Origin: an uncultured Desulfuromonadales bacterium
GTDB lineage: Bacteria > Desulfobacterota > Desulfuromonadia > Geobacterales > CAIOGM01
DNA length: 64,000 nucleotides
Direction of reading: 5' to 3'
Assembly (NCBI GenBank): GCA_903929485.1
Contig: CAIYUY010000021.1
Span: 830 to 64,829 of the forward strand
The translations under genes and the position numbers were made by a program. Below the pieces are notes generated by a model. That model was not told where the DNA came from, did no database searches, and saw only the letters and a list, made by a program, of their open reading frames with translations. How positions within the stretch are numbered: the first letter of the stretch is position 1; each line of letters opens with the position of its first letter. Shown piece after piece: positions 1 to 64,000 of this stretch.

Positions 1-2664
1 GGTTCCGTCGCCGTCGGGGAGGGAGTCCGGCAGGGAGATCGTCGCCGCCAAAGGGGATATGACCGGCGGGGCCGTCCCCCGGAGGAAGGGGATGGTACAG
101 GTAAAGCTGCTCCCCACCCCCGGCTGGCTGGTTACCCCGATCTCCCCTCCCATGAGCGCCGTCAACTGACGACAGATACTGAGCCCCAGCCCGGCGCCGC
201 CGAAGTTACGGGTGGTGGAGCCGTCTCCCTGGGTGAAGGGAGAAAAAATCTGCTCCATCTGCTCCGGGGTCATGCCGATCCCGGTGTCTCGCACCGAGAA
301 TTCCAGCAGCACTCCATCCGGCTCGGCTGTCAGCGGGCGAACGGAGAGCTCCACCTCCCCCGCGGCAGTGAACTTGACTCCGTTACTCAGCAGGTTGAGA
401 ATAATCCGCCCCAGACGGTGAGAATCGCCCACCAGGTAGTCGGGTGTATCGGGGTGGACGCCGGTACGGAGTTGCACCCCCTTGGCGGAGGCCTCCACTG
501 CCGCCATGGAATGCAGACCCTCCAGAAGGGAACGGAACGCAAAGGGGGCCGCTTCCAGCTCCAGTTTTCCTGCCTCGATCTTGGAGAAATCCAGCAGGTC
601 GTTCAACAGTCTCATCAGAACTTGCGCCGAAGCGGAGATCTTCTCCAGGTAATCCCGCTGTTTGGGCGCCAGGTCGGTGAGAAGCGCCAGATACCCCAGG
701 CCGATGATGGCGTTCATGGGGGTTCGGAGCTCATGGCTCATATTGGCCATGAAATCACTCTTGGCTTGACTGGCCGCCTCGGCCGCCAGTTCGGATTTTT
801 TGAGCCGGTTGACGTCGGTGGCCACCACATGGAACCCCATGACCTCCCCCTCCTGGAAATAGGGAAGGTATCTCACTTGAGAGTGTCGAATTCCGTCACC
901 ATCGGCAATGGAGTAGGCCTGCTCAAACTCTTGCGGCTCACCCCGCAAGGCGGATTCCAGATACGGGAGAATAAGCAGGTAGTTCTCTTGCCCAACCACC
1001 TCGCGGATATGCTTCCCCACGGCCGTCAACGGGTTTACGCCGAACCAGTCCCGGTAGGCGTGATTGGCGAATCGGCAGCGAAGGTTTTTGTCCCAACAGC
1101 CGATCAAGGCCGGCACCCCATCGAGAACGGACCTGAAGTCATGCTCGCTCTGCCGGAGCAGTTCCTCGTTCAGCTTCCGGATGGTTATGTCGGCATGGGT
1201 AACGACGACACCCCGTCCGGAGCCTTTCAATTTCACGACCCGCATGACATACCAGCGCGGATCAACCGGAGAGGGACGATGATACTCCATGGCGAAACCG
1301 TCTCGTTCCCCCTGCAAAACCATGCCTATCCCCGCCGCACCGCGCCACTCTTCTTCATCTCCGCTGCTCCGGAGCGCCTCCTGGTACTGCGCGCCCAGAT
1401 CGCTGGTTACGGCGCCGGAGCCGCCGTTGCTCGCAACCGCCAAATTCCGCCAGGATTCGTTAACCGCGACAATGAGCCCCTCCGCGTCAAGCACGGCAAT
1501 GCTCGTGGGGAGTGAATCGATGATAGTGACGGCGAACCGTTCACTTGCCTTCAGCTCCACCAACAGCTTTTCCGTCCTGCGCTGCGCCTGGGTGCGACCG
1601 TTCAGGGCGCGGAGCAGGACAAGCAGCAGGAAGGTCATCGCGGCGCCGCCGGCCAGGGTGAGCCATACGCTGAGATACGCCGTGGTAAAAAATCCGCCGC
1701 CGTTTCGGTTAAAGCGAAGCGTCCAGAGCCGGCCAATGGTCTGAATCCGCCGAGTGGAGAGCTCTTTGCGCGCAAGACTCTTCTCCGGAGGGGAGAGTGT
1801 TTCGTACAGCAGGCTTTGGAGCGAGGGGCTCGCCCCATCGAAGAGCTGAAGGTGAGGCTGCTGCTCTTTCCCCCCCTTGTCGCGACCAAGTATCCCCTCC
1901 ATGAGATCGCTCATCCGATAGGGGCTGTAGACCCACCCCAGGAGCGCGGCGCGGCGCTGGGCTACCGTTTCAAGGGGGAAGTTTTTACGGTAGACCGGGA
2001 GATACATGAGGACACCGGACTGAATCCGGACGGCTGCTTCCTGAACCAGGGTAACCTTGCCGGAGAGTGCGGCGGTTCCCGTATCCCGCGCCTGTTCCAT
2101 GGCCAGTCGGCGCACCGGCTCCGAAAACATGTCGTAGCCGAAGGCCCGCAGGTTTCTGCCTGAAAACGGTTCAAGATAGATGATGGAAGAGTAGAGCTCG
2201 CGATGGCCGGGCGGTTTAACCGCATATTCGGGAAACCCTTCACGCCGGAGTTCCCGGACGTGCCGGGCGACTCCCTCGCGGGGGATCAGCAGCGCGAAAC
2301 CAACCCCCTGAATGCCCGGGAGCTGTTGTTCAATCTTCAGGGAGTCGACATACCGACGCCACTCATCCCGCGTTACGTTCTCCGAAGCGTTGAATAATCC
2401 GGCGCATCCCCTCAGAAGGAGACCATAATCATTCAGCCTTTCAACAATTCGGGCTTGCATGACGTCGCAGCGGGAGGTGAATTCCAGTGCGGCGATCCTT
2501 TCCAGGTCTGTTTTCGTCTGCCACGCCGTGGCGGCGGTAATCAGTAGCCCCGCCACCACCACGAGCCGGCTCTCCCAGGTCCAACGCCCCGGCGGCGCGG
2601 TCGGCGCCCCCACGGGGGAAAGGCCACCGTCTTCAGCGTCATTGATGAAGGGGATTTTGTTCAC
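1..2664 (-). CDS. CHASE-domain / PAS sensor histidine kinase (3' end runs off the window)
   Basis: Absent from the ORF track because there is no stop in the window. My minus-strand translation from GTG at 2664 gives a TM helix, a CHASE-like block ([30 protein letters not shown]...[30 protein letters not shown]), a PAS-like region, an H-box ([17 protein letters not shown]) and HATPase_c ([14 protein letters not shown]). Confidence 0.85.
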
Positions 2665-2920
2665 GTTAGCTCCATGGGGAGTGAAAACCATGTCACAACA
2701 GTTCGATGCATGATTTCGCGGGTGAAAGAGTATGGTGCGCAAGGGTTCAGGGAGAGAAACTTGCAGCACATTACATCGCAATATTAATTAAATCAACAAC
2801 TATGTTTTTATTTTAAAAATACGTTGCAAGCGGGTGGCGGCTTGACTGAAGGAAGCAGAGCCGAGGCGCAACTCTAGTTGTCATTTTTGAGCGACAGCGC
2901 ATCTGCTTTTTGTCTGACCA

Positions 2921-3060
2921 GCTGATCCTTGCTTCGACTACGCTCAGCACAAGTCGCTTGGGATGACAAGCAAGGGACAGGATGCAGCGCTCCAGGGGCT
3001 CTTCCGCAACCATTGTCAATTATCAATTATCCATTGTCCATTGCCAATGGTACATTGTCC
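2921..3060. repeat. Composite REP-like module (ttcgacTACgctcag motif followed by caattatcaatt/ccattgtccattg short repeats)
   Basis: Related motif pairs recur at 52561-52640 and 53486-53550. The ORFs here (2813-3157) look like repeat translations. Confidence 0.6.
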
Positions 3061-3153
3061 CGCAAATGCCGATTGCTCATGCGCGGTGTTCCTGATACGC
3101 TGTTTTCTCTTTCATGAATACGGGAGGAACGGCGTCATGGGCAGGCATACGGT

Positions 3154-3783
3154 ATGAGCTTCAACGAAAACAGCCGGGTGAAAATCCCCGCTATACTCCA
3201 CTTATGTCGTCTGGGCTACGTCTACCTACCCCTGTCCGGAGCCGACCGCCATGAAAGCACGAACATTTTCACCGGGATCTTTGCCGAGAGCATCCGGCGG
3301 ATCAACCCGGACATGGAAGAAGGAGACGTCAAGAGAGTGTTGGTAGATATCTCCCTGGCCCTGGAGAATGAGGAACTGGGTGAGGCATTTTACCGGATGC
3401 TCACCGCCCGTTTCGGGGTGAAGCTCATGGACTTCGACAACCTGAAGCGGGAGCATTTTATCTCCCGGCGGCATAACCGGCGGAACGAAGGGGAGTTCGC
3501 CAAACTCTTTGACGACACCCTGCGTGACATCGCCATCTTCAAAAACGACATCTTTTCCGTGAAGACCGGCACCGGCGCCAAGACCACCCTCTTCGACGAG
3601 CTTTCCAACTACATCACCGACAGCTCCCGGCGGGACGATTTCTGCCGCGCCGTCATCAATCAACTGATGAATTTCAGCTTCGAGAGAATCTTCCACCAGA
3701 AGTTCGATTTTTTCTCCACCATCTTCGAATATCTCATCAAGGATAGAATTACTCCCTCAGCGCCGGGCAGTATTTTGACGTGA
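3154..3783 (+). pseudogene. hsdM: Type I R-M methylase (HsdM-type) N-terminal fragment
   Basis: The N-terminus MSFNENSRVKIPAILHLCRLGYVYL matches the type I R-M N-terminal domain style. The ORF ends right after the DFFSTIFEYLIKD motif, before any SAM-binding or catalytic motifs. Confidence 0.65.
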
Positions 3784-3986
3784 AGATCGAGTACACCGAT
3801 ATCACACCGACGGAATTTGCCGCGAAAATGGCGGCATACGGCAAAAATCCGGAGCAGTTGCTCGTGGAGTCCGGGGAGTTGGAAAAGGAGATCAAGAAGC
3901 AGTTGGCGGGGTTAAAACATGCACAACTGGAAAACGAAAAAACTTGGTGCTATTTCCGAAATGTGTCTCGGGAAAATGTCGGATAA
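3780..3986 (+). pseudogene. hsdM: HsdM C-terminal scrap
   Basis: A short coiled C-terminal tail (ELEKEIKKQLAGLK) directly abuts the hsdS start. There is no methylase core between this and 3783. Confidence 0.5.
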
Positions 3987-4240
3987 GAACAAAAACAAGG
4001 GTGAGCTTCAACCTTATCTTGCGAACATCAATGTACGATGGGGATCATTCGATCTTGCGAATCTCGGTAAGATGCGCTTTGAATCAAAAGAGCTTGATCG
4101 GTATGGGTTACAATTTGGTGATTCGCATCAAATTTAACAGATAAAATCGAAATACAAAAAGAAGAGAACCAACACCTCTCCTCACTCCGCAACCGGCTCC
4201 TCCCCATGCTCATGAACGGGCAGGTGACGATGAGAGAACA
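3919..4240 (+). pseudogene. hsdS: Type I R-M specificity subunit remnants (N-terminal 72 aa plus C-terminal tail)
   Basis: MHNWKTKKLGAISEMCLGKM...PYLANINVRWGSFDL is a typical HsdS N-terminus, truncated at 4137. My translation of 4142-4240 gives ...SLRNRLLPMLMNGQVTM, a typical HsdS C-terminus. The target-recognition domains are missing. Confidence 0.65.
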
Positions 4241-4252
4241 TCAGGAGACTCC

Positions 4253-5080
4253 ATGGACAACATCTTCAGCGCGGCGGCCGCCGCCATCAAAAACGCCCGG
4301 GCCCTGATCATCACCGCCGGAGCGGGAATGGGGGTGGATTCGGGCCTCCCCGACTTTCGCGGTAACCAGGGATTCTGGCAGGCCTATCCCCCCTACCAGC
4401 GACTGGGACTCTCCTTCCAGGATGCGGCCAATCCGGATCAGTTCCAGCAAGACCCCCTCTTCGGTTGGGGATTCTACGGCCACCGACTCAACCTCTACCG
4501 GGAAACGGTTCCCCACACCGGCTTTGCCCTCCTCCGGGAGTGGATCCAGCGGTTCAACCTGGACTGCTTCGTGGCGACCTCCAACGTGGACGGCCAGTTT
4601 CAGAAAGCCGGTTTCGATGACAAGCAGATCCTCGAAGTTCACGGCTCAATCCACCACCTCCAATGCCTCACCCCCTGCGGAATGAACATCTGGCCCAATC
4701 GGGAAAAGATCAGCGTGGATACGGTCACCATGCGGTCGCGCAGCATCCCCAAATGTATTCACTGCGGCGCCACGTCTCGCCCCAATATCCTCATGTTCGG
4801 TGACTATTCCTGGATCAGTAATCGGACCGACCTGCAGGAGGAGCGGCTTCAGGAGTTCCTGGCTCGGCATGATGGCAGCAAAATAGCCATCGTGGAGTGC
4901 GGCGCCGGGACCGCCATCCCCACCATTCGCTACCTGGGAGAACGACTGGGGAAACGCCACGGCGCAACCCTCATCAGGATCAACCCGCGAGAGCCCCAGG
5001 CTCCGAAACCGCACCTCTCCCTCCCCTACGGAGCACGGGAAGGATTACTCAGTATTGAGGCGGAACTGACTGCCGGTTAA
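4253..5080 (+). CDS. SIR2-family NAD-dependent protein deacylase (sirtuin)
   Basis: Contains GAGMGVDSGLPDFRG, TSNVDG, the catalytic HG (EVHGS) and a Cys4 zinc ribbon (C..C...C..C). Confidence 0.85.
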   Translation: MDNIFSAAAAAIKNARALIITAGAGMGVDSGLPDFRGNQGFWQAYPPYQRLGLSFQDAANPDQFQQDPLFGWGFYGHRLNLYRETVPHTGFALLREWIQRFNLDCFVATSNVDGQFQKAGFDDKQILEVHGSIHHLQCLTPCGMNIWPNREKISVDTVTMRSRSIPKCIHCGATSRPNILMFGDYSWISNRTDLQEERLQEFLARHDGSKIAIVECGAGTAIPTIRYLGERLGKRHGATLIRINPREPQAPKPHLSLPYGAREGLLSIEAELTAG

Positions 5081-5159
5081 CTATTTACCCTTGCGATTTT
5101 TTGGCGGCATGGATATACTAAAGTCGGAATTAGAACTTGCGAGGGGCGACCCTCATGTG

Positions 5160-5200
5160 CCCTAGCTGACTTTCCCTCCTAGTCGCTAGGGTGTTTTTTG
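5160..5200 (+). terminator. Intrinsic terminator candidate downstream of the sirtuin gene
   Basis: CCCTAGC ... GCTAGGG stem followed by TGTTTTTTGTTTG. Confidence 0.5.
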
Positions 5201-5387
5201 TTTGAAATTCAAAAAAACATAACACCGTCTTTTGACGGCACAAAGTGCGGGATTTGGCTGTAAACAGCCATTTCACCGTTTTTTTATCCCAGGAACCGGA
5301 CGAATCGATCTGAACCACTCCATACCGTATACAATAACCCCTTGGAAAAAGAGCATATAGACGATAAATTCACCTCCCCTCTAAAGT

Positions 5388-5403
5388 TGGCACACTATTG
5401 GCA
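5388..5403 (+). promoter_or_regulatory. Sigma-54 (-24/-12) type promoter candidate
   Basis: TGGCAC-ACTAT-TGGCA has correct GG/GC spacing and one mismatch to TGGCAC-N5-TTGCA. It lies ~45 nt upstream of the ATG at 5446. Confidence 0.45.
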
Positions 5404-5445
5404 TTGTTCCCTTCATTGAAATCAAAGAGAAAAGGAGCCATCCCC

Positions 5446-5637
5446 ATGGGAAGAATGAGTGAAAATCCGCGGTACAATGTCATTTCAATGAGGATCAGCG
5501 ATGAGGAGAGGGAAACCTTGCAAGAGCTCATCTGCACCACACAGAAAAGCGTGTCCGACATCATGCGGGAAGCGATGGAGCTCTTCAAGCTCCAGCTTGT
5601 TTCCCCTAATCAAGAGCTGCAAAGGAAAGCCGCCTGA
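5446..5637 (+). CDS. Small ribbon-helix-helix-like protein
   Basis: AGGAG sits 8 nt upstream of the ATG. MRISDEERETLQELI...VSDIMREAM has an RHH-like pattern. I moved the start inward from the track ORF start at 5398. Confidence 0.45.
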   Translation: MGRMSENPRYNVISMRISDEERETLQELICTTQKSVSDIMREAMELFKLQLVSPNQELQRKAA

Positions 5638-5709
5638 ACAAGCAGGCAAGACGGATCAGGCAAAAAAAAGAGCGCCGTAGCGCTCTCTTGGTGACCATGG
5701 AGTTTCGGG

Positions 5710-7176
5710 CTATTTCACCGCCCAGGTGGTTCCCAGGGGAGAATCCAGCAGGGCGATGTTGCGGGAAAGGAGGAGATCGCGAATCTCATCGCTCCTTTTG
5801 AAGTCCTTGGACTTCCGTGCCAGCGCCCGCTCTCCGATCAACCCCTCGATCTCTTCCGTTGAGATTTCCAGTTCCGCCGCCCGCCGCGACTTGATTCGCC
5901 CCAGATATTCAGCCGGTTCCGAAGTGAACAGACCAAGAACCCGCCCTACGTCTATAACGGCCTGACGCGCCGTTGCCAGGATTTCGCACAGGCGATCACT
6001 GACCACCGAATCCTCGGCGGCAACCCGGTTAACGACACGGGTCAGATCAAACAGCCCGGCAATGGCCAGTGCGCTGTTGAAATCATCGTCCATGGCCTCG
6101 CGAAACCGTAATCCAATGTCGCGGACCTTTTCCTCCAGCTCCCTGCCGCCGTCACTTAAGAGTCCGCCGGCCTCCCTTTTCCCCGCGCAAACCCGATCAA
6201 TCTCCGCCAGCCCCTTGTAAATCCTCTCCAGTCCCGCATGAGCCTCGTTGAGATTCTGATCACAGAAGTCGATGGGAGAACGATAATGGGCCGACAGGAG
6301 GAAGAAGCGGAGCACCTCCGCGTCGTACCGTTCCAGCACCTCCTTGATGGTAAAGAAGTTGCCCAACGACTTGCTCATCTTCTCCGAGTTGATATTGACA
6401 AAACCGTTATGGAGCCAGTAGTTGACAAAAGGGCGCCCATTGGCCGCCTCGGATTGGGCGATCTCGTTTTCGTGATGGGGGAAGACCAGGTCCTTGCCGC
6501 CGCCGTGAATATCGAAGGTCTCGCCAAGAAACTTCATGCTCATTGCCGAACACTCGATGTGCCACCCCGGCCGCCCCGCTCCCCAGGGAGACTCCCAGGA
6601 CGGCTCCCCCGGCTTGGCCCCCTTCCAGAGGGCGAAATCCATGGGATTTTCCTTCCGTCCATCCACCTCCACCCTGGCGCCGGCCTGCATCTCTTCCAAA
6701 TTCCGCTTGGAGAGCTTCAGGTAGTCGGCAAAGGTCGCCACCCGGAAATAGACATCCCCCTCCACGGCGTAGGCGTGCCCCTTTTCCACCAGACGAGCCA
6801 CAATGGCGATGATCTCCGGGATATGCTCCGTCGCCTTGGGCTGGTGGGTGGGAAGCTCCAACCCCAGCGCCGCCATATCCTTGTCGAACTCGGCGATGAA
6901 TCTCTCGGAAACCTCGTGCCACGGGATGCCGTCCCGGTTGGCCCGATTGATGATCTTGTCATCAATATCGGTATAGTTCCGGACATAGGTAACAGCGAGC
7001 CCCACATACTTCAGGTAACGGTAGATCATGTCGAAGACCACGTTAGCCCGGGCATGGCCTATATGGCAGTGGTCATAGACCGTGACTCCGCAGACGTACA
7101 TCTTGACCTTTCCCGGCGCCAGCGGGACAAATTCTTCTTTCTTGCCGGAGAGGGTATTATAAACACGCAATGCCAT
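5710..7176 (-). CDS. cysS: Cysteinyl-tRNA synthetase
   Basis: [16 protein letters not shown]..., HIGH-type CHIGHARA and KMSKS are present. The start is set at MALRVY (ATG 7176). Confidence 0.95.
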
Positions 7177-7202
7177 GAGATAAACCTTTCTTATCCGTAT
7201 AT

Positions 7203-8885
7203 TTACTTTGCCCACGAATCCCGCAACGTTACCGTCCGATTAAAAACAGGCTTACCGGGGAGGGAATCCTTCCCATCCACACAGAAATAACCCTGGCGCT
7301 CAAACTGAAACCGCTCCTCCGGCCGGGCGGCGGCCAGGGACGGCTCCATGACGGCGCCGGTCAAAAACTCCGTGGAATCCGGATTGAGAAGACTCTTCCA
7401 ATCGTCTCCCGACGGGTTGGAAACGGTGATGAGCCGGTCATACAACCGGACATCAGCCTGAATGCCATGTCTGGCCGAGACCCAGTGGATGACCCCCTTC
7501 ACCTTCCGGTCCGCTGCCGGACCGCCGGTAAGGGTCTCGCGATCGTAGCTGCAACGGACGGCAGTGACAACGCCGCTTTCGTCTTTCTCCACGCCGGTGC
7601 AGCGGATTATGAAGGCATACCTGAGCCGCACCTCGCTCCCCGGGGCAAGTCGCTTGAACCCCTTCACCGGAACCTCCATGAAGTCATCACGCTCCATATA
7701 CAGTTCCCGGCAGAAGGGAATACTCCGCACCCCCAATTCCGGCCGCTGGGGATGATTGGCCGCGGAGAACTCTTCCGCCAGTTCTTCGGGGTAATTCTCC
7801 ACAATCAGCCTCAAGGGACGAAGCACCGCCATGGCCCGTGGGGCCGCAACATTCAGGTCACTCCTGACACACTCCTCCAGGACGCTCATCTCGATCCAGC
7901 TCCCATTGCGCCCCACCCCGATCTGCTCGCAAAAAGCCCTGATGGAGTCAGGCGTATATCCTCTACGCCGGAGACCATCCAGGGTAGGCATCCGCGGATC
8001 GTCCCACCCGGTGACGTCACCATCCCGGACCAGCTGAAGGAGTTTCCGCTTGCTCATGACCGTATAAGTCAGGTTGAGCCGGGCGAATTCATACTGTCGC
8101 GGATGATACACGCAAAGCTGATCCAAAAACCAGTCATACAGAGGGCGGTGATCCTCGAACTCCAGGGTGCAGATGGAGTGGGTGATCCCCTCAATGGAGT
8201 CGGATTGCCCATGGGCATAGTCGTACATGGGATAGATACACCAGGCGTCACCGGTGTGCGGATGCGGCTCATGAACAATCCGGTACATGACCGGGTCACG
8301 CAGGTTCATGTTGGGGGAAGCCATGTCGATCTTGGCCCGAAGGACCCTGCTCCCATCGGGAAAGTCGCCGGCGCGCATCCTTCGGAAGAGTTCCAGATTC
8401 TCCTCCACGCTCCGGTTCCGATAAGGGCTCTCCTTTCCGGCTTCCGTGAGGGTTCCCCGATATGCCCGCATCTCCTCGGCGGTGAGGTCGTCCACATAGG
8501 CGACCCCTTTCCCGACCAGCTCCTCGGCCCACTGATAAAGTTGCGGAAAATAGTCTGACGCGTGATGGAGATGTTCACCCCAATCGAATCCCAACCACCG
8601 GACGCTACCCTTGATGGAGTCAATATACTCCTGGTCTTCCCTGGCCGGGTTCGTGTCATCCAGACGGAGGTGACACTCTCCGCCGAAGTCCCGGGCCAGA
8701 CCAAAGTTGAGACAGATGGACTTGGCGTGACCGATGTGGAGATAGCCGTTGGGCTCCGGGGGAAAACGGGTGACGATGGACGCATGCTTCCCTGACGCCA
8801 AGTCGTCCTGAATGATATTCCGGAGAAAGTTGGCTGAACCGGCGGCTGCCGTTTCGGTGATATGGTTTTCCGGTGCCATGGTCAT
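7203..8885 (-). CDS. glnS: Glutaminyl-tRNA synthetase
   Basis: [11 protein letters not shown]...[18 protein letters not shown]...RLDDTNP are GlnRS hallmarks. Confidence 0.95.
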
Positions 8886-8901
8886 GAATTCCTCTGTGTA
8901 C

Positions 8902-9378
8902 TTATTCTTCCCGCTTCATCAGCGCCACGGCGTGGGCGGCGATCCCTTCGCCCCGACCGGCAAAACCGAGTTCCTCGGTGGTGGTGGCCTTGACGTTAAT
9001 CCGACCCACGTCACAACCGAGGGTAACGGCGATATTTTCGCGCATCTTTTGGACATGGGGCGCCATCTTGGGACGCTGGGCCACGATGGTGGCGTCCAGG
9101 TTTCCCAGGAGATACCCCTCTTTCCTGGCCAACTCCCCCACGTGGGCCAAAAGCTTGAGGCTGTCGGCCCCCTTGAAGCGCGGATCCGTGTCGGGAAAGT
9201 GCCGGCCGATATCCCCCAGGGCCAAGGCGCCAAGAATGGCGTCGGCAATGGCATGAAGCAGCACATCGGCATCCGAGTGCCCCAGAAGCCCCTTTTCCCA
9301 GGGGATATCCACCCCCCCCATGATCAGCTTGCGCCCCTCCACGAGGCAGTGAACGTCATAGCCGTGGCCGATTCTCAT
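8902..9378 (-). CDS. ispF: 2-C-methyl-D-erythritol 2,4-cyclodiphosphate synthase
   Basis: [10 protein letters not shown]...[12 protein letters not shown]... Confidence 0.95.
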
Positions 9379-9392
9379 TCTACTCCCCCTCT

Positions 9393-9499
9393 ATCCACTG
9401 ATTTCACTGAGTACACTGAGTACACTGAAAAACCGATCAGAAAACGAACCATCCACTGATTTCACTGAGTACACTGAAAAACCGATCAGAAAACGAGCC
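9393..9499. repeat. Tandem flank repeat (2 copies, 58 and 49 bp) of the GxxExxY cassette
   Basis: The unit atccactgatttcactgagtacactgaaaaaccgatcagaaaacga occurs twice. The second copy encodes the last residues and the stop of the GxxExxY gene. Confidence 0.85.
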
Positions 9500-9851
9500 G
9501 TTTAACCTGAAGAGTGGGACTACCAAAATTAAGCAGAAGGCCACGCTTACATCCGGTAGCCTTGAGATAATTCAGAAGCTGAGCATGATCCACACTGGTG
9601 AGATTTCCTCTGGCTTTTAACTCCACGATGATCTCACCATAACAGATGAAATCAGCTCGGTATGAACAACTCAATTGCTTATTCTTATAAAAAACAGGAA
9701 GTTGAACTTCTTTCGAATAAGGAATCAGGTAACTGACAAATTCCAGACACAAAGCCTCGCAATAAACTGCCTCAAGAAAACCGTGCCCCAGCTCCCTGTG
9801 AACTTCCAAGGCGGCTCCGATGATAGCATGAGTCTGAAGATCATTGTCCAT
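9486..9851 (-). CDS. GxxExxY-family protein (PD-(D/E)XK-like)
   Basis: MDNDLQTHAIIGAALEVHRELGHGFLEAVY... contains the GFLEAVY motif and ends ...AQLLNYLKATGCKRGLLLNFG. The 262-aa track ORF (to 10274) is read-through of repeats and ispD antisense. Confidence 0.85.
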   Translation of the reverse strand: MDNDLQTHAIIGAALEVHRELGHGFLEAVYCEALCLEFVSYLIPYSKEVQLPVFYKNKQLSCSYRADFICYGEIIVELKARGNLTSVDHAQLLNYLKATGCKRGLLLNFGSPTLQVKRLVF

Positions 9852-9861
9852 ACCGTCTTTT

Positions 9862-9972
9862 CTCAGTGTCCTCAGTGTCCTCAGTGGACAGGCCTCGGGT
9901 TTTCTCAGTGTCCTCAGTGTCCTCAGTGGACAGGCCTCGGGTTTTCTCAGTGTCCTCAGTGTCCTCAGTGGA
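9862..9972. repeat. 42-bp tandem repeat (about 2.6 copies) with a 9-bp sub-repeat cctcagtgt
   Basis: Units start at 9862, 9904 and 9946. The reverse complement (CCACTGAGGACACTGAGGACACTGAGAAAA) resembles the left flank (CCACTGATTTCACTGAGTACACTGAAAAA), so the flanks are imperfect inverted repeats. Confidence 0.85.
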
Positions 9973-10659
9973 TCAATCTTTAAGAAACGCCTCGGCCAGG
10001 ACCAGATCTTCCGGCGTGGTAATCTTGATGTTCCGGTAGTCGCCCAGGACGATATGCACTTCTCGCCCCATCCGCTCCACCAGGGAGGCATCATCGGTCC
10101 CCAGAAATCCTTCCGCATCGGCAATCTCGTGAGCCGCGCGGATGATACCGTAACGAAAAGCCTGGGGGGTCTGAGCCAGCCAGATGGTTTCCCGATTGGG
10201 GGTCTCCCTGACAATGCCGTCCACCACCACCTTGACGGTATCCTTTGCCGGGACCGCCACCAGCGCCCCGTCATATTTCCGAGCCGTGGCCACGGCGTGC
10301 TCCAGGATATGCCGGTTTATGAACGGGCGGACCCCATCATGAATGAGAATAACGGCGTCCTCATCCGTCCCGTCAATGGCGCGCAAACCGTTCAGCACCG
10401 AATGCTGCCGCTCCTTGCCGCCGGGGACAATGGCCCGCACCTTGGTGAAACCATATCGCTCCACTACTTCCATCCGGCAGTAGGGGATCTCCTGCTCCGG
10501 AGTAATAACGTAGATATCGTCCACAAAGGAGGCGGCCTGAAACAGGGCTATGGTCTGCCCCACGACAGGCATACCTCCGATCCGGAGATACTGTTTGTTG
10601 ATTCCCGCCTGCATCCGTTTCCCCATGCCGGCTGCGGGGATGAGCGCGATCACCTTCAT
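9973..10659 (-). CDS. ispD: 2-C-methyl-D-erythritol 4-phosphate cytidylyltransferase
   Basis: [16 protein letters not shown]...; start set at ATG 10659. Confidence 0.9.
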
Positions 10660-10882
10660 GGATTTTTCCCGGAAACGCACTTAGTTAGGTTGAGGAAGAC
10701 GAAAACACTATAATGCGCCATGGTTAGAGCGGTCAACGAAAAAGTGTCCTTACCCACGTTTTCGAGCCGCAGACAGGTGAAACGCACGGTATGCTCTTGA
10801 GATTCTCGCACCACTATGATAAAAGAATATACTAGTTGTGGTAAATGTAACCGGCAGCATGAGCAGTAAGGAGAATACCCAC

Positions 10883-11356
10883 ATGAGCGACGAGAGCCAG
10901 GTCTGTTATACCTTCGAAGCAGCGTTGGAAATGGCAATTCAGATGGAAAATGAAGGGTTCCGGGACTATCTGGACGCCATCAGGCGGGTCAGGGACAAGG
11001 CGGCGCGACGGATACTTAAAGATGCGGCGCTGGACGCACTGAAACACAAGCATTCGCTGGAAACGGCGCTGACTGAAGGGCAGCTCCAGGGCGCCAGCAT
11101 GGCCGAAAAAGTGCCCACCATGAATCTTGACTATATTCTGGCCAGGAAGCAGTTATCGGCGGAGTCCACCACCCGTGATGCGCTGGCCTACGCCATCCAT
11201 CTGGTGAACGGTTCCATCGACTTTTATCGGCGGATGGTAACCGGTTGCGAAGGGGCTCCCATGGCGCCGGTTTTCGCCAAGCTTCTGACCGAAGAGGCTC
11301 ATCATCTTCAGGATCTGGAAGATCTGTACGAGCAGCATTTTCTCACGGAAAACTAG
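10883..11356 (+). CDS. Ferritin-like / rubrerythrin-like di-iron domain protein
   Basis: Two helix pairs carry E..E/H-type motifs (QMENEGFRDY; TEEAHHLQDLE). AAGGAG precedes the ATG at 10883. Confidence 0.55.
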   Translation: MSDESQVCYTFEAALEMAIQMENEGFRDYLDAIRRVRDKAARRILKDAALDALKHKHSLETALTEGQLQGASMAEKVPTMNLDYILARKQLSAESTTRDALAYAIHLVNGSIDFYRRMVTGCEGAPMAPVFAKLLTEEAHHLQDLEDLYEQHFLTEN

Positions 11357-11448
11357 AACCTTTCCCCTCTCCTTCTCTCTGCGGGGACCCCCCTTTGCCG
11401 CGATGGTTCGCGGTATAAGGTTGTCCCCGCGGTGCCGGTTCCCTCCCC

Positions 11449-12048
11449 ATGATCGTCAAGCATACTGAATTCATCAAGAGCGCCACCAAGCCTGCTCATT
11501 ATCCGGAAGAGACACTGTCGGAGATCGCCTTTGCGGGGCGCTCCAACGTGGGAAAATCGTCCCTCATCAATGTGCTCGTCAACCGGAAGAATCTGGTCAG
11601 GACCAGCAACACCCCCGGACGGACCCAGCTCATCAATTTCTTCCGGATCAACAACAGCTTCACCTTTGTGGACCTGCCGGGGTACGGCTTCGCCAAGGTT
11701 CCCCTGGCGGTCAAGAAAGAGTGGGGGCCAATGATAGAGAGCTACCTTTCCCGGCGGGAAAATCTGCGGGGGGTGGTTCTCATCCTGGACATCCGGCGGA
11801 TCCCCTCCGACGAAGACCTGCAGATGCTGCAATGGCTCCGGGCCCGGGGGATTCCTCCCATCGTCGTGGTCACCAAGTGCGACAAACTCTCCAAGAATCA
11901 GCGGGCCAAGCAGGTGGCGGTGATCGCTCGCGAGATACGAATGGCGGCAAGTGAACTCCTTCTCTTCTCCGCCCTTTCCCGCGAGGGACTCGACCCCATC
12001 TGGGAGCGGATTGGGGAACTGGTGGGCTCCGAAGACGAGGAGAATTAA
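11449..12048 (+). CDS. engB: Ribosome-biogenesis GTPase YsxC/EngB
   Basis: [17 protein letters not shown] and DLPGYGF motifs are present. Confidence 0.95.
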
Positions 12049-12087
12049 AACCTCATGTGACTCGGGAGGAGGGAAGATCCAAACTGT

Positions 12088-12126
12088 AGGGGCGAAGCAA
12101 GCTTCATCTGCTTCGCCCTTCTTTTA
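12088..12126. terminator. Hairpin between convergent engB and the TPR gene
   Basis: GGGGCGAAGCA ... TGCTTCGCCC followed by TTCTTTT. Confidence 0.55.
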
Positions 12127-13692
12127 TCGTACCTGTAACAGCCGCCGGGCCTTAGCATTACCGTCGAAATTTCCCGAGATTTTTAACGCCGCCGCCAATT
12201 CGCGTTTTCCCTCTGCCTGGCTACCTCCCTTCAGGAGCGCCGCCCCATAATGGTAGCGGATTTCGGGAACCTGCGGCGCCCCCGTGGCGGCAAGTCGCAA
12301 CAGTGACATCGCTTGCTCCACCTTCCCCTGTTTAAAAAACACCCATCCCAGAGTATCCGCGGCTGCCGGGTCCCGAGGATTTTTGGCGTAAAGCTGATAG
12401 GCCAATTCAGCGGCCCTGTTCATGTCGTAACCATGCTCGGCGTGGAGGGAAGCAACATTGTTCATCACCACGGCGTCATGGGGTGCAAGTTTGAGGGCTT
12501 TCTCATAGCAGGGCAGGGCAGCCATGTACTCTTGGTGGACGATGTAGAGGTCGCCAAGGGTAATGAGAGGCAACGGCGAGACACTCTCCCGCGTCGCGGC
12601 ATCGGTAAGTATCGACTCGGCCTCTTTCCATCGCCCCTCGCCGTTGCGCATCAAAGCCAGTGACACCTTGAGTCCCGTATCCTCCGGATTACCCTTCAGG
12701 CCACTTTCAATCTCACGCCCGGCCTCGGCATATTCCCGGCGTTGGGTCAGCAGATTTATGAGCAATTTTCGTGTTTCCTGATCGGCAGGGTCATTACCCA
12801 CCACCACCCGGTACTGCCCAAGGGCGCGTTCTTCCTTATTCATTGCCAAGTAAACATCGGCAAGCAACAGGTGGGGGCCCCGAACCCGAGGGTCACGGCC
12901 CACGGCATCCTCCGCTATTTTTAGCGCCGCCACCTTCTCCCCCATGACCAAACAGAGCCGCCCCAATTCAACAGTGGCCTCATAGAGTTTCGGCTGGATA
13001 CGGATCGCCTCCCGGTAGGCCATGCGGGCTTCCGGAAAGTTGCCCAGTTGCCACTGGGAGCGCCCCAGCCAGAGGTGAGCCTCGTAATCACCCTGATTTT
13101 TCCCGATAGCGTTACGCAATTCCAGCGTCGCTTCGCGGTATTTTTCCTGTTTGTAGTACAGTTTTGCGCTCTCCGAATACCCCGAAGTTTCGTGATTCAC
13201 CTCCAGGAGCCTGAAGTGCCGCACTCCCCATCCACCTCCCCAAAAGAGACACACCACCCCCACCAGCGCGCAGAACTCAACAGTTTTCTTTTTGACCAGC
13301 CACCTGAAGAAGCTTGACTCGCCGTCACTCCAATCCTGTTGATTACGGTACGACCACCACGCGAGGGAAAGATCCATGGCCATTATGGCAAAGACGATCA
13401 GAGCGGCCAGCACTCCCCACCTCACGGCGCCGGGAGCTACCTTCCACCACTCCGCCATGTTTGGTAGCGCCAGGGTGTACTCCTGCATGAAGAGGGCAAC
13501 TCCGATGATGGCGACAGTTCCTCCCAGAAATGAAAGCTTGAACAGGTTCGTCCAGATCCACCATCCGAGAAAGGGCCACGTCTCGATATCGCTTTCCGTG
13601 ATATTCCGATAATACCAAGCAGTTTTCAGATCATAGGCCAGATAGCAGATGACAGCCAAAACCAGGAGCGACCAGAGGATAAAGGATGGCAT
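12124..13692 (-). CDS. Membrane-anchored TPR-repeat protein (paralog 1, two N-terminal membrane modules)
   Basis: Has two copies of a TM-DLxxAWxxYRN-TM module, then TPR repeats. The C-terminal ADTLGWVFFKQGK...IRYHYGAALLK resembles the paralog at 27431. Confidence 0.75.
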   Translation of the reverse strand: MPSFILWSLLVLAVICYLAYDLKTAWYYRNITESDIETWPFLGWWIWTNLFKLSFLGGTVAIIGVALFMQEYTLALPNMAEWWKVAPGAVRWGVLAALIVFAIMAMDLSLAWWSYRNQQDWSDGESSFFRWLVKKKTVEFCALVGVVCLFWGGGWGVRHFRLLEVNHETSGYSESAKLYYKQEKYREATLELRNAIGKNQGDYEAHLWLGRSQWQLGNFPEARMAYREAIRIQPKLYEATVELGRLCLVMGEKVAALKIAEDAVGRDPRVRGPHLLLADVYLAMNKEERALGQYRVVVGNDPADQETRKLLINLLTQRREYAEAGREIESGLKGNPEDTGLKVSLALMRNGEGRWKEAESILTDAATRESVSPLPLITLGDLYIVHQEYMAALPCYEKALKLAPHDAVVMNNVASLHAEHGYDMNRAAELAYQLYAKNPRDPAAADTLGWVFFKQGKVEQAMSLLRLAATGAPQVPEIRYHYGAALLKGGSQAEGKRELAAALKISGNFDGNAKARRLLQVR

Positions 13693-13725
13693 GAGATGCG
13701 ACCTCAGTTGAACGTTGAAAACGCG

Positions 13726-13760
13726 AAAGCCACCGAATGTATCCAGGTATCGGTGGCTTT
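13726..13760 (-). terminator. Terminator-like hairpin after the PEP-CTERM gene
   Basis: An 11-bp stem AAAGCCACCGA/TCGGTGGCTTT; only a weak T-run follows on the minus strand. Confidence 0.35.
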
Positions 13761-13804
13761 GCTGCTGTTATTTTGAGCGCATAGGCGAAAAGAATGGTTG
13801 CCGG

Positions 13805-14506
13805 TTACGCTGTTTTTTTCATCTTCATCCGGGCAAAACCTACAACGCCGAGTGCTATACTCAAGAGAATGTATGTAGAGGGTTCAGGGACGCTGTTTGT
13901 CAGTTCTTGTGAGACAGCGTACATATATGAAGCAGTGGTAGCAAGCTTGTTCGTATGTGTAATCCAGTAATCGCTGTTAATACTATCCGAGTACCCAAAA
14001 GTAACACGGGCGTCCCCAAGTTTTAATGAATTAATCGTGCCGTCAGCAGACGATCCAGTGAAAACTTGTGCGGTGGCGTCTATTGTTTTGTCAATGTGCA
14101 TATCAATTTTTACCGGTAAGGTCCCACTCCACAAACCTTTTGAACCTGTTGTCAGATTATCCGCCACAATAGTGCCGTCAACAAGATAGACCGGAACCGA
14201 AGTCCCATAACCTCCCACATTGTCTCTCGCACTAACCGTCGCAGTCGAACCAACCGCTGCCCACGTTACCACTTTACCGTTATAGGTCGAACTATCAGCA
14301 TTTAAATTTACGAAGCTATTGTAAGTGGCAATATCCGTCGATGTGGCCGTAGTAGTTCCACTTGTCAAGAAGATGTACCGAAACTTAGCGCCGGGCGCCA
14401 GACCGGTGGGTGTGCTGAGAACGACAGCCGCCATGGCCGGGATGGTACAGAAAAAAACAAGCGTAAGAGTTGCAAGTGCGACGAGACACTGGTTACGTTT
14501 CTTCAC
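13805..14506 (-). CDS. PEP-CTERM sorting-signal protein
   Basis: The C-terminus VPEPSTYILLSIALGVVGFARMKMKKTA is a PEP motif + TM + basic tail. A signal peptide follows GTG 14506 (AGGGGA RBS); ATG 14545 is an alternative start. Confidence 0.8.
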   Translation of the reverse strand: MKKRNQCLVALATLTLVFFCTIPAMAAVVLSTPTGLAPGAKFRYIFLTSGTTTATSTDIATYNSFVNLNADSSTYNGKVVTWAAVGSTATVSARDNVGGYGTSVPVYLVDGTIVADNLTTGSKGLWSGTLPVKIDMHIDKTIDATAQVFTGSSADGTINSLKLGDARVTFGYSDSINSDYWITHTNKLATTASYMYAVSQELTNSVPEPSTYILLSIALGVVGFARMKMKKTA

Positions 14507-14822
14507 GACTTTTTCCCCTGGTGCTAGTGATAAGTTATTCAACATATCTACAAGAAATACTCTCAAGTTTCCCGCAAAAAACGCAAGTACTTTATCCATA
14601 CACAAGAAATATGTCCACAAAAAACCGTTACTATGTACATATTTTATGAGGTCGGCATTTCTTTCCTGGCTATTTCATGCTACGTTTGATACTGCCGCCT
14701 GTACAAAACCGCAACTCTATCGTAATCGTCTTTTACCCCACTGAGGCGACATGAAAACTATTTTGCACCCAATCCCACGATTACAGGCCACAACTTGCAT
14801 GAGGAATTTCGGAGGGACCGTC

Positions 14823-15767
14823 ATGAAAGCCATCCTGCTCCGGATCATGGTACTCATCCTTGCTTTTGAAACCCCCGCTTTGGCTACTGAAATCCGCAAA
14901 GAACTACTGCCGGTGACGCCGAAAAAACGCGCCGTAACTGTCAGGAGCAAGATCAGAGGCGATCAGATCGTCGACTATCAGATACGGGCCAGCGCAGGGC
15001 AATCGATCGTCACCCTTCTCAAGTCGAGCAACCTGTCTGCATACTTCAACGTTCTGCCTCCCGATTCAGAATCGGCACTATTCATCGGCTCCGACTCGGG
15101 CAAGCGCTTCGTGGGAGAGTTCCCCTCCGATGGTGTCTACACGATCCGTGTCTACCTCATGCGCAACGCGGCCCGGCGCAACGAGACTGCACGCTATACG
15201 CTTACGGTGAGCAGTTCGGCCAAAACCAACAGCGCTGCGATCACTGCAAAGAATGCACCTGCGGCCAAGGGTTTCCACAAAAACTTTGAGATGCAAGGCA
15301 TCCGCTTCTCCGTTTCGTGTACGAATGAAGGCTCTATCAACACGCTTCGCATCATTCCCGATGGGCTCAAAATCAGCAATAAAGCTATCATACGTGAGAT
15401 TGATGGCACGGTGACCGGTGCGGAGGTGGCGGATCTTGATGCGGATGGTTCACCCGAGATCTATGTTTATGTCACTTCCGCGGGGAGTGGCTCGTACGGT
15501 ACTCTGGTGGCCTACTCGGCAAATCGTCTGAAATCGCTCAGTGAAATCTACCTGACGCCACTTATTGAGGACTTGGCTGCCTCAAAAGGCTACATGGGGC
15601 ATGACGAGTTTACCGTTCTTGAAGGTGTACTCGGTCGACGTTTTCCCGTCTACCGTGATACCGACACAAACGCCAAACCCACGGGTGGTATGCGGCAACT
15701 TCAATACAAGCTGACTCCGGGCGAGGCCGGCTGGATACTCAAGGTAGACAGAGTCGTCGAATATTAA
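14823..15767 (+). CDS. Exported hypothetical protein
   Basis: Signal peptide MKAILLRIMVLILAFETPALA after a GGAGGG RBS. No family is confidently recognised. Confidence 0.6.
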   Translation: MKAILLRIMVLILAFETPALATEIRKELLPVTPKKRAVTVRSKIRGDQIVDYQIRASAGQSIVTLLKSSNLSAYFNVLPPDSESALFIGSDSGKRFVGEFPSDGVYTIRVYLMRNAARRNETARYTLTVSSSAKTNSAAITAKNAPAAKGFHKNFEMQGIRFSVSCTNEGSINTLRIIPDGLKISNKAIIREIDGTVTGAEVADLDADGSPEIYVYVTSAGSGSYGTLVAYSANRLKSLSEIYLTPLIEDLAASKGYMGHDEFTVLEGVLGRRFPVYRDTDTNAKPTGGMRQLQYKLTPGEAGWILKVDRVVEY

Positions 15768-15899
15768 CGGTAGTCACAAATGCGCCGAGCGTGCGCCGAG
15801 CGGTAGAGTAGGGAGCAGGGATTACCCTCCACCCCCTCATCAAACCGGACAAGCAGTTTTCCCGCATCTTATGTGCAGCAGCGCATAATGTGCAAAGCA

Positions 15900-17014
15900 G
15901 GGGGACGCACATAAGTATATAAGTTTCTATTTAAGGAAAATTTGCCATGCCTCGACACTCTCGCATTGATAGTCCAGACGCTTTGCACCACATAATCTGT
16001 CGCGGAATCGAACGTGGTGAGATATTCAGCGACGACATTGATCGGGATGATTTAGTCACCCGATTAGGGGACATCTTGATCGAGACTTCGACACGCTGCT
16101 ACGCGTGGGCCTTGATTCCCAACCATTTTCATTTGTTACTCCGGACAGGAACTCTTCCGATAGCTAACGTCATGCAGCGTCTTCTTACCGGATACGCTAC
16201 TAAATTCAATATTCGACATAATCGCCATGGGCATCTGTTCGAGAATAGATACAAGTCGATCCTGTGCGAAGAAGAGCCTTACCTTTTGGAGTTGGTTCGC
16301 TATATCCATTTAAACCCATATCGAGCCGGCATCGTTTCTTCGCTTAAAGAGTTGCAGACCTACCGATATTGCGGCCACAGTCGTATACTCAGCCTAAATG
16401 TCGAGCCATGGATGAACGTAAAAGACGTTCTCAATCGGTTCGGTAGACGGATCGATGACTCCCGCAAGGCTTACGAACTCTTTATCGGCGAGGGAGTCGG
16501 TCAAGGCAAACGTAATGACCTTATTGGTGGTGGACTTCTTCGCAGCTCAGGTGGGTGGCGTGGAATCCTGACGGCGAGAGAGGCTGGAATCTTTCTTAAA
16601 AGTGATGAGCGGATACTCGGTAGCAATGACTTCGTTGAAGGTGTGCTTCATGCTACGGATGAAAAGTTAGAAATAATCGAGGGTTATCGCACTACGGGTA
16701 TCGATTTGGAGAGGCTCACCAGTATAGTTTCCAAGATGCTCGGGTGCGATGAGAATGATGTAGCAGCACCGGGTCGACAACCTCAGCGAGTCAGAGCCCG
16801 TAGCCTTTTCTGCTTTTGGGCGGTCCGTGAATTAGGGGTTAATGTGACAACCTTGGCCCGTAGATTTGGCTTGACCCAGCCTGCTATCAGTCTGGCGGTT
16901 ATCCGTGGCGAGAAAATGGCCGTAGAAAACGGCTGGAATCTGAAACAAGTTATTGATGCCGGCGGTAACTCTGCTGCTCGATGAGAGAAACTTATATACT
17001 TATGGGCGTCCCCC
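15900..17014 (+). mobile_element. RAYT/IS200-like unit: Y1 transposase gene bracketed by 29-bp inverted repeats
   Basis: The left arm GGGGGACGCACATAAGTATATAAGTTTCT (15900-15928) matches the reverse complement of 16986-17014 with 1 mismatch. Confidence 0.75.
15947..16984 (+). CDS. HUH/Y1 tyrosine transposase (REP-associated, IS200-like) with a C-terminal DnaA-C-like HTH
   Basis: HUH motif PNHFHLLL, catalytic-Tyr region VRYIHLNPYRAG, and a C-terminal FWAVRELGVNVTTLARRFGLTQPAIS. Confidence 0.8.
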   Translation: MPRHSRIDSPDALHHIICRGIERGEIFSDDIDRDDLVTRLGDILIETSTRCYAWALIPNHFHLLLRTGTLPIANVMQRLLTGYATKFNIRHNRHGHLFENRYKSILCEEEPYLLELVRYIHLNPYRAGIVSSLKELQTYRYCGHSRILSLNVEPWMNVKDVLNRFGRRIDDSRKAYELFIGEGVGQGKRNDLIGGGLLRSSGGWRGILTAREAGIFLKSDERILGSNDFVEGVLHATDEKLEIIEGYRTTGIDLERLTSIVSKMLGCDENDVAAPGRQPQRVRARSLFCFWAVRELGVNVTTLARRFGLTQPAISLAVIRGEKMAVENGWNLKQVIDAGGNSAAR

Positions 17015-17163
17015 TTTATATGTGTTGTTAGAGTTGGACAGGGTCAGAAGGGGACATCGTCACGACCGACATCGGTCGATTGCTGAAAACTGTCGGCAGC
17101 CGGATTGTTGTCGCGACCCAAAAAATGAGAATGTTTTGGATGTTGTATCGACAGGTAGTTGCG

Positions 17164-17180
17164 ATGTATATTCTATACAT
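17164..17180. promoter_or_regulatory. Perfect palindrome ATGTATA-TTC-TATACAT just upstream of the vapB RBS (possible operator)
   Basis: Read directly from the sequence. RHH antitoxins commonly autoregulate through such sites. Confidence 0.35.
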
Positions 17181-17197
17181 TACAGGAGGGGCATGTC

Positions 17198-17455
17198 ATG
17201 GCTACTACGCTGAAACGCACCCAGATGTATTTCCCCGATGATATGCTGCGGCAGATTCGTCAACTGGCAGATAACGAACATTTGTCTATTGCCGAAATAG
17301 TTCGTACTGCTGTCGGGGACTTTCTTGAAAAAAAGAAGAAAAAAAGCGTCGATTGGGATAATGATCCGCTCTGGGGAATCGTAGGTCAGGCAGCCTCAGA
17401 GGACGGTGACCTCTCTGTCAACCATGATGATTATCTTTATGGTGGCAAGCTATGA
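17198..17455 (+). CDS. vapB: RHH-type antitoxin
   Basis: AGGAGG RBS. MATTLKRTQMYFPDDMLRQIRQLADNEHLSIAEIVR. The stop overlaps the vapC ATG (ATGA). Confidence 0.8.
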   Translation: MATTLKRTQMYFPDDMLRQIRQLADNEHLSIAEIVRTAVGDFLEKKKKKSVDWDNDPLWGIVGQAASEDGDLSVNHDDYLYGGKL

Positions 17456-17853
17456 AACTGTTTGTCGACACCTCGGCATGGATGGCGCTGAATGACCTGA
17501 CGGACCAGCATCATGCCGTTGCAGTCGAAAAGTTTGCTCGCATCCGTTCGGAAAAGGTCGAGTTGATCACCAGCGACTATATCCTGGATGAAACTCTTAC
17601 CCTTATCCGTATGCGGACCTTTCATCGGGCGGCCATTGCCTTTGGCGACCTTCTTATGAATAGTGGTGTCGCCAGTTTGGTGTCGATTAGTGACGAGGTA
17701 CGCAGCGCTGCTTTTGTGCTGTTCAAAAAGTATGATGACAAGGATTTGAGTTTTACCGATTGTACCAGTTTTGCCCTGATGAAGCGGTTGAAGGTGCAGA
17801 CCGCTTTTACTTTCGATGGGCATTTTCAGCAGGTCGGGTTCATAATCTGGTAA
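17452..17853 (+). CDS. vapC: PIN-domain toxin
   Basis: MKLFVDTSAW..., ...SDYILDET..., SFTDCTSFALM show the PIN acidic residues. Confidence 0.9.
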   Translation: MKLFVDTSAWMALNDLTDQHHAVAVEKFARIRSEKVELITSDYILDETLTLIRMRTFHRAAIAFGDLLMNSGVASLVSISDEVRSAAFVLFKKYDDKDLSFTDCTSFALMKRLKVQTAFTFDGHFQQVGFIIW

Positions 17854-17876
17854 ATTTAGGACGCGGATAAACGCCG

Positions 17877-18221
17877 ATGCACGCGGATTTAAAACATGAA
17901 AACGTAACCGATGCTATCCTTTGCTGCTTCTATACCGTTTACAATGTCCTCGGGTATGGATTTCAGGAAAAGGTGTGTACGAAAATGCCCTGCAACATGA
18001 AATCACAAAACGAGGGCTTTCTGCGATAACTCAGTCTCCGATTTCTGTCCATTACGCCGGAACATGATGCGCAACTGTTGAATTATCTAAAAGCAACATC
18101 CATCGAAGTCGGATTACTCCTGAACTTCGGTCCAAAACCGGAATTCAGAAGGAAAGCCTTTGATAATGATCGAAAAAACCAGGAAGCAATTGAGTGGCCT
18201 CACTGCGAAGAAAGAGGTTGA
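17877..18221 (+). pseudogene. Decayed GxxExxY gene flanked by inverted repeats GGACGCGGATAAA (17859-17871) and TTTTATCCGCGTCC (18237-18250)
   Basis: MHADLKHENVTDAILCCFYTVYNVLGYGFQEKV is followed by a +2 frameshift at GTGTGT (the corrected frame reads YENALQHEITKRGLSAITQSPISVHY). An internal deletion follows, then EHDAQLLNYLKATSIEVGLLLNFGPKPEF. Confidence 0.8.
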
Positions 18222-18316
18222 TCCGCGTTTATCAGATTTTATCCGCGTCCAACGATTAAATTTTTCAAGTTCCTTAATGGTTTTTCCCGGATGGTATCCT
18301 GTATTTGCCGTGAATA

Positions 18317-18640
18317 ATGTTGGTTTTTGTGAAATCAGCGTATAGTTGTCAGGTCATGAGCGAACTCTCCGTCACGTTGCTCAAGCACCATCTGGCTGAA
18401 GAGAAGATTATTGACATCCTTGAACAGATTGCCGAAACGTTCAATGTAAGCGCGACTACTCTTGAGACGGTGACACGAACCTGGAAGATCAAGAGAAACT
18501 ATCGCTTTTCCTATTGGGACTGTCTTATCGTTGCCGCAGCACTGGAAAATGATTGTACCCTGCTTGCCAGTGAAGACCTTCAGAATGGTCAAATGCTCGA
18601 TAGGAAACTCAGGATTGTGAATCCGTTGGAGCAGAGGTAA
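18317..18640 (+). pseudogene. PIN-domain C-terminal fragment (5'-truncated vapC-like)
   Basis: YRFSYWDCLIVAAALENDCTLLASEDLQNGQ is a PIN C-terminal half. No N-terminal PIN half and no antitoxin are present. Confidence 0.55.
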
Positions 18641-18695
18641 GACACTACAGCACTTGGCAAATTACTCCCCGCCCCCACTACCCGCCCCCCCCAAG

Positions 18696-18839
18696 GTGAT
18701 TTGCGACAAAAAACATACCAACCGTCTGTCATCCCGAGCAACGCGAAGGATCTGCTTTTCAAACAGAAGCAGATTCTTCGCTATCGCTCAGAATGACATC
18801 TTTTAGAGTTATCAGGGTATTATCTTTGTCGCGAATCAC
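18696..18839. mobile_element. 144-bp MITE-like element, copy 1 (15-bp terminal inverted repeats, 5-bp CCAAG duplication)
   Basis: GTGATTTGCGACAAA...TTTGTCGCGAATCAC is flanked by ccaag (18691-95) and ccaag (18840-44). The second copy is at 61326-61469. Confidence 0.85.
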
Positions 18840-18911
18840 CCAAGGAATCGTTTGACATCCGCCCGGTGTACTGTTAAAAGGAAACCTACAATTTATCCTA
18901 TCGTACAGCTG

Positions 18912-19086
18912 CTTGCGTCGGTCTCCGGAGAGATCCGGGCCAACGCGAGTTAAAAGGGAAGAAGGTGAAAATCCTTTGCTGTCCCGCAACTGTGAACGGT
19001 GATGAAAGCCGCGAAGTACGCCGCTAATTCTTTCAGGAAGGCGCGACGAATTCAGTGACCCGTAAGTCCGGAAACCTGCGCGTTCG
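18912..19086 (+). promoter_or_regulatory. Cobalamin (B12) riboswitch
   Basis: GGTCTCC...GTTAAAAGGGAAGAAGGTGAAAATCC..GCTGTCCCGCAACTGTGA...GCCGCT..GGAAGGC...AGTCCGGAAACCTGC matches the B12-element core as I remember it. It lies upstream of cob genes. Confidence 0.8.
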
Positions 19087-19158
19087 ACCGTTTCACCAAG
19101 CACCCCAGCAGGAGAGGCGACGAAACCTGTCGGCCGTTGTCTCACCCCGGTTTTCGTA

Positions 19159-19189
19159 CCCCGTTTCTCCTGTGAGAATCGGGGTTTTT
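19159..19189 (+). terminator. Riboswitch expression-platform terminator
   Basis: CCCCGtTTCTC-ctgt-GAGAAtCGGGG followed by TTTTT; it ends 1 nt before the track ORF start at 19191. Confidence 0.65.
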
Positions 19190-19233
19190 CATGTCACGTA
19201 TCATCCTCATTACCGGCGGCGCCTCCCTCCTGA

Positions 19234-19356
19234 CCTGGTGGCTCCGCCGCTGGGATCACCGGCGACATCATCGGCTTCACCTGCGAACTGACCGAAACCG
19301 CCGTCCTGCTCCTCATCGTGGCGCTCTACCGGCAAGGGAGTATCAACCGACCATGA
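19234..19356 (+). pseudogene. cobS: C-terminal ~40-codon tail of cobalamin synthase (CobS-like)
   Basis: My translation in the frame that starts at 19234 (+1 relative to the track ORF at 19191) gives PGGSAAGITGDIIGFTCELTETAVLLLIVALYRQGSINRP*. The G-x-TGD-x-x-G...E...LL tail is CobS-like. Its TGA overlaps the cobC ATG (ATGA). Confidence 0.5.
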
Positions 19357-19955
19357 CACCCAAGACCCGTATCTACCTGATTCGCCATGGCGAAGTCGAG
19401 GGGGCGGCATCACCACGCTACAACGGCCAAAGGGACGTGGCGCTCACCCCGCGAGGACGAGAACAGTACCAGGCAATGGCCCAGCGGTTGGCTACAGAAA
19501 AGATCACCGCCTGCTATGCCAGCGATCTCAGTCGTTGCGCCTGGGGGGCCGGCCTCATCGCTCCCTATTTCGGCATCGAACCTCAGCTGACCTCCGCCCT
19601 GCGGGAGCTGAATATCGGTGACTGGGAGGGGATGACCTGGCAGGAACTGATGACATGCTATCCGGCAGAGTGGCAGGCCCGACTGCACGACATCGTCAAC
19701 TTCCGGGTTCCCAACGGCGAGAATCTCCTGGACGTTCAGGCACGGGTCATCCCGAAAATCCGACAGATCGTGGCGGCCCACCCTGATGAAGAGCTCCTGA
19801 TCGTGGGACATGGCGGCGTTAACCGGGTCATTCTCCTGGATGCCCTGGGCGCCCCTCTCTCGTCCCTGTTCAACATGGAGCAGAGCTACTGCGCCCTCAA
19901 CATCATCGATTACTACGACGACGGCAAGACAGTAGTGAAATTGCTGAACGGATAA
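19353..19955 (+). CDS. cobC: Histidine-phosphatase family, alpha-ribazole phosphatase-like
   Basis: RIYLIRHGE..., the conserved His region VGHGGV, and its position downstream of the B12 riboswitch. The start is moved in from 19191. Confidence 0.75.
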   Translation: MTPKTRIYLIRHGEVEGAASPRYNGQRDVALTPRGREQYQAMAQRLATEKITACYASDLSRCAWGAGLIAPYFGIEPQLTSALRELNIGDWEGMTWQELMTCYPAEWQARLHDIVNFRVPNGENLLDVQARVIPKIRQIVAAHPDEELLIVGHGGVNRVILLDALGAPLSSLFNMEQSYCALNIIDYYDDGKTVVKLLNG

Positions 19956-19998
19956 ACGACTATCCGCGGATAGCATCACAATCTTTCTTGGAGTAGCC

Positions 19999-21774
19999 AT
20001 GAACTCCTATCCCACCGTACTGCTGGAATCGTTCAGACCGGGAGAGTTCGGCCGGTCGTTTTTGTTCCATGGACTGAAGCGGATCATCACGGCCCAGAGC
20101 CCCACCCAGGTCATTCCCGCTTTTCTGGAGATCGAAAGCGCCGTCACGGCGGGATACCATGTCGCAGGCTTCGTGGGGTACGAAGCCGCCGCAGCCCTCA
20201 ACCCCGATCTCCCCGCGGGTAAGAGCAGCGATCTCCCGCTCCTCTGGTTCGGCGTCTTTCGGGAGCGGAACCAGGTCACGGCGGGAGAAACCGGCGGACT
20301 GGGAGGTGACTGCCGGGTCACAGCGGCGGCGCCGTCACCGGACGTAGAGAGCTATCGCACGAAAGTGGCTGCAATCCGTGAGTATATCGCCGCCGGCCAT
20401 ACTTATCAGGTCAACTACACGATCCGCCAAAGGTTCACCGTTGACGGCGACCCGTTCGCCCTTTACCGCCGCATCTGCCGCAACCAGCGGGCCCCCTTCT
20501 CGGCCTGGATCGACACCGGCCGTTTCACAATCCTCTCCGCTTCACCGGAACTTTTTTTCTCCCTGAAAAACGGCAATCTGATGATGCGCCCCATGAAGGG
20601 AACGGCGCCCCGGTCACCTGCCCCTGACGATGACCGCCTCGCCGAAAAGGAGCTCCGGGAAAGTTCCAAGGAGCGAGCGGAAAATATCATGATCGTGGAC
20701 CTGGTGAGAAACGATCTTTCCGTCATCGCCCAGCCCGGCACGGTAGCGGTGACATCGCTCCTGGATCCGGAAAGCTATCCCACGGTTCACCAGCTGACCT
20801 CCACGGTGACGGCGCGGCTAAAGGTTGGAACCCCCCTGGTGGATATCTTCCGGGCGCTCTTCCCCTGCGGCTCGGTGACCGGCGCCCCCAAGAGACGAAC
20901 CATGGAGATCATCAACCAACAGGAAGAGTCCCCGCGTGGAGTCTACTGTGGGGCGGTCGGTTTCATCTCTCCCGGACCGGAGGCGCTGTTCAGCGTCGCC
21001 ATCCGGACGGCGCTCCTGGACAGAGAGAAGGGGACCGGCGAACTGGGAATCGGCAGCGGGATTACCTGGGACTCCCGCGCCGGAGCCGAATTTGCGGAGT
21101 GCCTGGCCAAGTCCGCTTTTTTGACGATGGAAGCAAACGATTTTTCCCTGCTGGAGAGCATCCTTTGGGAGGAGGGCTCATTCTTCCTCCTGGACCGGCA
21201 TCTGCGCCGGTTGGCGCTCTCCGCCCGACGGTTCGGGTTCCGGTTCGACCTCCCCCTGATCATCGGGATGCTGGAGGACGCCGTAAGAGAGCTCGCCACG
21301 CCGCACAAGATCCGGCTGCTCCTCTCCGCCGACGGTGATACGACCCTGGAGGCTCTCCCCCTCCCCCCACCCCCGGCAAACCAGGCGCCGGCATTGGTGG
21401 CTCTTGCAAAGCAGCGGGTCAGTTCCTCCGACCTGTTTCTCTACCACAAGACAACGCGACGGACGCTCTACGACCAGGAGCGACGCCGGCGACCGGAGTG
21501 CGCCGATGTCATCTTCCTGAACGAAAGAGACGAGATAACCGAGGGGAGTTACACCAACGTGGTGGCTCTTCTTGATGGTGAACTGGTCACACCGCCGGTA
21601 CGGTGCGCTCTTCTCCCCGGCACGTTCCGGGAGGAGCTCATTGAAAAAGGAATCCTCCGGGAAAAGATGCTGACCCTGGCGGATCTCCGGAGAGCCGACA
21701 AACTCCTCCTCATCAATTCGGTGCGACGGTGGCAAAAGGTGTATCTGGCCTCCGATTGTTCTCTTGACGTTTAA
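19999..21774 (+). CDS. pabB: Aminodeoxychorismate synthase component I fused to aminodeoxychorismate lyase
   Basis: The chorismate-binding core (SPELFF...MRPMKGT...ENIMIVDLVRND...GSVTGAPK...GIGSGI) is followed by a class-IV aminotransferase-like C-terminal domain. Confidence 0.85.
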   Translation: MNSYPTVLLESFRPGEFGRSFLFHGLKRIITAQSPTQVIPAFLEIESAVTAGYHVAGFVGYEAAAALNPDLPAGKSSDLPLLWFGVFRERNQVTAGETGGLGGDCRVTAAAPSPDVESYRTKVAAIREYIAAGHTYQVNYTIRQRFTVDGDPFALYRRICRNQRAPFSAWIDTGRFTILSASPELFFSLKNGNLMMRPMKGTAPRSPAPDDDRLAEKELRESSKERAENIMIVDLVRNDLSVIAQPGTVAVTSLLDPESYPTVHQLTSTVTARLKVGTPLVDIFRALFPCGSVTGAPKRRTMEIINQQEESPRGVYCGAVGFISPGPEALFSVAIRTALLDREKGTGELGIGSGITWDSRAGAEFAECLAKSAFLTMEANDFSLLESILWEEGSFFLLDRHLRRLALSARRFGFRFDLPLIIGMLEDAVRELATPHKIRLLLSADGDTTLEALPLPPPPANQAPALVALAKQRVSSSDLFLYHKTTRRTLYDQERRRRPECADVIFLNERDEITEGSYTNVVALLDGELVTPPVRCALLPGTFREELIEKGILREKMLTLADLRRADKLLLINSVRRWQKVYLASDCSLDV

Positions 21775-21798
21775 CGCTCCGCATTATACCCTCTCCCC

Positions 21799-21993
21799 AT
21801 GATAAAGGCCTTTCGTTTCAAGTAGACAGAGGCACTGTTTGAGGGGAAACGCCCTCACGGGTTCCACTCCTTGGAGGAGAAACATATGAACCCGATAAAT
21901 AAAATGCGCCCAATTCATCCCGGGGAGATATTACGTGAGGAATTCCTTGTTCCCATGACCATGAGCGCTCATGCACATGAATCTCAATACTGA
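21799..21993 (+). pseudogene. higA: higB/higA scraps
   Basis: MIKAFRFK* (21799-21825) resembles a HigB N-terminus. MNPINKMRPIHPGEILREEFLVPMTMSAHAHESQY* (21886-21993, GGAGGAG RBS) resembles the first third of HigA only. Confidence 0.55.
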
Positions 21994-22432
21994 TCATTAC
22001 GCTCGTTGCATCCGGACACTGGAAGCCTCTCTTGTCCATCTGGAAAAGGCCGAAGCGGAGAGTAGCGAGTTCGAAATCTTTCGCAATGCCGTGGTGAAGG
22101 GGTTTGAATTGACACTGCTCCCCCTGTTCGTGGCGGATGCCCGGGTGCTGGCCTATGGCAGCCGCGTTACCGGCGCCTCCCACGAAGGGAGCGATCTGGA
22201 CCTCATCGCATGTAACCCCCATGACCGATCCAGCTCGCTGCCAGGGGTGACGGCCCTGCGTGAAGCCTTTTCCCAGAGCGATCTCCCTATTTTGATTGAT
22301 GTTCTTAATTGGGCGCGAATCCCCGAGAGCTTCCGACAGGAGATCACCGGGAGTGAAACCGTTACGGTTTATCCGTTAAGTTATTCCAACTATCCAGGGG
22401 TGATCCCATGCCTGAACGAAGAACACGACTGA
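21971..22432 (+). pseudogene. Chimeric ORF: HEPN (HI0074-type) N-terminal fragment fused to an MNT nucleotidyltransferase core
   Basis: CIRTLEASLVHLEKAE...FEIFRNAVVKGFELTL is joined directly to ARVLAYGSRVTGASHEGSDLDLI...LPILIDVLNWARIPESFRQEI. Confidence 0.55.
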
Positions 22433-22569
22433 AAATTATCTTCCTCATCATAATCATCCTCCCTACGCTCTACTTCGCCTTCACCTTTTTCACCCTGGGC
22501 CCCAAGCCGTACACCGGAGGGGATGAGACAGTGGTGAAGAAGATCTCCGGAGAGCATGGGCGGCAGTGA
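22408..22569 (+). CDS. Small single-TM protein (53 aa)
   Basis: My translation gives MPERRTRLKIIFLIIIILPTLYFAFTFFTLGPKPYTGGDETVVKKISGEHGRQ*. It falls below the ORF-track length cutoff. Confidence 0.35.
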   Translation: MPERRTRLKIIFLIIIILPTLYFAFTFFTLGPKPYTGGDETVVKKISGEHGRQ

Positions 22570-22594
22570 CGGAACAACGAAAGTAGGGAGCTGA

Positions 22595-23065
22595 ATGAAA
22601 GAGTTCATGATCACGCCGGTGGGGATCATCCATTCCCCTTTTTCGACCAAGGAAGAGGCGCCCATCCAGGGAGCATTCGTACCGGACGCCGTGGGAAAGG
22701 TGGAACTTTTTCCCCACTACGCCGCCGGGCTCAAGGATATGGAGGGGTTTTCCCACCTTTTCCTCCTCTACCGCTTTGACCGCGCCGGAGAGGTGGAACT
22801 GGTGCGCCCTACCTTCCTGGATGACGAACCTCACGGCATCTTCGCCACCAGGCACCCCTGCCGCCCCAACGGCATCGGGATGACCGTGGTCCGCCTCCTG
22901 GGACGGGAGGGAAACATTCTCACCGTCACCGGCATCGACGTGCTGGACGGGACGCCTCTTCTGGATATCAAACCATACGTTCCCCGGTTCGACGCCCACC
23001 CCGAGGCCGCCTCCGGATGGTTCGCCGGCAAGGAACCACGAATCAAACCGACGGGGCGTGAATAA
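22595..23065 (+). CDS. trmO: tRNA (m6t6A37) methyltransferase TrmO (YaeB/TsaA family)
   Basis: PVGIIHSPF...APIQG...FSHLFLLY...RPNGIGMTVV...GTPLLDIKPY. Confidence 0.9.
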   Translation: MKEFMITPVGIIHSPFSTKEEAPIQGAFVPDAVGKVELFPHYAAGLKDMEGFSHLFLLYRFDRAGEVELVRPTFLDDEPHGIFATRHPCRPNGIGMTVVRLLGREGNILTVTGIDVLDGTPLLDIKPYVPRFDAHPEAASGWFAGKEPRIKPTGRE

Positions 23066-23067
23066 AA

Positions 23068-26000
23068 ATGCCAACCATGGAACAACCATCAACTCTCCCT
23101 GAAATCCCCCAGGAACTGCGAGACCGGCTGCGTGAGCTGGCGCCGGCTCCCAAGCCCGGCATGAAGAAGCTGCTCGCCAAGATCCAGGCGCTTCCCCCCC
23201 TGGAATCGGAACTGCTGCAGCTCCTCTCCATCATCCATACCCAGGTGGCCCGAACAGCGCTGGCGCACTGCATGGCAAAGGCGGAAGTTCGGATCGGGAG
23301 CGCGAAAACCATCTCCCTGCCGCTCCTTGCCCCCCTGCTCAAGCGGCTCCTTCTGGATGGACTGATCTCCGACACGACAACCCACGTCCGCTGCCTCCCC
23401 GCCATCGCCGAGATCATGACCCGTCAGGCGCTCCGTTCCGACCGTTTCGAAGCCATGGCCACGGCGGTGAAGACGCAGTTCCCCCAAAACAGATGGTCCT
23501 ACCTGCTGTACCAAAATTATGGCGAATGTCTTCGGGATATCCGGATCTATCTGTACCGCAATGAGATACCGTTCCTGGACGAGGCGCTTACCTTCGCATA
23601 CAAGCAGTTCGCCATGGAGTGCCGGAAGGAAGATCCCCTGGTCGCCATCTGCCTCAAGCAGTTCGACCCGGAGTTCCTTGGCGCATGTATGCCGGAGATT
23701 ATCCAGAACGCCATCATCACCGCGCTGGATACCGACTTCGAAAAACTGGACGGCTCCTCGGCTCTGCCCTTCTCCCTTCTGGAGCTTCTGGCCACCGGTT
23801 GCCCCAAGCGATTTACCGGTCTCTGGTATCCCTACGCCTTTGAGCTGATCATGCGCGGCCGTGCGGCTGAAGCTCTGCAAATTCTGGAACCGTACCCGGG
23901 GGTAAGCGCCCAAGGGCTGCGCGGTTTTGTCGCCTTCCTCCAGGGTGATGACGCCACTGCCGTCAGCCACTACGAGAGCGGCCTGGCTCTCCAGAGAAAA
24001 AGCAGCGGTAAGAAGAAGATCTTCTACACCGGCTTTTCCGGCTATTTCTTCATCCTTGCCCTCATCCGGAGCGCCAACCCCCAGCGACTGGAGCAAGCAC
24101 GGGAGTACCTGGATATCGTCGCCAAGAGGAAGGGCGAAAACTTCAACCAGATATACTGGCTCCTGGGACTCCTGGTCACGTTTCTCCAGGGGCAACCAAC
24201 CGTGATGAAGCAGCACGAGACATCGGCTCTTCTCCGGCAGGGCTCCCCCTTTCAGCAGTACCTCTTCGCCCTGGTGCTTCACTGGACCGGAAGCGACCAT
24301 GCCGCGGACCACGCCATGAACCTGGCGGGATTGTCCCTGAAGGCCGGGAAAGCCGGCTACGCCTGGCTGGCCTCCGAAATGTTGCTGCTCCACGAGACCC
24401 TCGCCGAAAAGACGCAAGAGCCCCCCTCCTTTTTTGCTGAACGCGGAGTAGTCAGCATGATCTCCCTCATAAAAAAACGCTCTTCATGGGAAAACGCCCT
24501 GGAGGCGCTCATCGGCATGGGGAGACCGGGGGAAAGGGGGGAAACTTCACAAAAAAAAGGTTCCCGGCTGGTTTGGCAGTTGTCACAACAACACGAATCG
24601 GTGGAGATCCAACCCCTGGAACAGAAGCTTTCCGCTTCGGGAAACTGGTCCAAGGGGCGCACCGTGGCGCTGAAACGGCTGAAAAACGACGCCGACCAGT
24701 TTGACTATCTCTCCATTCAGGACCGCAACGTCTGCCTGGCCATCGTGTACGAGCGGTACGGTTATTACGGGGGGGAGAGCTATTTCATGGACACCGATCG
24801 GGCGCTACCGGCCCTGGCGGGACATCCCTACCTCTTCCTCAACGCCGCGGACAACCAGCGTCTGGAATTGGTGCGAGGAGAACCGGAGCTTCTGGTCACC
24901 CGGAAAGGGAAACAGGTGATCCTGACCCTGACACCGGAACTGCCGCAAGAGCAGGAGAATCTGATTGTCCGAGAGAGCGCCACCCGGTGGAAAGTGGTGG
25001 AGATTACCCAGGAACATCGGCGGATTGCCTCGGTTCTGGGGTCGGGACTGAAAGTTCCCGCGGATGCCGAGGAGCGTGTCAAGGCGGCCATCGCGGCCCT
25101 GGCCACCCGACTGACGATCCACTCCGACATAGGTGGAGAGCTCCCCATTGAATCGGTTCCCGTGGACGGGCGGATCGTGATCCAGCTCCGCCCCCACGGC
25201 GACGGACTCTCCGTGGAACTGCTGGTACGTCCCTTCGGCGAGGCCGGCCCCGCATTCCGCCCCGGCGTCGGAGGGGAGACGGTGGTGGCCGAACTGTTGG
25301 GGAAACGGCTCCAGACCCGGCGCGATCCGACGGAAGAGAGTGCGGTGGCCCAGCGGGTGATCAAGGCGCTCCCCACTCTGCACTCCGCCGAAAGTGACGG
25401 TTGTGAATGGTCGCTAGGTGACCCCGAGAACTGCCTGGAACTACTCCTGGAGCTGCAGGAACTGCCGGATGACACGGTGGTCTTCTGGCCGGAAGGGGAG
25501 CGGCTCCGGGTGAGTCGACAGGTTTCCTCGTCCCGCTTGTCACTCTCCATCAAACAGGCCAAGGATTGGTTCGCACTCACCGGGGAACTGACCCTGGATG
25601 ACGGCCAGCTGCTTGACATGCGGAAACTGGTGGAACTGGCCGGACTGGAGAGGGGGCGGTTCCTCCCCCTGGAAGACGGGACCTATCTCGCCCTGACGTC
25701 CGAGTTCCGGAGGAGGCTGGACGAACTGCGCGCCTTCAGCGAAGAGCAGGGGAAGGGGCTCCGCTTCCATCCCCTGGCGGCCCCGGCCCTGGAAGATTTT
25801 CTGGCCGAAGCCGGTAAGGTTACCATAGATTCCGGCTGGAAAAAGCTCTTGGACCGGCTCCACTCCGGTGAAGAGTTGCAGCCGATAATCCCCTCCACGC
25901 TGCAGGCGACCCTGCGCGATTATCAGATGGAAGGGTTTGCCTGGCTGGCGCGACTGGCCCACTGGGGGGTGGGAGCCTGCCTGGCCGACGACATGGGACT

Positions 26001-27330
26001 GGGGAAGACCCTTCAGGCCCTGGCTCTCATTCTGACCCGGGCGACGGCGGGACCAACCCTGGTGGTGGCCCCCACCTCGGTCTGTATCAACTGGGAAGCG
26101 GAATGCGCCCGTTTCGCCCCCACCCTCACTGTTCGGACCTTCGGTCCCGGCGACCGTGCAAAATTTCTGGAATCCCTCATCCCCTTCGACCTGGTGGTCT
26201 GCAGTTACGGGCTCCTTCAGCAGGAAGCGGAGCTGCTGTCAAGGATCCGGTGGGAGACACTCCTCCTGGACGAGGCCCAGGCCATAAAGAACATGGCCAC
26301 CCAACGCTCGCAGGCGGCCATGTCCCTCCAGGCAGGTTTTCGATTCATTACCACCGGGACTCCGCTGGAAAACCATCTGGGGGAGCTCTGGAACCTGTTC
26401 CGCTTCATCAATCCCGGGCTACTGGGGTCACACAAGAGCTTTTCCAACCGTTTTTCAGGTCCCATCGAACGGCAGCAGGACAAGAAGGCCCGGGGGCATC
26501 TCAAGACACTGATCCGCCCCTTCATCCTCCGCCGGACCAAGAGTCAGGTGCTTCAGGAGCTTCCTTCCCGCACGGAGATCATCCATCATGTGGAGCTGAG
26601 CGGCGAGGAGATGGCCTTCTACGAGGCGCTTCGACAGCAGGCAGTGGAGAAACTCTCTTCCGCCGATGGTTCAGAGGGGGATAAACGGTTCCGGATCCTG
26701 GCGGAGCTAATGCGACTCCGCCGGGCCTGCTGCAACCCGCGGCTGGTCATGCCCCAGGTGGGACTCCACGGCGCCAAACTGACAGCCTTCACCGAGATCG
26801 TGGAAGAGTTGCTGGAAGGAGGGCACAAGGCCCTGGTCTTCAGCCAGTTCGTGGATCACCTGGCCATTATCCGCCAAGAGCTGGAGCTCCGGAAGATCAG
26901 CTATCAGTATCTGGACGGCTCGACCCCCATCAAGGAGCGGCAGAAAAGCGTCACCTCCTTCCAAGCCGGGGAAGGAGATCTGTTCCTTATCAGCCTCAAG
27001 GCCGGCGGGGTGGGGCTCAACCTGACGGCGGCGGACTATGTCATCCATATGGATCCCTGGTGGAATCCGGCGGTGGAAGACCAGGCATCGGATCGCGCCC
27101 ATAGGATCGGACAACAGCGACCGGTAACCATCTACCGGCTGGTGGCGAAAAACACCATCGAGGAGCAGATCGTGGCGCTCCACAGCCAGAAGCGGGATCT
27201 GGCCGACTCACTCCTGGAGGGGAGCGACCTGGGTAGCAGGGTCACGGCGGCGGATCTGCTGGCTCTGTTGCGGAAGGAGCAGAGCTCCGGCGAGCAACGT
27301 GAAAAGCAGTGGGATACGGATCGAATCTGA
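23068..27330 (+). CDS. SNF2/RapA-family helicase with ~950-aa N-terminal extension
   Basis: LRDYQMEGFAWL...DDMGLGKT, LLLDEAQAIKN and the C-terminal helicase motifs (QASDRAHRIGQ). The N-terminal region is not assignable by eye. Confidence 0.9.
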   Translation: MPTMEQPSTLPEIPQELRDRLRELAPAPKPGMKKLLAKIQALPPLESELLQLLSIIHTQVARTALAHCMAKAEVRIGSAKTISLPLLAPLLKRLLLDGLISDTTTHVRCLPAIAEIMTRQALRSDRFEAMATAVKTQFPQNRWSYLLYQNYGECLRDIRIYLYRNEIPFLDEALTFAYKQFAMECRKEDPLVAICLKQFDPEFLGACMPEIIQNAIITALDTDFEKLDGSSALPFSLLELLATGCPKRFTGLWYPYAFELIMRGRAAEALQILEPYPGVSAQGLRGFVAFLQGDDATAVSHYESGLALQRKSSGKKKIFYTGFSGYFFILALIRSANPQRLEQAREYLDIVAKRKGENFNQIYWLLGLLVTFLQGQPTVMKQHETSALLRQGSPFQQYLFALVLHWTGSDHAADHAMNLAGLSLKAGKAGYAWLASEMLLLHETLAEKTQEPPSFFAERGVVSMISLIKKRSSWENALEALIGMGRPGERGETSQKKGSRLVWQLSQQHESVEIQPLEQKLSASGNWSKGRTVALKRLKNDADQFDYLSIQDRNVCLAIVYERYGYYGGESYFMDTDRALPALAGHPYLFLNAADNQRLELVRGEPELLVTRKGKQVILTLTPELPQEQENLIVRESATRWKVVEITQEHRRIASVLGSGLKVPADAEERVKAAIAALATRLTIHSDIGGELPIESVPVDGRIVIQLRPHGDGLSVELLVRPFGEAGPAFRPGVGGETVVAELLGKRLQTRRDPTEESAVAQRVIKALPTLHSAESDGCEWSLGDPENCLELLLELQELPDDTVVFWPEGERLRVSRQVSSSRLSLSIKQAKDWFALTGELTLDDGQLLDMRKLVELAGLERGRFLPLEDGTYLALTSEFRRRLDELRAFSEEQGKGLRFHPLAAPALEDFLAEAGKVTIDSGWKKLLDRLHSGEELQPIIPSTLQATLRDYQMEGFAWLARLAHWGVGACLADDMGLGKTLQALALILTRATAGPTLVVAPTSVCINWEAECARFAPTLTVRTFGPGDRAKFLESLIPFDLVVCSYGLLQQEAELLSRIRWETLLLDEAQAIKNMATQRSQAAMSLQAGFRFITTGTPLENHLGELWNLFRFINPGLLGSHKSFSNRFSGPIERQQDKKARGHLKTLIRPFILRRTKSQVLQELPSRTEIIHHVELSGEEMAFYEALRQQAVEKLSSADGSEGDKRFRILAELMRLRRACCNPRLVMPQVGLHGAKLTAFTEIVEELLEGGHKALVFSQFVDHLAIIRQELELRKISYQYLDGSTPIKERQKSVTSFQAGEGDLFLISLKAGGVGLNLTAADYVIHMDPWWNPAVEDQASDRAHRIGQQRPVTIYRLVAKNTIEEQIVALHSQKRDLADSLLEGSDLGSRVTAADLLALLRKEQSSGEQREKQWDTDRI

Positions 27331-27430
27331 TCGGGACGAAATAAATTAATTTTCAAAAAAAAGGTTGCTATCCGTGACGCCATGGTTGTATTACCTTGAT
27401 TAGCTTCAACTCTCTTATGAGGTAACAACT

Positions 27431-29260
27431 ATGTCGACACCGATACTCTGGTTGCTGCTGATCCTGGTGATTTCCGGCTTCCTGTTTTTTGACTTGAATG
27501 TGGCGTGGAACCATTACCGAAACACACAACACGACGCCGACGCCGGCTGGCCTTTTGTCCGATGGTGGGCTCAAGAGAACAGGGGCAAACTCGCCATGCT
27601 CTGCGGGGTGATTTTCGTCACCTCATCGGCCATACTCCTTCAGGAACATACTCTGCGGCTCCCTGACATCCGGAGCCGGGTGGTTCTCGCAAGACAGGCG
27701 CTCTGGGGAATGGCTCTCCTCCTCCTGGTGGGCGCTTTTCTCTCCTTTGACCTGAGCGTGGCCTGGAAACATTACCGTAACACCCAGGATCACGCCGTCG
27801 CCGGCCGGCCGTTCATTCTCTGGTGGGTAAAAGAGAATAGGGCCAAGCTTGCCATACTCTGCGGGGTGATTCTCCTTACGTCACTCCCACTCTTCCTGCC
27901 GGAGCAGACACTCCTCCTCCCTGACATCCGGAGCCTGCTGGCTCTCACGAGAAGGGCAAAATGGGCCGGGGGAGCGATCTTTCTCGTAGGCGCCTTTGTA
28001 CTCTTCGATCTCCTCTCCTGGCGATACTATCACAGCGGCCGGGGAGAAGCGGCCACCGGAGTGCAGTTCTACCAGTGGTGGATCAGAAAGAGTTCCATGA
28101 AATTCTGTGCCGCGGCCGGAGTAGCATGTCTCGTCCTGGGGGGCGCCTGGGGGGTAAACCGCTACAATAACCAGCTGCAGTTGAAATCCGAGAGCTCCGG
28201 CTACATTACCAGCGCCCACCGATACTACCGGGAAAAGAAGTTCCAGGAGGCAACGCTGGAACTGCGTAACGCCATCAAACAAAATCCCGGCGATTACGAG
28301 GCATACCTCTGGCTGGCCCGCTCCTACTGGCAATTGGGAAGCCTGACCGAAGCTCGTGACGCTTACCGGGAGGCGCTCCGGGTGGAAGCAAAACTCCCCT
28401 CGGCCCACCTGGAGCTTGGTCGGCTGGCCCTTATCATGAAGGAGCCGGCAGTGGCCCTGACGGAGGCGGGTGAAGCGGCCCGTCTGGCGCCTGAAAATGT
28501 AGAGCCCCGGTTGCTGCTGGCCCAGATTCAGAGCGGAACCGGCAACCGGTCAGAGGCGCTGGAGCAATGCCGAACGATACTGGAAGGAGAGTTCTCCTCG
28601 CCGGAACTCCGGCAACAACTCATCGTCCTCCTGCTACGGCAACATGCGCCCGCCGAGGCTCTTCATGCCGCCGATGCGGGGCTCGCTAAAATCCCCCATG
28701 ACCAGCCGCTCCGGTACTTGCAGGCTCAAGCACTGGAAGATCTGAATCGTTTCGACGAAGCCGAGAATGTGCTCCGAAGTATCGCCGCCGATACGGCCGC
28801 CCCGGAACCTTGTCTTGCCCTGGGCGACCTGATGATTCAGCGGGGGAAACATCAGGAGGCCCTGAAAGAGTATGAAACGGCGCTGAGACGGGCGCCGAAC
28901 CATGATCGGGCCATGAACAACTTCGCCAGCGTCAATGCGGAATACGGCTTCGACATTGAGCGCTCCGCGACCCTGGCGGCGCGGCTCTACAACAGACAAC
29001 CCAGGAATCCCACCGTTGCCGACACCCTGGGGTGGACCCTTTTCCGGCAGGGGAAGATAGAGCTGGCCCTGCCGCTCCTGCGGCAGGGGGTGGCCGGGAT
29101 ACCCGACAACCCGGTACATCGGTACCACCTGGGAGCGGCGCTCATAAAAAGCGGCCAAGGGGCAGCCGGGAACAGGGAACTCTCCACGGCGCTCCAAATT
29201 TCCGAAGCTTTCGACGGCGCGGCCAAGGCCCGGGAGTTGATACAACTAAACAGGAGCTGA
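27431..29260 (+). CDS. Membrane-anchored TPR-repeat protein (paralog 2, three N-terminal membrane modules)
   Basis: Three ~85-aa modules (FDLNVAWNHYRNTQ..., FDLSVAWKHYRNTQ..., FDLLSWRYYHSG...), then TPR repeats. The tail ADTLGWTLFRQGK...HRYHLGAALIK is like that of 12124-13692. Confidence 0.75.
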   Translation: MSTPILWLLLILVISGFLFFDLNVAWNHYRNTQHDADAGWPFVRWWAQENRGKLAMLCGVIFVTSSAILLQEHTLRLPDIRSRVVLARQALWGMALLLLVGAFLSFDLSVAWKHYRNTQDHAVAGRPFILWWVKENRAKLAILCGVILLTSLPLFLPEQTLLLPDIRSLLALTRRAKWAGGAIFLVGAFVLFDLLSWRYYHSGRGEAATGVQFYQWWIRKSSMKFCAAAGVACLVLGGAWGVNRYNNQLQLKSESSGYITSAHRYYREKKFQEATLELRNAIKQNPGDYEAYLWLARSYWQLGSLTEARDAYREALRVEAKLPSAHLELGRLALIMKEPAVALTEAGEAARLAPENVEPRLLLAQIQSGTGNRSEALEQCRTILEGEFSSPELRQQLIVLLLRQHAPAEALHAADAGLAKIPHDQPLRYLQAQALEDLNRFDEAENVLRSIAADTAAPEPCLALGDLMIQRGKHQEALKEYETALRRAPNHDRAMNNFASVNAEYGFDIERSATLAARLYNRQPRNPTVADTLGWTLFRQGKIELALPLLRQGVAGIPDNPVHRYHLGAALIKSGQGAAGNRELSTALQISEAFDGAAKARELIQLNRS

Positions 29261-29499
29261 AGGATAAACGTTGGCCATAAGATATAACCCTAGTCGCGAC
29301 GCACGTAGCCGATCACCGTCACTCCCGCCACGCCTTTACCCCAAAAAGACTGTACAAAAAGAACCAACCAAGGGGAGCCCAGACAAAACCCTGTTTCTTT
29401 GTTGCATCCATTCGGGCATCCGGCGTATTATAGCGATCGGCTCATGGGCTTCTAGAATCAATCCTATTCGAAACGGGCGCTTCAGACTTCGCACCGATT

Positions 29500-29997
29500 G
29501 TGGAGGCACACGTGCTCGACAGGAACAAAATACGGCATCAAATCAGACAGATCCTCACCCTGGACAGCCATCCGGGGCATATCGCCGCCGGCTTGGCCGT
29601 GGGAGTTTTCATCAGCTTTACCCCCTTCTTTGGTATCCATACCCCATTGGCCATCGCCGCCGCCTTTCTCTTCCGCCTCAACAAGCTCACCTGCATCACC
29701 GGCGCCTGGCTCAACACACCGCTGACTGTCTTCCCCGCCTTGGGAGTCAGCTACAAGCTCGGCAGAATCCTTCGCGGCCTCCCTCCCCAGGAACTTCACA
29801 TCAAGGGGCTGGAATGGCAGCACCTCAAGGGGCATGCCACGTCGCTCCTTCTGGGAAGTTCCATCCTCGGTTTTGCCGCGGCGATTGCTTCCTACTTCAT
29901 CTGCTACTACCTGGTTGTCCGGTTTCGAAGAAAAGATGAGACGCAAGCGGAACTGACCCGCGAGATGGAAGTAACGGGAGAGGATATGGAACTGTAG
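29500..29997 (+). CDS. DUF2062-like membrane protein
   Basis: HPGHIAAGLAVGVFISFTPFFGIHTPLAIAAAFLFRLNK pattern. GTG start; 29512 is an alternative. Confidence 0.7.
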   Translation: MEAHVLDRNKIRHQIRQILTLDSHPGHIAAGLAVGVFISFTPFFGIHTPLAIAAAFLFRLNKLTCITGAWLNTPLTVFPALGVSYKLGRILRGLPPQELHIKGLEWQHLKGHATSLLLGSSILGFAAAIASYFICYYLVVRFRRKDETQAELTREMEVTGEDMEL

Positions 29998-30212
29998 CAA
30001 CGCCATTCCCATCCGGGGAAATCCGAGACAAAAAACCGACAGCAGAGTTCTCACCCCACGCCTGCCTTACCCCGTTATCCGCTACAAGCCGCCTCCCACG
30101 GAACGATTTTTGAAAGCAACTCCGGATTCACCCTGCTGCAACCTGCCGATTTTATGGCCTTATCAAGGAATCCAGGTAGCTATTTCCTGCGAATCATGGA
30201 CTCACATGATTT

Positions 30213-30228
30213 TGGCTCGCTGTTTGCA
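30213..30228 (+). promoter_or_regulatory. Sigma-54 (-24/-12) type promoter candidate
   Basis: TGGCTC-GCTGT-TTGCA has canonical GG/GC spacing. It lies ~50 nt upstream of the ATG at 30280. Confidence 0.5.
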
Positions 30229-30279
30229 TCTGATCCTCAGGAAGTTCCGGTATAAGAATAAGAGTGTGAGGAGTAGAGT

Positions 30280-31047
30280 ATGATTGCTAAAATATTCAAT
30301 ATCGCCATGGCGCTTCTTTTCGCCGTACTCTCTTCCGTGACATGCCTGCACGGATTCGCCGCTATCCAATTCAAGGTCGTCATCGCGGCGGTTACTCTCT
30401 TTTTCATCATGGCGGAACTGGCCCTTTATTACCTCCTGGGGAGGCTCGTAACCGGAAATACTCCGGACGAAGAACAGCCTGAATCGCTGAAAGTGGTTCA
30501 CCGGGAAACGCCGGTAGTACGGGAAGAGAACAGCCTTGGGAAACTCCTCTCCCAATTGCCCCCCCCCTGGATCGTACTGAAAAATTTTTACCGTAACGGG
30601 GTCGACGCCGACTTCGTCGTTATCGGTCTCACCGGCATCCATCTTATTAACGTCAAGGATGTTCGTGGCACAATAGAAAAATCCGAAACATTCCTCATTT
30701 TGAACAATAAAAGGTTAATATGCGACTTTATCGCCAACGTGAAGGATCAGGCTGATGAGCTTCAGAAAGATTTCAGGTCGTTCGGCAAGACAGGGAGCGT
30801 CATAAAACCGGTGCTCTGCTTCTCTAACGCTCATCTGAGCAGAGGCTCCGCCGGAAGGTATGATGAGGTTCTGGTCACATCAACGCAAAGCATCATCGAC
30901 CAGATCACGGGAGATAATCAGGTGCTCAACTCTTTCGACGTGTACGGAGTCTATACCGTTCTCTGTCGGAATTCAGTTTTCCGCAAGCTTTCCACGCACA
31001 ACCCCTTCAATGGCGGCTTCTCCGGAGGAGAGCCGAATCCGGCCTGA
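30280..31047 (+). CDS. Membrane-anchored NERD (nuclease-related) domain protein
   Basis: Two N-terminal TM helices, then LPPPWIVLKNFYRNGVDADFVVIGLTGIHLINVKD, a NERD-like core. Confidence 0.65.
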   Translation: MIAKIFNIAMALLFAVLSSVTCLHGFAAIQFKVVIAAVTLFFIMAELALYYLLGRLVTGNTPDEEQPESLKVVHRETPVVREENSLGKLLSQLPPPWIVLKNFYRNGVDADFVVIGLTGIHLINVKDVRGTIEKSETFLILNNKRLICDFIANVKDQADELQKDFRSFGKTGSVIKPVLCFSNAHLSRGSAGRYDEVLVTSTQSIIDQITGDNQVLNSFDVYGVYTVLCRNSVFRKLSTHNPFNGGFSGGEPNPA

Positions 31048-31108
31048 ACAAAAAAAACCTCCGTCTTCAGGAGAAGGGCGGAGGAAAACGTACTGGGAGT
31101 GTAACCGG

Positions 31109-32110
31109 TTATTTCCCCAGGAATGGGGTCAGGATATCATAGGCGAGGAAAGAGACGACTCCGGAGGCTGGGATGGTGAGGACCCAGGCAATGACGATGC
31201 GACCGGCTATTTTCCAGTTTACCGCGGTAAGCCGCTTGGTCAGGCCGACCCCCAGTATGGTCGAGGTAATGACATGAGTTGTGCTGGTTGGCATCCCGAA
31301 GGCGGACGCTCCAAGGATGACCCCAGCCGATGCGGTCTCCACCACAAAACCGTTCACCGGCGTCAGCTTTACGAAGTCATGACCCACGGTCTTGATGATT
31401 CGCCAGCCGCCGGCGGCGGTACCGCAGGCCATGGCGATGGCGCACGCCATCTTGACCCATACCGGCACGACAAAGCTCTGAAGTGTCCCATAACTCACCA
31501 GCGCCATGGTGATGACCCCCATGGATTTCTGTGCGTCGGCGGTGCCGTGGGAAAAAGCCATGAAAGCAGCCGACACAACCTGGAGTTTTCGAAAATTACG
31601 ATTAAGATTTGGTGGCGCCTTCACATGGAAAGCCCACATTATTCCAAGCATGATGATAAAGCCGACGATGGTGCCGAGAACCGGCGAGATAAGAAGTGCA
31701 AGAATTATTTTGCGCAGACCGCCCCAGTGAAGCGCCGCGACCCCGTCATGGGCGATGACCGCCCCCATGATCCCGCCGATGATGGCGTGAGACGATGACG
31801 AGGGGAGCCCGTAATACCAGGTAATAAGATCCCAAATGATTGCCCCGGCCACCGCGGCGAGAACCACCATCTGAGTGATATGCGAGGCGTCAACAATCTC
31901 CTTCCCGATGGTTCCGGCGACCTTGGTGGAGATCATCGCCCCGGCGAAGTTCAGCGTAGCCGCCATGATAATGGCCGACCTGATGGAGAGCGCACGGGTG
32001 GAGATGCAGGTGGCGATGGCGTTGGCGGTATCGTGAAACCCGTTGATATAGTCGAATGCCAGGGCCGCGAAAATAACCAGCCCCAGCATGAGGAGCGATG
32101 TTTCAGGCAT
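31109..32110 (-). CDS. pit: Inorganic phosphate transporter, PiT family
   Basis: FDYINGFHDTANAIAT and a second GTADAQK/THV repeat; polytopic. Confidence 0.95.
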   Translation of the reverse strand: MPETSLLMLGLVIFAALAFDYINGFHDTANAIATCISTRALSIRSAIIMAATLNFAGAMISTKVAGTIGKEIVDASHITQMVVLAAVAGAIIWDLITWYYGLPSSSSHAIIGGIMGAVIAHDGVAALHWGGLRKIILALLISPVLGTIVGFIIMLGIMWAFHVKAPPNLNRNFRKLQVVSAAFMAFSHGTADAQKSMGVITMALVSYGTLQSFVVPVWVKMACAIAMACGTAAGGWRIIKTVGHDFVKLTPVNGFVVETASAGVILGASAFGMPTSTTHVITSTILGVGLTKRLTAVNWKIAGRIVIAWVLTIPASGVVSFLAYDILTPFLGK

Positions 32111-32720
32111 TTTTCAGAACCACGCTTTCAAGAATATTGGCGGCATCCTCGCATTTATCCGTGGCGCGCTCCAGGGTTTCGTAAATCTCTTTCCACTTGA
32201 GGAGCTGAATGGGGTCTTTCTCCTCATCAAAGAGCCGGCTAATTGCCTCGCGGCAGACCCGATCCGCTTCATTCTCCAGGGAGTTGACCTCAACACAGTA
32301 TTCCGAGATCGGCTCCAGCTTCCCTCCCAGCTTTCCCACCGCTCTTTCCAGGGTCTGGCACGCCTTGAGGATGATAAAAGCGAGTTCCTTGGATTCCGGA
32401 GTCGGTTTTTCCACGTTATACATGACGATGCGCTGGGCGGAGGCGTCGATGAGATCGAGAATATCATCCAGGGCGGAGGAGAGAGCGTAGATGTCCTCCC
32501 GGTCAAAGGGGGTAATGAAACTCTTGTTGAGCTTCTTGATGATCTCGTGTGTCTGAGAATCACCCTTATGCTCGACCTCCTTGATCTTACGCTGACTCGT
32601 CACCGGATCGACGAAATAATCCAGGAGTTCCTTCAGCAGCTGGGCCCCCTCAACGATATTGGCGGCCATCTCACGGAACATCTGAAAGAACTTTTCATCC
32701 TTGGGGATCAGGCCGAACAT
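32103..32720 (-). CDS. DUF47 / PhoU-like Pit accessory protein
   Basis: MFGLIPKDEKFFQMF...FDREDIYALSSALDDILD...; overlaps the pit start by 8 nt. The start is moved in from 32903. Confidence 0.9.
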   Translation of the reverse strand: MFGLIPKDEKFFQMFREMAANIVEGAQLLKELLDYFVDPVTSQRKIKEVEHKGDSQTHEIIKKLNKSFITPFDREDIYALSSALDDILDLIDASAQRIVMYNVEKPTPESKELAFIILKACQTLERAVGKLGGKLEPISEYCVEVNSLENEADRVCREAISRLFDEEKDPIQLLKWKEIYETLERATDKCEDAANILESVVLKNA

Positions 32721-32873
32721 ACTCTCCTCCGGCGTTGCTTGACCTGCGTGCAACGCATTCTCCGCATGGATTTGACAATCTCGCCACACTAGCACAACCT
32801 CCATTCTTTGCCCACTTAAAACTTCCATAATTTCTTCTTGACAGAATCGTTCGGAATCAGCGATTATAACCCC

Positions 32874-32972
32874 ATGAATATTTTCGGAGCATCCGCACTG
32901 CACTCTTTTTCCTTTTGGTACGGCTATTATTTTAGCCCGTCTACCCGGGGAAGAGGTCTGGATCGAGGATAG
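32874..32972 (+). promoter_or_regulatory. Candidate leader peptide ORF rich in Phe/Trp/Tyr upstream of DAHP synthase
   Basis: My translation gives MNIFGASALHSFSFWYGYYFSPSTRGRGLDRG*. TTGACA at 32838-43 with GATTAT 18 nt later would place the transcript start at about the ATG. No SD sequence is present. Confidence 0.35.
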
Positions 32973-33113
32973 CAGCCGACATCAAACAGACCAAAGCCGA
33001 GGGTGGACAAAGAGAGCGTATCTCCCCCCGGCTTTTAATTTCCAGAGTGTGCGGCCGGGGGATAATCTCTTCTGGCCGTTTTTTGGTTTTTGGCGACAAA
33101 AGGAGCAGACAAG

Positions 33114-34133
33114 ATGATCATCGTCATGAAGGCGGGAGCAACGCGGCAGGATCGGGACGAGGTGCTGGAGCGGATCAAGGAGCTGGGTTACCAGCCCCAT
33201 GTGATTCACGGCACGACCAGGGATGTCATCGGCGCCATCGGTGACGAACGAGGCAAGCTTATCCTCCACTCACTGGAGTCCATGCATGGGGTGGAGAATA
33301 TAGTGCCCATCCTCAAGCCTTATAAACTGGCGTCACGGGAGATGAAACGGGAAACGACCCTCATCCGGCTGAGCGATACGGTGGCCATCGGCGGCGATGA
33401 GATCATTGTCATGGCCGGTCCCTGCTCGGTGGAAAGCGAAGAGCAGATCCTGGAGTGCGCCCTGGCGGTGAAGGCGGCGGGCGCCCAGGTGCTCCGTGGC
33501 GGGGCATTCAAACCCCGCACCTCCCCCTACTCCTTCCAGGGGATGGAAGAGGAAGGATTGAAACTTTTAGCCAAGGCCAGGGAGCTCACCGGCCTCCCGG
33601 TGGTAACCGAGGTCATCAATCCGGAAACAGCGGAACTGGTGGCCGAGTATGCCGATATCCTCCAGATCGGCGCCCGCAACTCCCAGAACTTCGCCCTGCT
33701 GAAGAAAGTGGGACAGCTCAAACGACCGGTCCTTCTCAAGCGCGGCATGGCCATGAGCATCCAAGAATTTCTCATGAGCGCAGAATACATCCTTTCCGAG
33801 GGGAATCAGCAGGTCATCCTCTGCGAACGGGGAATCAGAACCTTCGAGACGGCCACCCGTAATACCCTGGACCTATCCGCCATCCCGGTCCTCCGGGGGA
33901 TGACCCATCTCCCCGTTATCGCCGACCCTTCCCACGGAACCGGCAATTACCACTATGTTGCTCCCATGGCCTATGCGGCAGTGGCGGCCGGAGCCGACGG
34001 CCTCATGATAGAGGTTCACCCCGACCCGGAACGGGCGACCTCCGACGGGCCCCAGTCGCTGAAGCCGTCAAAGTTCGCCTCCATGATGACGACACTGCGT
34101 AAATTCGCCGACGCCGCCGACCGACGACTGTAA
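33114..34133 (+). CDS. 3-deoxy-7-phosphoheptulonate (DAHP) synthase, type I-beta with N-terminal ferredoxin-like regulatory domain
   Basis: MIIVMKAG... is the regulatory domain. The core has GPCSVES...[17 protein letters not shown]...QIGARN...KRG...DPSH. AAAGGAG RBS. Confidence 0.9.
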
Positions 34134-34226
34134 GAATACCGAGCCAAACATTAATAGGTAAAAGTATACTGTACTAACGCTAATGGGTCGTGTATTCTGT
34201 GTGATATCAACACGGAGGTGCTTCCC

Positions 34227-34700
34227 ATGAAATCGCGACTGGTGCTCTTTGTCACACTCTTCATCTTCTGCGGCACGCTATTTAACACTTCACCCTCCGC
34301 CACCGGCGGGGATCTTCCGGCCGGCGAAGTTACAAAGGATCTGCTGAAAACCCTCGATCTCTGGCGCGAGGGAAACTACGTGGAGCTCTTCGGACGCGTC
34401 ACCGAAAGCGGCGGCCATACCGGAGAGTATTTTTCCTCGCATCTTGCCGTTGCACCGCGCAGACCAACCTGCTGCTGGGATAAGCTCCAGGAAATACGGG
34501 TGACATTCAAGGACGACCGACGGGCGACACTTCACGGGAAGTTCGGATTCGACGCCGGAATCGGCGTCGAATTCATGACCAGAGGGGTCAAACTGGAAAA
34601 AGACGACGGTATCTGGAAACTGAAGATGTCCGATCTGCTGGCGCTCTCGGGAAAAGGAAAAAAAGTTCGCGGCGGGAAGAAGAAGGTGAAGCGAGGTTGA
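34227..34700 (+). CDS. Secreted hypothetical protein with Lys-rich tail
   Basis: Signal peptide MKSRLVLFVTLFIFCGTLF and GGAGG RBS. No family is recognised. Confidence 0.55.
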   Translation: MKSRLVLFVTLFIFCGTLFNTSPSATGGDLPAGEVTKDLLKTLDLWREGNYVELFGRVTESGGHTGEYFSSHLAVAPRRPTCCWDKLQEIRVTFKDDRRATLHGKFGFDAGIGVEFMTRGVKLEKDDGIWKLKMSDLLALSGKGKKVRGGKKKVKRG

Positions 34701-34709
34701 TCCTTTCTC

Positions 34710-34749
34710 AATCCGGCAGAGACGCAACATCTTGCGTCTCTGCCGGATT
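34710..34749. terminator. Bidirectional hairpin (18-bp perfect stem) between convergent genes
   Basis: AATCCGGCAGAGACGCAA-catc-TTGCGTCTCTGCCGGATT. Confidence 0.7.
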
Positions 34750-34754
34750 TCACT

Positions 34755-36290
34755 TTATTTTTTTTCGACCGCTCCTTCCTTCCCCTCTTCATGCTTAACC
34801 TTGGGAGGCTGGTGGCAGTCACTGCAATTGGTCTTGTAAATCTCGTCGCCGATATTCACCGGGTGGGTAAATGAGGTCGCGGCGGCGCCCGACGGCACGT
34901 TCTCCTGAACCTGACGCATGACCTTATGGCAGAGGTTGCAATCCTTCCGGATGACATGGCCATCGGCGGATTTATGCTTGTCGTCATGACAGCGGAAACA
35001 GCCGGGGAAGTTGAAGTGACCGATGTTGTTGGGATAGGTCTGCCACGAAGCGTTCATCCTCGGAAAGAAGTTGTGCTCGTAGACCTCCTGACATTCGGCG
35101 ATAGCCTTCAGGATCTGCGCTGACTTCTCCTTGGCCAGGACCGGATAGTTCTTGGCGTAGTAATCGGTAATCCCCTTGTCTATGGCCTCCTTGGCCTCCT
35201 TGGTGGTTTTATAGGCGGTATTGGTCATGAGCCCCACGGCGACTTTCTTGAAATAAGGGAGATTGGTGTCGATATTCCCCGCATGCAAGTTGGCGTCGAT
35301 GGCTTGCCCCGGCGACTTGTAGATGTGGGACGGGCGATTATGGCAATCGATGCAATCCATGATCCGCTTCTCGCCGTGCGCCACCTGCTCCGTGGTGAGC
35401 GGCTTCTCGCCGGTCATGTATTCCCGGATCTTGCCATCCTTCCCCTTGACGCTGATATAGGGTATATCCTGGCGGCTTTTATCCCTGGGGATGTAGGAGA
35501 CCTCCTGGCCGATGTGCCAGTGGACCCCCCCCTCCAGCGGCGTCTCCGGAGTGCCGTTGATAAATATGAGCAGGTCTACTTCCCTTGGGGTGTTTTTCTC
35601 GTTGGGAGCGTAGTGATAGAACTTCTTTATCCGCGGTGAAAAGAATTTCTCGGGCCAATGACACCCCTCGCAGGTATCGCTGGAGGGGCGAAGACTCATG
35701 ACCGGGGTCTCGATGGGGCGGGGGAAGGTGTTGAAGAGGACCGCCAGCATCTGCCGGGTACCGGAGACCTTGGCCTTCACATACCATTGGGCGCCGGGGC
35801 CCACATGGCACTCCACGCACTTCACCTTGGCGTGGGGGGAATGCTGCCACGCCACGAATTCCGGCTCCATGGCGACATGGCAGAGTTTACCGCAGAAAGT
35901 CACCGACTCGGTGAATTCATATCCCTTAACCCCGGACAGGGTGATGAGAACGGAAAAAATAAGGGTCGCCAGGGTGAAAAAGACGGCGATCTTCCTTTTT
36001 TTAGGATCGTTGAAGTCCAGCACCGGATACTTGGGCACGGCGCCGGGGTTGGCGCCGCGTAGCCGGTTCCTGGTCAAAAGGATTCCCACGGGGACCAGGA
36101 ACAGACCGGCAACGAGAATGGCTGGGAACAGGAAATAAATGAGGATACCCAGATACGGATTATTAACCTCACGCATCAACTCGATGGCCGAAAAAGAGAC
36201 TATCAGCCCCGTACCCACCAGGATCAGAATGACCCCGAGAATACTGATCACGTTCCAGACATACACCAAGTTGTTTTTCCAAGCCGCCAT
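34755..36290 (-). CDS. ImcH-like inner-membrane multihaem cytochrome c (3 TM, NapC/NirT-like, 7 haem motifs), paralog 1
   Basis: Three N-terminal TM helices. Haem motifs: CGKLCH (CX3CH), CVECH, CEGCH, CIDCH, CFRCH, CNLCH, CSDCH. NapC-like segment CHVAMEPE. Confidence 0.7.
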   Translation of the reverse strand: MAAWKNNLVYVWNVISILGVILILVGTGLIVSFSAIELMREVNNPYLGILIYFLFPAILVAGLFLVPVGILLTRNRLRGANPGAVPKYPVLDFNDPKKRKIAVFFTLATLIFSVLITLSGVKGYEFTESVTFCGKLCHVAMEPEFVAWQHSPHAKVKCVECHVGPGAQWYVKAKVSGTRQMLAVLFNTFPRPIETPVMSLRPSSDTCEGCHWPEKFFSPRIKKFYHYAPNEKNTPREVDLLIFINGTPETPLEGGVHWHIGQEVSYIPRDKSRQDIPYISVKGKDGKIREYMTGEKPLTTEQVAHGEKRIMDCIDCHNRPSHIYKSPGQAIDANLHAGNIDTNLPYFKKVAVGLMTNTAYKTTKEAKEAIDKGITDYYAKNYPVLAKEKSAQILKAIAECQEVYEHNFFPRMNASWQTYPNNIGHFNFPGCFRCHDDKHKSADGHVIRKDCNLCHKVMRQVQENVPSGAAATSFTHPVNIGDEIYKTNCSDCHQPPKVKHEEGKEGAVEKK

Positions 36291-36661
36291 CCGTCACCCC
36301 CTGGAGCAGGTACCGCGCCTGCTCCTGAATTGCCTACCTACGTGCTGGGAGTTACCTTACTACCATGAGCAGATAAATCCAAGCAGAATCAGCAGAGCCG
36401 ATATTATTGTTCGTTTTTGTCGTAATCCCGCAACATGTCAAAGAACTCTAAAAAAATAGGGCACTTATCCCATCGCTGAAATCACGGCTTTCCTTGGCGG
36501 AACTCCCGGACATGCAACCGAGGGAAGAAACTATCCTGAATAGTATCGGGTAGTTCAGTGACACATGGATCCATCGTTTACCTTACTCCGATTCCTTGTA
36601 AAGTAGAGTCAGGAACTGTAAAGAAGCGTAAGGTGCTGATTCCGCTTTTGTTGCAAAATAG

Positions 36662-38191
36662 TTACAATTCGGCCCTCTTTTTCCCCTCTTCATGCTGAAT
36701 CTTGGAAGGCTGGTGACAATCGCTGCAGTTGCTTTTGTAGAGTTCGTCGCCGATATCCACCGGATGGGTGAACGAAGTCACGGCGGCGCCGGCCGGAACA
36801 TTTTCCTGAATCTGCCGCATGACCTTATGGCAAAGGTCACAATCCTTCCGGATGACATGGCCATCGGCGGATTTATGCTTATCGTCATGACAACGGAAGC
36901 AACCGGGGAAGTTGAAGTGACCGATGTTATTTGGATAGGTCCGCCATGAGGCATTCATCCGGGGAAAAAAGTTTGTTTCGTAGAGTTCCTGGCTTTCGGT
37001 AATGGCCTGCTGAATCCGCGCGGACTTCTCCCTGGCCAAGACAGGATAGTTCCTGTCATAGTAATCATGTATCCCACCGGCGATGGCGTCCTTGGCTTCC
37101 CCGGTTGTTTTGTAAGCGGCGCTTGTCATGAGTCCCACGGCAACCTTCTTGAAGTAAGGGAGGGAGGCGTCGATAACTCCCGCGTGCAGGTGGGCGTCGA
37201 CGGCCTCCCCCGGCGACTTGTAGATGTGGGAAGGCCGATTATGGCAGTCGATGCAATCCATGATCCGCTTCTCACCATTGGCCGCTTCACCCTTCCCCAG
37301 CGGTTTCTCACTGGTCAGGTACTCCCGTATTTTACCATCCTTCCCCTTGACGGAGATATAGGGGATGTCCTGACGCTTCTTGTCCCGGGAAATATAGGTA
37401 ACTTCCTGACCGATGTGCCAGTGGACCCCACCCTCCAAGGGCGTCTCCGGAGTGCCGTTAATGAAGATGAGCAAGTCGGTTTCCCGGGGGGTGTTCTTCT
37501 CGTTGGGAGCGTAGTGATAGAACTTCTTCAGGCGGGGTGAAAAGAATTTCTCGGGCCAATGGCACCCCTCGCAGGTATCCCTGGACGGGCGGAGGCTCAT
37601 GACCGGAGTCTCAATGGGGCGAGGAAAGGTATTGAAGAGAACCGCCAGCATCTGCCGGGTTCCCGAAGCCTTGGCTCTCACATACCATTTGACACCGGAG
37701 CCCACGTGGCACTCCACGCACTTCACCTTGGCATGAGGGGAGCGCTGCCACGCCACATACTCCGGTTCCATGGCCACATGACAGAGTTTGCCGCAAAAGA
37801 TCACCGACTCGGTAAATTCATACCCCTTGACCGCGGAGAGGGTGATGAGAACCGATAAGACCAAGGTCGCCACCGTAAAAAAAAGAGCGATCTTCCGTTT
37901 TTTCAGATCGTTGAAGTCCAGAACCGGATACTGGGGCACGCCGTCGGGGTCGATGCTGCGTGACCGGTTCCGGGTCAAAAAAATACCGATGGGCACCAGG
38001 AGCATGCCGAAAACCAGAAGCAGCGGAAAAAAGAAATAGATGAGAATACCCAGATACGGATTATGGACCTCGTGCATCACCTCGATGGCCGAAAATGAAA
38101 CGATCAGACCCGTACCCACCAGGGTCAGTGCGAACCCGACGATACTGATCGGGTTCCAGGCATACACCAAGGTATTTCTCCACGCCGACAT
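36662..38191 (-). CDS. ImcH-like inner-membrane multihaem cytochrome c, paralog 2
   Basis: Collinear with 34755-36290 (roughly four-fifths identical by eye), with the same seven haem motifs including CGKLCH. Confidence 0.7.
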   Translation of the reverse strand: MSAWRNTLVYAWNPISIVGFALTLVGTGLIVSFSAIEVMHEVHNPYLGILIYFFFPLLLVFGMLLVPIGIFLTRNRSRSIDPDGVPQYPVLDFNDLKKRKIALFFTVATLVLSVLITLSAVKGYEFTESVIFCGKLCHVAMEPEYVAWQRSPHAKVKCVECHVGSGVKWYVRAKASGTRQMLAVLFNTFPRPIETPVMSLRPSRDTCEGCHWPEKFFSPRLKKFYHYAPNEKNTPRETDLLIFINGTPETPLEGGVHWHIGQEVTYISRDKKRQDIPYISVKGKDGKIREYLTSEKPLGKGEAANGEKRIMDCIDCHNRPSHIYKSPGEAVDAHLHAGVIDASLPYFKKVAVGLMTSAAYKTTGEAKDAIAGGIHDYYDRNYPVLAREKSARIQQAITESQELYETNFFPRMNASWRTYPNNIGHFNFPGCFRCHDDKHKSADGHVIRKDCDLCHKVMRQIQENVPAGAAVTSFTHPVDIGDELYKSNCSDCHQPSKIQHEEGKKRAEL

Positions 38192-38283
38192 ACGTCCTCC
38201 CGATTACGATAACGTCAAATTATCAAGCATGTTGATAACCATGCGACTGTTGTCCCAAAGGCTAAAACAACCGCCGGGCGCCC

Positions 38284-40107
38284 TTATTGTTCCGGAATTT
38301 CAGATGCCGTATCCAGCCGTTTATGCCAGCGACTCATGACGATGGAAAGGACGGCCGTGGCCATGCCGAAGGAGAGGACACTCCCCACCAGGGGAAGCCC
38401 CGCGACCGCCACCAGGTCATGGAAGAAGACCTTCATTCCGCCGATCATGATGATAAAAATAGCGATATTCCGTTTTTCCTGATCACGTCCCAGGTAACCC
38501 CAGATAACGAGTCCAGCCGCGGCGCCGTTAATGATAATCGACTGCAATGCCGTAACCAGGGGGAGATTGGCGCGCCCGTCCACCCCCGCGAAAAAGAACG
38601 AGGTAAGACCATCCAAAAGATAGAAGCCGCTGATAAGCGCCAGAATCAGCAACAATGCGGCGCTGAAATCCTTTCGATCATAGCGTGCGAAAAAACGGAT
38701 GTCGGCGGGTGGGGCGTTGCTCCTGGCCCATCGGTAATGAAGATAGGCAAGAGCCGCCACGGCGCAACAGGCCGCCAGGGAGGCAAACGGTTCGGTTGTT
38801 TTCTTTGTGGCGAGAATGAACGTCAGATAAACCGTTGCGTGGAACTGAAGCAGATACGATGAGAGACGCGCCCCACCGCTTTTCCAGACTCCCGAGAAGA
38901 TGATGAGGATATAGGCTGCCCCCGAAAGGATCGGCAAGGCGTACAGCGCGCTTCCCGCCACGGTGGGAAGAGAGAGCGCCAGGAGAAGCGCTCCGGCGTT
39001 ACAGATGGCTCCCAGCCCTCCGCGCCCTTGGGATCGCTTTCGAGCCAGGAACCAGACAACGGCGATGTGGAACGCCGACACCCCAAGCCCCAACAGGTTG
39101 ATCAGGTAGTTGCAGCTCCCCAAAACCGTTGTCAGGTACTGAGCGCTTCCAAAAGACCAGAGTACCGTCAGAGTAGGAATTGCAAGATAATACGTATCCA
39201 CCTTCTCGGATTTCCCTGCAATGATTTCCCAGGCGGCGATGACAAGATAGGTAAAGCCGAAGATCCCGACCCCGGCCAGGAACCAGGGGAGCTGCTGTTG
39301 CGCGGCCGCTTTCAACGAGGGATCGGAAAGATAAGGGAGAATAATGCGATAAGTCCACCAAAGAGCGGCATAGACCGTTATGGAGAAAAGCGACCACCGA
39401 ACCCAGGAGCACCGGTCCAGACGGGTAGTAAAATGACCCAGGAGGTTGGCTGCCAGGATGGTGACGATGAGGAATCGGAAATCAGGCGTCGCCTCGTGAA
39501 AGGTGAGAACCACCGCGGTGACGGCCATCCCCACACTCCCGATGCTATGGGGAAGCCTGACCCGGAAGCGATGAGAGGCTGCCGCGGCAACGGCTCCGGT
39601 AAGGATAAGGATGAGATGCGCCGGCAGAAGAGGGAGCAGATGAAGTTTTGTGTTGAGGTTGGTCTCCCCCACAACCATGTACATGAGCAGGATGCCGCAA
39701 ACAGTGAAGAGCGGCGCCAGGCGCCCGGCCTTGAGGTAGCGGAGCCAGCCGATCCCCAGGAGGATGGCGGCATACCCTATCCCCACAAAGGCGCCCAGCT
39801 GTTTGTTGATCAGGCCGTAATCGGTGACCGTACGCAAAATCAGCGCGATTACCATGAGGAAACTTGCGGTAGACGCCTGGGAGAGGATACGGGAAGAAAA
39901 CCCCTCGAAACTGGGGAGGGATGAAAGCTCCGCCTGGGCCGACAGTTCAGCCGCCGTTCCGCTGGGGAGGGGAGGAGCCGACGGCATGGAGACGTCGGTG
40001 GGAGCCGCCGCCTGGGCGGCCAGTTGATCCACCCGCCGGCGCAGCAATGAAACCTCGGCGGCAAGCTGTTCTACCTTAACTTCCAGGGAATTCCGTTCGT
40101 CAGCCAC
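38284..40107 (-). CDS. Polytopic membrane protein, DUF2339-like (N-terminal coiled coil plus many TM helices)
   Basis: LEVKVEQLAAEVSLLRRRVDQLAAQ is followed by about 16 or more hydrophobic segments. GTG start with GGGAGG RBS. Confidence 0.5.
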   Translation of the reverse strand: MADERNSLEVKVEQLAAEVSLLRRRVDQLAAQAAAPTDVSMPSAPPLPSGTAAELSAQAELSSLPSFEGFSSRILSQASTASFLMVIALILRTVTDYGLINKQLGAFVGIGYAAILLGIGWLRYLKAGRLAPLFTVCGILLMYMVVGETNLNTKLHLLPLLPAHLILILTGAVAAAASHRFRVRLPHSIGSVGMAVTAVVLTFHEATPDFRFLIVTILAANLLGHFTTRLDRCSWVRWSLFSITVYAALWWTYRIILPYLSDPSLKAAAQQQLPWFLAGVGIFGFTYLVIAAWEIIAGKSEKVDTYYLAIPTLTVLWSFGSAQYLTTVLGSCNYLINLLGLGVSAFHIAVVWFLARKRSQGRGGLGAICNAGALLLALSLPTVAGSALYALPILSGAAYILIIFSGVWKSGGARLSSYLLQFHATVYLTFILATKKTTEPFASLAACCAVAALAYLHYRWARSNAPPADIRFFARYDRKDFSAALLLILALISGFYLLDGLTSFFFAGVDGRANLPLVTALQSIIINGAAAGLVIWGYLGRDQEKRNIAIFIIMIGGMKVFFHDLVAVAGLPLVGSVLSFGMATAVLSIVMSRWHKRLDTASEIPEQ

Positions 40108-40159
40108 CTGTCACCTCCCGCTCACCGTCACACTCCGGAGAGTCTCGTGAATACATACG

Positions 40160-40186
40160 AAAAAAGGGGCGTGCAGAGCACGCCCC
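40160..40186 (-). terminator. Intrinsic terminator after the NrfD-like gene
   Basis: On the minus strand: GGGGCGTGC-tct-GCACGCCCC followed by TTTTTT. Confidence 0.7.
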
Positions 40187-40209
40187 CCATAAAAAGTTGT
40201 AACACCCTT

Positions 40210-41466
40210 TTAGTGAGATCCCTTGTACTTGAAGACCGGCATCACCTTGTTGATAAAGTAGAAGAGCACGTAGGGGGTTATGATGACCGAAAGCGCTCCC
40301 ATGAGCCCTTCCTTGAAGGTATCCAGGCTGGTGGGGATAATGGGAATGACATAATCCATGAATCCCGCGTAACTGGCCGAAAACGCCTGACCGCCGATGA
40401 CGACGTTCCACCGCATCATGAAGACGCCGAAGAGCATGAGGCTGGAAGCAAGAGCCGCCCGGCGCACCGTGAGGCCCGGGAGCTTGAAGAGAATGAACGG
40501 CAGCAAGTTCCCCAGGCCATACTGCATGACGAAGATCTTGTAGAAATCCCGCTGATAGATGACCTCGCGCAGGATGTCCCACGATTTCACCGCGGTGTAA
40601 CCGCGGAAGATGAGGTCGAGAAGTTCCAGGGTGATGGCTGCAAGGAGGAAGCCGACCAGATACTTGGAGGTGAGTTGAACCTCCTCGATCTCGGCGCTCT
40701 GAAGCTCCTCGTAGGAAGGGAGATCCTTCGCCTTATTGCCCATTTTGCTCAGGATCTTCCTGATCTCCATGGTCACGATGTAGGTGATGATACAAAGGGA
40801 GATCCCGGAAACGACGGCTGAGCAGATAAATATGACCGGCATGAGCGGGGTCATCCAGAGGGCGTTGGCCTTCACCGAGCCGAAAATGAAGCCGGCGTAG
40901 CCATGGAGGAAGCAGGCGACGGGAATACCGATGCCGGCCAGCTTGCTCACCGCTTTTTCGTCTTTTTCCAGGGCATGTTCGCTGACGTCGTAGCACCCCA
41001 GGGTAAGCGCCGAAAAGAGGAGATAGCGGAAGTTTCCGATGAGGCCGCGATTGGTATCATCCTTCAGCTCCAAGGCGGTGGCCACGAAATGGGGACGGTA
41101 GACGAACCAAAGCTCCGAGGCGACGATCATCCCGTAGGTGGAAAAAACAATACCGAAGGCGGCGATGGCCGAGGTGAAATGCGGCGTCATCATGACATGG
41201 ATGCCGCGCAACGGCTGCTGAAGATGCAGCATCAGCGGCATCATCGCCACCGGGAGCAGGGCGAAGGAGAAGACCAGGGAAAAACGGGCGATATCCTTCA
41301 ACTGCTTGACGCCGAAAACATGGTAGAGGGAGGAGAGGACGAAAGCCCCCGCCACGAGACCGGTCATGAAAGGGTACATGACGATCTGAATCGACCAGTA
41401 GATATACTCGTTGGGATAACAGAAAAATTCCTTGAGGGTCCAGGCCTCTCCGTGAATTTCCATCAT
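40210..41466 (-). CDS. NrfD/PsrC-family quinol-interacting integral membrane subunit
   Basis: 418 aa, about 10 TM helices, and sits immediately after a NrfC-like FeS gene (2-nt gap). Confidence 0.8.
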   Translation of the reverse strand: MMEIHGEAWTLKEFFCYPNEYIYWSIQIVMYPFMTGLVAGAFVLSSLYHVFGVKQLKDIARFSLVFSFALLPVAMMPLMLHLQQPLRGIHVMMTPHFTSAIAAFGIVFSTYGMIVASELWFVYRPHFVATALELKDDTNRGLIGNFRYLLFSALTLGCYDVSEHALEKDEKAVSKLAGIGIPVACFLHGYAGFIFGSVKANALWMTPLMPVIFICSAVVSGISLCIITYIVTMEIRKILSKMGNKAKDLPSYEELQSAEIEEVQLTSKYLVGFLLAAITLELLDLIFRGYTAVKSWDILREVIYQRDFYKIFVMQYGLGNLLPFILFKLPGLTVRRAALASSLMLFGVFMMRWNVVIGGQAFSASYAGFMDYVIPIIPTSLDTFKEGLMGALSVIITPYVLFYFINKVMPVFKYKGSH

Positions 41467-41468
41467 AA

Positions 41469-42284
41469 CTATCTTACCTCCCTGTCAAGCGCCAGATAAT
41501 AGACCTGTGGCTTGGTGCCGTATTCCGACTTGAGCACCCCGACCCTGCCGGTCATGATGACTTTGGTCACCGGATCATTGGGATCTTTCAGATTGCCTAT
41601 CTGCCGGGCGCCGAAGGGACAGGACTGAACGCAGGCGGTCTTCATCCCCTTGGAAATCCGGTGGTAGCAGAAGTTACACTTTTCAGCCACCTTGTAGACA
41701 GGATGGAAGAACCGTACGCCGTAGGGACAGCCCATGACGCAGTAACCGCAACCGATACACCAGGAACGGTCCACCAGCACGACACCGTCGCCGGTCTTGT
41801 AGGTGGCGCCCACCGGACAGACCTGCACGCAGGGAGGATTATCGCACTGATTGCAAAGCTTGGGGACGAAGAAAGCCTTTGAGATATCCTCGTCCTTGAT
41901 CTCCACATGCTTGTCGGCGCCCACTTCGATCTTGGCGGTGGTAAAACCATCACGCCCCCCCTTGGGGGAATCGGCGTTGATGCCGAAGCCGGGGTTTGAC
42001 ATATTCCCCTCAACCCGCATCTTGCCATCCTTGCAGATGACATAACGCTCCACCCAGGTGCGGGTGATGTCGGCGTCATAGGGAACTTCGTTCTCCAGCT
42101 TGCACGCCTTGACACAGAAACCGCACCCCACGCACTTCTGCGTGTCCGCGAGGAAAACCCATCTCGTATTCCCCCCATTAGCGGCGAACAGCGACTTCGG
42201 GTTGATGAATTCCAGGGCCGAAGCAGGGATGGCGGCCCCGGCGATGATGGTAATGGTCTGTTTCAGAAAATCTCTTCTCTCCAT
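41469..42284 (-). CDS. Tat-exported 4Fe-4S ferredoxin subunit (NrfC/HybA/DmsB family)
   Basis: Twin-arginine signal MERRDFLK. Cys clusters CVGCGFCVKAC, CNQCDNPPCVQVCP, CIGCGYCVMGCP and CNFC...C..CP. Confidence 0.85.
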   Translation of the reverse strand: MERRDFLKQTITIIAGAAIPASALEFINPKSLFAANGGNTRWVFLADTQKCVGCGFCVKACKLENEVPYDADITRTWVERYVICKDGKMRVEGNMSNPGFGINADSPKGGRDGFTTAKIEVGADKHVEIKDEDISKAFFVPKLCNQCDNPPCVQVCPVGATYKTGDGVVLVDRSWCIGCGYCVMGCPYGVRFFHPVYKVAEKCNFCYHRISKGMKTACVQSCPFGARQIGNLKDPNDPVTKVIMTGRVGVLKSEYGTKPQVYYLALDREVR

Positions 42285-42342
42285 ATGATCCTGCCTCCGT
42301 AGAGTAATCTGTTCGGAACTGCCGCTTCGTCAGCCGTTACCC

Positions 42343-42894
42343 CTACTTCTTGGCGCCCCCCGCGCTTTTTCCCTCGGGAGCTCCCGCTTCAAGCTTGTAG
42401 GTGGGGAAACGCTGACCGCTTTTCTTCAAAGCCCCCAGGTTGGGGTTATGGGGATCGTGGCAGGTAACGCACTCCACATTGGGATCCTGATGCGTGGCGG
42501 GGTTGATACCGCGAATCTTGCCGCGATCACTGTTCGGGTATTTCAGTATGGCGTGGCAGCGGAGACAGAGGAGCCGGTTGATATCGATGGGAAGCTTGGC
42601 GATCTTGCCGGGGTGATCCATCCCGGGACCATGACAGTCTTCGCAGGGGATGATCGCATGGGGAGTATTCCGGATGTAGGTGAAATTTTTCGAGTGGCAA
42701 TCCTTACAGTACGCGGAGCCCTGGAACTTCACCTTGATATCTTTCCAGTACTGCTCGTTGTTGGGATTATGCCAGCCGTACATGTACCCCGCCTCACCGA
42801 TGCCGAATTCCTTCGGCACATAAAACGCCCTGAAAATCAGGATGCCCGCTACGAGCGCAAGCGCTACAAACAATGGTCGCCACACATGACTCAC
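42343..42894 (-). CDS. Membrane-anchored tetrahaem cytochrome c
   Basis: An N-terminal TM helix and 4 CXXCH (CKDCH, CEDCH, CLRCH, CVTCH). GTG start with AGGAGG 8 nt upstream. Confidence 0.8.
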   Translation of the reverse strand: MSHVWRPLFVALALVAGILIFRAFYVPKEFGIGEAGYMYGWHNPNNEQYWKDIKVKFQGSAYCKDCHSKNFTYIRNTPHAIIPCEDCHGPGMDHPGKIAKLPIDINRLLCLRCHAILKYPNSDRGKIRGINPATHQDPNVECVTCHDPHNPNLGALKKSGQRFPTYKLEAGAPEGKSAGGAKK

Positions 42895-43050
42895 TGGATG
42901 CTACCTCCTTGTATGGATTGATAAAATAATGTTTCCGATTATGGACTGATTCCCGGTCATCATCGCGATGGCATACCAGGGGAAAAGGCGTCGAAACTTA
43001 GCACGGATTCAGCACCATTGTCCAGCTTTTAAACGCTAACAAAAACGTTG

Positions 43051-44904
43051 TTAATGGGCGCCGCTCGCCAGGAAGGCGTAGATCATGAGCAGCAGCAGCG
43101 TGATCCCGATAAAAAGCGCGGTAAAACCGAACCCCTTGAACAGAAAATCGTACAGGATACCGCTGCTCTTTTCCACCTTGAACTGGTCGGAGATCCCCTG
43201 CTGTTCATAACGCGCCCACTGGTCCCCTCGCTCCTCCATGAACTCCTCCTTGGTCATCTGACCGTTGAAGATTACGAAATCCATGGGGAATTTTTCCGGG
43301 CGACCGTGAGTATTAAAAAAGTGAACCGTGAAGATGAAGCCCGTGGCCAGGAGCGCCTCGTCGGAATGGATGATGGTGGCCACGTTGAACGCCCACCCCG
43401 GAAGGAAGATCCCGAAGAATTCCGGAAACCAGAGCATGAGACCCGAGCCGCCGATGGCGAACATCCCCCAGAATACCGCCAGGAAGTCGAATTTCTCCCA
43501 GTAGGTCCACCGATCGAAGGATGGTTTCGGCCCCCGGAAGAGAAACCACCGGACCATCCCCGTCACATCCTTCAGATCCCTCAGATTGGGGCAGAGGGAG
43601 TCTGGTCCGAACAACCGCTGAAGGAAATTTCCCGGAATATCCTTTCTGATAAACAAAAAATGAATGCTCATGAGTATGGCTGCCGCAAAATAGAGAAAGG
43701 TGATGACGGCGCAGATCCGGTGGATGTGACCCGCCGCCGCTGTCCCTCCATACAGACGCATGAGCGACATGGCCCACGCCTGATCACTGAATTTGAGAGG
43801 GAGCCCGGTGAGCGCGAGTCCCAGGAAGCTGGTGATGACCATGACATGAAGGGCGATATGTTGAGCGTTAAACCGTCGGTAATGTTTATGAGCATCGGGA
43901 ATTGCACGGTGAAGGTGCTCGGCCATGAGGAGCTCTTCCCTCCGCCGGTTTTCCACGAAACCGCGGAACATCCAGAGAATGGTATGCAGCCAGAAGACGG
44001 CGAAGGTGCTGGTCAATAGCCCGGTCATGGCGATAAAGGTCCAGAAGAGGATCGGGTAGTTTTTCCGATCCGTATGTTCGCCATGGGGATAGTATGCGGC
44101 GAAAAGCGCGGTGGCCTTCTTGTGGCACTTGGCGCAGGTCGCCACCAGGTTCCTGGAATTAACGGTGGAAGCGGGATCCTTGGCCGGAAGAATGTTATGC
44201 GCCGAGTGGCAGTCGGCGCACCCCGCCACCCTTTCCGGGAAACCGAGGCGGTAGTTCTTCCCGTGGTAGCTGGCCATGTAGCTCTCCACGGCCACGTTGG
44301 TGACGTTGTTGCGCTTCATCATCTCTTCGTTGCTGTGGCATTTCATGCAGACCCTGGTATGGAATTCGCGGACATCATGAGACGCCCCATTCCCCACGGC
44401 CTTGATATCATGCAAGTTGTGGCAATCATGACAGGCGGCCGAGTCCTGAACCCCCCTGGCCACCGCCTTGCCATGAACGGAATTCCGGTAGCCGGCTTCC
44501 TTGTCATGGCACTGGATGCATTTGGCGATGACGATCTTCTTGTCCCCTTTCCAGTACTGATGCGTATGGACATCCGTATGGCAGTCGGCGCAGGTGACCC
44601 CTTTCCGGGTATGGACACTGAGATAATGCTCAGCGGTCTGCTTCTTATGACAACGGTCGCAGGCAACCTTTTGAACCTTGATCTCCTTGCGCATATGCTT
44701 GGCAAGGTCGGTGATATCCAGATGGCAGCCGGTGCAGGCGTTCTTGCCGTGCACCGACGCGGCAAAAGCCGTCATGGAGATCTTGTCGCCGTGGCACCCG
44801 AGACAGGTAGCCGGATCGATGGCCATCCCATGTTCGGCCCCCGCGGGGATGGTCATAAGCAGAAGAAAGAGTACGAGTACAACGTTGAACCAGTTCCGCC
44901 GCAT
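43051..44904 (-). CDS. CbcL-like fusion: periplasmic 9-haem cytochrome c plus HydC/FdnI-type di-haem cytochrome b membrane domain
   Basis: A signal peptide and 9 CXXCH (CLGCH, CTGCH, CDRCH, CADCH, CIQCH, CHDCH, CMKCH, CADCH, CAKCH). These are followed by TM helices with conserved His (AQHIALHV, AAGHIHRICAV, IIHSDEA, FTVHFFNTH). Confidence 0.75.
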   Translation of the reverse strand: MRRNWFNVVLVLFLLLMTIPAGAEHGMAIDPATCLGCHGDKISMTAFAASVHGKNACTGCHLDITDLAKHMRKEIKVQKVACDRCHKKQTAEHYLSVHTRKGVTCADCHTDVHTHQYWKGDKKIVIAKCIQCHDKEAGYRNSVHGKAVARGVQDSAACHDCHNLHDIKAVGNGASHDVREFHTRVCMKCHSNEEMMKRNNVTNVAVESYMASYHGKNYRLGFPERVAGCADCHSAHNILPAKDPASTVNSRNLVATCAKCHKKATALFAAYYPHGEHTDRKNYPILFWTFIAMTGLLTSTFAVFWLHTILWMFRGFVENRRREELLMAEHLHRAIPDAHKHYRRFNAQHIALHVMVITSFLGLALTGLPLKFSDQAWAMSLMRLYGGTAAAGHIHRICAVITFLYFAAAILMSIHFLFIRKDIPGNFLQRLFGPDSLCPNLRDLKDVTGMVRWFLFRGPKPSFDRWTYWEKFDFLAVFWGMFAIGGSGLMLWFPEFFGIFLPGWAFNVATIIHSDEALLATGFIFTVHFFNTHGRPEKFPMDFVIFNGQMTKEEFMEERGDQWARYEQQGISDQFKVEKSSGILYDFLFKGFGFTALFIGITLLLLMIYAFLASGAH

Positions 44905-45183
44905 GCATATACTCCTCGATTGTCGTTGGCGCCTTAAAATAAACCGGTGATACGGATTCGACTCATACTACAAGATCAATGCCGAAAGAGCTGTTTCATC
45001 GGTAGTTGTCCCAATAAAGACGGAGAGTTCCCTCCGGTAGCGTTTTCATCGTATTCCACGGACCGGTTCCGGTATACGCGGCATGAAGTTGATGAACTTG
45101 TTCACCTCATCCGCCTGGGCGATGCCGTTACCGTCCGGCCATATGCCTGTACCGACCGGCCATTTCACCGAATGATCGAGACG

Positions 45184-45720
45184 TTATTTCGCATGGGCCT
45201 TGTCATGGCAGATATTACACAACGTAATGAACCGTAGTTCCTCGCCGTTGATGTGCTTCCCGATATTCCGCCGAAAGTAAAGAAGTATCCTGTCCCTGAT
45301 GCTGAGCTTCATCCTGCGAATTTCGTTGGCCGAATTCCACCGGAACGCGGCGTCTCTGTCCTCCGTTGCGTCCGGAAGAATATAATCGTCACTCTTCATG
45401 CCGGATACATCAAAACCGAAATCTTCTTCTTTCGCCATTTCCTTTGCGGTAGCGCCACTGACGATACTCCAACCGAATTCGACCCGGAGTTCGCGAAGAC
45501 GGCGCGCCCACTCGCTGATACCCGCAACGACCATGATTTCTTCCCCGCCGATAATCACCAGTGGGTATTTGCGAAAGTAATGGAGAATTCTGTCGCGAGC
45601 CGCGGTAACGCACTCTCCGGTAATGAGTGAGCTTCCAAGGTCGCGGAGCAGGTTATGGACCGGCACGAGAGCAAGGACCGATGCGGTCGTGATAAACCTT
45701 TTCCTCGGTGATATTCGCAA
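45184..45720 (-). CDS. Hypothetical protein with duplicated wHTH-like segment and an HNH-like C-terminal stub (possibly a remnant)
   Basis: RDRILHYF...EWARRLRELRVEFGWSI and a second, truncated RDRILLYFRRNIGKHINGEEL. It ends TLCNICHDKAHAK. TTG start; no clear N-terminus. Confidence 0.3.
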   Translation of the reverse strand: MRISPRKRFITTASVLALVPVHNLLRDLGSSLITGECVTAARDRILHYFRKYPLVIIGGEEIMVVAGISEWARRLRELRVEFGWSIVSGATAKEMAKEEDFGFDVSGMKSDDYILPDATEDRDAAFRWNSANEIRRMKLSIRDRILLYFRRNIGKHINGEELRFITLCNICHDKAHAK

Positions 45721-45989
45721 TTCCCACGCCGCTCATTGCGGTTTCCGAAGGTAATACTAACGTTTTATTCATAGTTCGATTTTACTTTTGTTTAAAATAC
45801 GAAGTCTTATTGCTTATCCGATTTTATAGCATGGTTCCGACAGGTATGGGAAGGATGTATCTGAAAACCTCGCGCCATGCCTTTTCTTTCTTTAACTGGA
45901 GGCTGTTTCCTCCCTTGACAAGTGACAGGCTCTTTGTTAGTCTCGCTAAACTTCGTTTACACCGCATATAAAAACAGGAATCAGACCCC

Positions 45990-47060
45990 GTGCATAAAAA
46001 ACTTTTCATACCCGGTCCCATTGAGATCGCCCCGGAGATTCTTCAGGCCATGGCGACCCCCATGATCGGCCACCGGATGCCCGAATACGCACAACTTCAC
46101 GGGTCGGTTACCTCCGGCCTGAAGAAGGTCATGGGAACTGGAAACCGTGTATTTCTCGCCACCTCCAGCGCCTTCGGCGTCATGGAAGGTGCGGTACGAA
46201 ATCTCGTGAAGGGGCGCTGCGTCAATTTCTGCAACGGCGCCTTTTCCGATAAGTGGCATGACGTGACCCGTCGGTGCGGCAAGGAAGCCGACGCGGTCAA
46301 GGTCCCCTGGGGCAAGCCGATCACCCCCGAACTTGTGGAGCAGGCCTTGGCCACCGGTCGCTACGATTCATTTACCCTCATCCATAACGAAACCTCCACG
46401 GGAGTCATGTCCCCCCTGGGGGAAATCATGGCGGTGGCGGGGCGCTACCCGGACGTGATTTCCATCATTGACACCGTCTCATCCATGAGCGCCCTCCCGA
46501 TCCCGGTGGACGAACTGGGGATCGATGTCTGCATATTCGGCGTGCAGAAGGCCTTTGCGCTTCCGCCGGGTCTGGCGATCTTCAGCGCCTCGGAGAAGTC
46601 ACTGGAGCGAGCGAGGAGCGTGGAGGGACGGGGATATTATTTCGATTTTCTCGAATTCGCCCTTCACGACGACAAGAATAATACTCCCTCCACCCCTTGC
46701 ATCTCCCTGGTCTACGCCCTGGCGAAGCAACTGGAGCGGTTTGCCGCCGAGGGGCTCGAGCAGCGGTGGAACCGCCATCGGGAACTGGCGACTCAGGTCC
46801 GCCAATGGGCGACGGGGCGCGGACTTCACTTTTTCGTGGATGAACCGTACCGCTCCGTCACCCTCACCTGTATCGCAAATAATAAAGGAATTGACTTAAA
46901 GCAGTTGAAAGGGGAGCTCGGGGTACGGGGCTATGCCTTTGATGACGGTTACGGCAAGCTGAAAGGGGAGACCTTCCGGATCGCCCACATGGGCGACCTG
47001 CTCCCCAATGAACTGAAGGAATTTATCGCGGTGATTGACGAACTGACGCCGGGTTTCTGA
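45990..47060 (+). CDS. Class-V aminotransferase (serine-pyruvate / alanine-glyoxylate / phosphoserine aminotransferase type)
   Basis: LFIPGPIEI..., HNETSTGV, and FGVQKAF as the PLP-lysine region. GTG start. Confidence 0.8.
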   Translation: MHKKLFIPGPIEIAPEILQAMATPMIGHRMPEYAQLHGSVTSGLKKVMGTGNRVFLATSSAFGVMEGAVRNLVKGRCVNFCNGAFSDKWHDVTRRCGKEADAVKVPWGKPITPELVEQALATGRYDSFTLIHNETSTGVMSPLGEIMAVAGRYPDVISIIDTVSSMSALPIPVDELGIDVCIFGVQKAFALPPGLAIFSASEKSLERARSVEGRGYYFDFLEFALHDDKNNTPSTPCISLVYALAKQLERFAAEGLEQRWNRHRELATQVRQWATGRGLHFFVDEPYRSVTLTCIANNKGIDLKQLKGELGVRGYAFDDGYGKLKGETFRIAHMGDLLPNELKEFIAVIDELTPGF

Positions 47061-47088
47061 TCTCGGCCTGAAAAAAAGGAGAAGATGG

Positions 47089-47259
47089 ATGAAATGTCCC
47101 AACTGCGGCAACCGGGAGTCGGTGGAGATCGACACGCACTCCGACGGCTTCACCTCCCAAGAGTGCCCCGTGAAGGAATGCGGCGTCTGCGGTCTGGTCT
47201 GGCGGGTAAAGATGGTGGATGACAAGATGGAAATCGATACGATAAAACCTGCACCTTAA
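47089..47259 (+). CDS. Small zinc-ribbon protein (56 aa)
   Basis: My translation gives MKCPNCGNRESVEIDTHSDGFTSQECPVKECGVCGLVWRVKMVDDKMEIDTIKPAP*. AAGGAGAAG RBS; a hairpin follows. Confidence 0.55.
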   Translation: MKCPNCGNRESVEIDTHSDGFTSQECPVKECGVCGLVWRVKMVDDKMEIDTIKPAP

Positions 47260-47301
47260 GTAAAAGATGCAGGTTTTATCAGTTTTCAGACCGGATGGGG
47301 G

Positions 47302-47460
47302 TCAAGCCAACTCGAAGACATCTTTGCCGGCCCCGCAGAGGGGACAGACCCACCCTTCGGGAATCTCTTCAAACGGTGTCCCGGCCGGAACACCGTTATC
47401 GGGGTCGCCTGTTTCAGGGTCGTAGACATACTGACAGATGGTGCAGATCCAACGTTCCAT
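47302..47460 (-). CDS. Rubredoxin
   Basis: My translation gives [52 protein letters not shown]. The track ORF 47286-47522 is in the wrong frame. Confidence 0.95.
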
Positions 47461-47682
47461 GAATTTTCTCCTTTTTTGTGGGTTTCGATGAAGGGGAGCT
47501 CCAAAAGAGTCCCGGTGGACATGAGAAAGAGTATATAACAGGTTACCGTCGCGCTGTCAAATCGAAGGGTATCACGGATCCGAAGCGACTGCCGCCTGAC
47601 GGCAGGGATCGCAGGTACGGCAACATGGAGTGTAGTCCGGCAGTGGTGTTATCAAACGCATGTTAAAGGAGACACAACGACT

Positions 47683-49539
47683 ATGGGTTACGAAGTCAAG
47701 AACGATCAACTGAAGAAATGGGTGGCGGAAGTCGCGGCGCTGTGCGAGCCGAACAACATTCACTGGTGCGACGGTTCCCAGGAAGAGTACGACAGCCTCT
47801 GCGACCTGATGGTCCAGGGGGGAACATTCCAGAAGCTTAGTCAGGAAAAACGTCCCAACAGCTACCTGGCCTGGTCCGATCCCGGCGACGTGGCAAGGGT
47901 CGAAGACCGGACCTTCATCTGCAGTATCGCCAAGGATGACGCCGGCCCCACCAATAACTGGATGAATCCCAAGGAGATGAAAGAGATTCTCACCGGGATG
48001 TTCCAAGGGTGCATGAAGGGGCGCACCATGTACGTCATCCCCTTCAGCATGGGCCCCCTGGGCTCCCCCATCGCCAAGATCGGGGTAGAGATTTCCGATT
48101 CCCCCTATGTTGTCGTGAACATGAAGATCATGACCCGCATGGGCAAGGCGGTCATCGACATCCTGGGCGACGGCGAGTTCGTCCCCTGCCTTCATTCCGT
48201 GGGTGCTCCGCTTCTCCCCGGCCAGAAAGATGTCGCTTGGCCCTGCAACAAGGAAAAGTACATCGTCCACTTCCCCGAGGAGCGCTCCATCTGGTCCTAC
48301 GGCAGCGGTTACGGCGGGAACGCCCTCCTGGGCAAAAAATGTCTGGCTCTGCGCATCGCCTCCAAGATCGCCAAGGACGAGGGGTGGCTGGCCGAGCATA
48401 TGCTGATCCTGGGAATCGAATCTCCGGAAGGAGAAAAGACCTACGTGGGAGCAGCCTTCCCCAGCGCCTGCGGCAAGACCAACTTGGCCATGCTGGTGCC
48501 GCCCGAATCATTTGACAAGAAGGGTTGGAAGATCTACACGGTAGGGGACGACATCGCCTGGATCAAACCGGGGCCCGATGGCCAACTTTACGCCATTAAT
48601 CCGGAATACGGCTTTTTCGGCGTGGCGCCGGGAACCTCGGACAAGACCAACCCCAACGCCATGGCCTCCTGCACTGAGAACTCCATCTTCACCAACGTGG
48701 CGCTGACCCCTGACGGCGACGTCTGGTGGGAAGGGATGACCGACGACAAACCGGCTAACCTCACCGACTGGCAGGGAAAAGCCTGGACCCCGGAGTGCGG
48801 CAGGAACGCCGCCCATCCCAACTCCCGCTTCACTTCACCGGCGTCACAGTGCCCTACCATCGATCCTGAGTGGGAAAATCCCAAAGGTGTTCCCATGAGC
48901 GCCTTCATCTTTGGCGGCCGGCGCAACAAGGTCATCCCTCTCGTCTACCAGGCCTTCAACTGGAACTTCGGGGTGTATCTTGCAGCCACCATGGGCTCCG
49001 AGACCACCGCCGCCGCCGTGGGCGCCGTTGGCAACGTCCGTCGTGACCCCTTCGCCATGCTTCCCTTTACCGGGTATCATGTGGGAGATTACTTCTCTCA
49101 TTGGCTCCAAGTGGGACGCAACACCCCCAAACCTCCTCGCATCTTCAGCGTCAACTGGTTCCGCAAGGACGAAAACGGCAAGTTCATGTGGCCCGGTTAC
49201 GGCGAGAACATGCGGATACTCAAATGGATCGTGGATCGGGTCAACGGCCATGCCGCCGCCATCGAATCCCCCCTGGGGTGGATGCCCCGCTACGAGGATC
49301 TTGATTGGGAAGGGCTGGAAAGCATCACGCCGGAGAAATTCTCCGACCTGACCTCGGTGGATCGTGATCTCTGGATGGACGAGGTCGTCTCCCACGAGGA
49401 GCTCTTCATCAAGCTCTACGACCGGCTCCCCAAGGAGTTCCTCCATATGCGGCAGCTTATCATCTCCAGCCTCTGGCGTTCGCCGGAGCATTGGGAGCAG
49501 TTTCACCGCACCGCCGAAGGGTTCGGCTTCAACGACTGA
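47683..49539 (+). CDS. pckG: Phosphoenolpyruvate carboxykinase (GTP)
   Basis: 618 aa. Contains GTP-PEPCK signatures ([23 protein letters not shown], and the NSRFT-containing NSRFTSPA). Confidence 0.95.
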
Positions 49540-49566
49540 TCATCCCTGATGTGACGCAATAAAACA

Positions 49567-49604
49567 GGCGGCGTCTCCCTAAGGGAGGCGCCGCCCGTTT
49601 TTTG
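49567..49604 (+). terminator. Intrinsic terminator after pckG
   Basis: GGCGGCGTCTCCC-taa-GGGAGGCGCCGCC followed by CGTTTTTT. Confidence 0.75.
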
Positions 49605-49649
49605 TCCTACTCTGCGTCATCTGCGAAATACCGCTTTTATTCTTTCCAG

Positions 49650-49979
49650 CTAATCATCAAACTTGCCCCAAATATCCCGGAAATAGCAGTGATGAACCAT
49701 GTTCTGGACATTTACTTCTCCCAGGATTTCATCACCTTCCATCTGGGTAAAACCCACCCTGGGGCGGACTCCCATCCAGTAGACGGCCGTACCCACGGGA
49801 TCATCGATGGGACGGGGAAGCGGAGGTCCGGCCTTGAATTTTCCCCCCACAAAAAGCCCCGCCTCGTAATGATGAGGATATTTCAGGAGATATACCTCCA
49901 CCAGCATCTTTGATTTCAGCATCTTCTCAAGAATAAGGCTTACCACCTTGGCCTTCTTGGGCACGTTTATCAGGTCCAT
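49650..49979 (-). CDS. Hypothetical protein downstream of cbpA
   Basis: A 109-aa ORF with an 18-nt gap after the cbpA stop. It is not the MerR-like CbpM usually paired with CbpA. Confidence 0.45.
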   Translation of the reverse strand: MDLINVPKKAKVVSLILEKMLKSKMLVEVYLLKYPHHYEAGLFVGGKFKAGPPLPRPIDDPVGTAVYWMGVRPRVGFTQMEGDEILGEVNVQNMVHHCYFRDIWGKFDD

Positions 49980-49997
49980 ATACCCTCCGAATATTCA

Positions 49998-50891
49998 TTA
50001 CAATCCAGCCTCTGCAAGCTTTTCCAATAGTTTTTTTTGTTCCCTGGTCACCAGTTCAGGAACCTTAACCTCGATCCTGACGTAAAGATCCCCCTTGCCG
50101 GAACCGGCCCGGTGAGGGAGTCCGCACCCCTTCAACCGGATCTTGGTGCCGGACTGCACCCCCGCGGGAACCTTGATCCGCTTGGGGGTGTCCAAGGTCG
50201 GCACATCCAGGGAGGTTCCCAGGGAAGCCTCGGAAAAGCGAATCTGCCGCTCCACTATCAGATCATTCCCTTCCCGGGTGAACTCCGGATCCCTCCCGAC
50301 CTTGATGGTCAGAAAAAGGTCCCCGTTGGGGCCGCCGCCGGCTCCCGGACTCCCCTTCCCTTGCAACCGGAGTTGGGCGCCATCCTCCGTACCCACAGGG
50401 ATTTTTATGGATAACTCTTCCCGTTGCCCCCCATGCTGGAAACCGACCCGTTTCTCCCCCCCCAGGCAGGCTTCACGAAACGTGACATGCACCTCCATGG
50501 CCAGGTCTTCTCCCTTGCGGGCCCCCTGCCGGAAGCCACTGAAACCGCTCCGCCCCCCCTTGCCGCCGAAGATCCGAGAAAAGACATCATTGCCGCCGAA
50601 TCCCATATCGCGGAACATATCGTTTACATCGGCCCCCCGGAAGATGTCCTCCTGGGAGAACTTCCGATGAAATCCGTCGCAGCCGAACTGGTCGTACTGT
50701 TTCCGTTTTTCCGGATCGCAGAGGACTGCGTACGCCTCGCTGATCTCCTTGAATCGCTCCTCGGACTGCTTGTCACCCGGATTTTTGTCCGGGTGATACT
50801 TTACCGCCAGCTTGCGATAAACTTTCTTGATCTCTTCCGGCGTGGCGTCTTTCTTGACCCCCAGCAGTTCGTAATAATCCCGGTTTGCCAT
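49998..50891 (-). CDS. cbpA: DnaJ-class co-chaperone lacking the zinc finger (CbpA-like)
   Basis: The J domain DYYELLGV...HPDKN, then a G/F region and C-terminal substrate-binding domains. No CXXCXGXG repeats. Confidence 0.85.
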
Positions 50892-50977
50892 TCTCCATCC
50901 TCTCACTCGCCTATTTTGCCCATAATGTAACCACTCCGAGCCGCTCTGTCAACCATTGCGGGAGAACGGAGCTTAAA

Positions 50978-52351
50978 TCAAGCGCCGATTCTACGTTCAT
51001 CACGGGAACTTTCGCCGCCGCCAGGCACGGTAGAATCGGCGTTGTTCTCCAGCCCAAGCAGATAGTTATAGGCCGACGTCAAACGAATGGTTTTGCCGTT
51101 AACCACCAGTTCACCGTCTTCCTCGTACGTAACGATTTCGCCATATTCCAGTCCGGTTTCATCCATGGCCTTCAACAATGACCGCGTCTCACGGTTACGT
51201 GTTTTGTCATCACTCAGATCCTGCGCCACTTGCACCAGGTGCGTAATCCTTCCTCCCGTGCAGCACGCGAAATCAACTTCAAGACCGTTACTCGTCTTGT
51301 AATAAAACAGTTGGTGGCCGCGTCGTTTCAACTCCAGAAAAATCTGATTCTCCAGCAAATGTCCGCGATTTTCACTGAACCCGAACCTGACGGCGCCCGT
51401 TATTCCGGTATCGACGGTATAAATTTTTTTAGGACTCTTGATCTGCTCTTTCGCCGAAAAAGCATGAAGGTCCAGCGTGAACAGAAGATAGGCGTCACTG
51501 AAATAGCCGAGATATTCCTTCACCGTCTTATCGTTAAGCCCGACCAGGTCGGCAAGTTTATTGAAGCTGTAAAGAGATGAGATATTCGAGGCCAGATAGA
51601 AAAAAAGGTTCTCCAGTTCAACGGCTTTCTTTATGGAAAAGCGGGGAGCGATATCCTGATAGAGGATGTTTCGGGCGTACATTACCAGGATATCTTTCTT
51701 GATGGCGGGGATATCCAGGTTGCAGATCTCGGGAAAACCGCCGAAACGAAGATAGTCGTCAAGCAGTCCTCGCAAGCGGTTGCGCTCCCTGGTCACGGCA
51801 ACGGCATCGGGTAGGTCGACTCCCCTGGCCAGGGCGAATTCAGGGAAAGAAAACGGATAAACTTCCACCGGCAGCGCCCGCCCGGAAAGAAGGGTAATGA
51901 ATTCGGAGGAAAGCAGGTGTGAATTCGAACCGGTAACGATGAACTTGATCTGCTGCTGCTCGTACTTCGCCTTGACGAACAGTTGCCATTCAGGGAAGAA
52001 GTGAACTTCGTCCAGGAAACAGTATATGACTCCTTTCGGCGCAGCCAGCTTGAGATAATCCTCGTAGGCCCGATCAAGGTAAAGGACATCGTTACGATAG
52101 CGACTGAACTGGGGGTTTTCGAGATTCATGAAAAGAATATTTCGGGGAGGAATCCCTTTATCACGTATCAGATGATTAATCGTCTGCCGCGCCAGAGTGC
52201 TCTTCCCGGCGCGTCTCACGCCGACCAGGGCGATAATGTGCGGCAGATCGAGATAATCCTTCACCTTGCCAAGGAGTTCGCGGGGAGTTCCTTCCTGGTA
52301 CGACACCCCTTCCCAGTGAGGATTTTGATCAACAATCACATTTTCAAACAT
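50978..52351 (-). CDS. AAA+ ATPase with DUF4143-type C-terminal domain
   Basis: Walker A GVRRAGKST, Walker B FLDEV, and a C-terminal restriction-endonuclease-like segment (LENQIFLELKRRG...EVDF). Confidence 0.75.
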   Translation of the reverse strand: MFENVIVDQNPHWEGVSYQEGTPRELLGKVKDYLDLPHIIALVGVRRAGKSTLARQTINHLIRDKGIPPRNILFMNLENPQFSRYRNDVLYLDRAYEDYLKLAAPKGVIYCFLDEVHFFPEWQLFVKAKYEQQQIKFIVTGSNSHLLSSEFITLLSGRALPVEVYPFSFPEFALARGVDLPDAVAVTRERNRLRGLLDDYLRFGGFPEICNLDIPAIKKDILVMYARNILYQDIAPRFSIKKAVELENLFFYLASNISSLYSFNKLADLVGLNDKTVKEYLGYFSDAYLLFTLDLHAFSAKEQIKSPKKIYTVDTGITGAVRFGFSENRGHLLENQIFLELKRRGHQLFYYKTSNGLEVDFACCTGGRITHLVQVAQDLSDDKTRNRETRSLLKAMDETGLEYGEIVTYEEDGELVVNGKTIRLTSAYNYLLGLENNADSTVPGGGESSRDERRIGA

Positions 52352-52415
52352 GCGTACTCCGAACTATTTGATTATTATTCGGAGTATAGCGTGAACCACG
52401 GAAATTTCAATCAGA

Positions 52416-52522
52416 TTCGATTCCCCTTGCCGTGTCAAGAAACTCATCCCCGTTCATCCCGCCCCCCAGCCGGTTACGTGACGACAAAACGACAAGAGCT
52501 CCAAGGTTTAAAAAACCCCGGA
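52416..52522. repeat. ~110-nt module shared with 61097-61207 (upstream of both ATPase genes)
   Basis: The first 49 nt differ at 2 positions (ttcgattccccttgccgtgtcaagaaa...ccccgttcatcccgcc). A second conserved block is cgacaagagctccaaggttt.aaaacccc. Confidence 0.8.
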
Positions 52523-52560
52523 GCTCTTTGACTTTTCACCCTTCGACTTCCCCTCGACTC

Positions 52561-52640
52561 CCTTCGACCACGCTCAAAGCGCCGCCATCCACGTTTTACA
52601 ACGTTTTCAATTATCAATTGTCAACTGTCAATTCTCAATT
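52561..52640. repeat. REP-like motif ccttcgaccacgctcaaagcgccgcc plus caattatcaattgtcaactgtcaattctcaattg
   Basis: Same motif pair as at 2931-3060. It overlaps the stop and last codons of the PEP-CTERM gene. Confidence 0.6.
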
Positions 52641-53268
52641 GCCGTCTCGCGAATCCCACGGCTCCCAAGGAGAGGCAGAGGAGGAGATAGGTGGTGGGTT
52701 CGGGAACAACATTGGCTTGGGTGAGCTGCATGGTCACACCCGTTCCTTCGTTGGTGGCGATGGTGTAGGAGCCAATACCGCTGGGCGCGGAGCTCCCAAC
52801 ATTGGCCCAGAACTGGAAGTCCCCGGTAAACACCAGAGCAGCGGGATCATACACGCCCCAAGAGCCATTAGCCGTTGCCTGACCAATGAGACTTTGATCG
52901 TGGGACAAGTCCACCGTATTCAGCAGGGAGAGATCCAGAACCATCCCGTAGAAGTCACTACGGCCGTACTGCCCGACAAGGATACTGTTGCTGTAGACAT
53001 CCACGTTCAGCGTCTGCACCAGCTCGTCACTGCTGAAAATGACACCGTCACCAGCCATGCTTCTGTCCGGATTCCAGACGTAGCGCAACGGACTGTTCAA
53101 GGAAAGCATCCCCACGCCGTCGCTGTTCAGGGCCATACTCACCCTGGCGTAATCCCCCGGAGCCACCCCGCTGAAAGTAAAATCGAAGACCACCGAAGCC
53201 TCGCCGGGAGTCGCCGTAACCGCCATAACCATGAGCGCCAACAAACATCCGATAACCAACCTTTTCAT
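52621..53268 (-). CDS. PEP-CTERM sorting-signal protein
   Basis: Signal peptide MKRLVIGCLLALMVMAVTA. The C-terminus is VPEPTTYLLLCLSLGAVGFARRQLRIDS. Confidence 0.8.
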   Translation of the reverse strand: MKRLVIGCLLALMVMAVTATPGEASVVFDFTFSGVAPGDYARVSMALNSDGVGMLSLNSPLRYVWNPDRSMAGDGVIFSSDELVQTLNVDVYSNSILVGQYGRSDFYGMVLDLSLLNTVDLSHDQSLIGQATANGSWGVYDPAALVFTGDFQFWANVGSSAPSGIGSYTIATNEGTGVTMQLTQANVVPEPTTYLLLCLSLGAVGFARRQLRIDS

Positions 53269-53312
53269 GTAAAAACTCCTTGAAGTAGAATGCCCCTGGG
53301 GCGATTACCGAC

Positions 53313-53443
53313 GCCCTCGCAAATTCCGTCATTGCGAGCGAAGCGAAGCAATCCACTGTTTTGCTAACGTTTCAAAATTACAGGGATTGCTTCGTCGCTT
53401 CGCTCCTCGCAATGACTTTTTGTGAGAGAACTCACGAGGGCAT
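53313..53443. repeat. Nested palindromic REP-like element
   Basis: GTCATTGCGAGCGAAGCGAAGCAATCC (53328-54) pairs with GGATTGCTTCGTCGCTTCGCTCCTCGCAATGAC (53384-416), with an outer GCCCTCG/CGAGGGC pair. It yields the spurious FASLAMT ORF 53048-53356. Confidence 0.8.
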
Positions 53444-53485
53444 TTTTTTTGGTTTAAACCAAAAGCCTGGTTTTGTTTGATCCGC

Positions 53486-53550
53486 CCTTCGACTTCGCTC
53501 AGGGCGCCGCCTTGATCCGTGTCATCCGTGTCATCCGTGTGCTGGTTTTG
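53486..53550. repeat. cccttcgacttcgctcagggcgccgcc motif followed by the 9-mer atccgtgtc x ~4
   Basis: Read directly. The 9-mer array runs from 53516 to 53550. Confidence 0.7.
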
Positions 53551-53611
53551 AATGGCTTTGCGATTGCGCAGTTGAGACAGGAGGAGCTAACCGACTCCCC
53601 CCCAAACCATA

Positions 53612-56600
53612 TTACTGGGTCACGCCGGTGAAGACGTTGGAACCGTTGACGCCATTGGCGGCGCCGTACCTCACCGTGACGGTGAACTTCGTCAGCGACG
53701 GACATTTGGCGAAGTTTACCTGGATGTTTTGCGTGACGACGCCGGGACCGGCGATGGAGCCATAGGTAAGAGGCAACAGGGAATCGGTGGTGACTGTCGG
53801 CTTGCACGCGCCGCTGGTGGAAAGCGTCACCGAGTTCAGCGTCACCCCGTCGGCTGCGGCGTTCCCCGTGTTTTGGATACTGATCGGCCAGCTCCGGATG
53901 CCGCCGATGATCCCGCTTTTGTTTCCACTGACGATACTCGCGCTCAAGTTGGCCGGCGCCAGGAGCAGCATAGCGCCGTTGATTCCCACCGGCCCGTTCA
54001 TGACAACCGAGGTAGTGGCGGCGGCGGGATTGGTAATGAGTCCGGTCCCGCCGGTGAGAGTCCAGGCGGAAAATACGTACCCCGCGGCGGGGGTGGCCAG
54101 GATGGTTGCGTATTCCCCGGCGTTATACCATTGCTGGGGAGGAAAGGCGGCGCCGTGGCCGTCGGTGGTGGTGGTCAGCTGATACTGGGTGGCGAAGGCG
54201 GCCGTGTAGGAGGCGCCGGCGACCGGAGCGGTTACGACATGGGTCACGGCCCCGCCGTCGGACCAGTTGGTAAAGAGGTACCGAACCCCGGTGATCCCCG
54301 GTTGAGTCGGGGGAGCGGTAACGGTGTGGAGCGACCCCGGAACCCAGGCGAAGGCGTGGGGGGCGACGTAGCTGTTCACACCGTCGGAGTCGGTGACGGT
54401 GAAATTAAGACCGGAAGGGTTCGTCTGAATCACCACCGAAACCTGGTTTTTGGGGGTGACGATGAGATTTTGGGTCGTCTGCCCGGCGGCGTTGTAGTAG
54501 CCGGCGACTCCGGCCTGGTTGGCGGAGATGGCGCAGGCGCCGGGGGTTAAACCGGTAACGGTGGAACCGTTCGTCCCGCTGACGCTGCACGTAGTGGGGG
54601 TGAGGCTGCTGAAGAGCACGGGATTGCCGGATCTTCCGCCGGTGGCGGTGACAGTTGCCGTCCCGTCGGTTTCCAGGTTCGGGGCGGCGCCGAAGGTGAT
54701 GGTCTGATTTCCCAGGGCGACGGTGAACGACTGCGCAGCGGCTGGGGCGGCGCTGAAGTTGCTGTTTCCCGGCTGAGCGGCGGTGATCGTGCAGATCCCC
54801 CCTTTGACCCCGGTGGCGGTGGAGTTGTTGACGCCGCTCAGGGTGCAAACATCAGGGGTGGTGGTGGCGTAGGTAACGACAAGCCCCGAACCGGCGGAGG
54901 CGGAAACCGTACCGTTCCCTCCAACTACCAGAGTGGGGGAAGGGCCGAAGGTGATGATCTGGCTCCCCTGACCAATGGAGAAGCCCTGCGTCAGCGTCGC
55001 CGCGTTGTAGTTGGCGCTTGCCGCCTGGTCGGCCGTGATGACGCAATTGGCGACGCCGGCTTTCAGGCCGGTGACAGTGGCGCCGCTGACGGCGCAATCG
55101 GCGGTGGAGACGGCGCCAAAGGTAAAGCTCCCCGATCCGCCGGTGGCGCTGACGATGCCGGAACCGCCCACCGTTACGGGTAGTGAGTTGAAGGCGATGA
55201 TCGGATCGGCCTTGTTCACCAGGACGCTTACGGTGAATGAAACGGCGGAATAATCGATCGTGTTCGTCGGGGTGAAAGTGACATTTTGCGAACTCGTCCC
55301 GGCGTTGGGCGTGGTGAGTGGCGTGGTGAAGGTGAAGGCGCCGGCCGGGACGGATACCCCGCCGATGAGGGAGGAATCGGCCAGGGTCCGGCCGTAGGTG
55401 ATGGCGGAGGCGGTCGGCCAGACGCTTACGCCGGCAGCAGCCCTGGTAATGGTCGTGATCGCCGCCGGGACACTATCGGCTGAAACGTTGTAATTCAGGT
55501 CAGAGGCCCTGGCGGCGGTGACCGAACAGCCGCCGGTCACATGGATGATCGCGCCGACGCCGGTGGCGAAGTCCACCGTGCAGGCGGTTCCGTTAAATGT
55601 GTAGGAATAAAGTCCCGTACCGCTGCCGCCGGTGGCGATGGCGGTGAAGGTATCGCCGACAGCCGCGGTTGCGGGAACTCCGGTCAAGGTCACCGTCGAT
55701 TGAGCGGCCTTGTTCAGGGTGACCGGATAAGAGGCGCCGGTTGTGGAGGCGTTGTAGTTATCGTCGGCATCCCTCGTCGCCGTCAGGTTGCAGCTACCGC
55801 CGACGCTGGTAACCGACAGGGTGGCGCCGGAGACGGCGCAGCCGGTGGAACCGGTAGCTGAGAAACTGTAGCCGCCGGTTCCGTTGCCGCCGCCGGCGGT
55901 GACGGTTCCGGTCGTCCCATAGATGACGGAAACCGGTCCGGTGACCGTTACCGCCGTCGTCTGGGTAGCCTTGGCAATGGTGAAGGCCGTGACGATGGAA
56001 GATGCCGAATTATAGTTGGTGTCGCTCGTCACGGTGGCGGTTGCCGTGTAGGTTCCCGCCGTTGTGGGCTTGGTGGAGCTCGCAGTATAGGTCGTCGCGC
56101 CGGTTCCCAGATAGCTGAACGACAAGGAACCGGTGGAATTACCCTTGGTGGTTTCCGTGGCGCCCGGCCCCTGAGCCGACCCGCTATACGTGTATATCCC
56201 CGGCGTCACCGTCACGACAGGGGTAGCCTTGGCGATGGTGAAGGCCGTGGCGCTGGAGGAGCCGGCGTTGTAGTTGGTGTCGGTCGTCACGGTGGCGGTT
56301 GCGGTATAGGTTCCCGCCGTTGTGGGTTTGGTGGAGCTGGCCGTATAGCTCGTCGCGCCGGTCCCCAGATAGCTGAAGGTCAAGGAGCCGGTGGAGCCCC
56401 CCTTGGTGGTTTCCGTGGCGCCGGGCCCCTGAGCCGAACCACTGTAGGTATACGTCCCCGGCGTAACCGTCACGACAGGGGTCCCCTTGCCGACGATAAA
56501 GGTCTGCGGCGCCTGGGGCGCGGGTAAGTAACTGCTGCTACCGGCCTGATCGGCGTTGATGGTGCAGTTGCCGGGGGCGACAAAGGTCAGGAGGCCGCCA

Positions 56601-58609
56601 GCCGTAATCGTGCAGACCAAGGGGGTGCTTGAGGTAAAGGTCGGCGTCAGGAGGGAGGAGGCCGAGGCGGTGAGGGTCGGCGTCGTCCCGTAGATCTGGG
56701 CATTTGGGTTGTTAAAAGTGATCGTCTGACTTGCCTTGTTCACCGTTTGGGTAAGCGCTGAGGAGGTAGAACCGCCGTAGCTGCCGTCGCCGCCATAGAC
56801 GGCAGTCATGCTGTGGCTTCCGACGATGAGAGCAGTGGAGCTGTAAGTGGCCGAGCCGCCGGCAAGCGTAACGGCCGTCCCCAGGGGGGTCGCGCCATCC
56901 ATGAAGGTGACCGTGCCGGTGGCGGCGGATGGCACGACCGTGCCGGTGAAGGTGATCGAACTCCCCAAGGTGGCGGGGTTACGATTGGAAGAGATCGTGG
57001 TGGTGGTGGCGGCTAATTGGACCATCTTCAGCATGGTTGCCTGACCGACAAGGACGAGAGGGACAGGGGGGGTAACGCTGTTGTCGGGCGCATAAGGGTC
57101 ATACGCCGAATACGCCAGGTAGGGGACGCCATCGGGAGCAAAGGCCAGAGAGGTATAGAGAGCCTGACCGCTGGTGATCCCGGCGCTCCCCACCGCACTC
57201 CATGCACACGGAACTCCGGTGCATATCATCACCGTCGCCTTGCCTGAGTTACCGCTGGGACTAACCGGGGCTGTCCCGGTACTCGCCGGATCGGTGCCCG
57301 CTGTTCCGTCCCTATACGCCAGATAGGGGGTACCATCAGGGGCAATCTTCAAAGATAAGGCGCCGACAACGTCGGAGGATAACCCGGCGCTCCCCACCGT
57401 GCTCCAGACGGATCCGGCGTACTTCATCACGGTGGCTTTATTGCCGTTGCCGACATCCAGATACGCCACATAGGGGGCGCCGTCCGGGGCGAAGGAGAGG
57501 GAGGCGAGCCCGCCGAAGATGCTACCCGCGGAGACGCCCAAGGCGCCCCCCACCTGAGTCCAGGTCGACCCGGTGTATTTCATCACGGTGACCATAGAGT
57601 TGTTGGCAAGATCCGTATACGCCACATAAGGGGCGCCGTCCGGGGCGAAGGAGAGAGAGAGAGAATATATATATGAGGTGGAGACCCCGCCGCTCCCCAC
57701 CATACTCCAGACTGACCCGTTGTATTTCATCACGGTGGCCTTGTTGCTGCCGGAATAATCCATGTACGCCACGTAGGGGGCGCCGTCCGGGGCGAAGCTG
57801 ATGGAGAGCATCATAGACATTCCCGTGGAGAACTTGGCGTTTCCCACCGTGCTCCAGGCCGAACCGGTGTACTTCATCACGGTGGCTTTGGCGATGCCAT
57901 CGATGCTGGCGTCCGCAAACGCCACGTAGGGGGTGCCGTCGGGGGCGAAGGAGACGGAGGTAAACGCGGCTTGACTGGCGGAGAGCGCGGCGCCCCCCAC
58001 CATGCTCCAGGCCGATCCGGTGTATTTCATCACGACGGGAACCCCGCCGTTGGCTCCATCCTCATACGCCATATAGGGGGTGCCGTCCGGAGCAAATGTC
58101 ACACTGAGATAGTCGGCTTGCCCCGAGGAGATATGAGCCCCCCCCACCGTGCTCCAAACAGGAATAATAATGGCGGCCATGGTGGTGGCGACATTGGCCG
58201 TGACCGGGGTGGTCTGGAGGGTCGTCACGTCATCGGCGGTATAGCAGACCGTATAGGCGGTGCTCTGAGTCAGGTTGCGCAGCGTGTATGCGCCGGCCGT
58301 GGCTGCGATGAGCGGCAACGAGCCGTGGTAAGGGGCCGTGACCCCGCCGGCGGTCTGCCCCAGCTTGACCTGAGCCCCGGTGCCGCAGGCCGTCCCGCTG
58401 CCGCTCAGCAGGGTGAAATAGCCGGTCCCCGTGGCGTTGGATTTCAGGTTGAGGGTGACCTGGTTGGTTCCCAGGTTGGTCGTGGTGGGGGTGGTGAGGG
58501 TCGGCCCCGGTAACGGCAAGGCAATCACGCTCCCCACCGTCGTCACCAGGGTCAACGCCAGCATGGCCGCCAACCCGGTGAGGCGGCGGTACAATTTCCG
58601 TCTGTTCAT
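53612..58609 (-). CDS. Very large secreted repeat protein (beta-propeller-like blades, Ig/MBG-like domains, InlB-B-like C-terminal repeats)
   Basis: The start is set at MNRRKLYRRLTGLAAMLALTLV (AAGGAG RBS). There are at least 6 blades of the pattern ATVMKYTGSxWSxVG...FAPDGxPYVAY, and many T/S/G/A-rich Ig-like units. Confidence 0.8.
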   Translation of the reverse strand: MNRRKLYRRLTGLAAMLALTLVTTVGSVIALPLPGPTLTTPTTTNLGTNQVTLNLKSNATGTGYFTLLSGSGTACGTGAQVKLGQTAGGVTAPYHGSLPLIAATAGAYTLRNLTQSTAYTVCYTADDVTTLQTTPVTANVATTMAAIIIPVWSTVGGAHISSGQADYLSVTFAPDGTPYMAYEDGANGGVPVVMKYTGSAWSMVGGAALSASQAAFTSVSFAPDGTPYVAFADASIDGIAKATVMKYTGSAWSTVGNAKFSTGMSMMLSISFAPDGAPYVAYMDYSGSNKATVMKYNGSVWSMVGSGGVSTSYIYSLSLSFAPDGAPYVAYTDLANNSMVTVMKYTGSTWTQVGGALGVSAGSIFGGLASLSFAPDGAPYVAYLDVGNGNKATVMKYAGSVWSTVGSAGLSSDVVGALSLKIAPDGTPYLAYRDGTAGTDPASTGTAPVSPSGNSGKATVMICTGVPCAWSAVGSAGITSGQALYTSLAFAPDGVPYLAYSAYDPYAPDNSVTPPVPLVLVGQATMLKMVQLAATTTTISSNRNPATLGSSITFTGTVVPSAATGTVTFMDGATPLGTAVTLAGGSATYSSTALIVGSHSMTAVYGGDGSYGGSTSSALTQTVNKASQTITFNNPNAQIYGTTPTLTASASSLLTPTFTSSTPLVCTITAGGLLTFVAPGNCTINADQAGSSSYLPAPQAPQTFIVGKGTPVVTVTPGTYTYSGSAQGPGATETTKGGSTGSLTFSYLGTGATSYTASSTKPTTAGTYTATATVTTDTNYNAGSSSATAFTIAKATPVVTVTPGIYTYSGSAQGPGATETTKGNSTGSLSFSYLGTGATTYTASSTKPTTAGTYTATATVTSDTNYNSASSIVTAFTIAKATQTTAVTVTGPVSVIYGTTGTVTAGGGNGTGGYSFSATGSTGCAVSGATLSVTSVGGSCNLTATRDADDNYNASTTGASYPVTLNKAAQSTVTLTGVPATAAVGDTFTAIATGGSGTGLYSYTFNGTACTVDFATGVGAIIHVTGGCSVTAARASDLNYNVSADSVPAAITTITRAAAGVSVWPTASAITYGRTLADSSLIGGVSVPAGAFTFTTPLTTPNAGTSSQNVTFTPTNTIDYSAVSFTVSVLVNKADPIIAFNSLPVTVGGSGIVSATGGSGSFTFGAVSTADCAVSGATVTGLKAGVANCVITADQAASANYNAATLTQGFSIGQGSQIITFGPSPTLVVGGNGTVSASAGSGLVVTYATTTPDVCTLSGVNNSTATGVKGGICTITAAQPGNSNFSAAPAAAQSFTVALGNQTITFGAAPNLETDGTATVTATGGRSGNPVLFSSLTPTTCSVSGTNGSTVTGLTPGACAISANQAGVAGYYNAAGQTTQNLIVTPKNQVSVVIQTNPSGLNFTVTDSDGVNSYVAPHAFAWVPGSLHTVTAPPTQPGITGVRYLFTNWSDGGAVTHVVTAPVAGASYTAAFATQYQLTTTTDGHGAAFPPQQWYNAGEYATILATPAAGYVFSAWTLTGGTGLITNPAAATTSVVMNGPVGINGAMLLLAPANLSASIVSGNKSGIIGGIRSWPISIQNTGNAAADGVTLNSVTLSTSGACKPTVTTDSLLPLTYGSIAGPGVVTQNIQVNFAKCPSLTKFTVTVRYGAANGVNGSNVFTGVTQ
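55963..56478 (-). repeat. Intragenic 258-bp (86-aa) tandem duplication
   Basis: Units 55963-56220 and 56221-56478 both encode K(A/G)TPVVTVTPG.YTYSGSAQGPGATETTKG.STGSL.FSYLGTGAT.YTASSTKPTTAGTYTATATVT.DTNYN... They are near-identical by eye. Confidence 0.8.
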
Positions 58610-58867
58610 CGGCACTCCTTGTGTCTTGGTTCTTTTTTCTCCCTGACTCTGCACGAACCCGGCCACAACGAGAAAGGCTATGCCAACTGGGACGCGGTGT
58701 GTATACACAAAGATTGCAGGGAAAGTGGTAGCAACAGAAGAGGAGTAACCGGAATGATTACGTTTTAGCGTTTGGCGACCGGAGCGCCCGCAACGTTAAC
58801 AATACACACAATAAGTTAAAAATAATAATGAGAGGAGGAGTCATGACGCAACAAGCCGCAATTGTGA

Positions 58868-58900
58868 CGAAATGCATCGAAATGCATCGAATTGCATCGG
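58868..58900. repeat. Three direct 10-bp repeats (cgaaatgcat), the first two containing the ATGCAT palindrome and the third degenerate (ttgcat)
   Basis: gacgaaatgcatcgaaatgcatcgaattgcatcgg, about 260-290 nt upstream of the giant gene start. Confidence 0.6.
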
Positions 58901-59156
58901 TCGAATAGGGGGAAAAAGGGCAAAAAAGCGGAGGTTACCGGCGCTTTGGCGTACCCGCCAAGCCATATGACGGAAGGAGACCGTTGGCCGTTGACCGTTG
59001 TCGACCCGATACGCTTTATGATGGATGGGGATGTTGGGAAGGGGGAGGAAGGCGAACCGGACAACCGTAACTGAGAGATCTTCTCCGTACAGACGAATCG
59101 AAATCTGCTCGTAGGTTGGGGTGAGGCGCGAGCCCCAACGTTATAAAATACCGTTT

Positions 59157-59501
59157 TTACACAATCTTCGCATGGAGTCGCCGTTGATGTCGTATAACCG
59201 GAGCAAGCGCCCTCAAAGCTTCGGCAACGGTTGCGGCATCAGGAAATACATCTAAAATATCCGGTGGTATCACTACCACGTTGGCCCCTTCCGCATGCCG
59301 TTTCGCGGTAACACCTCGAACAGCCTTCAAAAAATCATAACCCATAGCGTCTCTACATTCCGTCCTGAAGCGGACGGGACAGAGTGAATTATAAGCGGAT
59401 GCTAAAAATACGAGGACATGCAGCGTAAGATACGGCGCCAAAGCCATGAAATAGCCGAGGCCAGGCGGGAGGCGGATGAGGCGAGGCAATAAATCCTTCA
59501 C
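59157..59501 (-). CDS. Hypothetical protein; the C-terminal 62 aa resemble a small antitoxin-like family
   Basis: MGYDFLKAVRGVTAKRHAEGANVVVIPPDILDVFPDAATVAEALRAL. The N-terminal half of the ORF is dubious and no partner toxin was seen. Confidence 0.35.
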   Translation of the reverse strand: MKDLLPRLIRLPPGLGYFMALAPYLTLHVLVFLASAYNSLCPVRFRTECRDAMGYDFLKAVRGVTAKRHAEGANVVVIPPDILDVFPDAATVAEALRALAPVIRHQRRLHAKIV

Positions 59502-59525
59502 TCTTCAAGAGTTGGTGCGCATACC

Positions 59526-61064
59526 CTACCCTTCGATCTCGAATCCCACGATGTTCCGGCTCTCCCGGCTGAACTCCACGCCGACCAGGCTAATCGGCTC
59601 ATTGTACCGCCGATACTTCTCGGCATACCCCTTGCTTCGCAGCTGCTCCAGAGCCTTTCCTTCCGGAACCATCTCCACCACCTTGAATTCAAACAGGTAG
59701 ATCCGGCGGTTATACCGCACCGTCATGTCGATCCGCCCCTTGTTGGTGGCGTCCTCCACGATGATCTCCAATCCCAGCGCGGCGAAGTAGCTGTAGAAGA
59801 TACTGGCGTAGTACCCTTCGTATCCCGCCAGCTGATTTTTTCGGTACCAGTCGTGGGGAATGGAGGCGAAGAAGGAGTGGAAGAGCTCCCGCAGGGCCGG
59901 AAGGTCGTCGGCCTTCAGAATGTCGTAGAGTCGGCTGACATTAACCGCGGGAACCATGGGGTCCTGGGATAATTCCCGCAGCAGGGCGTCGTTCAGGCTG
60001 GACTGAACCTCCTTGTTGGGGTAGCGGAGGGTCAGTTCCAACCGGCCGGGGAGGTAGCGGGCAAAGTCGATGGTGAGATAGCCGGTCTGAAACAGCAGCG
60101 CCTCAACGGGGATGTTGTCCACGTCGAAGGTGGAGAGGAGGGATTCGGGGGCCATGATCCGGGCGAGGTCGGGGGTGAACTGCTGACGCCGGGAAAGGAG
60201 TTTGATGAGAAACGTGGGGGTTCCGGTCTCGAACCACCAGGGGCGGAACTGGCGTTGGTCAAACAGCAGCAGCAGGTCGAAGGGGTTGTAGACTGCGTCA
60301 CCGGTCCAGTTGTAGCCGTTGTACCAATCCCTGATCTCGTCGCGATCCAGCCCCTCCAACTCGGGAGCAAAGACGGCGTCAAGATCGCTGTCGGTATAGC
60401 CGCAGATGGCGCTGTATCGTTTGTCAATGGTGATATCTTTCAGGTTATTGAGCCCGGAGAAGAGGCTCACCTTGGAGAACTTGCTGACTCCGGTGAGAAA
60501 GGCGAACTTGACGTGGGCATCCGCCCCCTTGATGACGGAATAGATATCCTTGAGCTTTTCACGCATGTCAAGAGCCGTGTCCGATGATTCGATGTTATCC
60601 AGGATCGGCTTGTCGTACTCGTCAACCAGGACCACCACCCTTTGTCCGAACTTTTGGTGAGTCTTTTGTATCAGTTCCAAAAAACAGCCGGCGTTGCTGG
60701 CGGCTTCACAGACGACGCCCAGCCGCAGCTGATGATGACGGAGCAACTCGGTGATTCTCTCCTTCAGCTCACCGCCGCTTTTCAATACTCCTTCGCCGAA
60801 GCTGAGCCTGATGACCGGGTAGGTTACCGACCAATTCCATTGATCACCTGCCGCCAGCCCCTGGAAGAGGGGCCGGTTTCCCTCGAACAGTTCCTTCAGG
60901 GTGTCCAGAAACAGGCTCTTGCCGAAACGCCGCGGCCGTGAGAGGAAGTAGTACTTCCCCTGGTCGATGAGTTGCAGGACGAAGCCGCTCTTGTCAACGT
61001 AGTAAAAGTCGCCTTCGCGGATCTCTTGCAAGGTCTGAATGCCGATGGGGAGTTTTTTGCGCAT
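59526..61064 (-). CDS. AAA-ATPase-like domain protein with C-terminal PD-(D/E)XK nuclease domain
   Basis: MRKKLPIGIQTLQEIREGDFYYVDKSGFV...LSRPRRFGKSLFLDTL. The C-terminus has GRIDMTV...IYLFEFKV. Confidence 0.85.
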   Translation of the reverse strand: MRKKLPIGIQTLQEIREGDFYYVDKSGFVLQLIDQGKYYFLSRPRRFGKSLFLDTLKELFEGNRPLFQGLAAGDQWNWSVTYPVIRLSFGEGVLKSGGELKERITELLRHHQLRLGVVCEAASNAGCFLELIQKTHQKFGQRVVVLVDEYDKPILDNIESSDTALDMREKLKDIYSVIKGADAHVKFAFLTGVSKFSKVSLFSGLNNLKDITIDKRYSAICGYTDSDLDAVFAPELEGLDRDEIRDWYNGYNWTGDAVYNPFDLLLLFDQRQFRPWWFETGTPTFLIKLLSRRQQFTPDLARIMAPESLLSTFDVDNIPVEALLFQTGYLTIDFARYLPGRLELTLRYPNKEVQSSLNDALLRELSQDPMVPAVNVSRLYDILKADDLPALRELFHSFFASIPHDWYRKNQLAGYEGYYASIFYSYFAALGLEIIVEDATNKGRIDMTVRYNRRIYLFEFKVVEMVPEGKALEQLRSKGYAEKYRRYNEPISLVGVEFSRESRNIVGFEIEG

Positions 61065-61096
61065 GATCCGCCTCTTGAATTATTCTCATAAGCTAC

Positions 61097-61207
61097 TTCG
61101 ATTCCCCTTGCCGTGTCAAGAAATTCGTCCCCGTTCATCCCGCCCAGAGCTGGTTACATGGTGTCATGGCGGATACGACAAGAGCTCCAAGGTTTTAAAA
61201 CCCCACG
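61097..61207. repeat. Second copy of the ATPase-upstream module
   Basis: See 52416-52522. The gene-proximal end reads CTTGACACGGCAAGGGGAATCGAA on the minus strand, 33 nt from the ATG. Confidence 0.8.
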
Positions 61208-61550
61208 GAGGTGTCCAAAAGCACCCCGTCGAAGTCTTTCAGTGTGAACGTTCCGTTGCCGCTGGAAACGCCGCTCACGGTGACGGAGAGCGCCGTGACG
61301 AGTCCGGCAATGTTCGCGCCGTAAGGTGATTCGCGACAAAAAACATACCAACCGTCTGTCATCCTGAGCAACGCGAAGGATCTGCTTTTCAAACAGAAGC
61401 AGATTCTTCGCTATCGCTCAGAATGACATCTTTTAGAGTTATCAGGGTATTATCTTTGTCGCGAATCACCTAAGACGCGGCGCCGGTGGAGTACATCTGG
61501 TCGGCGCTGATGTCGAAGACATTGCGACCGGGATTGGTCGGCAGGGCCAT
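61195..61550 (-). pseudogene. Small ORF split by the MITE (MALPTNPGRNVFDISADQMYSTGAAS* / ...YGANIAGLVTALSVTVSGVSSGNGTFTLKDFDGVLLDTSVGF*)
   Basis: Removing the element plus one target-site copy joins the two parts in frame. It is uncertain whether this is a real gene. Confidence 0.35.
61326..61469. mobile_element. 144-bp MITE-like element, copy 2
   Basis: Has perfect 15-bp TIRs (GTGATTCGCGACAAA). It differs from copy 1 at 2 positions and is flanked by gtaag / ctaag. Confidence 0.85.
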
Positions 61551-61728
61551 GCTTTGAATGCCACGATTCCGGCATTTGCCGACAAGACCGGATCTCGGGC
61601 CGGCCTGATTGAATCCAACTATGAACTTGCTCGTTTGGAGGAAAGAGAGGACGGTTTGAAAGAAGGAAAAGAAGAGTGACGGGACGAGGGCGAGAGACTC
61701 AAAGCGCTTGATGTTGCGTCCCTGAGCA

Positions 61729-62328
61729 TCAGATCAGTTTCATCTCTGCCAGATAGGCTCGGATAATCTCGGCGCACGTTTCGGCGGAACTGTCCGAGGT
61801 GTCAAAACGGAGTTCGGGAGACTCCGGCGTCTGATAGGGAGAGTCGATCCCGGTGAAATTGGGGATCTCCCCCCGGCGCGCCTTGCGATACAAACCCTTG
61901 GGATCACGACGTTCGCATTCGGTCAGGGGCGTGGCCAGATGGATTTCAATGAATTCTCCTGACGGAAACAACCGGCGCACCAGTTCCCGTTCGGTCCGAA
62001 AGGGAGAGATGAACGCGGTGAGCACGATCAAACCGGCATCCGCCATCAGTCTGGCCACCTCGCCCACGCGACGGATGTTCTCGACGCGGTCCGCCTCGGT
62101 GAACCCCAGGTCCTTGTTGAGCCCGTGGCGAACGTTATCCCCATCCAGCAGGACAGTGTGGCGACCTTGGGTCAGAAGTTGCCGTTCCAGGCAGTTGGCG
62201 ATGGTCGATTTTCCCGAGCCCGACAGGCCGGTGAACCAGAGGACGCAAGGCCGTTGCCCTTTGAGACCGGCCCGCTCGCGCCGACTCACCTCCTCTGTGT
62301 ATTGTCGGACATTGAGAAGGTGGTTCAT
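61729..62328 (-). CDS. cysC: Adenylylsulfate (APS) kinase
   Basis: [16 protein letters not shown]..., [16 protein letters not shown] and ISPF motifs. Confidence 0.95.
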
Positions 62329-64000
62329 GCCGCGTTCGACAGTGATGCCGCCACGGGTAGTTCACCCCGCGTATGCCGATAAAACCGCGGGGCCACGGCG
62401 CCGGCCATGGCCGCCTCATGGAGGCCACCCCCCAGAAAAGCGTTGATCCGGGCGGCGATGGCGGCCGGTTCCCGGAGACAGTCGCGATGCTCCACGTAGA
62501 GCACCGGGATTTTCCGGATGGCGAGGATCTTTCTGATCTGCTGCATCTGGGTGAGATAGGTATGCTTGAGGAGCGTATCGGGGATCCGGGCGCTCTCTTT
62601 ACCCTGGGCCGCCAGCATGTCCCGCTGGGATGCCACGACCTCGTTGAGATCGCGCAGCATGAAGATCACCCCGTAGCGGTTGGCCGGGTCGGCCGGCAGA
62701 TTTCCCAGAAGCTGCGCCACGATCTTGACCGCCTTCCCCCGGGCCTCGGGGAGCCAGGAGGCGTCCCGGTGCAGCCCTCTGGCCCGGATATCTTCAAAAT
62801 AGCCATTCTCATTATCGGCGTCGGCCGGACGGTGGTCGTCCACCAGCGGCGTGACGCCCCCCGCGTTGAGCATCTGCATCATCATGGAGGTTCCCGAGCG
62901 GGGAAGTCCGGAAACGATGGTGATGGTCTCGGCAAGCGGAGCCGTTATCTGTTTCGGCAGGTCGGGGTCCTGCTCCAAGGCGTACCGGTCGGAAGTGATG
63001 GCGGTCCGCCTGGCCGCCGGCGCTGCCTGGGCTGTTGTCCGGCCCGAGGTGATATCCTTGTTCCGCTGCCTGGCCTCTTCGGCTTTTTGCCGGTACTCCG
63101 CCGCCAGGGCCGGATCTTTGAGACGCTTTTCGATGATGAAGGCGATGCGGTTCAGAGCCGGGACCAGGTTGGGATTCTGCATGAGCGCCACCTTCAGCGC
63201 CTCCACGGCCTGGAGCGGGCGGCCCAGACGATGGAGCGCCACCCCCAGATAGAAATGGGCGGAAGGGTTCAGATAGGAGAGACCGATGGCGTCCAGGGCG
63301 CAGGCAAGCGCCTGTTTGTTGCGCAGGAGCCCCAGATGACAGCGACAGAGACCCAGATGGGGAGCGGCGTTTTCGGGGTCGATCTCCAGAGCCCGGCGAA
63401 AGCTCGCCTCGGCCGTGCGCCACTCCTTTTGGAACAGGTAGGCTTCCCCGGTGCGGATATGCAACTCCGCTCCCTCGGGGTTGAACTCTGCCGCCGTGGC
63501 CAGATGCCGCAGCGCAGCCGGCGCGTCCCCTTCCGCCAGACACTGCCCGGCCAGGAGGAACTCCACGCCGTAGGGGTTGGTTCCCGTCAGACTCGACAGC
63601 CGCCGCAGCTCATAACGGTCCTGATCGGTCAGCTCCTCCGGCTTGCTCTCCTGATGTTCCTCCTGCCACTGTTTCAGCTTCTCCGTGGCCCGGACCGCGC
63701 TCTCTTCCTTGTCGGCGAAGAGTCGGCGCAGGGCGACACCGGCTTCGGTGACTCGCCCCAGGGACTGGAGAGCCTGCACGAGATGGATGCCGAAGCGGGA
63801 TTCGTCTGGCCACCCCCCGGTCAGCTTTTCCAGCAGGGGAAGGGCATCCAGGTGCCGGTTGGCGTCCATATAGGCGCCGGCCAGGTTATAATCCAGCTCG
63901 CGGACGGTTTCCGCCAGAGCTTGTTCCAGATCATCGGCGGGCTTGTCGATATACCCCAGGGCCACCAACTGAGCGATGGCCTGGCGATTGGCCACCGGGT
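62325..64000 (-). CDS. TPR-repeat protein with C-terminal sulfotransferase domain (5' end probably outside the window)
   Basis: PAPS-binding loop [17 protein letters not shown] repeats fill the N-terminal two-thirds. The stop overlaps the cysC start (ATGA). Confidence 0.8.

Follow-up and report, generated by a model that had tools for sequence, protein, structure and literature searches.

The GxxExxY gene of 121 amino acids (aa) that lies between ispD and ispF in this genome is carried by an inserted cassette whose flanks are inverted arms of short iterated motifs. Taking family membership, architecture, ancient insertion, and vertical descent jointly, we consider it highly probable that this cassette belongs to a very widespread family of elements of ∼0.5 kb. 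The cassette inserted within the final five ispD codons in an ancestor shared by a small clade, and its descent since then has been vertical. Its gene has remained under strong purifying selection while the arms changed their unit sequence and duplicated repeatedly in tandem. The family is apparently undescribed; a literature search on the family name, which is seldom mentioned, returned no paper describing GxxExxY genomic architecture, and a search by repeat sequence returned primer noise only.

Structure of the cassette and its nuclease gene

In the window (the whole 64-kb stretch of DNA that was analyzed), the GxxExxY gene lies on the minus strand (9851..9486; PF13366 and TIGR04256 profile matches). 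It fills the gap between ispD (2-C-methyl-D-erythritol 4-phosphate cytidylyltransferase; 9973..10659, minus strand; PF01128, E = 3e-68, and TIGR00453; stop codon TGA at 9975..9973) and ispF (8902..9378, minus strand; PF02542 and TIGR00151) and is co-directional with both. In the list of open reading frames (ORFs), glnS (8885..7203) and then cysS follow downstream of ispF. An earlier note had described the gene as filling this gap in the same orientation, with tandem inverted flanks, one starting immediately after the ispD TGA and the other covering the last GxxExxY codons. The gene is indeed so placed, and the flanks were confirmed by TRF and by inverted-repeat pairs. The whole inserted element measures 583 bp (9393..9975, minus strand) and consists of TGA, 5' arms, the GxxExxY gene, and 3' arms, with its right end at ...CAGTGGAT. 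These limits were set by empty sites in two relatives (L087 and L093), by in silico excision, and by alignment of the joined flanks with L093. According to the excision test, the ispD stop codon constitutes the first 3 bases of the inserted segment.

The flanks of the gene, a 42-bp array of 2.7 copies and a 49/58-bp array of two copies, are mutually inverted copies. The 5' arm array (9858..9972, minus strand; repeat family D1) begins directly after the ispD stop codon, is separated from the GxxExxY ORF by a 6-nt linker, and comprises three tandem copies (9972..9931, 9930..9889, and 9888..9858; TRF period 42, 2.7 copies, 100% matches). Each 5' arm, TCCACTGAGGACACTGAGGACACTGAGAAAA, is built of three 9-bp units, CACTGAGGA, and CCCGAGGCCTG trails the first two copies. 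A public contig of the same sequence (L001) breaks into Ns inside this array, so the copy number there is uncertain. The 3' arm array (9393..9499, minus strand; repeat family D2, 93%; inverted repeats I1-I9) comprises two tandem units (9499..9451, 49 bp; 9450..9393, 58 bp), each of which opens within the final ORF codons (GG[C/T]TCGTTTTCTGA) and closes in ...AAATCAGTGGAT. Within them, the inner arm (9481..9451) has three units and the outer arm (9432..9393) has four, both of the form TTTTTCAGTG(TACTCAGTG)nAAATCAGTGGAT. The ispF ribosome-binding site, AGAGGGGGAG, adjoins the right end of the element. The best inverted pairing of the flanks covers 28 nt at 89% complementarity and extends up to 35 nt at 80%. 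A 16-mer, CACTGAGNACACTGAG, is found 11 times in the window, every time at this locus, against 0.03 expected from shuffles. The basic unit of the arms is a 9-bp iteration, CACTGAG(G/T)A. The 42- and 49/58-bp repeats that had been described as the units are real but are tandem duplications of entire arms. An Rfam search returned no match at this locus at E ≤ 10.

The window contains two further traces of the same design. A second, decayed element of the family (17859..18250, plus strand) was detected by a tblastn match to residues 83 to 121 (54% identity); its arms, GGACGCGGATAAACGCCGATGCACGCGGAT (17859-17888) and ATCCGCGTTTATCAGATTTTATCCGCGTCC (18221-18250), form an inverted repeat of 30 nt at 83%, and the GxxExxY remnant between them is frameshifted and internally deleted. 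A solo arm (GATCCGTGTCATCCGTGTCATCCGTGTG; 53513..53544, plus strand) was found by the arm detector and a generic periodic scan and has neither a partner arm nor an ORF. Gene-less hairpins of the CACTGAG type were not found in the window.

On the basis of profile matches and a structural model, the cassette protein is predicted to be a minimal RecB/Cas4-like PD-(D/E)XK nuclease. It matches PF13366 (E = 1.7e-37; 128.8 bits, cut-off 22; residues 7 to 118) and TIGR04256 (E = 5e-41; 139.7 bits, cut-off 35; residues 7 to 120). PF13366 (PDDEXK_3) is its sole Pfam match, and it belongs to no recognized transposase family. Its motifs are G24-FL-E27-AV-Y30, D67, E77-x-K79 (E77-L-K79), and Q91-xxx-Y95, with G24-F-L-E27-A-V-Y30, D67, E77, K79, and Q91 invariant in an alignment of 32 sequences (A1). 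The AlphaFold2 model (pLDDT 93.5) had Cas4 SSO0001, RecE, lambda exonuclease, and AddAB/AdnAB as its best Foldseek matches. The protein is a bare nuclease core, with a separate DNA-binding domain absent. PADLOC and PHROGs gave no meaningful match, and the gene is therefore not catalogued as a defense or phage gene. The GxxExxY/PF13366 family comprises 14,090 clusters at 50% identity (E ≤ 1e-3), and its function was listed as unknown in a survey of PD-(D/E)XK proteins (PMC3424549).

Insertion into the last codons of ispD, descent, and transcription

In the next-closest relatives, L087 and L093 (IspF 77 to 78% and IspD 72% identical), the site is empty, with ispD and ispF either overlapping or separated by 5 nt; the comparison of relatives that the earlier note had proposed thus yielded an empty junction. 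Other ispD-ispF pairs in the junction scan were mostly 5 to 50 nt apart. In silico removal of 9975..9393 produced an ispD frame whose TGA overlaps the ispF ATG (ATGA overlap), and excision restored the same overlap in L004. From the empty sites and the restored overlap, we conclude that the cassette inserted into the final ispD codons and donated a stop codon. The upstream gene's stop codon is likewise supplied by the element at L019, L023, L024, and L050; these are few loci, and we rejected this property as a general rule. No target-site duplication was detected at 70 element ends; at the ispD-ispF locus there is only an ambiguous GAT flank, which is missing in L004 and L005.

Orthologous cassettes, homologous arms included, lie between ispD and ispF in L002, L004, and L005, and the three closest GxxExxY homologues (82 to 87% identical) are all found at ispD-ispF in related lineages. 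The earlier note had also considered that relatives might have the same gene at the same place with no repeats; this was not observed, because the relatives do carry repeats. The dN/dS of the GxxExxY gene is 0.05 to 0.10, equal to that of ispD and ispF, at a dS of about 1.1 to 1.5. A purely selfish transposon would not be expected to keep an orthologous copy in place at a dN/dS of ∼0.07 over a dS of >1. GC3 in the cassette is 0.41 to 0.51 compared to 0.55 to 0.77 for its neighbors, in all four lineages, a foreign signature. The cassette had been called selfish-looking: the empty sites and the excision test bear out that it was inserted, but the orthologues and the dN/dS show that it is neither recent nor idiosyncratic. 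Only the tandem amplification is lineage specific, and it too recurs elsewhere; the tandem array is absent in L004, whose units each have a central mismatch. An essential operon of the MEP pathway and aminoacyl-tRNA synthetases has thus long tolerated an insert that truncates ispD and supplies its stop codon.

A scan for sigma-70-type sites and intrinsic terminators on the coding strand of the cassette found neither a sigma-70-like promoter nor an intrinsic terminator. Read-through is therefore the simplest route to expression of ispF-glnS-cysS, in agreement with the need for it asserted previously. In the minimum-free-energy fold, the 5' arms pair with the 3' arms (z = -5.4); predicted arm duplexes range from -36 to -62 kcal/mol across the four orthologues, with a cassette stem of -44 to -47 kcal/mol. 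According to these predictions, the operon mRNA probably gains an RNase III-type stem from the insert.

Repeat-armed GxxExxY genes across phyla

The inverted flanks are no local oddity; they are a signature of GxxExxY genes across phyla. The sample comprised 83 GxxExxY genes in 80 genome loci from >12 phyla; cultured carriers include Marinilabilia salmonicolor (L069) and Carboxylicivirga marina (L062). An arm was defined as at least 3 C-R-C-N-R-A-K cores at 8- to 12-bp spacing, with the L arm ≤200 nt upstream of the gene, the inverse R arm ≤200 nt downstream, and termini TCC.../...GGA. By this definition, the cassette has arms at 9972..9858 and 9481..9393, with CACTGAG cores and termini TCCAC/GTGGAT. 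Both arms were present at no fewer than 58 of the 83 genes and at least one arm at 74. Typically, the gene is bracketed by TTATCC(R)CAGATT-type arms of three 9- to 10-bp units upstream and their inverse downstream. Each arm consists of three, sometimes more, iterations of a 7- to 8-bp core (C-R-C-N-R-A-K) at 9- to 10-bp spacing, with arm ends (TTA)TCC ... GGA(TAA) and the terminal consensus TTATCC-CRCAGATT ... AATCTGYG-GGATAA. GxxExxY loci (456 kb) contained 221 arms of at least three units, and control ispF loci (328 kb) contained 2; shuffles gave an expectation of 0.1 per window. At 76 of the 80 loci, the GC content of the GxxExxY gene was lower than that of its flanks. Co-orientation of GxxExxY genes with their neighbors (72 to 76%) is uninformative because it is no more than we would expect for bacterial genes generally.

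Several observations connect the gene to its arms. In 62 of 70 pairs, the two arms shared one spacing pattern, and in L050 each of two paralogues is flanked by a mirrored arm pair of its own. Protein identity was 0.59 between genes from different phyla with the same arm type, versus 0.52 within a phylum between different arm types; protein similarity thus tracks arm type over host phylum, and gene and arms therefore move together. Covariation was also seen between the arms of an element: in 35 pairs, 84.5% of cells were paired versus 78.7% in shuffles (none of 500 shuffles reached the observed value), and double-sided changes were seen in 21 pairs versus 13.8 expected. Single-nucleotide spacers were mostly unpaired (in >50% of the elements), and mismatches of the G.U and A.C types were about equally frequent (37 versus 48 and 40 versus 43); the asymmetry between them that would indicate selection on a sense-strand RNA was not found. 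Because the spacers are unpaired and the two mismatch types are balanced, the constraint on the arms is strand symmetric and looks to be at the level of DNA. Searches for other cargo between the same arms found no recurrent family in 1.5 Mb of loci, the sole cluster being an antisense shadow of GxxExxY; three odd ORFs between arms had no Pfam match. Rfam at the gathering threshold returned nothing on ten arm-rich loci.

The arms are also found without the gene. We counted 48 gene-less hairpins made from the same arms in the 80 GxxExxY loci, and in L022 the arms of one hairpin are 100% identical to those of a gene-bearing copy 1.8 kb away. Median arm identity was 0.79 within a genome versus 0.48 between genomes, and arm density at 0.5 to 3 kb from the gene was 0.11 to 0.20 per kb versus 0.006 per kb in control loci (∼25-fold). 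IMG/VR viral contigs lacking the gene contained 291 arms and 0 genes in 1.05 Mb; arms can therefore exist without a cis-encoded nuclease, and another protein might be their partner. The gene was present in 8 of 72,556 plasmid records and in none of 50,697 isolated phage genomes. Paralogues within one genome are usually divergent (the remnant in the window is 54% identical over its remaining part and has different arms), and there is therefore no sign of recent bursts.

Candidate mechanism and alternative explanations

In the mechanism that we infer, the nuclease would recognize the iterated cores on both arms, with one protomer per helical turn, synapse the arms, and cut at the TCC/GGA termini. 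Cutting would mobilize or copy the element itself and would do so in trans for the gene-less hairpins derived from it, much as in transposon/MITE or REPIN-RAYT pairs but with a different enzyme. The gene, having no promoter of its own, would be read through from the ispD promoter, and in the transcript the arms would pair into a stem of ∼30 bp, which RNase III would likely cut, as it does the stems of 23S rRNA intervening sequences; at the ispD-ispF cassette the stems would be nested and double because of the arm duplications. To the mechanism as a whole, a nuclease acting on its own iterated-motif arms, we give about an even chance of being correct. Long vertical persistence at a dN/dS of ∼0.07 points to semi-domestication of the RAYT kind and away from a parasite that hops actively. 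A broader reading, offered tentatively, is that GxxExxY cassettes constitute an unrecognized pan-bacterial class of autonomous mobile elements, the smallest known (∼0.5 kb), in which a 120-aa RecB/Cas4-like nuclease as sole "transposase" would recognize three iterated 9- to 10-bp sites per arm and also drive gene-less hairpins in large numbers, in bacteria and in phages, as a PD-(D/E)XK counterpart of REPIN-RAYT. If true, this reading would also account for where the ORF-bearing 23S rRNA intervening sequences and the Geobacter "paired regulator sites" come from.

REPIN-RAYT systems, reportedly treated by Bertels and Rainey in 2011, pair REP doublets with REP-associated tyrosine transposases of the HUH/Y1 (IS200-like) type. 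Like the GxxExxY element, they combine a single small gene flanked by inverted short repeats, dispersal of the same repeat as gene-less hairpin doublets, vertical inheritance of the gene under purifying selection, and repeats that are more alike within than between genomes. In contrast, the enzyme here is a 121-aa PD-(D/E)XK nuclease rather than an HUH Y1 transposase, each arm has three iterated 9- to 10-bp units rather than a single REP palindrome, several divergent copies rather than one are found per genome, and the family extends across many phyla, with horizontal transfer evident. Tn7, Mu, Ac/Ds, and En/Spm are transposons with several subterminal transposase-binding repeats. They, like insertion sequences with their MITE derivatives, share with the GxxExxY element terminal inverted repeats of iterated units resembling protein-binding sites, gene-bearing and gene-less forms with common ends, and occupied versus empty sites; however, the GxxExxY element has no recognized transposase, and no target-site duplication or recent multicopy burst was seen. 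We know of no autonomous insertion sequence as small as ∼0.5 kb.

Under a homing-type explanation, the hairpins would be the primary repeats and GxxExxY a small homing endonuclease, comparable to the PD-(D/E)XK enzyme I-Ssp6803I, that cleaves empty hairpins; repair from a gene-bearing copy, with the shared arms as homology, would then place the gene in their loops. By description, I-Ssp6803I is likewise a very small stand-alone PD-(D/E)XK nuclease inside a selfish insert with no target-site duplication. The absence of target-site duplications would fit homing, as would the position of the gene, always exactly that of the hairpin loop, the identity of hairpin and cassette arms in one genome (L022), and the wider distribution of hairpins than of the gene, for example in viral contigs. 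However, the GxxExxY gene has no intron or intein context, and its target would be a repeated hairpin rather than a unique gene site. The empty ispD-ispF sites are free of hairpins, and arms and gene therefore arrived together at this locus. Site-fixed homing genes normally decay, whereas the cassette gene is strongly conserved, and the data fit equally well with hairpins born by internal deletion of cassettes. We consider homing improbable. An RNA-level explanation, which we rate as unlikely though somewhat less so, would make the cassette an intervening sequence: RNase III would cut the arm stem, cassette RNA would be excised from the ispD-ispF-glnS-cysS mRNA, and the nuclease ORF would be a passenger whose activity is unrelated to the arms. 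Strong predicted arm-arm pairing is kept in all four orthologous cassettes, the arms covary, and at L293 a four-helix-bundle (S23p-like) gene likewise lies between inverted arms of iterated heptamers. A Coxiella 23S intervening sequence has the same design, with a 28-bp terminal stem cut by RNase III in vitro, three tandem GACAGAT heptamers before an ORF of ∼120 aa, and a variable copy number of xCAGAT (PMC4990558). Together with L293, it suggests that S23p/four-helix-bundle genes (PF05635) may have arms of the same design. More generally, 23S rRNA intervening sequences with an S23p ORF (Leptospira and Coxiella; PMC4990558) resemble the cassette in size (∼0.4 to 0.5 kb), ORF length (∼120 aa), an inverted-repeat stem of ∼28 bp, variable-copy short xCAGAT tandem units just upstream of the ORF, and residence in a host transcript that needs processing or read-through, and they have long been suspected to be mobile. 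The cassette, in contrast, lies in a protein-coding operon rather than in helix 25/45 of 23S rRNA, encodes a putative nuclease rather than a four-helix bundle, and has a unit period of 9 to 10 nt rather than 7 nt; its ORF is under strong conservation, unlike the decaying ORF of Coxiella, and its RNase III stem is a prediction. Also against an RNA-level role are the equal frequencies of G.U- and A.C-type mismatches, which carry no strand-specific RNA signature, the spacer nucleotides left unpaired in over half of the elements, and the central mismatch in every L004 unit. A stem does not need cross-phylum conservation of the core CRCAGAT, and this explanation accounts neither for the tracking of arm type by protein type nor for the strong purifying selection on the nuclease.

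It is very unlikely, in our estimation, that the arms are regulatory or architectural sites of the host (for IHF/HU or a global regulator) and that GxxExxY is an ordinary chromosomal gene regulated by them. Arms do occur without the gene, and about one-third of the cores have R = A, in which case the terminal unit TTATCCACA equals the DnaA-box consensus. DnaA-box mimicry was not adopted, as the equality needs R = A and about two-thirds of the cores are CGCA rather than the CACA of the DnaA box. The explanation draws further on Geobacter metallireducens, in which paired inverted sites of 3 to 5 tandem 7- to 9-nt units were read as IHF/HU or global-regulator binding sites and were connected neither with mobility nor with a nuclease gene (Aklujkar et al. 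2009, PMC2700814). These sites resemble the arms in being intergenic and on opposite strands with variable pair distance, but their unit sequences differ (GTTGCTYN, TCTCCGTS, and MTYCTGA; PMC2700814). Host sites would, moreover, not be expected to bring the same core and the same small gene together in unrelated genomic contexts of >12 phyla, to be polymorphic for insertion and empty site, to be co-inherited with the gene across phyla, or to flank a gene with a higher AT content than the host, as seen at 76 of 80 loci. That the tandem repeats are an assembly artifact or chance slippage unconnected to the gene, as the break of L001 into Ns might suggest, is extremely improbable: inverted arrays flank the gene with 11 matches against 0.03 expected, and three independent assemblies of relatives, as well as 80 unrelated genomes, carry homologous arms.

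Other classifications were considered and set aside. A CRISPR-like reading of the arm arrays was rejected because whole units, "spacers" included, are repeated, and an integron-cassette reading was rejected on defining features. Type III toxin-antitoxin systems have direct-only tandem repeats upstream of a ToxN/AbiQ-family endoribonuclease, with a terminator between them. A ToxIN-like reading was rejected, given that the protein is not in PADLOC, no terminator was found, the tandem array is absent in L004, and an inverted partner lies downstream.

With its fixed bracket of arms and its gene-less hairpin relatives, an anonymous "hypothetical nuclease" becomes a system open to testing, and a candidate substrate is written beside every GxxExxY gene. 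If the nuclease acts on the arms, it would be a new enzyme class among the few bacterial repeat-mobilizing systems and would link ORF-bearing rRNA intervening sequences, the Geobacter paired sites, and unexplained N- and C-terminal "SAKSAD/NPQISQ" extensions of gene calls. For annotation, the arms are routinely translated as ORF extensions, and they break metagenome assemblies.

Insertion of the cassette at the 3' end of ispD

As the earlier note described, the ispD-ispF gap is filled by a GxxExxY gene with inverted tandem flanks; repeat finders, domain matches, and 16-mer counts bore this out. On the minus strand, ispD (10659..9973, −; clear by domain match) is directly followed by a 5' array (−) of three tandem TCCACTGAGGACACTGAGGACACTGAGAAAA units, copies 1 and 2 of which are lengthened by CCCGAGGCCTG to 42 bp (Tandem Repeats Finder: period 42, 2.7 copies, 100% identity). 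The 121-aa open reading frame (ORF; 9851..9486, −), which belongs to PF13366 and TIGR04256 over its full length, precedes a 3' array (−) made of a 49-bp and a 58-bp unit in tandem, 93% identical, each beginning within the final ORF codons and ending in AAATCAGTGGAT. The equally clear ispF (9378..8902, −) is preceded by its own ribosome-binding site and followed by glnS and cysS. The two flanks of the GxxExxY gene are inverted repeats of each other, with 28 nt matching at 89% and a maximum length of 35 nt. The basic repeat unit is a 9-bp iteration, CACTGAG(G/T)A, and a 16-mer made of two such units occurred 11 times at the cassette and nowhere else in 64 kb (0.03 expected). In a public scaffold of the same sequence (L001:80-180), a run of Ns falls within the 5' array, indicating that the 42-bp array breaks short-read assembly and that its true copy number is uncertain.

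The identical protein was encoded on 16 public metagenome contigs, and its three nearest homologues came from related organisms (L005, L004, and L002; 87, 84, and 82% identity); in all of these, the gene lay between ispD and ispF. The earlier note would have taken the same gene at the same place without repeats as the mark of an ancient resident; instead, the flanks of the three orthologues were recognizably homologous to the window arms, with altered sequence. The L004 upstream flank reads TCCACAGATTTCACAGATTTCACGGAT, the L005 arm CACTGAGAA/CACTGAGGA is duplicated in part, and L002 has three diverged upstream arm copies. All four cassettes share the downstream end ...TCAGTGGAT, present in duplicate in the window, L002, and L005. 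In L002 (3800-4000), ispD (234 aa) stops only after traversing the first 5' arm copy, the element end having been absorbed into the IspD C terminus.

The empty site that the earlier note had suggested looking for was found in the next tier of relatives, recovered by an IspF metagenome scan (IspF 76 to 80% identical): the ispD stop and ispF start overlap (ATGA) in L087 and are 5 nt apart in L093, and spacing was 5 to 50 nt in most of the more distant pairs. When 9975..9393 was deleted in silico, ispD read ...AEAFLKDRGGVE*, its TGA overlapping the ispF ATG, and the joined sequence aligned with the uninterrupted L093 junction; excision of the L004 cassette worked likewise. Together, these comparisons indicate that a 583-bp segment was inserted in the last five ispD codons in the ancestor of a small clade. 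The present ispD stop codon is the first three bases of that segment.

Across the four lineages, dN/dS was 0.05 to 0.10 for the GxxExxY gene (dS 1.1 to 1.5), 0.05 to 0.08 for ispD, and 0.05 to 0.10 for ispF, and amino acid identities ranked the lineages alike for the different genes. Codivergence of the GxxExxY gene with its essential neighbors has thus proceeded under equally strong purifying selection. The GxxExxY gene nevertheless retains a foreign composition: despite synonymous divergence above 1, its GC3 was 0.41 to 0.51 in all four lineages versus 0.55 to 0.77 for ispD and ispF, and in 76 of 80 unrelated loci the GxxExxY gene was AT-richer than its flanks. The ispD-ispF copy is an ancient, strongly selected insertion into the ispD 3' end that has been inherited vertically, and its arms are unstable and amplifiable. 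Another orthologous cassette is kept at one site across several Pyrinomonadaceae species (L059, L065, and L070, ∼2930-3390), where core changes are mirrored left and right; the middle unit in L065 is CGCCGAT in both arms.

A widespread family of repeat-armed cassettes

The family-level arm architecture, more than the single ispD-ispF locus, merits attention. In many homologues, translated flanking repeats appear as terminal extensions of the protein, ...NPQISQINAD... at the N terminus and ...NLRKSAQSAD at the C terminus. A genome scan with a family alignment yielded 80 loci from Planctomycetota, Verrucomicrobiota, Acidobacteriota, Chloroflexota, Bacteroidota, Pseudomonadota, delta-proteobacterial groups, Methylomirabilota, Bacillota, Bdellovibrionota, Calditrichota, Armatimonadota, and Actinomycetota. 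Their upstream arm consensus is (TTA)TCC-RCAGATT-N-CRCAGATT-NN-CRCAGATT, followed by the ORF; the downstream arm is its inverse, terminating in CTGYGGA(TAA). Core variants by lineage include CACGAAT, CACAAAT, CACTGAT, and CACGAAG. A detector for runs of C-R-C-N-R-A-K cores spaced 8 to 12 bp found 221 arms of at least three units in 456 kb of GxxExxY loci, compared to 2 in 328 kb of control ispF loci and 0.1 per shuffled window. Both arms stood in the right orientation within 200 nt of the gene in 58 of 83 gene copies, and at least one arm in 74 of 83; both counts are lower bounds, since the pattern misses further core variants. These data establish a very widely distributed family of repeat-armed nuclease cassettes with gene-less hairpin relatives.

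Such hairpins (left arm, short loop of median ∼25 nt, right arm) numbered 48 among the 80 loci, and in L022 the hairpin arms are identical to those of a gene-bearing copy 1.8 kb away. Median arm identity was 0.79 within genomes (27% of comparisons at ≥0.9) versus 0.48 between genomes (0.5%). At 0.5 to 3 kb from the gene, arm density was still 0.11 to 0.20 per kb, ∼25-fold the control density; carrier genomes thus appear to hold arm populations. Arm-containing units are also tandemly amplified beside the gene (120 bp ×5.5 in L085, 84 bp ×3 in L053, an 86-bp hairpin ×4.3 in L007, and the diverged triplicates of L002), and the window arrays are a single instance of this general instability. When IMG/VR viral contigs were scanned with the arms as anchors, 1.05 Mb yielded 291 arms, 51 hairpins, and no GxxExxY gene; arms therefore exist without a cis-encoded gene. 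An IMG/VR protein scan returned only seven GxxExxY genes, isolated phage genomes had none, and the gene was almost absent from plasmids. The arm unit can expand into a microsatellite-like tract, as in the pure arrays (GAATCTGTR)n, ∼20 copies, on a giant-virus MAG contig (L186:6150-6330) and (TAATCTGCG)7 on a viral contig (L209:9017-9077).

Arm constraint and candidate mechanisms

A confident AlphaFold2 model of the protein (pLDDT 93.5) had as Foldseek neighbors Cas4 (4ic1), RecE, lambda exonuclease, the AddAB/AdnAB nuclease domains, and MGME1. Residues E27, D67, E77, K79, and Q91 are invariant in the family alignment and, with Y95, make up the RecB-family motif set. The family comprises 14,090 clusters at 50% identity, nearly all single-domain proteins of 120 to 170 aa. 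It is not included in PADLOC or PHROGs, PF13366 is listed as "unknown" in a PD-(D/E)XK survey (PMC3424549), and papers naming the family in the searchable library do not describe its genomic context.

The spacing pattern (9,9, 9,10, or 10,10) was shared by the two arms of 62 out of 70 pairs. Where core positions vary, left unit i agreed with right unit i at 0.82 and 0.79, compared to 0.74 and 0.70 for the neighboring unit of the same arm and 0.54 for noncognate arms. Among 35 pairs whose arms have 9,9 spacing, pairing covered 84.5% of cells versus 78.7% after shuffling, and 0 of 500 shuffles reached the observed value; double-sided changes occurred in 21 pairs versus 13.8 expected, and slid registers lowered pairing to 27 to 46%. 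Single spacer nucleotides between cores were unpaired in 19 of the 35 elements, and G·U-type and A·C-type mismatches were equally frequent. The arms are thus three 8-bp blocks held alike on both sides with free positions between them, and the constraint is strand-symmetric. This symmetry agrees with protein sites mirrored on the DNA duplex, or with cruciform or gene-conversion processes in DNA; a sense-strand RNA helix fits less well.

The most likely mechanism, at about even odds, is that the nuclease recognizes its own arms and mobilizes the element. It would bind the iterated arm cores and cut at the arm ends, and cutting would mobilize or copy the cassette and, in trans, the gene-less hairpins, by the same logic as transposon/MITE and REPIN-RAYT pairs; the window cassette may represent a semi-domesticated state. 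Counting against mobilization, we saw no target site duplications at 70 element ends, the protein is a bare nuclease core with no separate DNA-binding domain, paralogues are divergent without recent bursts, and arms occur on contigs lacking the gene. Protein similarity tracked arm type and not host phylum (0.59 between phyla sharing an arm type versus 0.52 within a phylum across types), and in L050, where two paralogues lie 1 kb from each other, each is bounded by a mirrored arm pair of its own; the gene thus acts as a unit with its arms. That the gene homes into preexisting hairpins seems rather improbable. Similar paired repeats in Geobacter have been proposed to be regulator sites (PMC2700814); such a host role for the arms is very unlikely, and an artefactual origin of the repeats is extremely improbable. 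REPIN-RAYT systems, ORF-bearing intervening sequences, MITEs, and the paired sites of Geobacter are known phenomena related to this design.

That the element acts purely at the RNA level, like an intervening sequence, is unlikely, given the strand-symmetric constraint. The predicted fold of the 611-nt transcript (z = −5.4) contains two arm-arm pairings, outer 5' to outer 3' and second 5' to inner 3', and leaves the ispF ribosome-binding site unpaired; the predicted arm duplexes (−36 to −62 kcal/mol) are kept in all four orthologues. The design is strikingly similar to that of the Coxiella 23S rRNA intervening sequence, which spans 428 nt with an ORF of ∼120 aa and a terminal stem of 28 bp that RNase III cuts; before the ORF stand three GACAGAT heptamers in tandem, their number varying by strain (PMC4990558). 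On a viral contig (L293:1400-1960), a four-helix-bundle gene of the same family as the Coxiella ORF (S23p/intervening-sequence-protein-like) lies between inverted iterated-heptamer arms, GTCGGCATTCGGCATTCGGCGTTCGGCC ... GGCCGAACGCCGACCGCCGAAAGCCGAAAGCC, that share the design of GxxExxY arms and differ in unit and period. Together, these parallels make processing of the ispD-ispF mRNA at the predicted arm stem plausible. No Rfam family matched the cassette locus (E ≤ 10) or ten arm-rich loci (gathering threshold). The earlier note named an ispF promoter inside the cassette as a finding that would refute its reading; a coding-strand scan for sigma-70-like sites revealed no promoter within the cassette, and no intrinsic terminator was found there either.

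Other repeats and elements in the window

Three 9-bp units, GATCCGTGTCATCCGTGTCATCCGTGTG (53513-53544, +), form a solo arm with neither partner arm nor ORF; it is intergenic and adjoins the gene for a 1,698-aa repeat-rich surface-type protein. A long palindrome ∼100 nt before it, GTCATTGCGAGCGAAGCGAAGCAATCC ... GGATTGCTTCGTCGCTTCGCTCCTCGCAATGAC (53310-53425, +), looks like a separate hairpin repeat family. At 58868-58901 (+), three intergenic tandem 10-bp units read GCATCGAAAT GCATCGAAAT GCATCGAATT GCATCGG, with no inverted partner found nearby.

A second, decayed GxxExxY element (17859-18250, +) has a different arm type, with 30-nt inverted arms ACGCGGAT / ATCCGCGT enclosing a frameshifted and internally deleted gene remnant. 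Before it lies a PIN toxin gene (17452-17853), itself preceded by a ribbon-helix-helix (RHH) antitoxin-like ORF, and on its other side another PIN-domain ORF (18317-18640). About 1 kb upstream of these toxin-antitoxin genes and the decayed element, a 345-aa ORF (15947-16984, +) matches the IS200-like Y1 transposase domain over the first 120 residues (PF01797, E = 1.7e-08) and continues in a long C-terminal extension; it may encode a Y1 transposase that is RAYT-like or domesticated.

Follow-up and report, generated by a model that had tools for sequence, protein, structure and literature searches.

Two 146-bp elements in the stretch of DNA analysed here, 64,000 nucleotides long and called the window below, are best read as copies of a MITE, a non-autonomous transposon of the cut-and-paste type; we put the probability of this reading as a whole at roughly 85%. 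They belong to a small, previously undescribed MITE family in freshwater Geobacteraceae. The family is presumably Tourist-like, with a DDE transposase of the IS5 / PIF-Harbinger kind acting in trans. The contents of the window (multihaem cytochromes, NrfD, an atoC RNA and a cobalamin riboswitch) fit Geobacteraceae/Desulfuromonadales.

Two copies, their ends and their loci

The original prediction had placed two near-identical copies at 18696-18839 and 61326-61469, differing at 2 of 144 positions, and this was confirmed. Alignment of the 144-mers, with 50-bp flanks included, gave 98.6% identity between the copies, with two substitutions (144-mer position 7, T/C; position 40, C/T) and unrelated flanks. 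The prediction had also named a longer segmental duplication as an alternative. When this was checked, the shared sequence was found to extend only 3 bases leftward and 1 base rightward of the 144-mer. In the repeat search of the window, the pair appears as a direct repeat of 152 nt at 98% (D6) and the ends as inverted repeats (I9 and I18). The copy pair is beyond the reach of chance. The elements and their ends are as follows, with corrected boundaries.

18695..18840, + strand: MITE copy 1 (type A, see below), 146 bp
61325..61470, + strand: MITE copy 2 (type A), 146 bp
18692..18694, no strand: left target duplication of copy 1, CAA, the same as 18841-18843
18841..18843, no strand: right target duplication of copy 1, CAA
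61322..61324, no strand: left target duplication of copy 2, TAA
61471..61473, no strand: right target duplication of copy 2, TAA
18695..18710, + strand: left terminal inverted repeat of copy 1, GGTGATTTGCGACAAA, 1 mismatch against the right repeat
18825..18840, - strand: right terminal inverted repeat of copy 1, TTTGTCGCGAATCACC on the + strand
61325..61340, + strand: left terminal inverted repeat of copy 2, GGTGATTCGCGACAAA, perfect against the right repeat
61455..61470, - strand: right terminal inverted repeat of copy 2, exact reverse complement of 61325-61340

The inverted termini, given as 15 bp in the prediction, are real but one base longer. The 16-bp repeats (GGTGATTYGCGACAAA / TTTGTCGCGAATCACC) agree at 16/16 positions in copy 2 and at 15/16 in copy 1, and with mismatches the repeat stretches to ~25 bp (22/25; consensus GGTGATTCGCGACAAAGAAYATACC). 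The flanking 5-mers likewise have the letters first quoted (CCAAG/CCAAG for copy 1, GTAAG/CTAAG for copy 2), but the duplication is of 3 bp and not of 5 bp. The 5-mers of copy 2 mismatch because they take in terminal bases of the repeat, G and C, along with the triplet. A 5-bp duplication was ruled out: it is imperfect at copy 2 (GTAAG versus CTAAG), whereas TAA/TAA is perfect, and the 26 ends described below favour 3 bp. A 3-bp duplication with a preference for TWA, instead of a 5-bp one, changes the likely transposase superfamily. There are zero ORFs inside the 146-bp element, in agreement with the predicted absence of coding capacity. The copies thus have the features of a MITE, being shorter than ~500 bp and non-coding, with inverted termini and a target duplication that varies between copies at unrelated loci.

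The neighbours of copy 1 are a PIN-domain gene (18356-18640) on one side and, on the other, a cobalamin riboswitch (18898-19097) with a histidine-phosphatase/PabB operon behind it. A possible -35 element, TTGACA, was seen by eye at 18852-18857, 9 bp past the end of copy 1, where the consensus scanner called no promoter; an effect of copy 1 on expression of the cobalamin-riboswitch operon is conceivable. Promoter and terminator scans at both loci gave no signal inside the element. Copy 2 occupies a 665-bp gap between an AAA-ATPase/PDDEXK_9 gene (59526-61064, - strand) and an APS kinase gene (61729-62328, - strand). Deleting 149 bp at copy 2 fuses two - strand frames into a 68-codon ORF (61550 to 61195). 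Disruption of a gene by copy 2 is nonetheless unsupported, because this ORF lacks a Pfam match and its sole database match is its own truncated 55-aa product. To the right of copy 2, window 61563-61720 matches both ends of a PDDEXK_2 gene region in a related contig, L059 (3700-3829 and 4760-4789), with ~930 bp missing in the window; we therefore regard the surroundings of copy 2 as a decayed remnant.

Several other repeats were observed in the window. A 49-nt direct repeat, 96% identical, occurs at 52416-52464 and 61097-61145, just upstream of two - strand ATPase genes (AAA_14/DUF4143, 50978-52351; AAA-ATPase_like/PDDEXK_9, 59526-61064), and could be a shared leader or promoter. A Y1_Tnp (IS200-like) domain forms the N-terminal part of a 345-aa protein (15947-16984), and on either side of its gene stands one of two 30-nt inverted repeats (15899-15928 and 16986-17015; 97% complementary); the whole, 15899-17015, may represent a unit of RAYT-like or IS200-like type. 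At 9858-9983 there are three 42-nt repeats in tandem (TTTTCTCAGTGTCCTCAGTGTCCTCAGTGG...), inside or beside ORFs 9486-10274 and 9844-10713, and tandem paralogous multihaem cytochrome genes (34755-36290 and 36662-38191) have ~85% DNA identity over 300 nt (repeat D3). A 392-bp unit at 17859-18250 ends in imperfect 30-nt inverted repeats rich in ATCCGCG and contains, by eye, an apparent fragment of a GxxExxY/PDDEXK_3-type gene. We take it for another repeat or a point of structural variation, since two of the contigs considered next, L027 and L090, change context inside or beside it.

An exact copy of the APS kinase beside copy 2 is encoded on GCA_903958335.1 (CAJBSS010000216.1), on GCA_903944945.1 and on lake metagenome scaffolds. 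All population contigs retrieved, from several samples, carry the insertion at one and the same base or stop within the element (L023-L026 and L028-L033, at 99.75-100% identity, L089 and L090), and contigs of the window's own population also break within copy 1. The two copies thus mark sites of breakage or mis-joining in assemblies of this lineage. The comparison of empty sites in sister strains, proposed in the original prediction, gave no empty site among the contigs retrieved: those with the exact APS kinase, PabB and PIN proteins are all filled or end inside the element, and the intergenic DNA of relatives is non-homologous. In APS kinase relatives at 85-92% identity, the downstream DNA is unrelated; the closest PabB is only 75% identical, too distant for site comparison; and the His_Phos ORF as delimited here has no database record. 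Contig L027 (= L088; ENA ERZ27313210 k141_802838) joins window 64000-61323 to 18844-17868 via a single MITE. It represents either a 42.6-kb deletion (18695-61324) between direct copies or a k=141 assembly chimera (megahit), and the chimera is favoured because the contig switches context at the second repeat, near 17868. In a separate observation, the last ~55 nt of L089 are Illumina adapter (AGATCGGAAGAGCACACGTCTGAACTCCAGTCAC) fused inside MITE copy 1, an assembly artefact in the public record.

Elements with the same ends and different interiors

The window copies have relatives elsewhere. An exact-pattern scan (GTGATTNGCGACAAANNNNATACC) over one genome per species, 185,579 representative genomes in all, returned 22 loci, 16 of them in two uncultured Geobacteraceae MAGs, VK3_bin-0517 and A14_bin-2059 (VK3 and A14 below). 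With ~4 chance matches expected, six loci were evident chance matches, in unrelated phyla and with nothing in common beyond the pattern. The search for further copies that had been suggested was thus productive: short non-coding elements with the same ends were found at many unrelated loci in other genomes, and each has a duplication of its own. Across Geobacteraceae MAGs and lake metagenomes, the same inverted repeats enclose at least three kinds of short element whose interiors are unrelated.

Type A: interior is the hairpin core of the window copies; 146 bp in the window
Type A in VK3, L013: 96% identical to the window copies over 121 nt, right end degenerate
Type A in VK3, L008: 23-nt insertion in one arm
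Type A in A14, L002, L009, L011, L016 and L022: 76-85% identical, right repeats diverged
Type A flanks: TAA/TAA in L011, TAA/TAA in L016, TTA/TTA in L022, TCA/TAG in L009
Type B, unrelated interior, 216-226 bp: L020 4017-4232 (216 bp) and L048 (226 bp), TAA/TAA in both
Type C, unrelated interior, 316 bp: L037 and L042, TTA/TTT, right repeat with 3 mismatches

Six-frame translation of types B and C gave no long frame, and the hairpin motif of type A is absent from both. Type B is represented in a JGI lake metagenome (L048) and in VK3, where at least nine ends, 97-100% identical to one another, have differing flanks and many contigs stop inside the element. Such copies, with contig breaks inside them, are as expected of an active multi-copy repeat. 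L013 was considered as an ortholog of the copy 2 site, with which it has 11 nt of left flank in common, yet the two are not orthologous.

The flanks of these elements define the target. In the trinucleotides just outside the repeat at 26 distinct ends, T comes first in 25, A or T second in 25 and A third in 25; 25 ends adjoin TWA, and one base farther out C or G is favoured. In complete elements, a left TTA pairs with a right TTA and a left TAA with a right TAA. This agreement of left and right triplets identifies the triplet as a direct target duplication that lies outside the inverted repeat, and five complete elements besides the window pair show such a duplication of TAA or TTA. Counting against this pattern, the duplication of copy 1 is CAA, which departs from TWA, and the flanks of L009 (TCA/TAG) and of type C (TTA/TTT) are unequal, both with degenerate right ends.

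In L011, a second element begins directly after the type A copy, the TAA being common to both. In it, a terminal repeat leads into a further interior, the fourth kind (GGTGATTCGCGACAAAGAGTTGACCGGTTTTTGTATGTGGC...), which the contig end truncates (5662-5720). From its sequence, this segment is a candidate end of an autonomous IS.

The hairpin core and its 27-nt motif

The core of the element had been described as a long imperfect hairpin. The hairpin is real, with a predicted folding energy of -39.6 kcal/mol as DNA (z = -9.4) and -69.1 kcal/mol as RNA (z = -11.2), but the 70-bp core is more than that: it is an inverted pair of a widespread 27-nt unit, GTCATYCTGAGCGNAGCGAAGRATCTG. The doublets in the window are as follows.

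18728..18797, + strand: core of copy 1, inverted pair of the 27-nt GTCATYCTGAGC...GAAGRATCTG motif
61358..61427, + strand: core of copy 2, inverted pair of the 27-nt motif, left arm C..G and right arm T..A
2880..2967, no strand: free-standing degenerate core doublet without terminal repeats, ~75% identical to the MITE core over 67 nt

The degenerate doublet sits in an AT-rich intergenic stretch. Outside the window, motif sites are listed in L015 (185-252), L055 (302-376), L056 (4558-4590) and L060-L087. The site in L015 is a doublet 5 bp outside a type B element, that in L056 is a lone arm without terminal repeats, and a doublet, likewise without terminal repeats, is found in a Phocaeicola massiliensis plasmid. 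With a degenerate one-arm pattern, 34 matches were obtained in 28 IMG/VR viral contigs (~0.01 expected); these are single, inverted or tandem and lie mostly between co-directional genes. The motif is thus common to Desulfobacterota, Bacteroidota and many viral contigs, and the core is unmatched in GenBank phages. Four of the viral contigs (L065, L074, L077 and L079) have two motif copies with a spacing of exactly 2037 nt, both of them upstream of a gene start, and are probably one phage sampled four times.

Paired positions within the 27-nt unit covary. In 20 distinct units, positions 6 and 22 are C-G (11) or T-A (9) with no mismatch, and positions 11 and 17 are G-C (12), A-T (5), G-T (1) or other (2). 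Pairing is found in 98.6% of cells, and the observed covariation was reached by 0/500 shuffles, the viral units among them having been picked by a pattern that fixes the other columns. In the window element, each arm pairs better internally than with its partner at the variant C..G / T..A positions. The fold implied for a single arm would be a 5-bp stem, G/A opposite A/G, and a GC-closed trinucleotide loop. For single 27-nt arms, the nearest-neighbour folding energy was no better than that of shuffles, so the argument for this small hairpin comes only from the covariation. Neither the element nor the motif had an Rfam match at the gathering score or a relevant one at E <= 10, and a literature search found no paper containing the motif sequence strings. 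The translations of the motif, VILSEAKDL and, on the reverse strand, RFAQNDK, are, we take it, those of spurious ORFs in many genomes.

Because the motif is also free-standing, in the same genome and in very distant ones, type A seems, as judged from its sequence, to be chimeric, with IS-type ends around a resident REP-like doublet. It is possible, although we regard it as doubtful, that the 27-nt unit is an undescribed structure-constrained element and that the type A MITE is a chimera spreading this unit by happenstance. As a single-stranded DNA or RNA hairpin, the unit could serve as a substrate of HUH enzymes (as REPs do), as a priming or termination signal, or as a protein-binding site. 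The core motif is the part most deserving of follow-up, over the MITE as such. A hairpin with compensatory changes across phyla and viral contigs, standing outside Rfam, is of wider interest and worth a study of its own.

Mobilisation, rival explanations and related systems

The terminal repeats, the fixed-length duplication and the strong target triplet together point to a DDE transposase acting on the ends. Since the element is non-coding, this enzyme would work in trans, and since the interiors of types A, B and C are interchangeable, the ends would be the determinant of mobility. In the proposed mechanism, a transposase encoded elsewhere would bind both repeats and draw the ends of the element together. 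Insertion would then occur at a TWA trinucleotide (rarely TNA/CAA) via cuts staggered by 3 bp, and gap repair would leave the 3-bp duplication. The interior would be dispensable cargo, which in type A is the inverted pair of the 27-nt hairpin motif.

A preference for TNA/TWA is found in IS1031-type groups (ISfinder) and in the Tourist MITEs of the plant literature, and GG-initial repeats with a near-invariant TWA target are typical of IS5/Harbinger. Duplications of 3 bp are also made by other IS families (IS30 and some IS3). The 3-bp duplication at TNA/TWA that characterises IS5/PIF-Harbinger is present here, with TWA at 25/26 ends and equal paired flanks. We lean, slightly, towards a DDE enzyme from the IS5 family (its IS1031/IS427/ISL2-like groups) or from the eukaryotic PIF/Harbinger relatives, a placement drawn from the 3-bp TWA duplication and the GG-initial repeats and from nothing else. 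The duplications of canonical Harbinger transposons are 3 bp long, and these transposons are related to the IS5 family and cluster with it (PMC12730594).

As the original prediction had stated, no transposase for the element is identifiable in the window: a Pfam search of 40 window ORFs gave no DDE transposase, the sole transposase-like match being the Y1_Tnp protein at 15947-16984. Nor did an autonomous IS with such ends turn up in the 185,579 representative genomes, JGI metagenomes, IMG/VR, plasmids or the window. The genome, metagenome and viral scans and plasmid BLAST with the element and with a 35-nt end returned only MITEs or chance matches and no parent IS. This absence carries little weight, because MAG assemblies commonly lose IS copies. 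The predicted recent mobilisation in trans is upheld as to a MITE mobilised in trans; its recency is not, given that both insertions are present in every population contig retrieved. The family does suggest that a TWA-targeting transposase is, or recently was, active in uncultured freshwater Geobacteraceae.

Four other explanations were weighed. The elements might be a MITE with a 3-bp duplication that is moved by another DDE family, such as IS30 or the IS3 group with their 2-3-bp duplications, and not by IS5/Harbinger. We consider this rather unlikely. The family assignment is taken solely from duplication length, target and repeat termini, no parent having been found, and IS30-family duplications measure 2-3 bp (ISfinder), but TWA at 25/26 ends and GG-initial repeats fit IS5/Harbinger, and IS3 ends are TG...CA, unlike the ends here. 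It is very improbable that we are dealing with a REPIN-like pair of REP hairpins whose single-stranded DNA is mobilised by a Y1 (RAYT or IS200-like) transposase, for example by the product of the Y1_Tnp gene 1.7 kb upstream of copy 1. That gene is indeed present, and the core pairs two inverted units of a short hairpin motif that, like REPs, also occurs singly, in inverted pairs and in tandem. Y1 transposition, however, yields neither terminal inverted repeats nor duplications, whereas both are consistently present here; types B and C carry the same ends without the hairpin motif; and the 30-nt inverted repeats around the Y1_Tnp gene are unrelated to the element and were seen nowhere else in the DNA compared.

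Slightly less probable still is a functional structured RNA or cis-regulatory element, such as a terminator or an sRNA, that was duplicated at two places and is immobile. The very stable predicted fold (z of about -11 as RNA) and the position of copy 1, 55 nt upstream of the cobalamin riboswitch, would suit it. The terminal repeats and the hairpin doublet fully explain this stability, however, and there is no Rfam match even at E <= 10 and no promoter- or terminator-like signal; the genomic contexts of the copies are unrelated, and the flanking duplications point to insertion. Finally, an origin of the copies by segmental duplication or assembly artefact, without transposition, can draw on contig L027, which runs from the DNA right of copy 2, via one element, into the DNA left of copy 1 and shows that the copies do become connected by assemblers or by recombination. 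It is effectively refuted by flanks that diverge straight after the 3-bp duplications, by the recurrence of both loci at 99.75-100% identity in independent assemblies from several samples, and by the family members in other genomes. The reading as MITE copies is therefore retained. With it, Geobacteraceae gain an undescribed MITE family, whose terminal-repeat string is absent from the searchable literature; as an ordinary kind of selfish DNA, the family as such is of modest interest.

Among known systems, REP and REPIN-RAYT sequences resemble the core motif, which occurs singly, in inverted doublets that form long hairpins and in tandem arrays, mostly in intergenic DNA. They differ in that the whole element here has inverted termini and target duplications, in that the motif is conserved across phyla whereas REPs are typically lineage-specific, and in that the nearby Y1 gene is not flanked by the core motif, the flanks of Y1_Tnp being unrelated to it. 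The mini-hairpin DNA d(GCGNAGC) is a known biophysical motif and not a family of genomic elements (PMC13037366, PMC3201870). Most centres of the 27-nt motif likewise read GCGNAGC, with a trinucleotide loop closed by C-G and flanked by G/A opposite A/G; the loop in the arms of the window copies, unlike this, is AAC or GATA.

Two bacterial MITEs are close in kind. Nezha, a cyanobacterial MITE of ~130-170 bp whose repeats are common to ISNpu3, is by its description similar in size, in a stable hairpin-like fold, in mobility deduced by bioinformatics and in having no transposase partner in the host genome; it differs in its documented empty and filled sites and its named IS partner, neither of which was found here (PMC3184786). 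Chunjie, from Geobacter uraniireducens Rf4 (Chen et al. 2008), is given in the summaries of that work as 178-235 bp long and A+T-rich, with 21-bp repeats and 9-bp direct repeats (PMC3184786, PMC10969869). As summarised there, it is, like the element here, a Geobacteraceae MITE with a very stable predicted fold and multiple copies. The element here is 146 bp long with 16-25-bp repeats and a 3-bp TWA duplication, and on the description of Chunjie in these summaries the two families are distinct. The closest likeness is to Tourist-like MITEs, the IS5 family (IS1031, IS427 and ISL2 groups) and PIF/Harbinger: the elements are short and non-coding, with repeats that start with GG, a 3-bp TWA/TNA duplication and subfamilies that have common ends and different interiors. 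The element described here, whose membership in this group we infer, is set apart from them by the REP-like hairpin doublet that it carries.

Follow-up and report, generated by a model that had tools for sequence, protein, structure and literature searches.

The window analysed here, a stretch of 64,000 nt of DNA from a Geobacter-like bacterium, carries on its forward strand a gene for a DAHP synthase (3-deoxy-7-phosphoheptulonate synthase) of type I-beta, an enzyme that bears a ferredoxin-like regulatory domain at its N terminus. The gene is preceded by a short open reading frame (ORF) that gene callers did not predict and by a chain of RNA segments able to pair in alternative ways (Table 1). 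A first, sequence-only reading of this DNA had placed an aromatic-rich ORF about 240 nt ahead of a DAHP synthase gene, and our analysis confirmed both the position of the ORF, 240 nt upstream of the synthase start at 33114, and the identity of the gene, which matches PF00793, PF18152 and NF006421. The neighbouring gene, PhoU_div (32103–32723, minus strand), is divergent, meaning that its 5′ end rather than its 3′ end faces the leader region, and a role of the hairpins described below as terminators of this neighbour was ruled out. Translational control through sequestration of the Shine-Dalgarno (SD) sequence of the synthase gene was likewise ruled out, as this sequence lies outside both hairpins.

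Table 1 Features of the DAHP synthase leader region, in window coordinates.
Feature	Position	Strand	Remarks
−35 box TTGACA	32838..32843	+	Promoter scan; best promoter-like site of the region
−10 box GATTAT	32862..32867	+	18-nt spacer from the −35 box; ends 6 nt before the ATG
Leader-peptide ORF	32874..32972	+	32 codons, ATG at 32874 to TAG ending at 32972, product MNIFGASALHSFSFWYGYYFSPSTRGRGLDRG*; ORF scan
Regulatory codon run F-S-F-W-Y-G-Y-Y-F	32907..32933	+	3 Phe, 1 Trp and 3 Tyr codons
Segment 0, UGGUACGGC	32916..32924	+	Trp-Tyr-Gly codons; predicted partner in naked RNA: the first bases of segment A together with their 5′ flank; tentative
Segment A, GUCUACCCGG	32939..32948	+	Core GUCUACCC (32939–32946); within the ORF, 5 nt past the last aromatic codon; partner B
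Inner hairpin in the A-B loop	32955..32992	+	Contains the leader stop codon UAG (32970–32972); fold of the window only
Segment B, AAAGCCGAGGGUGGAC	32993..33008	+	3′ part pairs with A, entire segment with C
Segment C, UCUCCCCCCGGC, then UUUUAAUUU	33021..33041	+	With B, terminator 1; alternative partner D
Segment D, GCGGCCGGGGG	33051..33061	+	Partner C (antiterminator) or E
Segment E, CUCUUCUGGCCG, and U-run UUUUUUGGUUUUU	33067..33091	+	With D, terminator 2
SD sequence AAAGGAG of the DAHP synthase gene	33099..33105	+	Outside both hairpins; read from the sequence
Type I-beta DAHP synthase gene	33114..34133	+	PF00793 2e-85, PF18152 8e-22, NF006421 517 bits

The leader ORF contains a run of aromatic codons in which all three end products of the pathway (Phe, Tyr and Trp) are represented. 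The count of three Phe, one Trp and three Tyr within nine residues given by the sequence-only reading was verified, and a scan of all six frames of the 64 kb showed that FSFWYGYYF is the sole stop-free nine-residue window with at least seven aromatic residues; six such residues per window are reached at only three other places.

Upstream of the ORF, the promoter candidate TTGACA-N18-GATTAT suggested by the sequence-only reading proved to be the best site of the region, matching the promoter consensus at 10 of 12 positions. The geometry behind the accompanying idea of a leaderless message is seen at every one of the 27 Geobacteraceae loci. Of these, 26 have an unaltered TTGACA and one (L011) has TTGACT; the distance to the −10-like hexamer is 17–19 nt (16 in one locus), and the −10 box and the ATG lie 6–9 nt apart (7 nt in 20 loci). 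No SD-like motif was detected upstream of the leader ATG in the window or in these 27 loci, and the same layout of promoter and ATG, again with no SD, recurs beyond them in L027, L030, L041 (with TTGATT) and L072 (with TTGACG). This fixed spacing, together with the missing SD, predicts a leaderless leader mRNA in Geobacteraceae, with transcription starting at or beside the A of the leader AUG. Transcription starts in Geobacter have reportedly been studied by Qiu et al. in 2010.

Folding of the window RNA yielded two competing sets of helices. Pairing of B with C forms a hairpin (terminator 1, 32993–33035; −17.9 kcal/mol) followed by UUUU, with a U-tract that is weak in the window (UUUUAAUUU), while pairing of D with E forms a second hairpin (terminator 2, 33051–33079), found by both terminator scan and folding, with 12 pairs, a T-run and an energy of −19.5 kcal/mol. 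The latter contradicts the earlier concern that the terminator stem is short. The alternative helix C:D, a candidate antiterminator, reaches −20.6 kcal/mol. Among the overlapping pairings first proposed from the sequence, CCCCCGGC (33025–33032), GCCGGGGG (33054–33061) and CGGCC (33052–33056) were found where they had been placed; the GGCCG partner lies at 33074–33078 instead of 33073–33077 and is followed by TTTTTTGGTTTTT (33079–33091). A further hairpin, 0:A, was predicted at −15.1 kcal/mol (z −2.0). The folding z-scores of longer stretches are unremarkable, at −1.9 for the whole leader and −1.4 for 32960–33095, which opens shortly ahead of the stop codon and includes terminator 2. When ribosome footprints were masked in the window fold, a stall at the UGG codon gave A:B and C:D, a ribosome on segment A gave terminator 1, and a ribosome at the stop codon gave 0:A together with both terminators.

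Conservation of the ORF and its aromatic run in relatives had been named as a check on the attenuation idea; both are conserved ahead of the orthologous DAHP synthase genes in several phyla. The ORF scan recovered an aromatic-rich mini-ORF 180–240 nt upstream of the gene at 61 of 80 orthologous loci, and a covariance model combined with inspection added L029, L033, L047, L061 and L077, bringing the total to about 65 of the 80, in which the mini-ORF is followed by the same RNA segments. Carriers include Geobacteraceae, Desulfuromonadales, Syntrophales, Thermodesulfovibrio and Methylomirabilota and span at least four phylum-level lineages. The equivalent ORFs keep their start, 27–35 open codons and their stop within U/A-rich sequence, with a mean length of 28 residues. 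Leaders of the family contain 7–11 aromatic codons, and Phe, Tyr and Trp make up 18.8%, 9.7% and 4.3% of residues, respectively, or 33% together. These three residues swap freely between leaders; exactly one Trp is present in 47 of 58 peptides, and Pro often occurs within a few residues after the aromatic run.

Downstream of this run lies segment A (GUCUGCC), and in 52 of 61 loci a constant 5–6 nt separate it from the final aromatic codon. Its translation is P-S-A-R in 35 loci but V-C-P in another 24, and because it is read in two frames in different clades, its conservation must reside in the RNA and not in the peptide. The link between the ribosome and the downstream structures would run through this segment inside the ORF.

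Alignment-free duplex predictions singled out neighbouring segments as partners, with median energies of −20.6 (A:B), −17.2 (B:C), −15.8 (C:D) and −17.5 kcal/mol (D:E) and z-scores of −2.5 to −3.6, compared with −6 to −12 kcal/mol and z-scores above −1.5 for segments that are not neighbours. Pairing and covariation were counted on an unfitted MAFFT alignment of 60 sequences (alignment A3), which begins 4 nt upstream of segment A. For the terminator fold (B:C and D:E), 90.3% of cells are paired, against 33–60% when the partner is slid, and 15 pairs changed on both sides; the covariation of 0.415 exceeds the 0.191 of shuffled alignments and was reached by 0 of 500 of them. The competing fold (A:B and C:D) behaves in the same way, with 88.0% of cells paired against 36–53% for slid partners, 12 double-change pairs and a covariation of 0.311 against 0.215, again reached by 0 of 500 shuffles; in C:D alone, 91.4% of cells are paired and four pairs show double changes. 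Of the terminator helices, D:E is 95% paired and B:C 86%, both with compensatory changes, the B:C count being an underestimate for Geobacteraceae, since the clades with CCGG and CCAUGG cores are offset by one pair and a single column structure cannot fit both. The stem cores of the two hairpins co-vary by clade (CCGG, CCAUGG, CCACGG/CCGUGG or CCGCGG), and the U residues after both hairpins are at least 90% conserved. The overlapping arrangement anticipated from the sequence, with C:D as antiterminator and D:E as terminator, is thus conserved with compensatory changes.

Masking segment A in folds across the family lets both terminators form in 59 of 61 loci; with A left free, A:B forms in 29 loci and B:C in 32, at nearly equal energies. 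At equilibrium, D:E usually wins over C:D as soon as E is available: C:D appears in the full-length minimum-energy fold of only 11 of 61 loci, and D:E is kept in that of 48, even when A:B forms. C:D would therefore need kinetic trapping, as is normal for attenuators. About 38 of the 60 loci, which we term the Geobacter type, are predicted to form the 0:A pairing; the Syntrophales type lacks it. We regard this pairing as tentative, because the RNAalifold consensus of the 38 Geobacter-type sequences is weak (−2.56 kcal/mol) and these show almost no covariation in 0:A; its z-scores range from −0.4 to −4.4.

Taken together, these observations make it highly likely that the DAHP synthase gene is governed by ribosome-mediated (leader-peptide) transcription attenuation, with the leader sensing the charging of tRNA-Phe, tRNA-Tyr and tRNA-Trp. 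From the sequence features, their conservation, the covariation in both folds and the energies, we infer where transcription would start, where ribosomes would stand, where transcription would terminate and how the system would respond to amino acids. The RNA would start at or beside the AUG of the 32-codon leader ORF, giving a leaderless mRNA. With aromatic amino acids plentiful, the ribosome would cross the aromatic run and segment A and reach the stop codon; covering of A would leave B:C and D:E to form, and transcription would halt before the gene. If any aromatic aminoacyl-tRNA were scarce, the ribosome would stall within F12–F20 and its leading edge would not reach segment A, located 5 nt past the last aromatic codon; in the Geobacter type it would additionally melt the 0:A hairpin. 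Segment A could then pair with B, leaving C free for D, such that neither terminator would form and RNA polymerase would enter the gene. The proposed mechanism is a relay in which 0:A, B:C and D:E oppose A:B and C:D, comprising at least five segments with tandem terminators, and probably six segments. In the Syntrophales type, which lacks 0:A, an untranslated leader would allow read-through by default. If the stall came late, at the final one or two aromatic codons, the ribosome would overlap the first 1–5 nt of A and may interfere with its pairing. The attenuation first suggested for this leader was largely right in outline, and those of its proposed checks that computation can address all spoke for it; it was incomplete in its parts, having missed the first hairpin (32993–33035) and segment A within the ORF.

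Among the alternatives, we consider it unlikely that only B:C is regulated, in a classical 0:A / A:B / B:C arrangement, with D:E an independent leaky terminator or RNA-stability element and C:D a by-product of stem similarity. The persistence of D:E in minimum-energy folds that contain A:B would fit such a division, a duplication could account for the likeness between B and D and between C and E, and a single terminator is seen in locus L056 and related leaders of an Ala type. A constitutive strong terminator directly ahead of the SD would, however, silence the gene; furthermore, the cores of both stems shift together by clade in a manner that preserves the complementarity of C and D seen in the pair counts above, and C:D matches D:E in stability in the window.

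Control of both terminators by a bound ligand or protein, as in a riboswitch or a TRAP- or T-box-like RNA, with the small ORF incidental, appears very unlikely to us. The RNA segments, rather than the peptide residues, are indeed the best-conserved nucleotides, and in a 2009 genome paper the region carries no label beyond “predicted short RNA element”. Yet the start, the open frame of 27–35 codons and the stop are kept across phyla as in a real ORF, aromatic enrichment stays although codons vary, and the distance from the run to segment A is fixed despite clade differences in frame. Almost all conserved bases fall in the alternative helices, with no conserved unpaired pocket evident, and reading the sequence by eye revealed no repeated (G/U)AG triplets. 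Rfam models searched at E up to 10 over 32600–33300 produced a single chance match of 9 bits and none for Phe_leader, Trp_leader, His_leader, leu/phe leader or T-box. We give still less credence to a TnaC-type arrest peptide that would sense free aromatic amino acids in the ribosome tunnel instead of tRNA charging. Such a peptide might be suspected from the nearly invariant single Trp, the frequent Pro shortly after the run and the stop codon within a structured region, but it needs a conserved amino-acid sequence, whereas F, Y and W interchange freely here and the residues after the run differ wholly between clades (PSAR... versus VCPSLRR...), the same RNA being read in another frame. Both hairpins also resemble intrinsic terminators with U-runs, making a Rho site unnecessary.

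We tentatively propose that the element belongs to a modular family of attenuators, so far uncatalogued, that occurs in Desulfuromonadales, Geobacterales, Syntrophales and neighbouring phyla, a reading that we hold as possible and somewhat short of even, in which an in-ORF GUCUGCCC-like segment opposes a terminator with a GGCCAUGG/CCGG core and is combined with different codon runs: Phe/Tyr/Trp for DAHP synthase and Ala for an AlaA-like aminotransferase. In such a family, the aromatic version would have two coupled terminators and a leaderless start, and on this reading it would be the first demonstrated case of an attenuator combining all three aromatic amino acids at the pathway's entry step. 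If the attenuator model is true, it would explain how Geobacter, Syntrophus-like bacteria and their relatives adjust the amount of their first aromatic-pathway enzyme; these groups are of importance in metal reduction, syntrophy and bioelectrochemistry, and their amino-acid regulons are poorly known.

The element is invisible to standard annotation, being absent from Rfam and from curated leader-peptide families and having an uncalled ORF. An Rfam cmscan of the window at the gathering thresholds returned only a cobalamin riboswitch and an atoC RNA, both located elsewhere; NCBIfam and Pfam offered no family for three representative leader peptides at E up to 10, and exact look-up of eight leader peptides failed to find them in a collection of 15 billion proteins. 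A literature search on attenuation of DAHP synthase in Geobacter and other deltaproteobacteria, with the Russian-language comparative surveys of the Lyubetsky group outside its scope, returned only the 2009 Geobacter genome paper, which reports a conserved sequence about 190–270 nt 5′ of the Thermotoga-type DAHP synthase gene “in several Geobacteraceae”, lists it among “possible promoters and riboswitches” and states that it “may participate in regulation” (PMC2700814). Judging from context, this is very probably the element of the window, described there without an ORF, a structure or a mechanism; its G. metallireducens copy is Gmet_R0069, at coordinates 384337..384528. As an attenuator family, the widespread element is so far neither described nor catalogued. 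No new principle is involved, since leader-peptide attenuation is textbook knowledge and an aromatic leader of DAHP synthase is already known in Corynebacterium.

Several known systems share individual features with the proposed attenuator. In Deinococcus deserti, leader peptides for attenuation are translated with no SD from an AUG at the extreme 5′ end, the transcription starts having been mapped experimentally (PMC4007540); those leaders belong to other genes in another phylum, and the leaderless start in our window is predicted from promoter spacing. Attenuation within aromatic metabolism by runs of Phe or Trp codons, with an intrinsic terminator and an antiterminator, would be shared with the pheL, pheM and trpL leaders, and the window differs from these in mixing Phe, Tyr and Trp codons and in its predicted control of the first common step. 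The enterobacterial leaders of pheA (pheL), pheST (pheM) and trp (trpL) each sense one amino acid and control a terminal-branch or tRNA synthetase gene; Rfam models at E up to 10 revealed no similarity to them in sequence or structure.

In its proposed architecture, the element resembles a relay of several hairpins, the his leader of Salmonella and E. coli, in which A:B, C:D and E:F compete with B:C and D:E. Mutually exclusive neighbouring pairings and a long regulatory codon run are common to both, and the position of the ribosome, which picks the register in his, is predicted to do so here; against the six segments of his, the window has five that are well supported, A–E, and a tentative sixth, segment 0. 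The amino acids and the gene are different, the Rfam His_leader model has no match here, and the his leader is SD-led whereas the start in the window is predicted to be leaderless. Unlike in his, the middle hairpin also carries a conserved U-run, which argues for two coupled terminators.

The closest known case is aroR-aroF of Corynebacterium glutamicum, in which an aromatic leader peptide regulates DAHP synthase (Neshat et al. 2014, cited in PMC11802643; PMC4046766, PMC3890552). The aroR peptide has only a Phe-Tyr-Phe motif and is reported to respond to Phe and not to Tyr. The likeness lies in a short ORF with aromatic codons upstream of a DAHP synthase gene, stalling on which raises transcription in C. 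glutamicum, while the family of the window, from another phylum, has 7–11 aromatic codons and a near-invariant Trp. Features of the window element that set it apart from aroR are its two terminators in tandem and a switch core, GUCUGCCC/GGGCAGAC, that is conserved. The aroF enzyme of C. glutamicum is presumably of another class than the type I-beta synthase with a ferredoxin-like domain that the window encodes.

The aromatic-rich reading frame that the sequence-only reading had placed upstream of the DAHP synthase gene is present as described, and its coordinates proved accurate to within one base. Its FSFWYGYYF stretch, in which seven of nine residues are aromatic, has no equal among the stop-free windows in any of the six reading frames of the 64 kb. 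The ORF lies in a 395-nt intergenic region separating the divergent PhoU_div/PiT pair from the gene for a type I-beta DAHP synthase with an N-terminal ferredoxin-like domain; since that pair is read away from the aro leader, its promoter must also lie in the region. A second TTGACA occurs on the plus strand at 32774-32779.

Features of the aro leader and its surroundings (window positions)
Feature	Position	Strand	Remarks
PiT-family phosphate transporter gene	31109-32110	-	divergent from aro leader
PhoU_div (DUF47) gene	32103-32723	-	divergent from aro leader
Leader ORF, ATG to TAG	32874-32972	+	encodes MNIFGASALHSFSFWYGYYFSPSTRGRGLDRG
Segment A	32939-48	+	GUCUGCCC-like, GUCUACCCGG in window; within ORF
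Segment B	32993-33008	+	3' of stop codon
Segment C and U-run	33021-33041	+	B:C, first terminator-like hairpin
Segment D	33051-61	+	D:E, second terminator
Segment E and U-run	33067-91	+	D:E, second terminator
SD of DAHP synthase	33099-105	+	after segment E and U-run, before gene
DAHP synthase gene	33114-34133	+	PF00793, PF18152, NF006421

Relatives of the DAHP synthase, sought in one genome per species, gave 80 loci, and because the closest enzyme (93% identical) is from an uncultured Geobacter, the window's organism is Geobacteraceae-like. Of the 80, 61 have a stop-free frame with 5-8 aromatics per nine residues 180-240 nt 5' of the enzyme start; the small ORFs that contain it, nearly all starting with ATG, average 28 codons (Geobacteraceae, for example, have MNSNRFYIAFSFYFWFGFYFRPSARVEV, and Syntrophales MDRMNSSGIVKFFYFWSYYYFPLVCPSLRRN). 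A covariance model combined with inspection added weaker versions (loci L029, L047 and L061), a leader on a truncated contig (L033) and locus L077. The element was found in Geobacteraceae, Desulfuromonadales, Syntrophales and Smithella, Thermodesulfovibrio and Methylomirabilota, and was absent from the Nitrospinota, Ignavibacteria and Tectomicrobia loci among the 80. At L077 (Smithella MAG, 1780-3001), the aromatic leader MDRKLNVNINVYGYWFYTYFTSVCPSLRRTR (83 bits) is followed by an HMGL-like aldolase-family gene (2005-2970) and then by DAHP synthase, an order from which the attenuator would control a two-gene operon there.

Across these leaders, the amino-acid class of the aromatic run is kept while its codons vary; over 58 leaders, F makes up 18.8%, Y 9.7% and W 4.3% of residues, with exactly one Trp in 47. 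The same five RNA segments, A to E, follow the run in every version. Because A is matched by the 3' half of B, and C by D, as complementary sequences, they allow two exclusive registers, B:C with D:E (terminated) or A:B with C:D (antiterminated). The sequence-only reading had recognised C:D and D:E as alternative pairings, both of which stand, and had missed A:B and B:C; a terminator scan returned, as the sole terminator-like site, a hairpin of 12 pairs (33051-33079) with TTTTTTGGTTTTT behind it. In 52 of 61 loci, segment A starts 5-6 nt past the final aromatic codon. It reads Pro-Ser-Ala-Arg in 35 loci and Val-Cys-Pro in 24, so that the ORF runs through it in either of two frames; judged from these sequences, A is conserved at the RNA level, at a fixed spacing to the aromatic run. 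The ORF tail 3' of A (32949-32972) carries SD-like purine runs, GGGGAAGAGG and CGAGGAU, and such runs (e.g. CUCAGGAGGAAU) are common at the equivalent position in Syntrophales-type loci (L049-L080); they could reflect a ribosome pause, part of an inner hairpin or chance.

Both registers are supported by comparative evidence. In an alignment-free test, duplexes of neighbouring segments are far more stable than those of shuffled versions (z -2.5 to -3.6), with median duplex energies of -20.6 (A:B), -17.2 (B:C), -15.8 (C:D) and -17.5 kcal/mol (D:E), and non-neighbouring pairs showed no such excess. In a plain MAFFT alignment of 60 sequences, standard pairs fill 90.3% of cells for B:C + D:E, versus 33-60% with partners slid by 1-3 columns, and 88.0% for A:B + C:D, versus 36-53%. 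Pairs changed on both sides number 15 and 12, respectively, and covariation is 0.415 (shuffle mean 0.191) and 0.311 (shuffle mean 0.215), scores that none of 500 shuffles reached in either case. Individual variants illustrate this: Thermodesulfovibrio pairs GUCUAUC in A with GAUAGAC in B, loci L032-L040 pair GCCUGGCC with GGGCGGGC, L043 has its outer pair flipped, and L020 has replaced both A and B (CUCCGCUCC with GGGGGUGGAG). Across clades, the two terminators vary jointly in their stem cores (CCGG, CCAUGG, CCACGG/CCGUGG, CCGCGG), preserving C-D complementarity.

These observations bear on other explanations of the element. A riboswitch or protein-binding switch to which the ORF is incidental is unlikely, given that the ORF is conserved, that aromatic residues are enriched despite varying codons and that the distance from the run to A is fixed. 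A TnaC-like arrest peptide is likewise unlikely, as the residues after the run differ between clades. That the first hairpin alone is regulated is also improbable, though somewhat less so, since a strong constitutive terminator would then stand ahead of the gene and the joint change of both stems between clades would be left unexplained.

We infer instead a ribosome-mediated transcription attenuation that would integrate Phe, Tyr and Trp, its stall geometry, actual termination and physiological response being those predicted from the leader's architecture. A ribosome stalled anywhere in the aromatic run would leave A free, allowing A:B and C:D to form and suppressing both terminators; a ribosome reaching the stop codon would cover A while B and C emerge, so that B:C and D:E would form and transcription would end. 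Predicted folds are consistent with this scheme. Of 61 loci, 59 form both terminators once A is withheld from pairing; when A is left available, 29 adopt A:B and 32 B:C, the two being almost iso-energetic, as would be expected of a switch. In the window, a footprint mask centred on the Trp codon gives A:B and C:D in a transcript up to D, masking A gives the first terminator, and masking the stop codon gives both. As isolated hairpins, the terminators fold at -17.9 and -19.5 kcal/mol, C..D at -20.6 and A..B with its inner hairpin at -29.1. Once E is present, equilibrium mostly favours D:E, and just 11 of 61 loci have C:D in the minimum-energy fold; suppression of the second terminator would therefore have to be kinetic, as is usual for attenuators.

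In naked RNA folded from the AUG, the Trp-(Phe/Tyr)-Gly codons of the run (UGG-UWC-GGC; 32916-24 in the window) sequester A. About 38 of 60 loci show this, each of them belonging to the Geobacter, Desulfuromonadales or Thermodesulfovibrio type; the pairing is missing from the Syntrophales type. These codons probably constitute a sixth segment, 0, whose pairing with A would explain the conserved Gly codon mid-run. If real, it would supply the classical default, termination without translation, and in the Geobacter type the stalled ribosome would free A from it. Support for this pairing is thermodynamic: the window's 0:A hairpin has -15.1 kcal/mol and a z of -2.0; other examples range from -0.4 to -4.4, the last in L030, where three UGG codons match a variant A. 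No 0:A covariation was found, and the RNAalifold consensus is weak.

The region's top promoter-like site is TTGACA, an 18-nt spacer and GATTAT (32838-32867). In all 27 loci from Geobacteraceae, TTGACA (TTGACT in a single locus) is separated by 16-19 nt from a -10-like hexamer, which lies 6-9 nt from the ATG (7 nt in 20), and no SD-like motif precedes the start codon. We infer transcription start from this geometry, which supports, for this clade, the leaderless mRNA earlier suggested from the sequence. The same arrangement occurs in Thermodesulfovibrio, in locus L041 and in one Methylomirabilota locus, the latter two with one -35 box mismatch each; many Syntrophales versions have SD-like motifs instead. 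In Deinococcus deserti, 14 leaderless leader peptides have been mapped (PMC4007540). A weak promoter-like sequence, TTTCCA-16 nt-GATAAT (33039-33066, plus strand, 9 of 12 positions), lies between both terminators, overlapping D; inspection by eye showed it not to be conserved in relatives. If active, it would start transcription inside E, bypassing both terminators.

The aromatic-leader model also matches a site 5' of an AlaA-like class I/II aminotransferase in L031 (Desulfuromonadaceae MAG, 4456-4686; 35.8 bits). Here the leader ORF is Ala-rich (MFMAQQSSISAAPATRACCAAAAADEPASVCCPEGCP), and 3' of it an A-like segment, UCUGUUGCCC, complements the 5' arm of a GGCCAUGG-core terminator. A hand count over 80 metagenomic relatives of this aminotransferase gave about 35-40 with mini-ORFs bearing an Ala run (for example MDNNQAAARAARAMSAAAAAAVRLEVAQCPGDRL), after which a GC-rich stretch resembling a terminator and a T-run usually follow. 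With an E limit of 0.1, the model matches the plus strand of 37 of these 80; the 35 matches that span it (15-34 bits) all lie upstream of the aminotransferase gene, mostly directly, and overall the Ala-type sites match weakly to moderately (15-36 bits). In metagenome loci L081-L123, the Ala-rich ORF (a further example is MLATTAAAAAAVTL) lies ~60-260 nt upstream of the match, and 3' of it come a segment resembling A and then a GGCCAUGG...CCAUGGCCUUUUUU terminator. This looks like an alanine-sensing attenuator on the same scaffold, the switch design seemingly reused for another amino acid; no description of it was found.

No Rfam family matches the leader region, no NCBIfam or Pfam family fits the leader peptides, and a collection of 15 billion proteins contains none of these peptides. 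Elsewhere in the window, Rfam identifies a cobalamin riboswitch aptamer (RF00174, 81 bits, 18898-19097, plus strand) upstream of ORFs 19191-19955 and 19999-21774, and an atoC RNA motif (RF01733, 67.6 bits, gathering score 50) at 5112-5198 on the plus strand. A conserved element 5' of DAHP synthase in several Geobacteraceae, described in 2009 with no mention of an ORF or mechanism (PMC2700814), is, from its context, very probably the same; a delta-proteobacteria regulon reconstruction does not mention it (PMC545781). Three predicted features of the leader are notable: it would sense three amino acids, couple two terminators in tandem and be translated from a leaderless message. Its predicted multi-hairpin relay resembles that of the his leader, and the closest known mechanism is that of Corynebacterium glutamicum, where the aroR leader (Phe-Tyr-Phe) lies upstream of aroF (PMC11802643, PMC4046766).

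Follow-up and report, generated by a model that had tools for sequence, protein, structure and literature searches.

A membrane-respiration block of seven intact open reading frames (ORFs) occupies positions 34755–44904 on the minus strand of a 64-kb stretch of DNA (the window) from an uncultured relative of Geobacter. Read along that strand, the block encodes a CbcL-type multihaem fusion, a three-gene tetrahaem/FeS/NrfD module, a polytopic DUF2339-family protein and two tandem ImcH-type cytochromes. A preliminary description of this DNA had claimed seven minus-strand genes here: the ORFs are borne out at these positions, and the families it proposed for the fusion, the module and the two ImcH-type proteins are supported by sequence identities and by architecture. 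It had also counted 27 haem-c sites, and the motifs do sum to that number (9 + 4 + 7 + 7) when one CXXXCH is included for each ImcH copy.

The fusion protein (positions 43051–44904, 617 aa) has a signal-peptide-like N-terminus, nine CXXCH motifs and five to six hydrophobic segments beyond residue 285. Its C-terminal domain is a multi-TM b-type domain of the FdnI/HydC-like kind, with a weak formate dehydrogenase gamma match over residues 343–529 (TIGR01583, E=1.3e-4, under the cut-off). Homologues from Geobacteraceae, G. uraniireducens Rf4 included, are 72–76% identical, and one of them is named cbcY in its source. The motif VAV204–206, residue F525 and the TM histidines H349, H353, H395, H513, H528 and H533 are all invariant in the alignment, in line with V205 and F525, which are conserved in CbcL (bioRxiv 10.1101/2022.08.31.506072). 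The signal peptide, the nine CXXCH motifs and the fused b-type membrane domain are those of G. sulfurreducens CbcL (Cbc1, GSU0274; earlier CbcY), a likeness judged through the Geobacteraceae orthologues rather than against GSU0274 itself, so that the assignment rests on those orthologues and on architecture.

Downstream lie three genes that resemble cbcS, cbcT and cbcU. The cbcS-like gene (42343–42894) encodes a 183-aa tetrahaem cytochrome with four CXXCH motifs, 10 His and a single N-terminal anchor (residues 1–29), and its product is 56% identical to that of a neighbour of imcH in Rf4. The cbcT-like protein (41469–42284, 271 aa) carries the twin-arginine motif MERRDFLK, places 16 of its 17 Cys in four Cys clusters and matches Fer4_11 (E=3e-25); among solved structures, PsrB/NrfC (2vpw_B, E=2e-45) is its closest relative. 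The cbcU-like protein (40210–41466, 418 aa) is an integral membrane subunit of the NrfD family (Pfam NrfD, E=2.9e-32), predicted to interact with quinol, and is 69–77% identical to its Geobacter, Geomonas and Rf4 counterparts. The published architecture of Cbc4 is an anchored tetrahaem cytochrome, a 4x[4Fe-4S] protein and a membrane subunit (bioRxiv 10.1101/2025.04.14.648717); the module here matches it, and the cbcS-like protein fits the described CbcS. CbcSTU of G. sulfurreducens (GSU0068-0070) likewise comprises a tetrahaem cytochrome with an anchor, a 4x[4Fe-4S] protein exported by Tat and an NrfD-like membrane subunit, and its genes follow one another as they do here; the likeness is one of architecture and order, not of direct protein alignment, and the Cbc4 assignment accordingly rests on orthologues from other Geobacteraceae together with architecture. 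Unlike GSU0068-0070, the module here is flanked by cbcL and the DUF2339 gene. A cbcS deletion in G. sulfurreducens grows like the wild type (bioRxiv 10.1101/2025.04.14.648717).

An intrinsic terminator at 40188–40164 (minus strand) closes the cbcSTU unit: its stem is 11 bp long, contains 8 G-C pairs and is followed by a T-run. The element folds at −22.6 kcal/mol (z = −3.6), which none of 200 shuffled sequences equals. The terminator that the preliminary description had placed at 40160–40186 is real.

Beyond it is a gene (38284–40107) whose 607-aa product is a polytopic membrane protein and has a coiled coil in its N-terminal part. The label "DUF2339-like" given to it earlier is less secure than it was presented: the protein itself scores only 8.9 bits against Pfam DUF2339 (cut-off 33.6), whereas G. 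uraniireducens Rf4 has a homologue over the full length (35% identity, E=5e-114) that passes with 50 bits. An AF2 model is all-helical (pLDDT 79). No His or Cys is invariant among the protein and its homologues, so potential cofactor ligands are not conserved. The gene is in the cluster at 10 of 16 Desulfuromonadota-type loci, and the protein is a conserved accessory, persistently linked to the cluster. That this cofactor-less protein acts in scaffolding or assembly is a guess.

The last two genes are tandem imcH paralogues, copy 1 at 36662–38191 (509 aa) and copy 2 at 34755–36290 (511 aa). Each product has three hydrophobic segments, six CXXCH motifs and one CXXXCH (CGKLCH, residue 133), so that the seven haem motifs first ascribed to each are correct only if this atypical first motif is counted. 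Indeed, ImcH is described in the literature with an atypical CXXXCH (PMC4251993, PMC6295460). Compared with G. sulfurreducens ImcH (GSU3259, AAR36650), copy 1 is 56% and copy 2 57% identical over ∼485 residues, which is nearly full length. All three proteins have three TM helices at the N-terminus and a NapC/NirT-like region, and combine one CX3CH with six CXXCH motifs; E, K and Q residues near haem 1 are conserved among them. The CX3CH, the six CXXCH motifs and residues E128, H138, K174 and Q180 are invariant across the ImcH alignment, and these four residues match E127, H137, K173 and Q179 highlighted in published work (bioRxiv 10.1101/2023.05.03.539133). The position equivalent to Y188 of the G. 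sulfurreducens protein is Phe here.

The two paralogues are 82% identical to each other, with dS 0.79 and dN/dS 0.13, and purifying selection acts on both. Copy 2 is the conservative member of the pair (76–81% identity to single-copy orthologues); copy 1 evolves faster, with 73–78% identity and a longer branch in the ImcH tree. The 371-bp spacer between them (36291–36661), which has no match to any known RNA family, probably contains the promoter of copy 2. A perfect palindrome with an 18-bp stem (34710–34749) lies between convergent genes and is likely a bidirectional terminator ending copy 2. One imcH copy is typical of Desulfuromonadia genomes (PMC11492766), and G. sulfurreducens has a single, monocistronic imcH, alone beside an aminotransferase gene. 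The tandem duplication is what is specific to this block.

The same aminotransferase anchors the locus. A class-V aminotransferase gene outside the system (45990–47060, plus strand), whose product is 77% and 73% identical to the G. sulfurreducens and G. uraniireducens orthologues, marks the chromosomal site that imcH occupies in both species. The preliminary description had presented the block as a special arrangement, a view that would suffer if the layout were common in existing genomes. Synteny comparison over a survey of 80 loci indicates that it largely is. Collinear cbcL-cbcSTU-DUF2339-imcH, with a single imcH, occurs in three related metagenome contigs (L089, L090, L091), and six Geobacter-type MAGs (L006, L008, L010, L011, L013, L015) have all six families within 10 kb, with genes on opposite strands. 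In cultured Geotalea (Geobacter) uraniireducens Rf4 (CP000698.1, about 1.011–1.033 Mb) the orthologous site, with PEPCK, rubredoxin and aminotransferase genes, has DUF2339, cbcU, cbcT, cbcS and imcH; it differs from ours in that cbcUTS and DUF2339 are divergent from its one imcH, and in that cbcL is ∼845 kb away. In G. sulfurreducens, imcH (GSU3259), cbcL (GSU0274) and cbcSTU (GSU0068-70) lie scattered (bioRxiv 10.1101/2021.04.15.440034), and the earlier statement that imcH and cbcL are unlinked there agrees with the literature and with the imcH locus. Because the layout recurs in related genomes, G. sulfurreducens looks like the dispersed exception.

Looser versions of the arrangement are found further afield. 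In 'Desulfuromonas soudanensis' WTL, homologues of ImcH and CbcL are seven locus tags apart (DSOUD_0207-0214; PMC4914508), but LuxI/LuxR genes are also present in that published locus, and the ImcH homologue shares only 39% identity with GSU3259. A CbcL-like fusion sits directly upstream of imcH in 26 of 53 informative loci of other phyla (Acidobacteriota, Ignavibacteriota, Bacteroidota and other MAGs, for example L021–L083), on the same strand. Those fusions are only 28–43% identical to CbcL here and carry 8–19 haems, and the loci lack DUF2339. A Cbc4-like module is present in just one of them, L041 ('Ca. Dadabacteria'), as a collinear block of tetrahaem-FeS-NrfD, CbcL-like fusion and ImcH.

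With the same gene set at the same site in related genomes, the cluster seems to have been inherited and not put together anew. Horizontal movement is often supposed for multihaem cytochrome genes (PMC11492766), and a small unannotated ORF just upstream of cbcL (45184–45720) is missing in relatives, but a horizontally acquired respiratory island is very unlikely. G+C is uniform (0.53–0.57) from one flank through the cluster to the other, the ORFs of the window show no boundary formed by an integrase, a transposase or a tRNA, both flanks are kept in related contigs, the aminotransferase/rubredoxin/PEPCK flank is common to Rf4 (the aminotransferase also to G. sulfurreducens), and the ImcH tree follows lineage relationships.

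Nor do we favour the proposal of a single co-regulated operon of all seven genes, or of one quinol-oxidase supercomplex built from their products. All seven lie on one strand, their order is kept in the three collinear contigs, and a gsu1771 mutant of G. sulfurreducens shows lower expression of both gsu0068 and gsu3259 (PMC10599522). In other phyla the CbcL-like gene and imcH are ≤30 bp apart in 11 of 30 adjacent pairs, suggesting co-transcription there. Here, however, a strong terminator separates cbcU from the DUF2339 gene, and gaps of 156 and 371 bp interrupt the series; add the opposite-strand placement in the six MAGs and Rf4, the distant cbcL of Rf4, and the monocistronic imcH and differing, potential-specific phenotypes of imcH and cbcL mutants in G. 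sulfurreducens (PMC4251993, PMC5322298), and the single unit becomes unlikely. The block probably reads as several units: cbcL; cbcSTU to its terminator; DUF2339 with or without imcH copy 1; and imcH copy 2. These units are provisional, as a promoter scan gave 8 sites against 5.6 ± 2.1 expected by chance, which is not above chance.

A further alternative casts the proteins as partners of a periplasmic reductase for nitrogen or sulphur oxyanions (of the Nrf, Hao, Psr or Ttr type) and not of extracellular electron transfer. Among solved structures the cbcT-like protein is closest to PsrB, and there are weak HMM matches to NrfH, NrfC, NrfD, TtrB and DsrO/P, but all of these matches fall far under the curated cut-offs, and the 64 kb contain no NrfA, HAO or molybdopterin protein as a catalytic subunit. 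Best matches outside the ImcH and CbcL families had been contemplated; the top full-length relatives are ImcH and CbcL orthologues, and a reductase role is most improbable. Electron flow from outside into the quinone pool, in reverse or both ways, is also quite unlikely. Fe(II) oxidisers possess proteins of the CbcL/MtoC/MtrH families, and quinol oxidases cannot be told from quinone reductases by any feature of their sequences (PMC6295460), so direction is not fixed by sequence; yet ImcH has so far been implicated in quinol oxidation only (PMC6295460), the nearest relatives come from metal-reducing Geobacteraceae, and mtoAB or mtrAB-type genes were not found in the window.

With the gene content, motifs, homology and synteny observed here, we consider it likely that the block is a Geobacterales-like chromosomal respiratory cluster encoding three kinds of inner-membrane menaquinol:periplasmic-cytochrome oxidoreductase. 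The claim that it unites all known architecture classes was overstated: nothing similar to Cbc3 (CbcVWX), Cbc5 (CbcBA) or Cbc6 is present among the ORFs of the window. Homology suggests quinol oxidation, potential windows, partner cytochromes and transcription units, and on that basis the three enzymes would perform the first step of extracellular electron transfer. CbcL would oxidise menaquinol via its di-haem b membrane domain and hand the electrons on, by way of nine c-haems, to triheme cytochromes of the periplasm, a route that in Geobacter serves low-potential acceptors. In the Cbc4 module, electrons from menaquinol would enter at the NrfD-like CbcU; the four-cluster FeS protein CbcT, exported by Tat, would relay them to CbcS, the anchored tetrahaem cytochrome. 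ImcH would oxidise menaquinol at a periplasm-facing NrfH-like site beside the CX3CH haem; this route in Geobacter serves high-potential acceptors. Since the same block is present in many public genomes, the layout is a conserved one and only the doubled ImcH is unusual: in this bacterium the ImcH step would be held by two diverged, selectively maintained tandem paralogues.

Seven minus-strand open reading frames occupy 34755-44904, exactly where the preliminary description had placed them, and each is preceded by a GGAGG-type ribosome-binding site. In the direction of transcription they comprise a cbcL orthologue (43051-44904; 617 residues, nine CXXCH by motif count), cbcS-, cbcT- and cbcU-like genes of a Cbc4 module, a gene for a DUF2339-family protein, and two copies of imcH: imcH-1 (36662-38191; 509 residues) and imcH-2 (34755-36290; 511 residues), each with six CXXCH motifs and one CXXXCH. 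The 27 haem-c motifs counted at first reading are correct once the atypical CXXXCH of each ImcH is included. No further multihaem gene was found elsewhere in the 64-kb window.

The two ImcH copies are readily assigned. They are 56% (copy 1) and 57% (copy 2) identical over about 485 residues to GSU3259, the Geobacter sulfurreducens ImcH (protein P0241, AAR36650; UniProt name 'Cytochrome c-type protein ImcH'), and thus lie inside the 53.6-100% identity range of the Geobacter/Desulfuromonas/Syntrophus ImcH clade (PMC6295460). A hydropathy scan marks three segments in each copy (approximately 13-40, 42-76 and 98-125) as N-terminal transmembrane helices, and the Pfam Cytochrom_NNT (NapC/NirT-like) region is matched above its cut-off (E=3-4e-8). 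Both copies have CGKLCH at residue 133 and CXXCH at 158, 207, 313, 431, 451 and 489, and all seven motifs are invariant in an alignment of 13 ImcH sequences; the atypical CX3CH motif is an ImcH hallmark (PMC4251993; PMC6295460). Also invariant are E128, H138, K174 and Q180, equivalent to G. sulfurreducens E127, H137, K173 and Q179, the proposed quinol/haem-1 pocket (bioRxiv 10.1101/2023.05.03.539133). The equivalent of Y188 is Phe in both copies, at a position that varies between Tyr and Phe among homologues.

It is the tandem imcH duplication that sets this window apart. The duplication proposed at first reading is confirmed: the copies share 82% amino-acid identity and are each other's closest relatives. 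They branch inside a clade of single-copy orthologues, copy 1 on the longer branch. The divergence between them (dS 0.79, dN/dS 0.13; 0.09 in the haem domain and 0.31 in the transmembrane region) indicates an old duplication, with purifying selection acting on both copies. Among the matches listed, a second imcH is absent from all 80 sampled loci, and a Desulfuromonadia survey found inner-membrane cytochromes to be typically single-copy (PMC11492766).

The CbcL assignment stands on Geobacteraceae orthologues and on architecture. Full-length homologues from Geotalea uraniireducens, Geobacter sp. DSM 9736, Geomonas, Pelotalea and others are 72-76% identical to the protein encoded here (72% for G. 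uraniireducens strain Rf4). Behind a signal-peptide-like N-terminus, its nine CXXCH motifs span residues 34-257, and five to six hydrophobic segments follow beyond residue 285. Six transmembrane histidines (H349, H353, H395, H513, H528 and H533) are invariant in the CbcL alignment. The only HMM match of the putative HydC/FdnI-like di-haem b domain is to TIGR01583, below threshold (E=1.3e-4); for some homologues a precomputed match to Ni_hydr_CYTB (PF01292) is recorded. The source of one homologue labels it cbcY, a name formerly given to a protein described as 'cytochrome c, 9 haem-binding sites, and cytochrome b' (PMC7894505). All 13 aligned homologues, that of Rf4 among them, share V204-A205-V206 and F525, in line with the reported conservation of the potential-gating CbcL residues V205 and F525 (bioRxiv 10.1101/2022.08.31.506072); which Val matches V205 depends on a one-residue offset. 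A G. uraniireducens sequence has also been aligned with G. sulfurreducens CbcL (GSU0274) in the supplement of PMC9129911.

The tetrahaem/FeS/NrfD module picked out in the preliminary description is of Cbc4 type, as both orthologues and architecture indicate. The CbcS-like protein (42343-42894; 183 residues) has a hydrophobic anchor at residues 1-29, four CXXCH motifs and ten histidines, sufficient for four bis-His haems. The CbcT-like protein (41469-42284; N-terminus MERRDFLK) carries the Tat motif RRDFLK and matches Fer4_11 (E=3e-25); its four cysteine motifs correspond to four cubane [4Fe-4S] clusters. The CbcU-like protein (40210-41466) matches Pfam NrfD (E=2.9e-32; 113 bits, cut-off 25.8). 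Compared with Rf4 and Geomonas, CbcS is 48-57% identical to its counterparts, CbcT 59-70% and CbcU 69-77%. Together the three reproduce the published architecture of G. sulfurreducens Cbc4 (GSU0068-70), in which CbcS is a tetrahaem protein with a 29-residue anchor, CbcT holds four [4Fe-4S] clusters and CbcU is the membrane subunit (bioRxiv 10.1101/2025.04.14.648717).

The remaining protein, encoded between cbcU and imcH-1, is from its sequence best called a divergent DUF2339-family member. Against PF10101 it scores 8.9 bits, below the gathering cut-off of 33.6. Its full-length Rf4 homologue (35% identity, E=5e-114) scores 50 bits, and of its 35 database relatives the majority have PF10101. An N-terminal coiled coil is followed by about 16 predicted helices. 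Because the family alignment contains no invariant His or Cys, haem or metal binding by this protein is improbable. Foldseek searches of its AF2 model (pLDDT 79) against the PDB returned only generic helical-repeat and designed proteins, with TM-scores of at most 0.3 and no functional hint. Among the matches listed, the gene is retained in the cluster through at least four gene orders, adjoining imcH or cbcU, and such persistent linkage is what a functional partner would be expected to show. Its G. sulfurreducens counterpart may be GSU0071, annotated as hypothetical, which comes next after cbcU (GSU0070) in locus-tag order. Expression of GSU0071 falls strongly in a gsu1771 mutant, in which gsu0068 and gsu3259 are also down-regulated, and in a csrA mutant (PMC10599522, PMC11934962).

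With each ORF taken from its first start codon, so that gap sizes are approximate, the genes are separated by 156 bp (cbcL-cbcS), 58 bp (cbcS-cbcT), 2 bp (cbcT-cbcU), 102 bp (cbcU-DUF2339), 92 bp (DUF2339-imcH-1) and 371 bp (imcH-1-imcH-2). The 102-bp gap contains the clean terminator noticed at first reading: a strong intrinsic terminator on the minus strand at 40188-40164, with an 11-bp stem, eight G-C pairs and a T-run (folding energy -22.6 kcal/mol, z = -3.6). A perfect 18-bp palindrome lies 3' of imcH-2, at 34710-34749. The most economical reading is of four transcription units—cbcL, cbcSTU, the DUF2339 gene with or without imcH-1, and imcH-2—and a single operon or supercomplex, as first suggested, is disfavoured. 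The four units are provisional because promoter-like matches in a sigma-70 scan did not exceed chance, no sigma-54 -24/-12 pattern was matched in the intergenic regions, and an Rfam search that included riboswitches of the cyclic-dinucleotide type found no element in or around the cluster. Cyclic-dinucleotide riboswitches are common near Geobacter cytochrome genes.

Is the cluster exceptional, as the term 'supercluster' in the preliminary description implied? The comparative evidence does not support this. The window matches contigs of several metagenome assemblies and so comes from an uncultured organism. Three contigs of related lineages (L089, L090 and L091) have the same flanks and the collinear order aminotransferase-cbcL-cbcS-cbcT-cbcU-DUF2339-imcH, with a single imcH whose product is 76-79% identical. 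The cultured strain Rf4 has an orthologous site (PEPCK 83% and aminotransferase 73% identical) at which the DUF2339 gene, cbcU, cbcT and cbcS diverge from imcH; its cbcL lies about 845 kb from the imcH site. In G. sulfurreducens, imcH stands alone after the counterpart of this aminotransferase (77% identical). Between aminotransferase and PEPCK, a minus-strand rubredoxin gene and a small zinc-ribbon ORF (47060-47683) hold positions common to Rf4 and the related contigs, and so form a stable synteny anchor. Directly 5' of cbcL in this window is a 178-residue ORF (45184-45720, minus strand) with no Pfam match, which ends in a C-x2-C-H-containing tail (LCNICHDKAHAK). It looks like a lineage-specific insertion: tblastn found no counterpart in L089-L091, and L090 and L091 have no called gene between aminotransferase and cbcL.

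A wider scan with the ImcH alignment, one genome per GTDB species, listed 600 matches that yielded 80 loci, an arbitrary subset consisting mostly of metagenome-assembled genomes (MAGs). Among the matches listed, 16 loci encode an ImcH at least 51% identical: a full-length or fragmentary CbcL match lies within 10 kb in ten, the DUF2339 family is present in ten, and all six families occur in six (L006, L008, L010, L011, L013 and L015), where cbcUTS and the DUF2339 gene are usually on the opposite strand. In other phyla—including Acidobacteriota, Ignavibacteriota, Bacteroidota, Zixibacteria and Omnitrophota—a full-length multihaem and b-type fusion sits directly 5' of imcH on the same strand in 26 of the 53 loci with sufficient upstream sequence, again among the matches listed. 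On the same basis, the 80 loci hold 30 adjacent CbcL-like/imcH pairs with a median gap of 89 bp, 11 of them separated by 30 bp or less. Moreover, an independent 'supercluster' exists in another phylum: a 'Ca. Dadabacteria' MAG (L041, CAWDVW010000007.1, 4862-11494) has a same-strand, collinear block of genes for an 8-haem CbcS-like protein, FeS and NrfD proteins, a CbcL-like fusion with 11 haems and a homologue of ImcH. Six Acidobacteriota, Ignavibacteriota and Bacteroidota MAG loci (L022, L023, L034, L042, L049 and L077) have, 5' of imcH, a 19-haem cytochrome and then a separate b-type membrane subunit that shares 43-51% identity with the C-terminal domain of CbcL. A 13-haem CbcL-like fusion is present as well at most of these loci, though not at L077, so split and fused bc modules coexist beside imcH. 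There is published precedent too: the ImcH and CbcL homologues of 'Desulfuromonas soudanensis' are at DSOUD_0207 and DSOUD_0214 (PMC4914508), and Zhong and Shi described imcH as 'often associated with' cytochrome genes (PMC6295460). Taken together, these comparisons make the block a conserved layout, and probably an ancestral one.

Other readings of the block fare less well. A recently transferred island is very unlikely given the flat G+C profile and the conserved flanks. An Nrf-, Hao- or Psr-type system is likewise very unlikely, since a catalytic subunit is absent from the window and HMM matches are sub-threshold: in the comparison with NrfHA and NrfABCD all NrfH, NrfC and NrfD matches are far under their cut-offs, and the window contains no NrfA-like pentahaem gene. 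PDB sequence searches with CbcL, ImcH copy 1 and the three Cbc4 subunits gave distant matches only (NrfH, E=6e-4, for ImcH copy 1; PsrB for CbcT; no match for CbcU), and found no solved structure of ImcH, CbcL or Cbc4. The earlier statement that all architecture classes of quinol oxidase are gathered here was too broad, as Cbc3, Cbc5 and Cbc6 are absent.

By homology, CbcL, Cbc4 and ImcH would each pass electrons from menaquinol to periplasmic cytochromes. ImcH would oxidize quinol at a periplasm-facing, NrfH-like site and serve acceptors above about -0.1 V, and CbcL would use a three-helix di-haem b domain and serve lower-potential acceptors (PMC4251993; PMC5322298; bioRxiv 10.1101/2022.08.31.506072; bioRxiv 10.1101/2023.05.03.539133). 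In Cbc4, electrons would move through the NrfD, FeS and tetrahaem subunits.

Elsewhere in the window, a cobalamin riboswitch (18898-19097, plus strand; Rfam RF00174, 81 bits, E=2e-18) closely precedes an ORF at 19191-19955. An atoC RNA motif (5112-5198, plus strand; Rfam RF01733, 67.6 bits, gathering score 50), a cis-regulatory element described in Deltaproteobacteria, would fit a Desulfuromonadota origin of the window. A perfect 42-bp tandem repeat (9858-9972; 2.7 copies, 100% match) within a plus-strand ORF (9844-10713) gives the 289-residue product an N-terminus with a repeated SVLSVLSGQASGF peptide. The minus-strand ORF at 53612-58708 encodes a 1698-residue protein, probably of the large surface or adhesin type, that has a bacterial Ig-like (Big_3_5) domain; its DNA contains long internal tandem repeats (258 bp x 2.1 and 147 bp x 3.4).

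Because its gene families are already known, the cluster contributes no new mechanism and is of value for comparison. In many genomes the three best-known Geobacter quinol exits are co-inherited at one chromosomal site, so the dispersed layout of G. sulfurreducens is not the general rule. For metagenome annotation, the block offers a compact marker of extracellular electron transfer capacity. We think it rather unlikely that the linkage is functional beyond co-inheritance in the full sense of a bc fusion-imcH module, a DUF2339 partner and a division of labour between ImcH copies. The pairing of a CbcL-type bc fusion with a following imcH could represent an ancient module of two genes across phyla; among the matches listed, 26 of the 53 informative non-Desulfuromonadota loci have this tandem, often at near-zero spacing. 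Within Desulfuromonadota, ImcH or Cbc4 could have a dedicated partner in the cofactor-less DUF2339 protein, acting for example as a scaffold, assembly factor or regulator, and the high-potential window could be divided between the two ImcH paralogues of this lineage. If all this were true, G. sulfurreducens would be a derived, scattered exception that masks these partnerships. Two modest leads follow. The maintained ImcH duplication is a natural experiment on the tuning of a potential window. The linkage of the DUF2339 protein and Cbc4 to ImcH bears on a question raised when ImcH was discovered—which proteins work with it (PMC4251993)—and names as leads the Cbc4 module and a DUF2339-family membrane protein that stays through several rearrangements.
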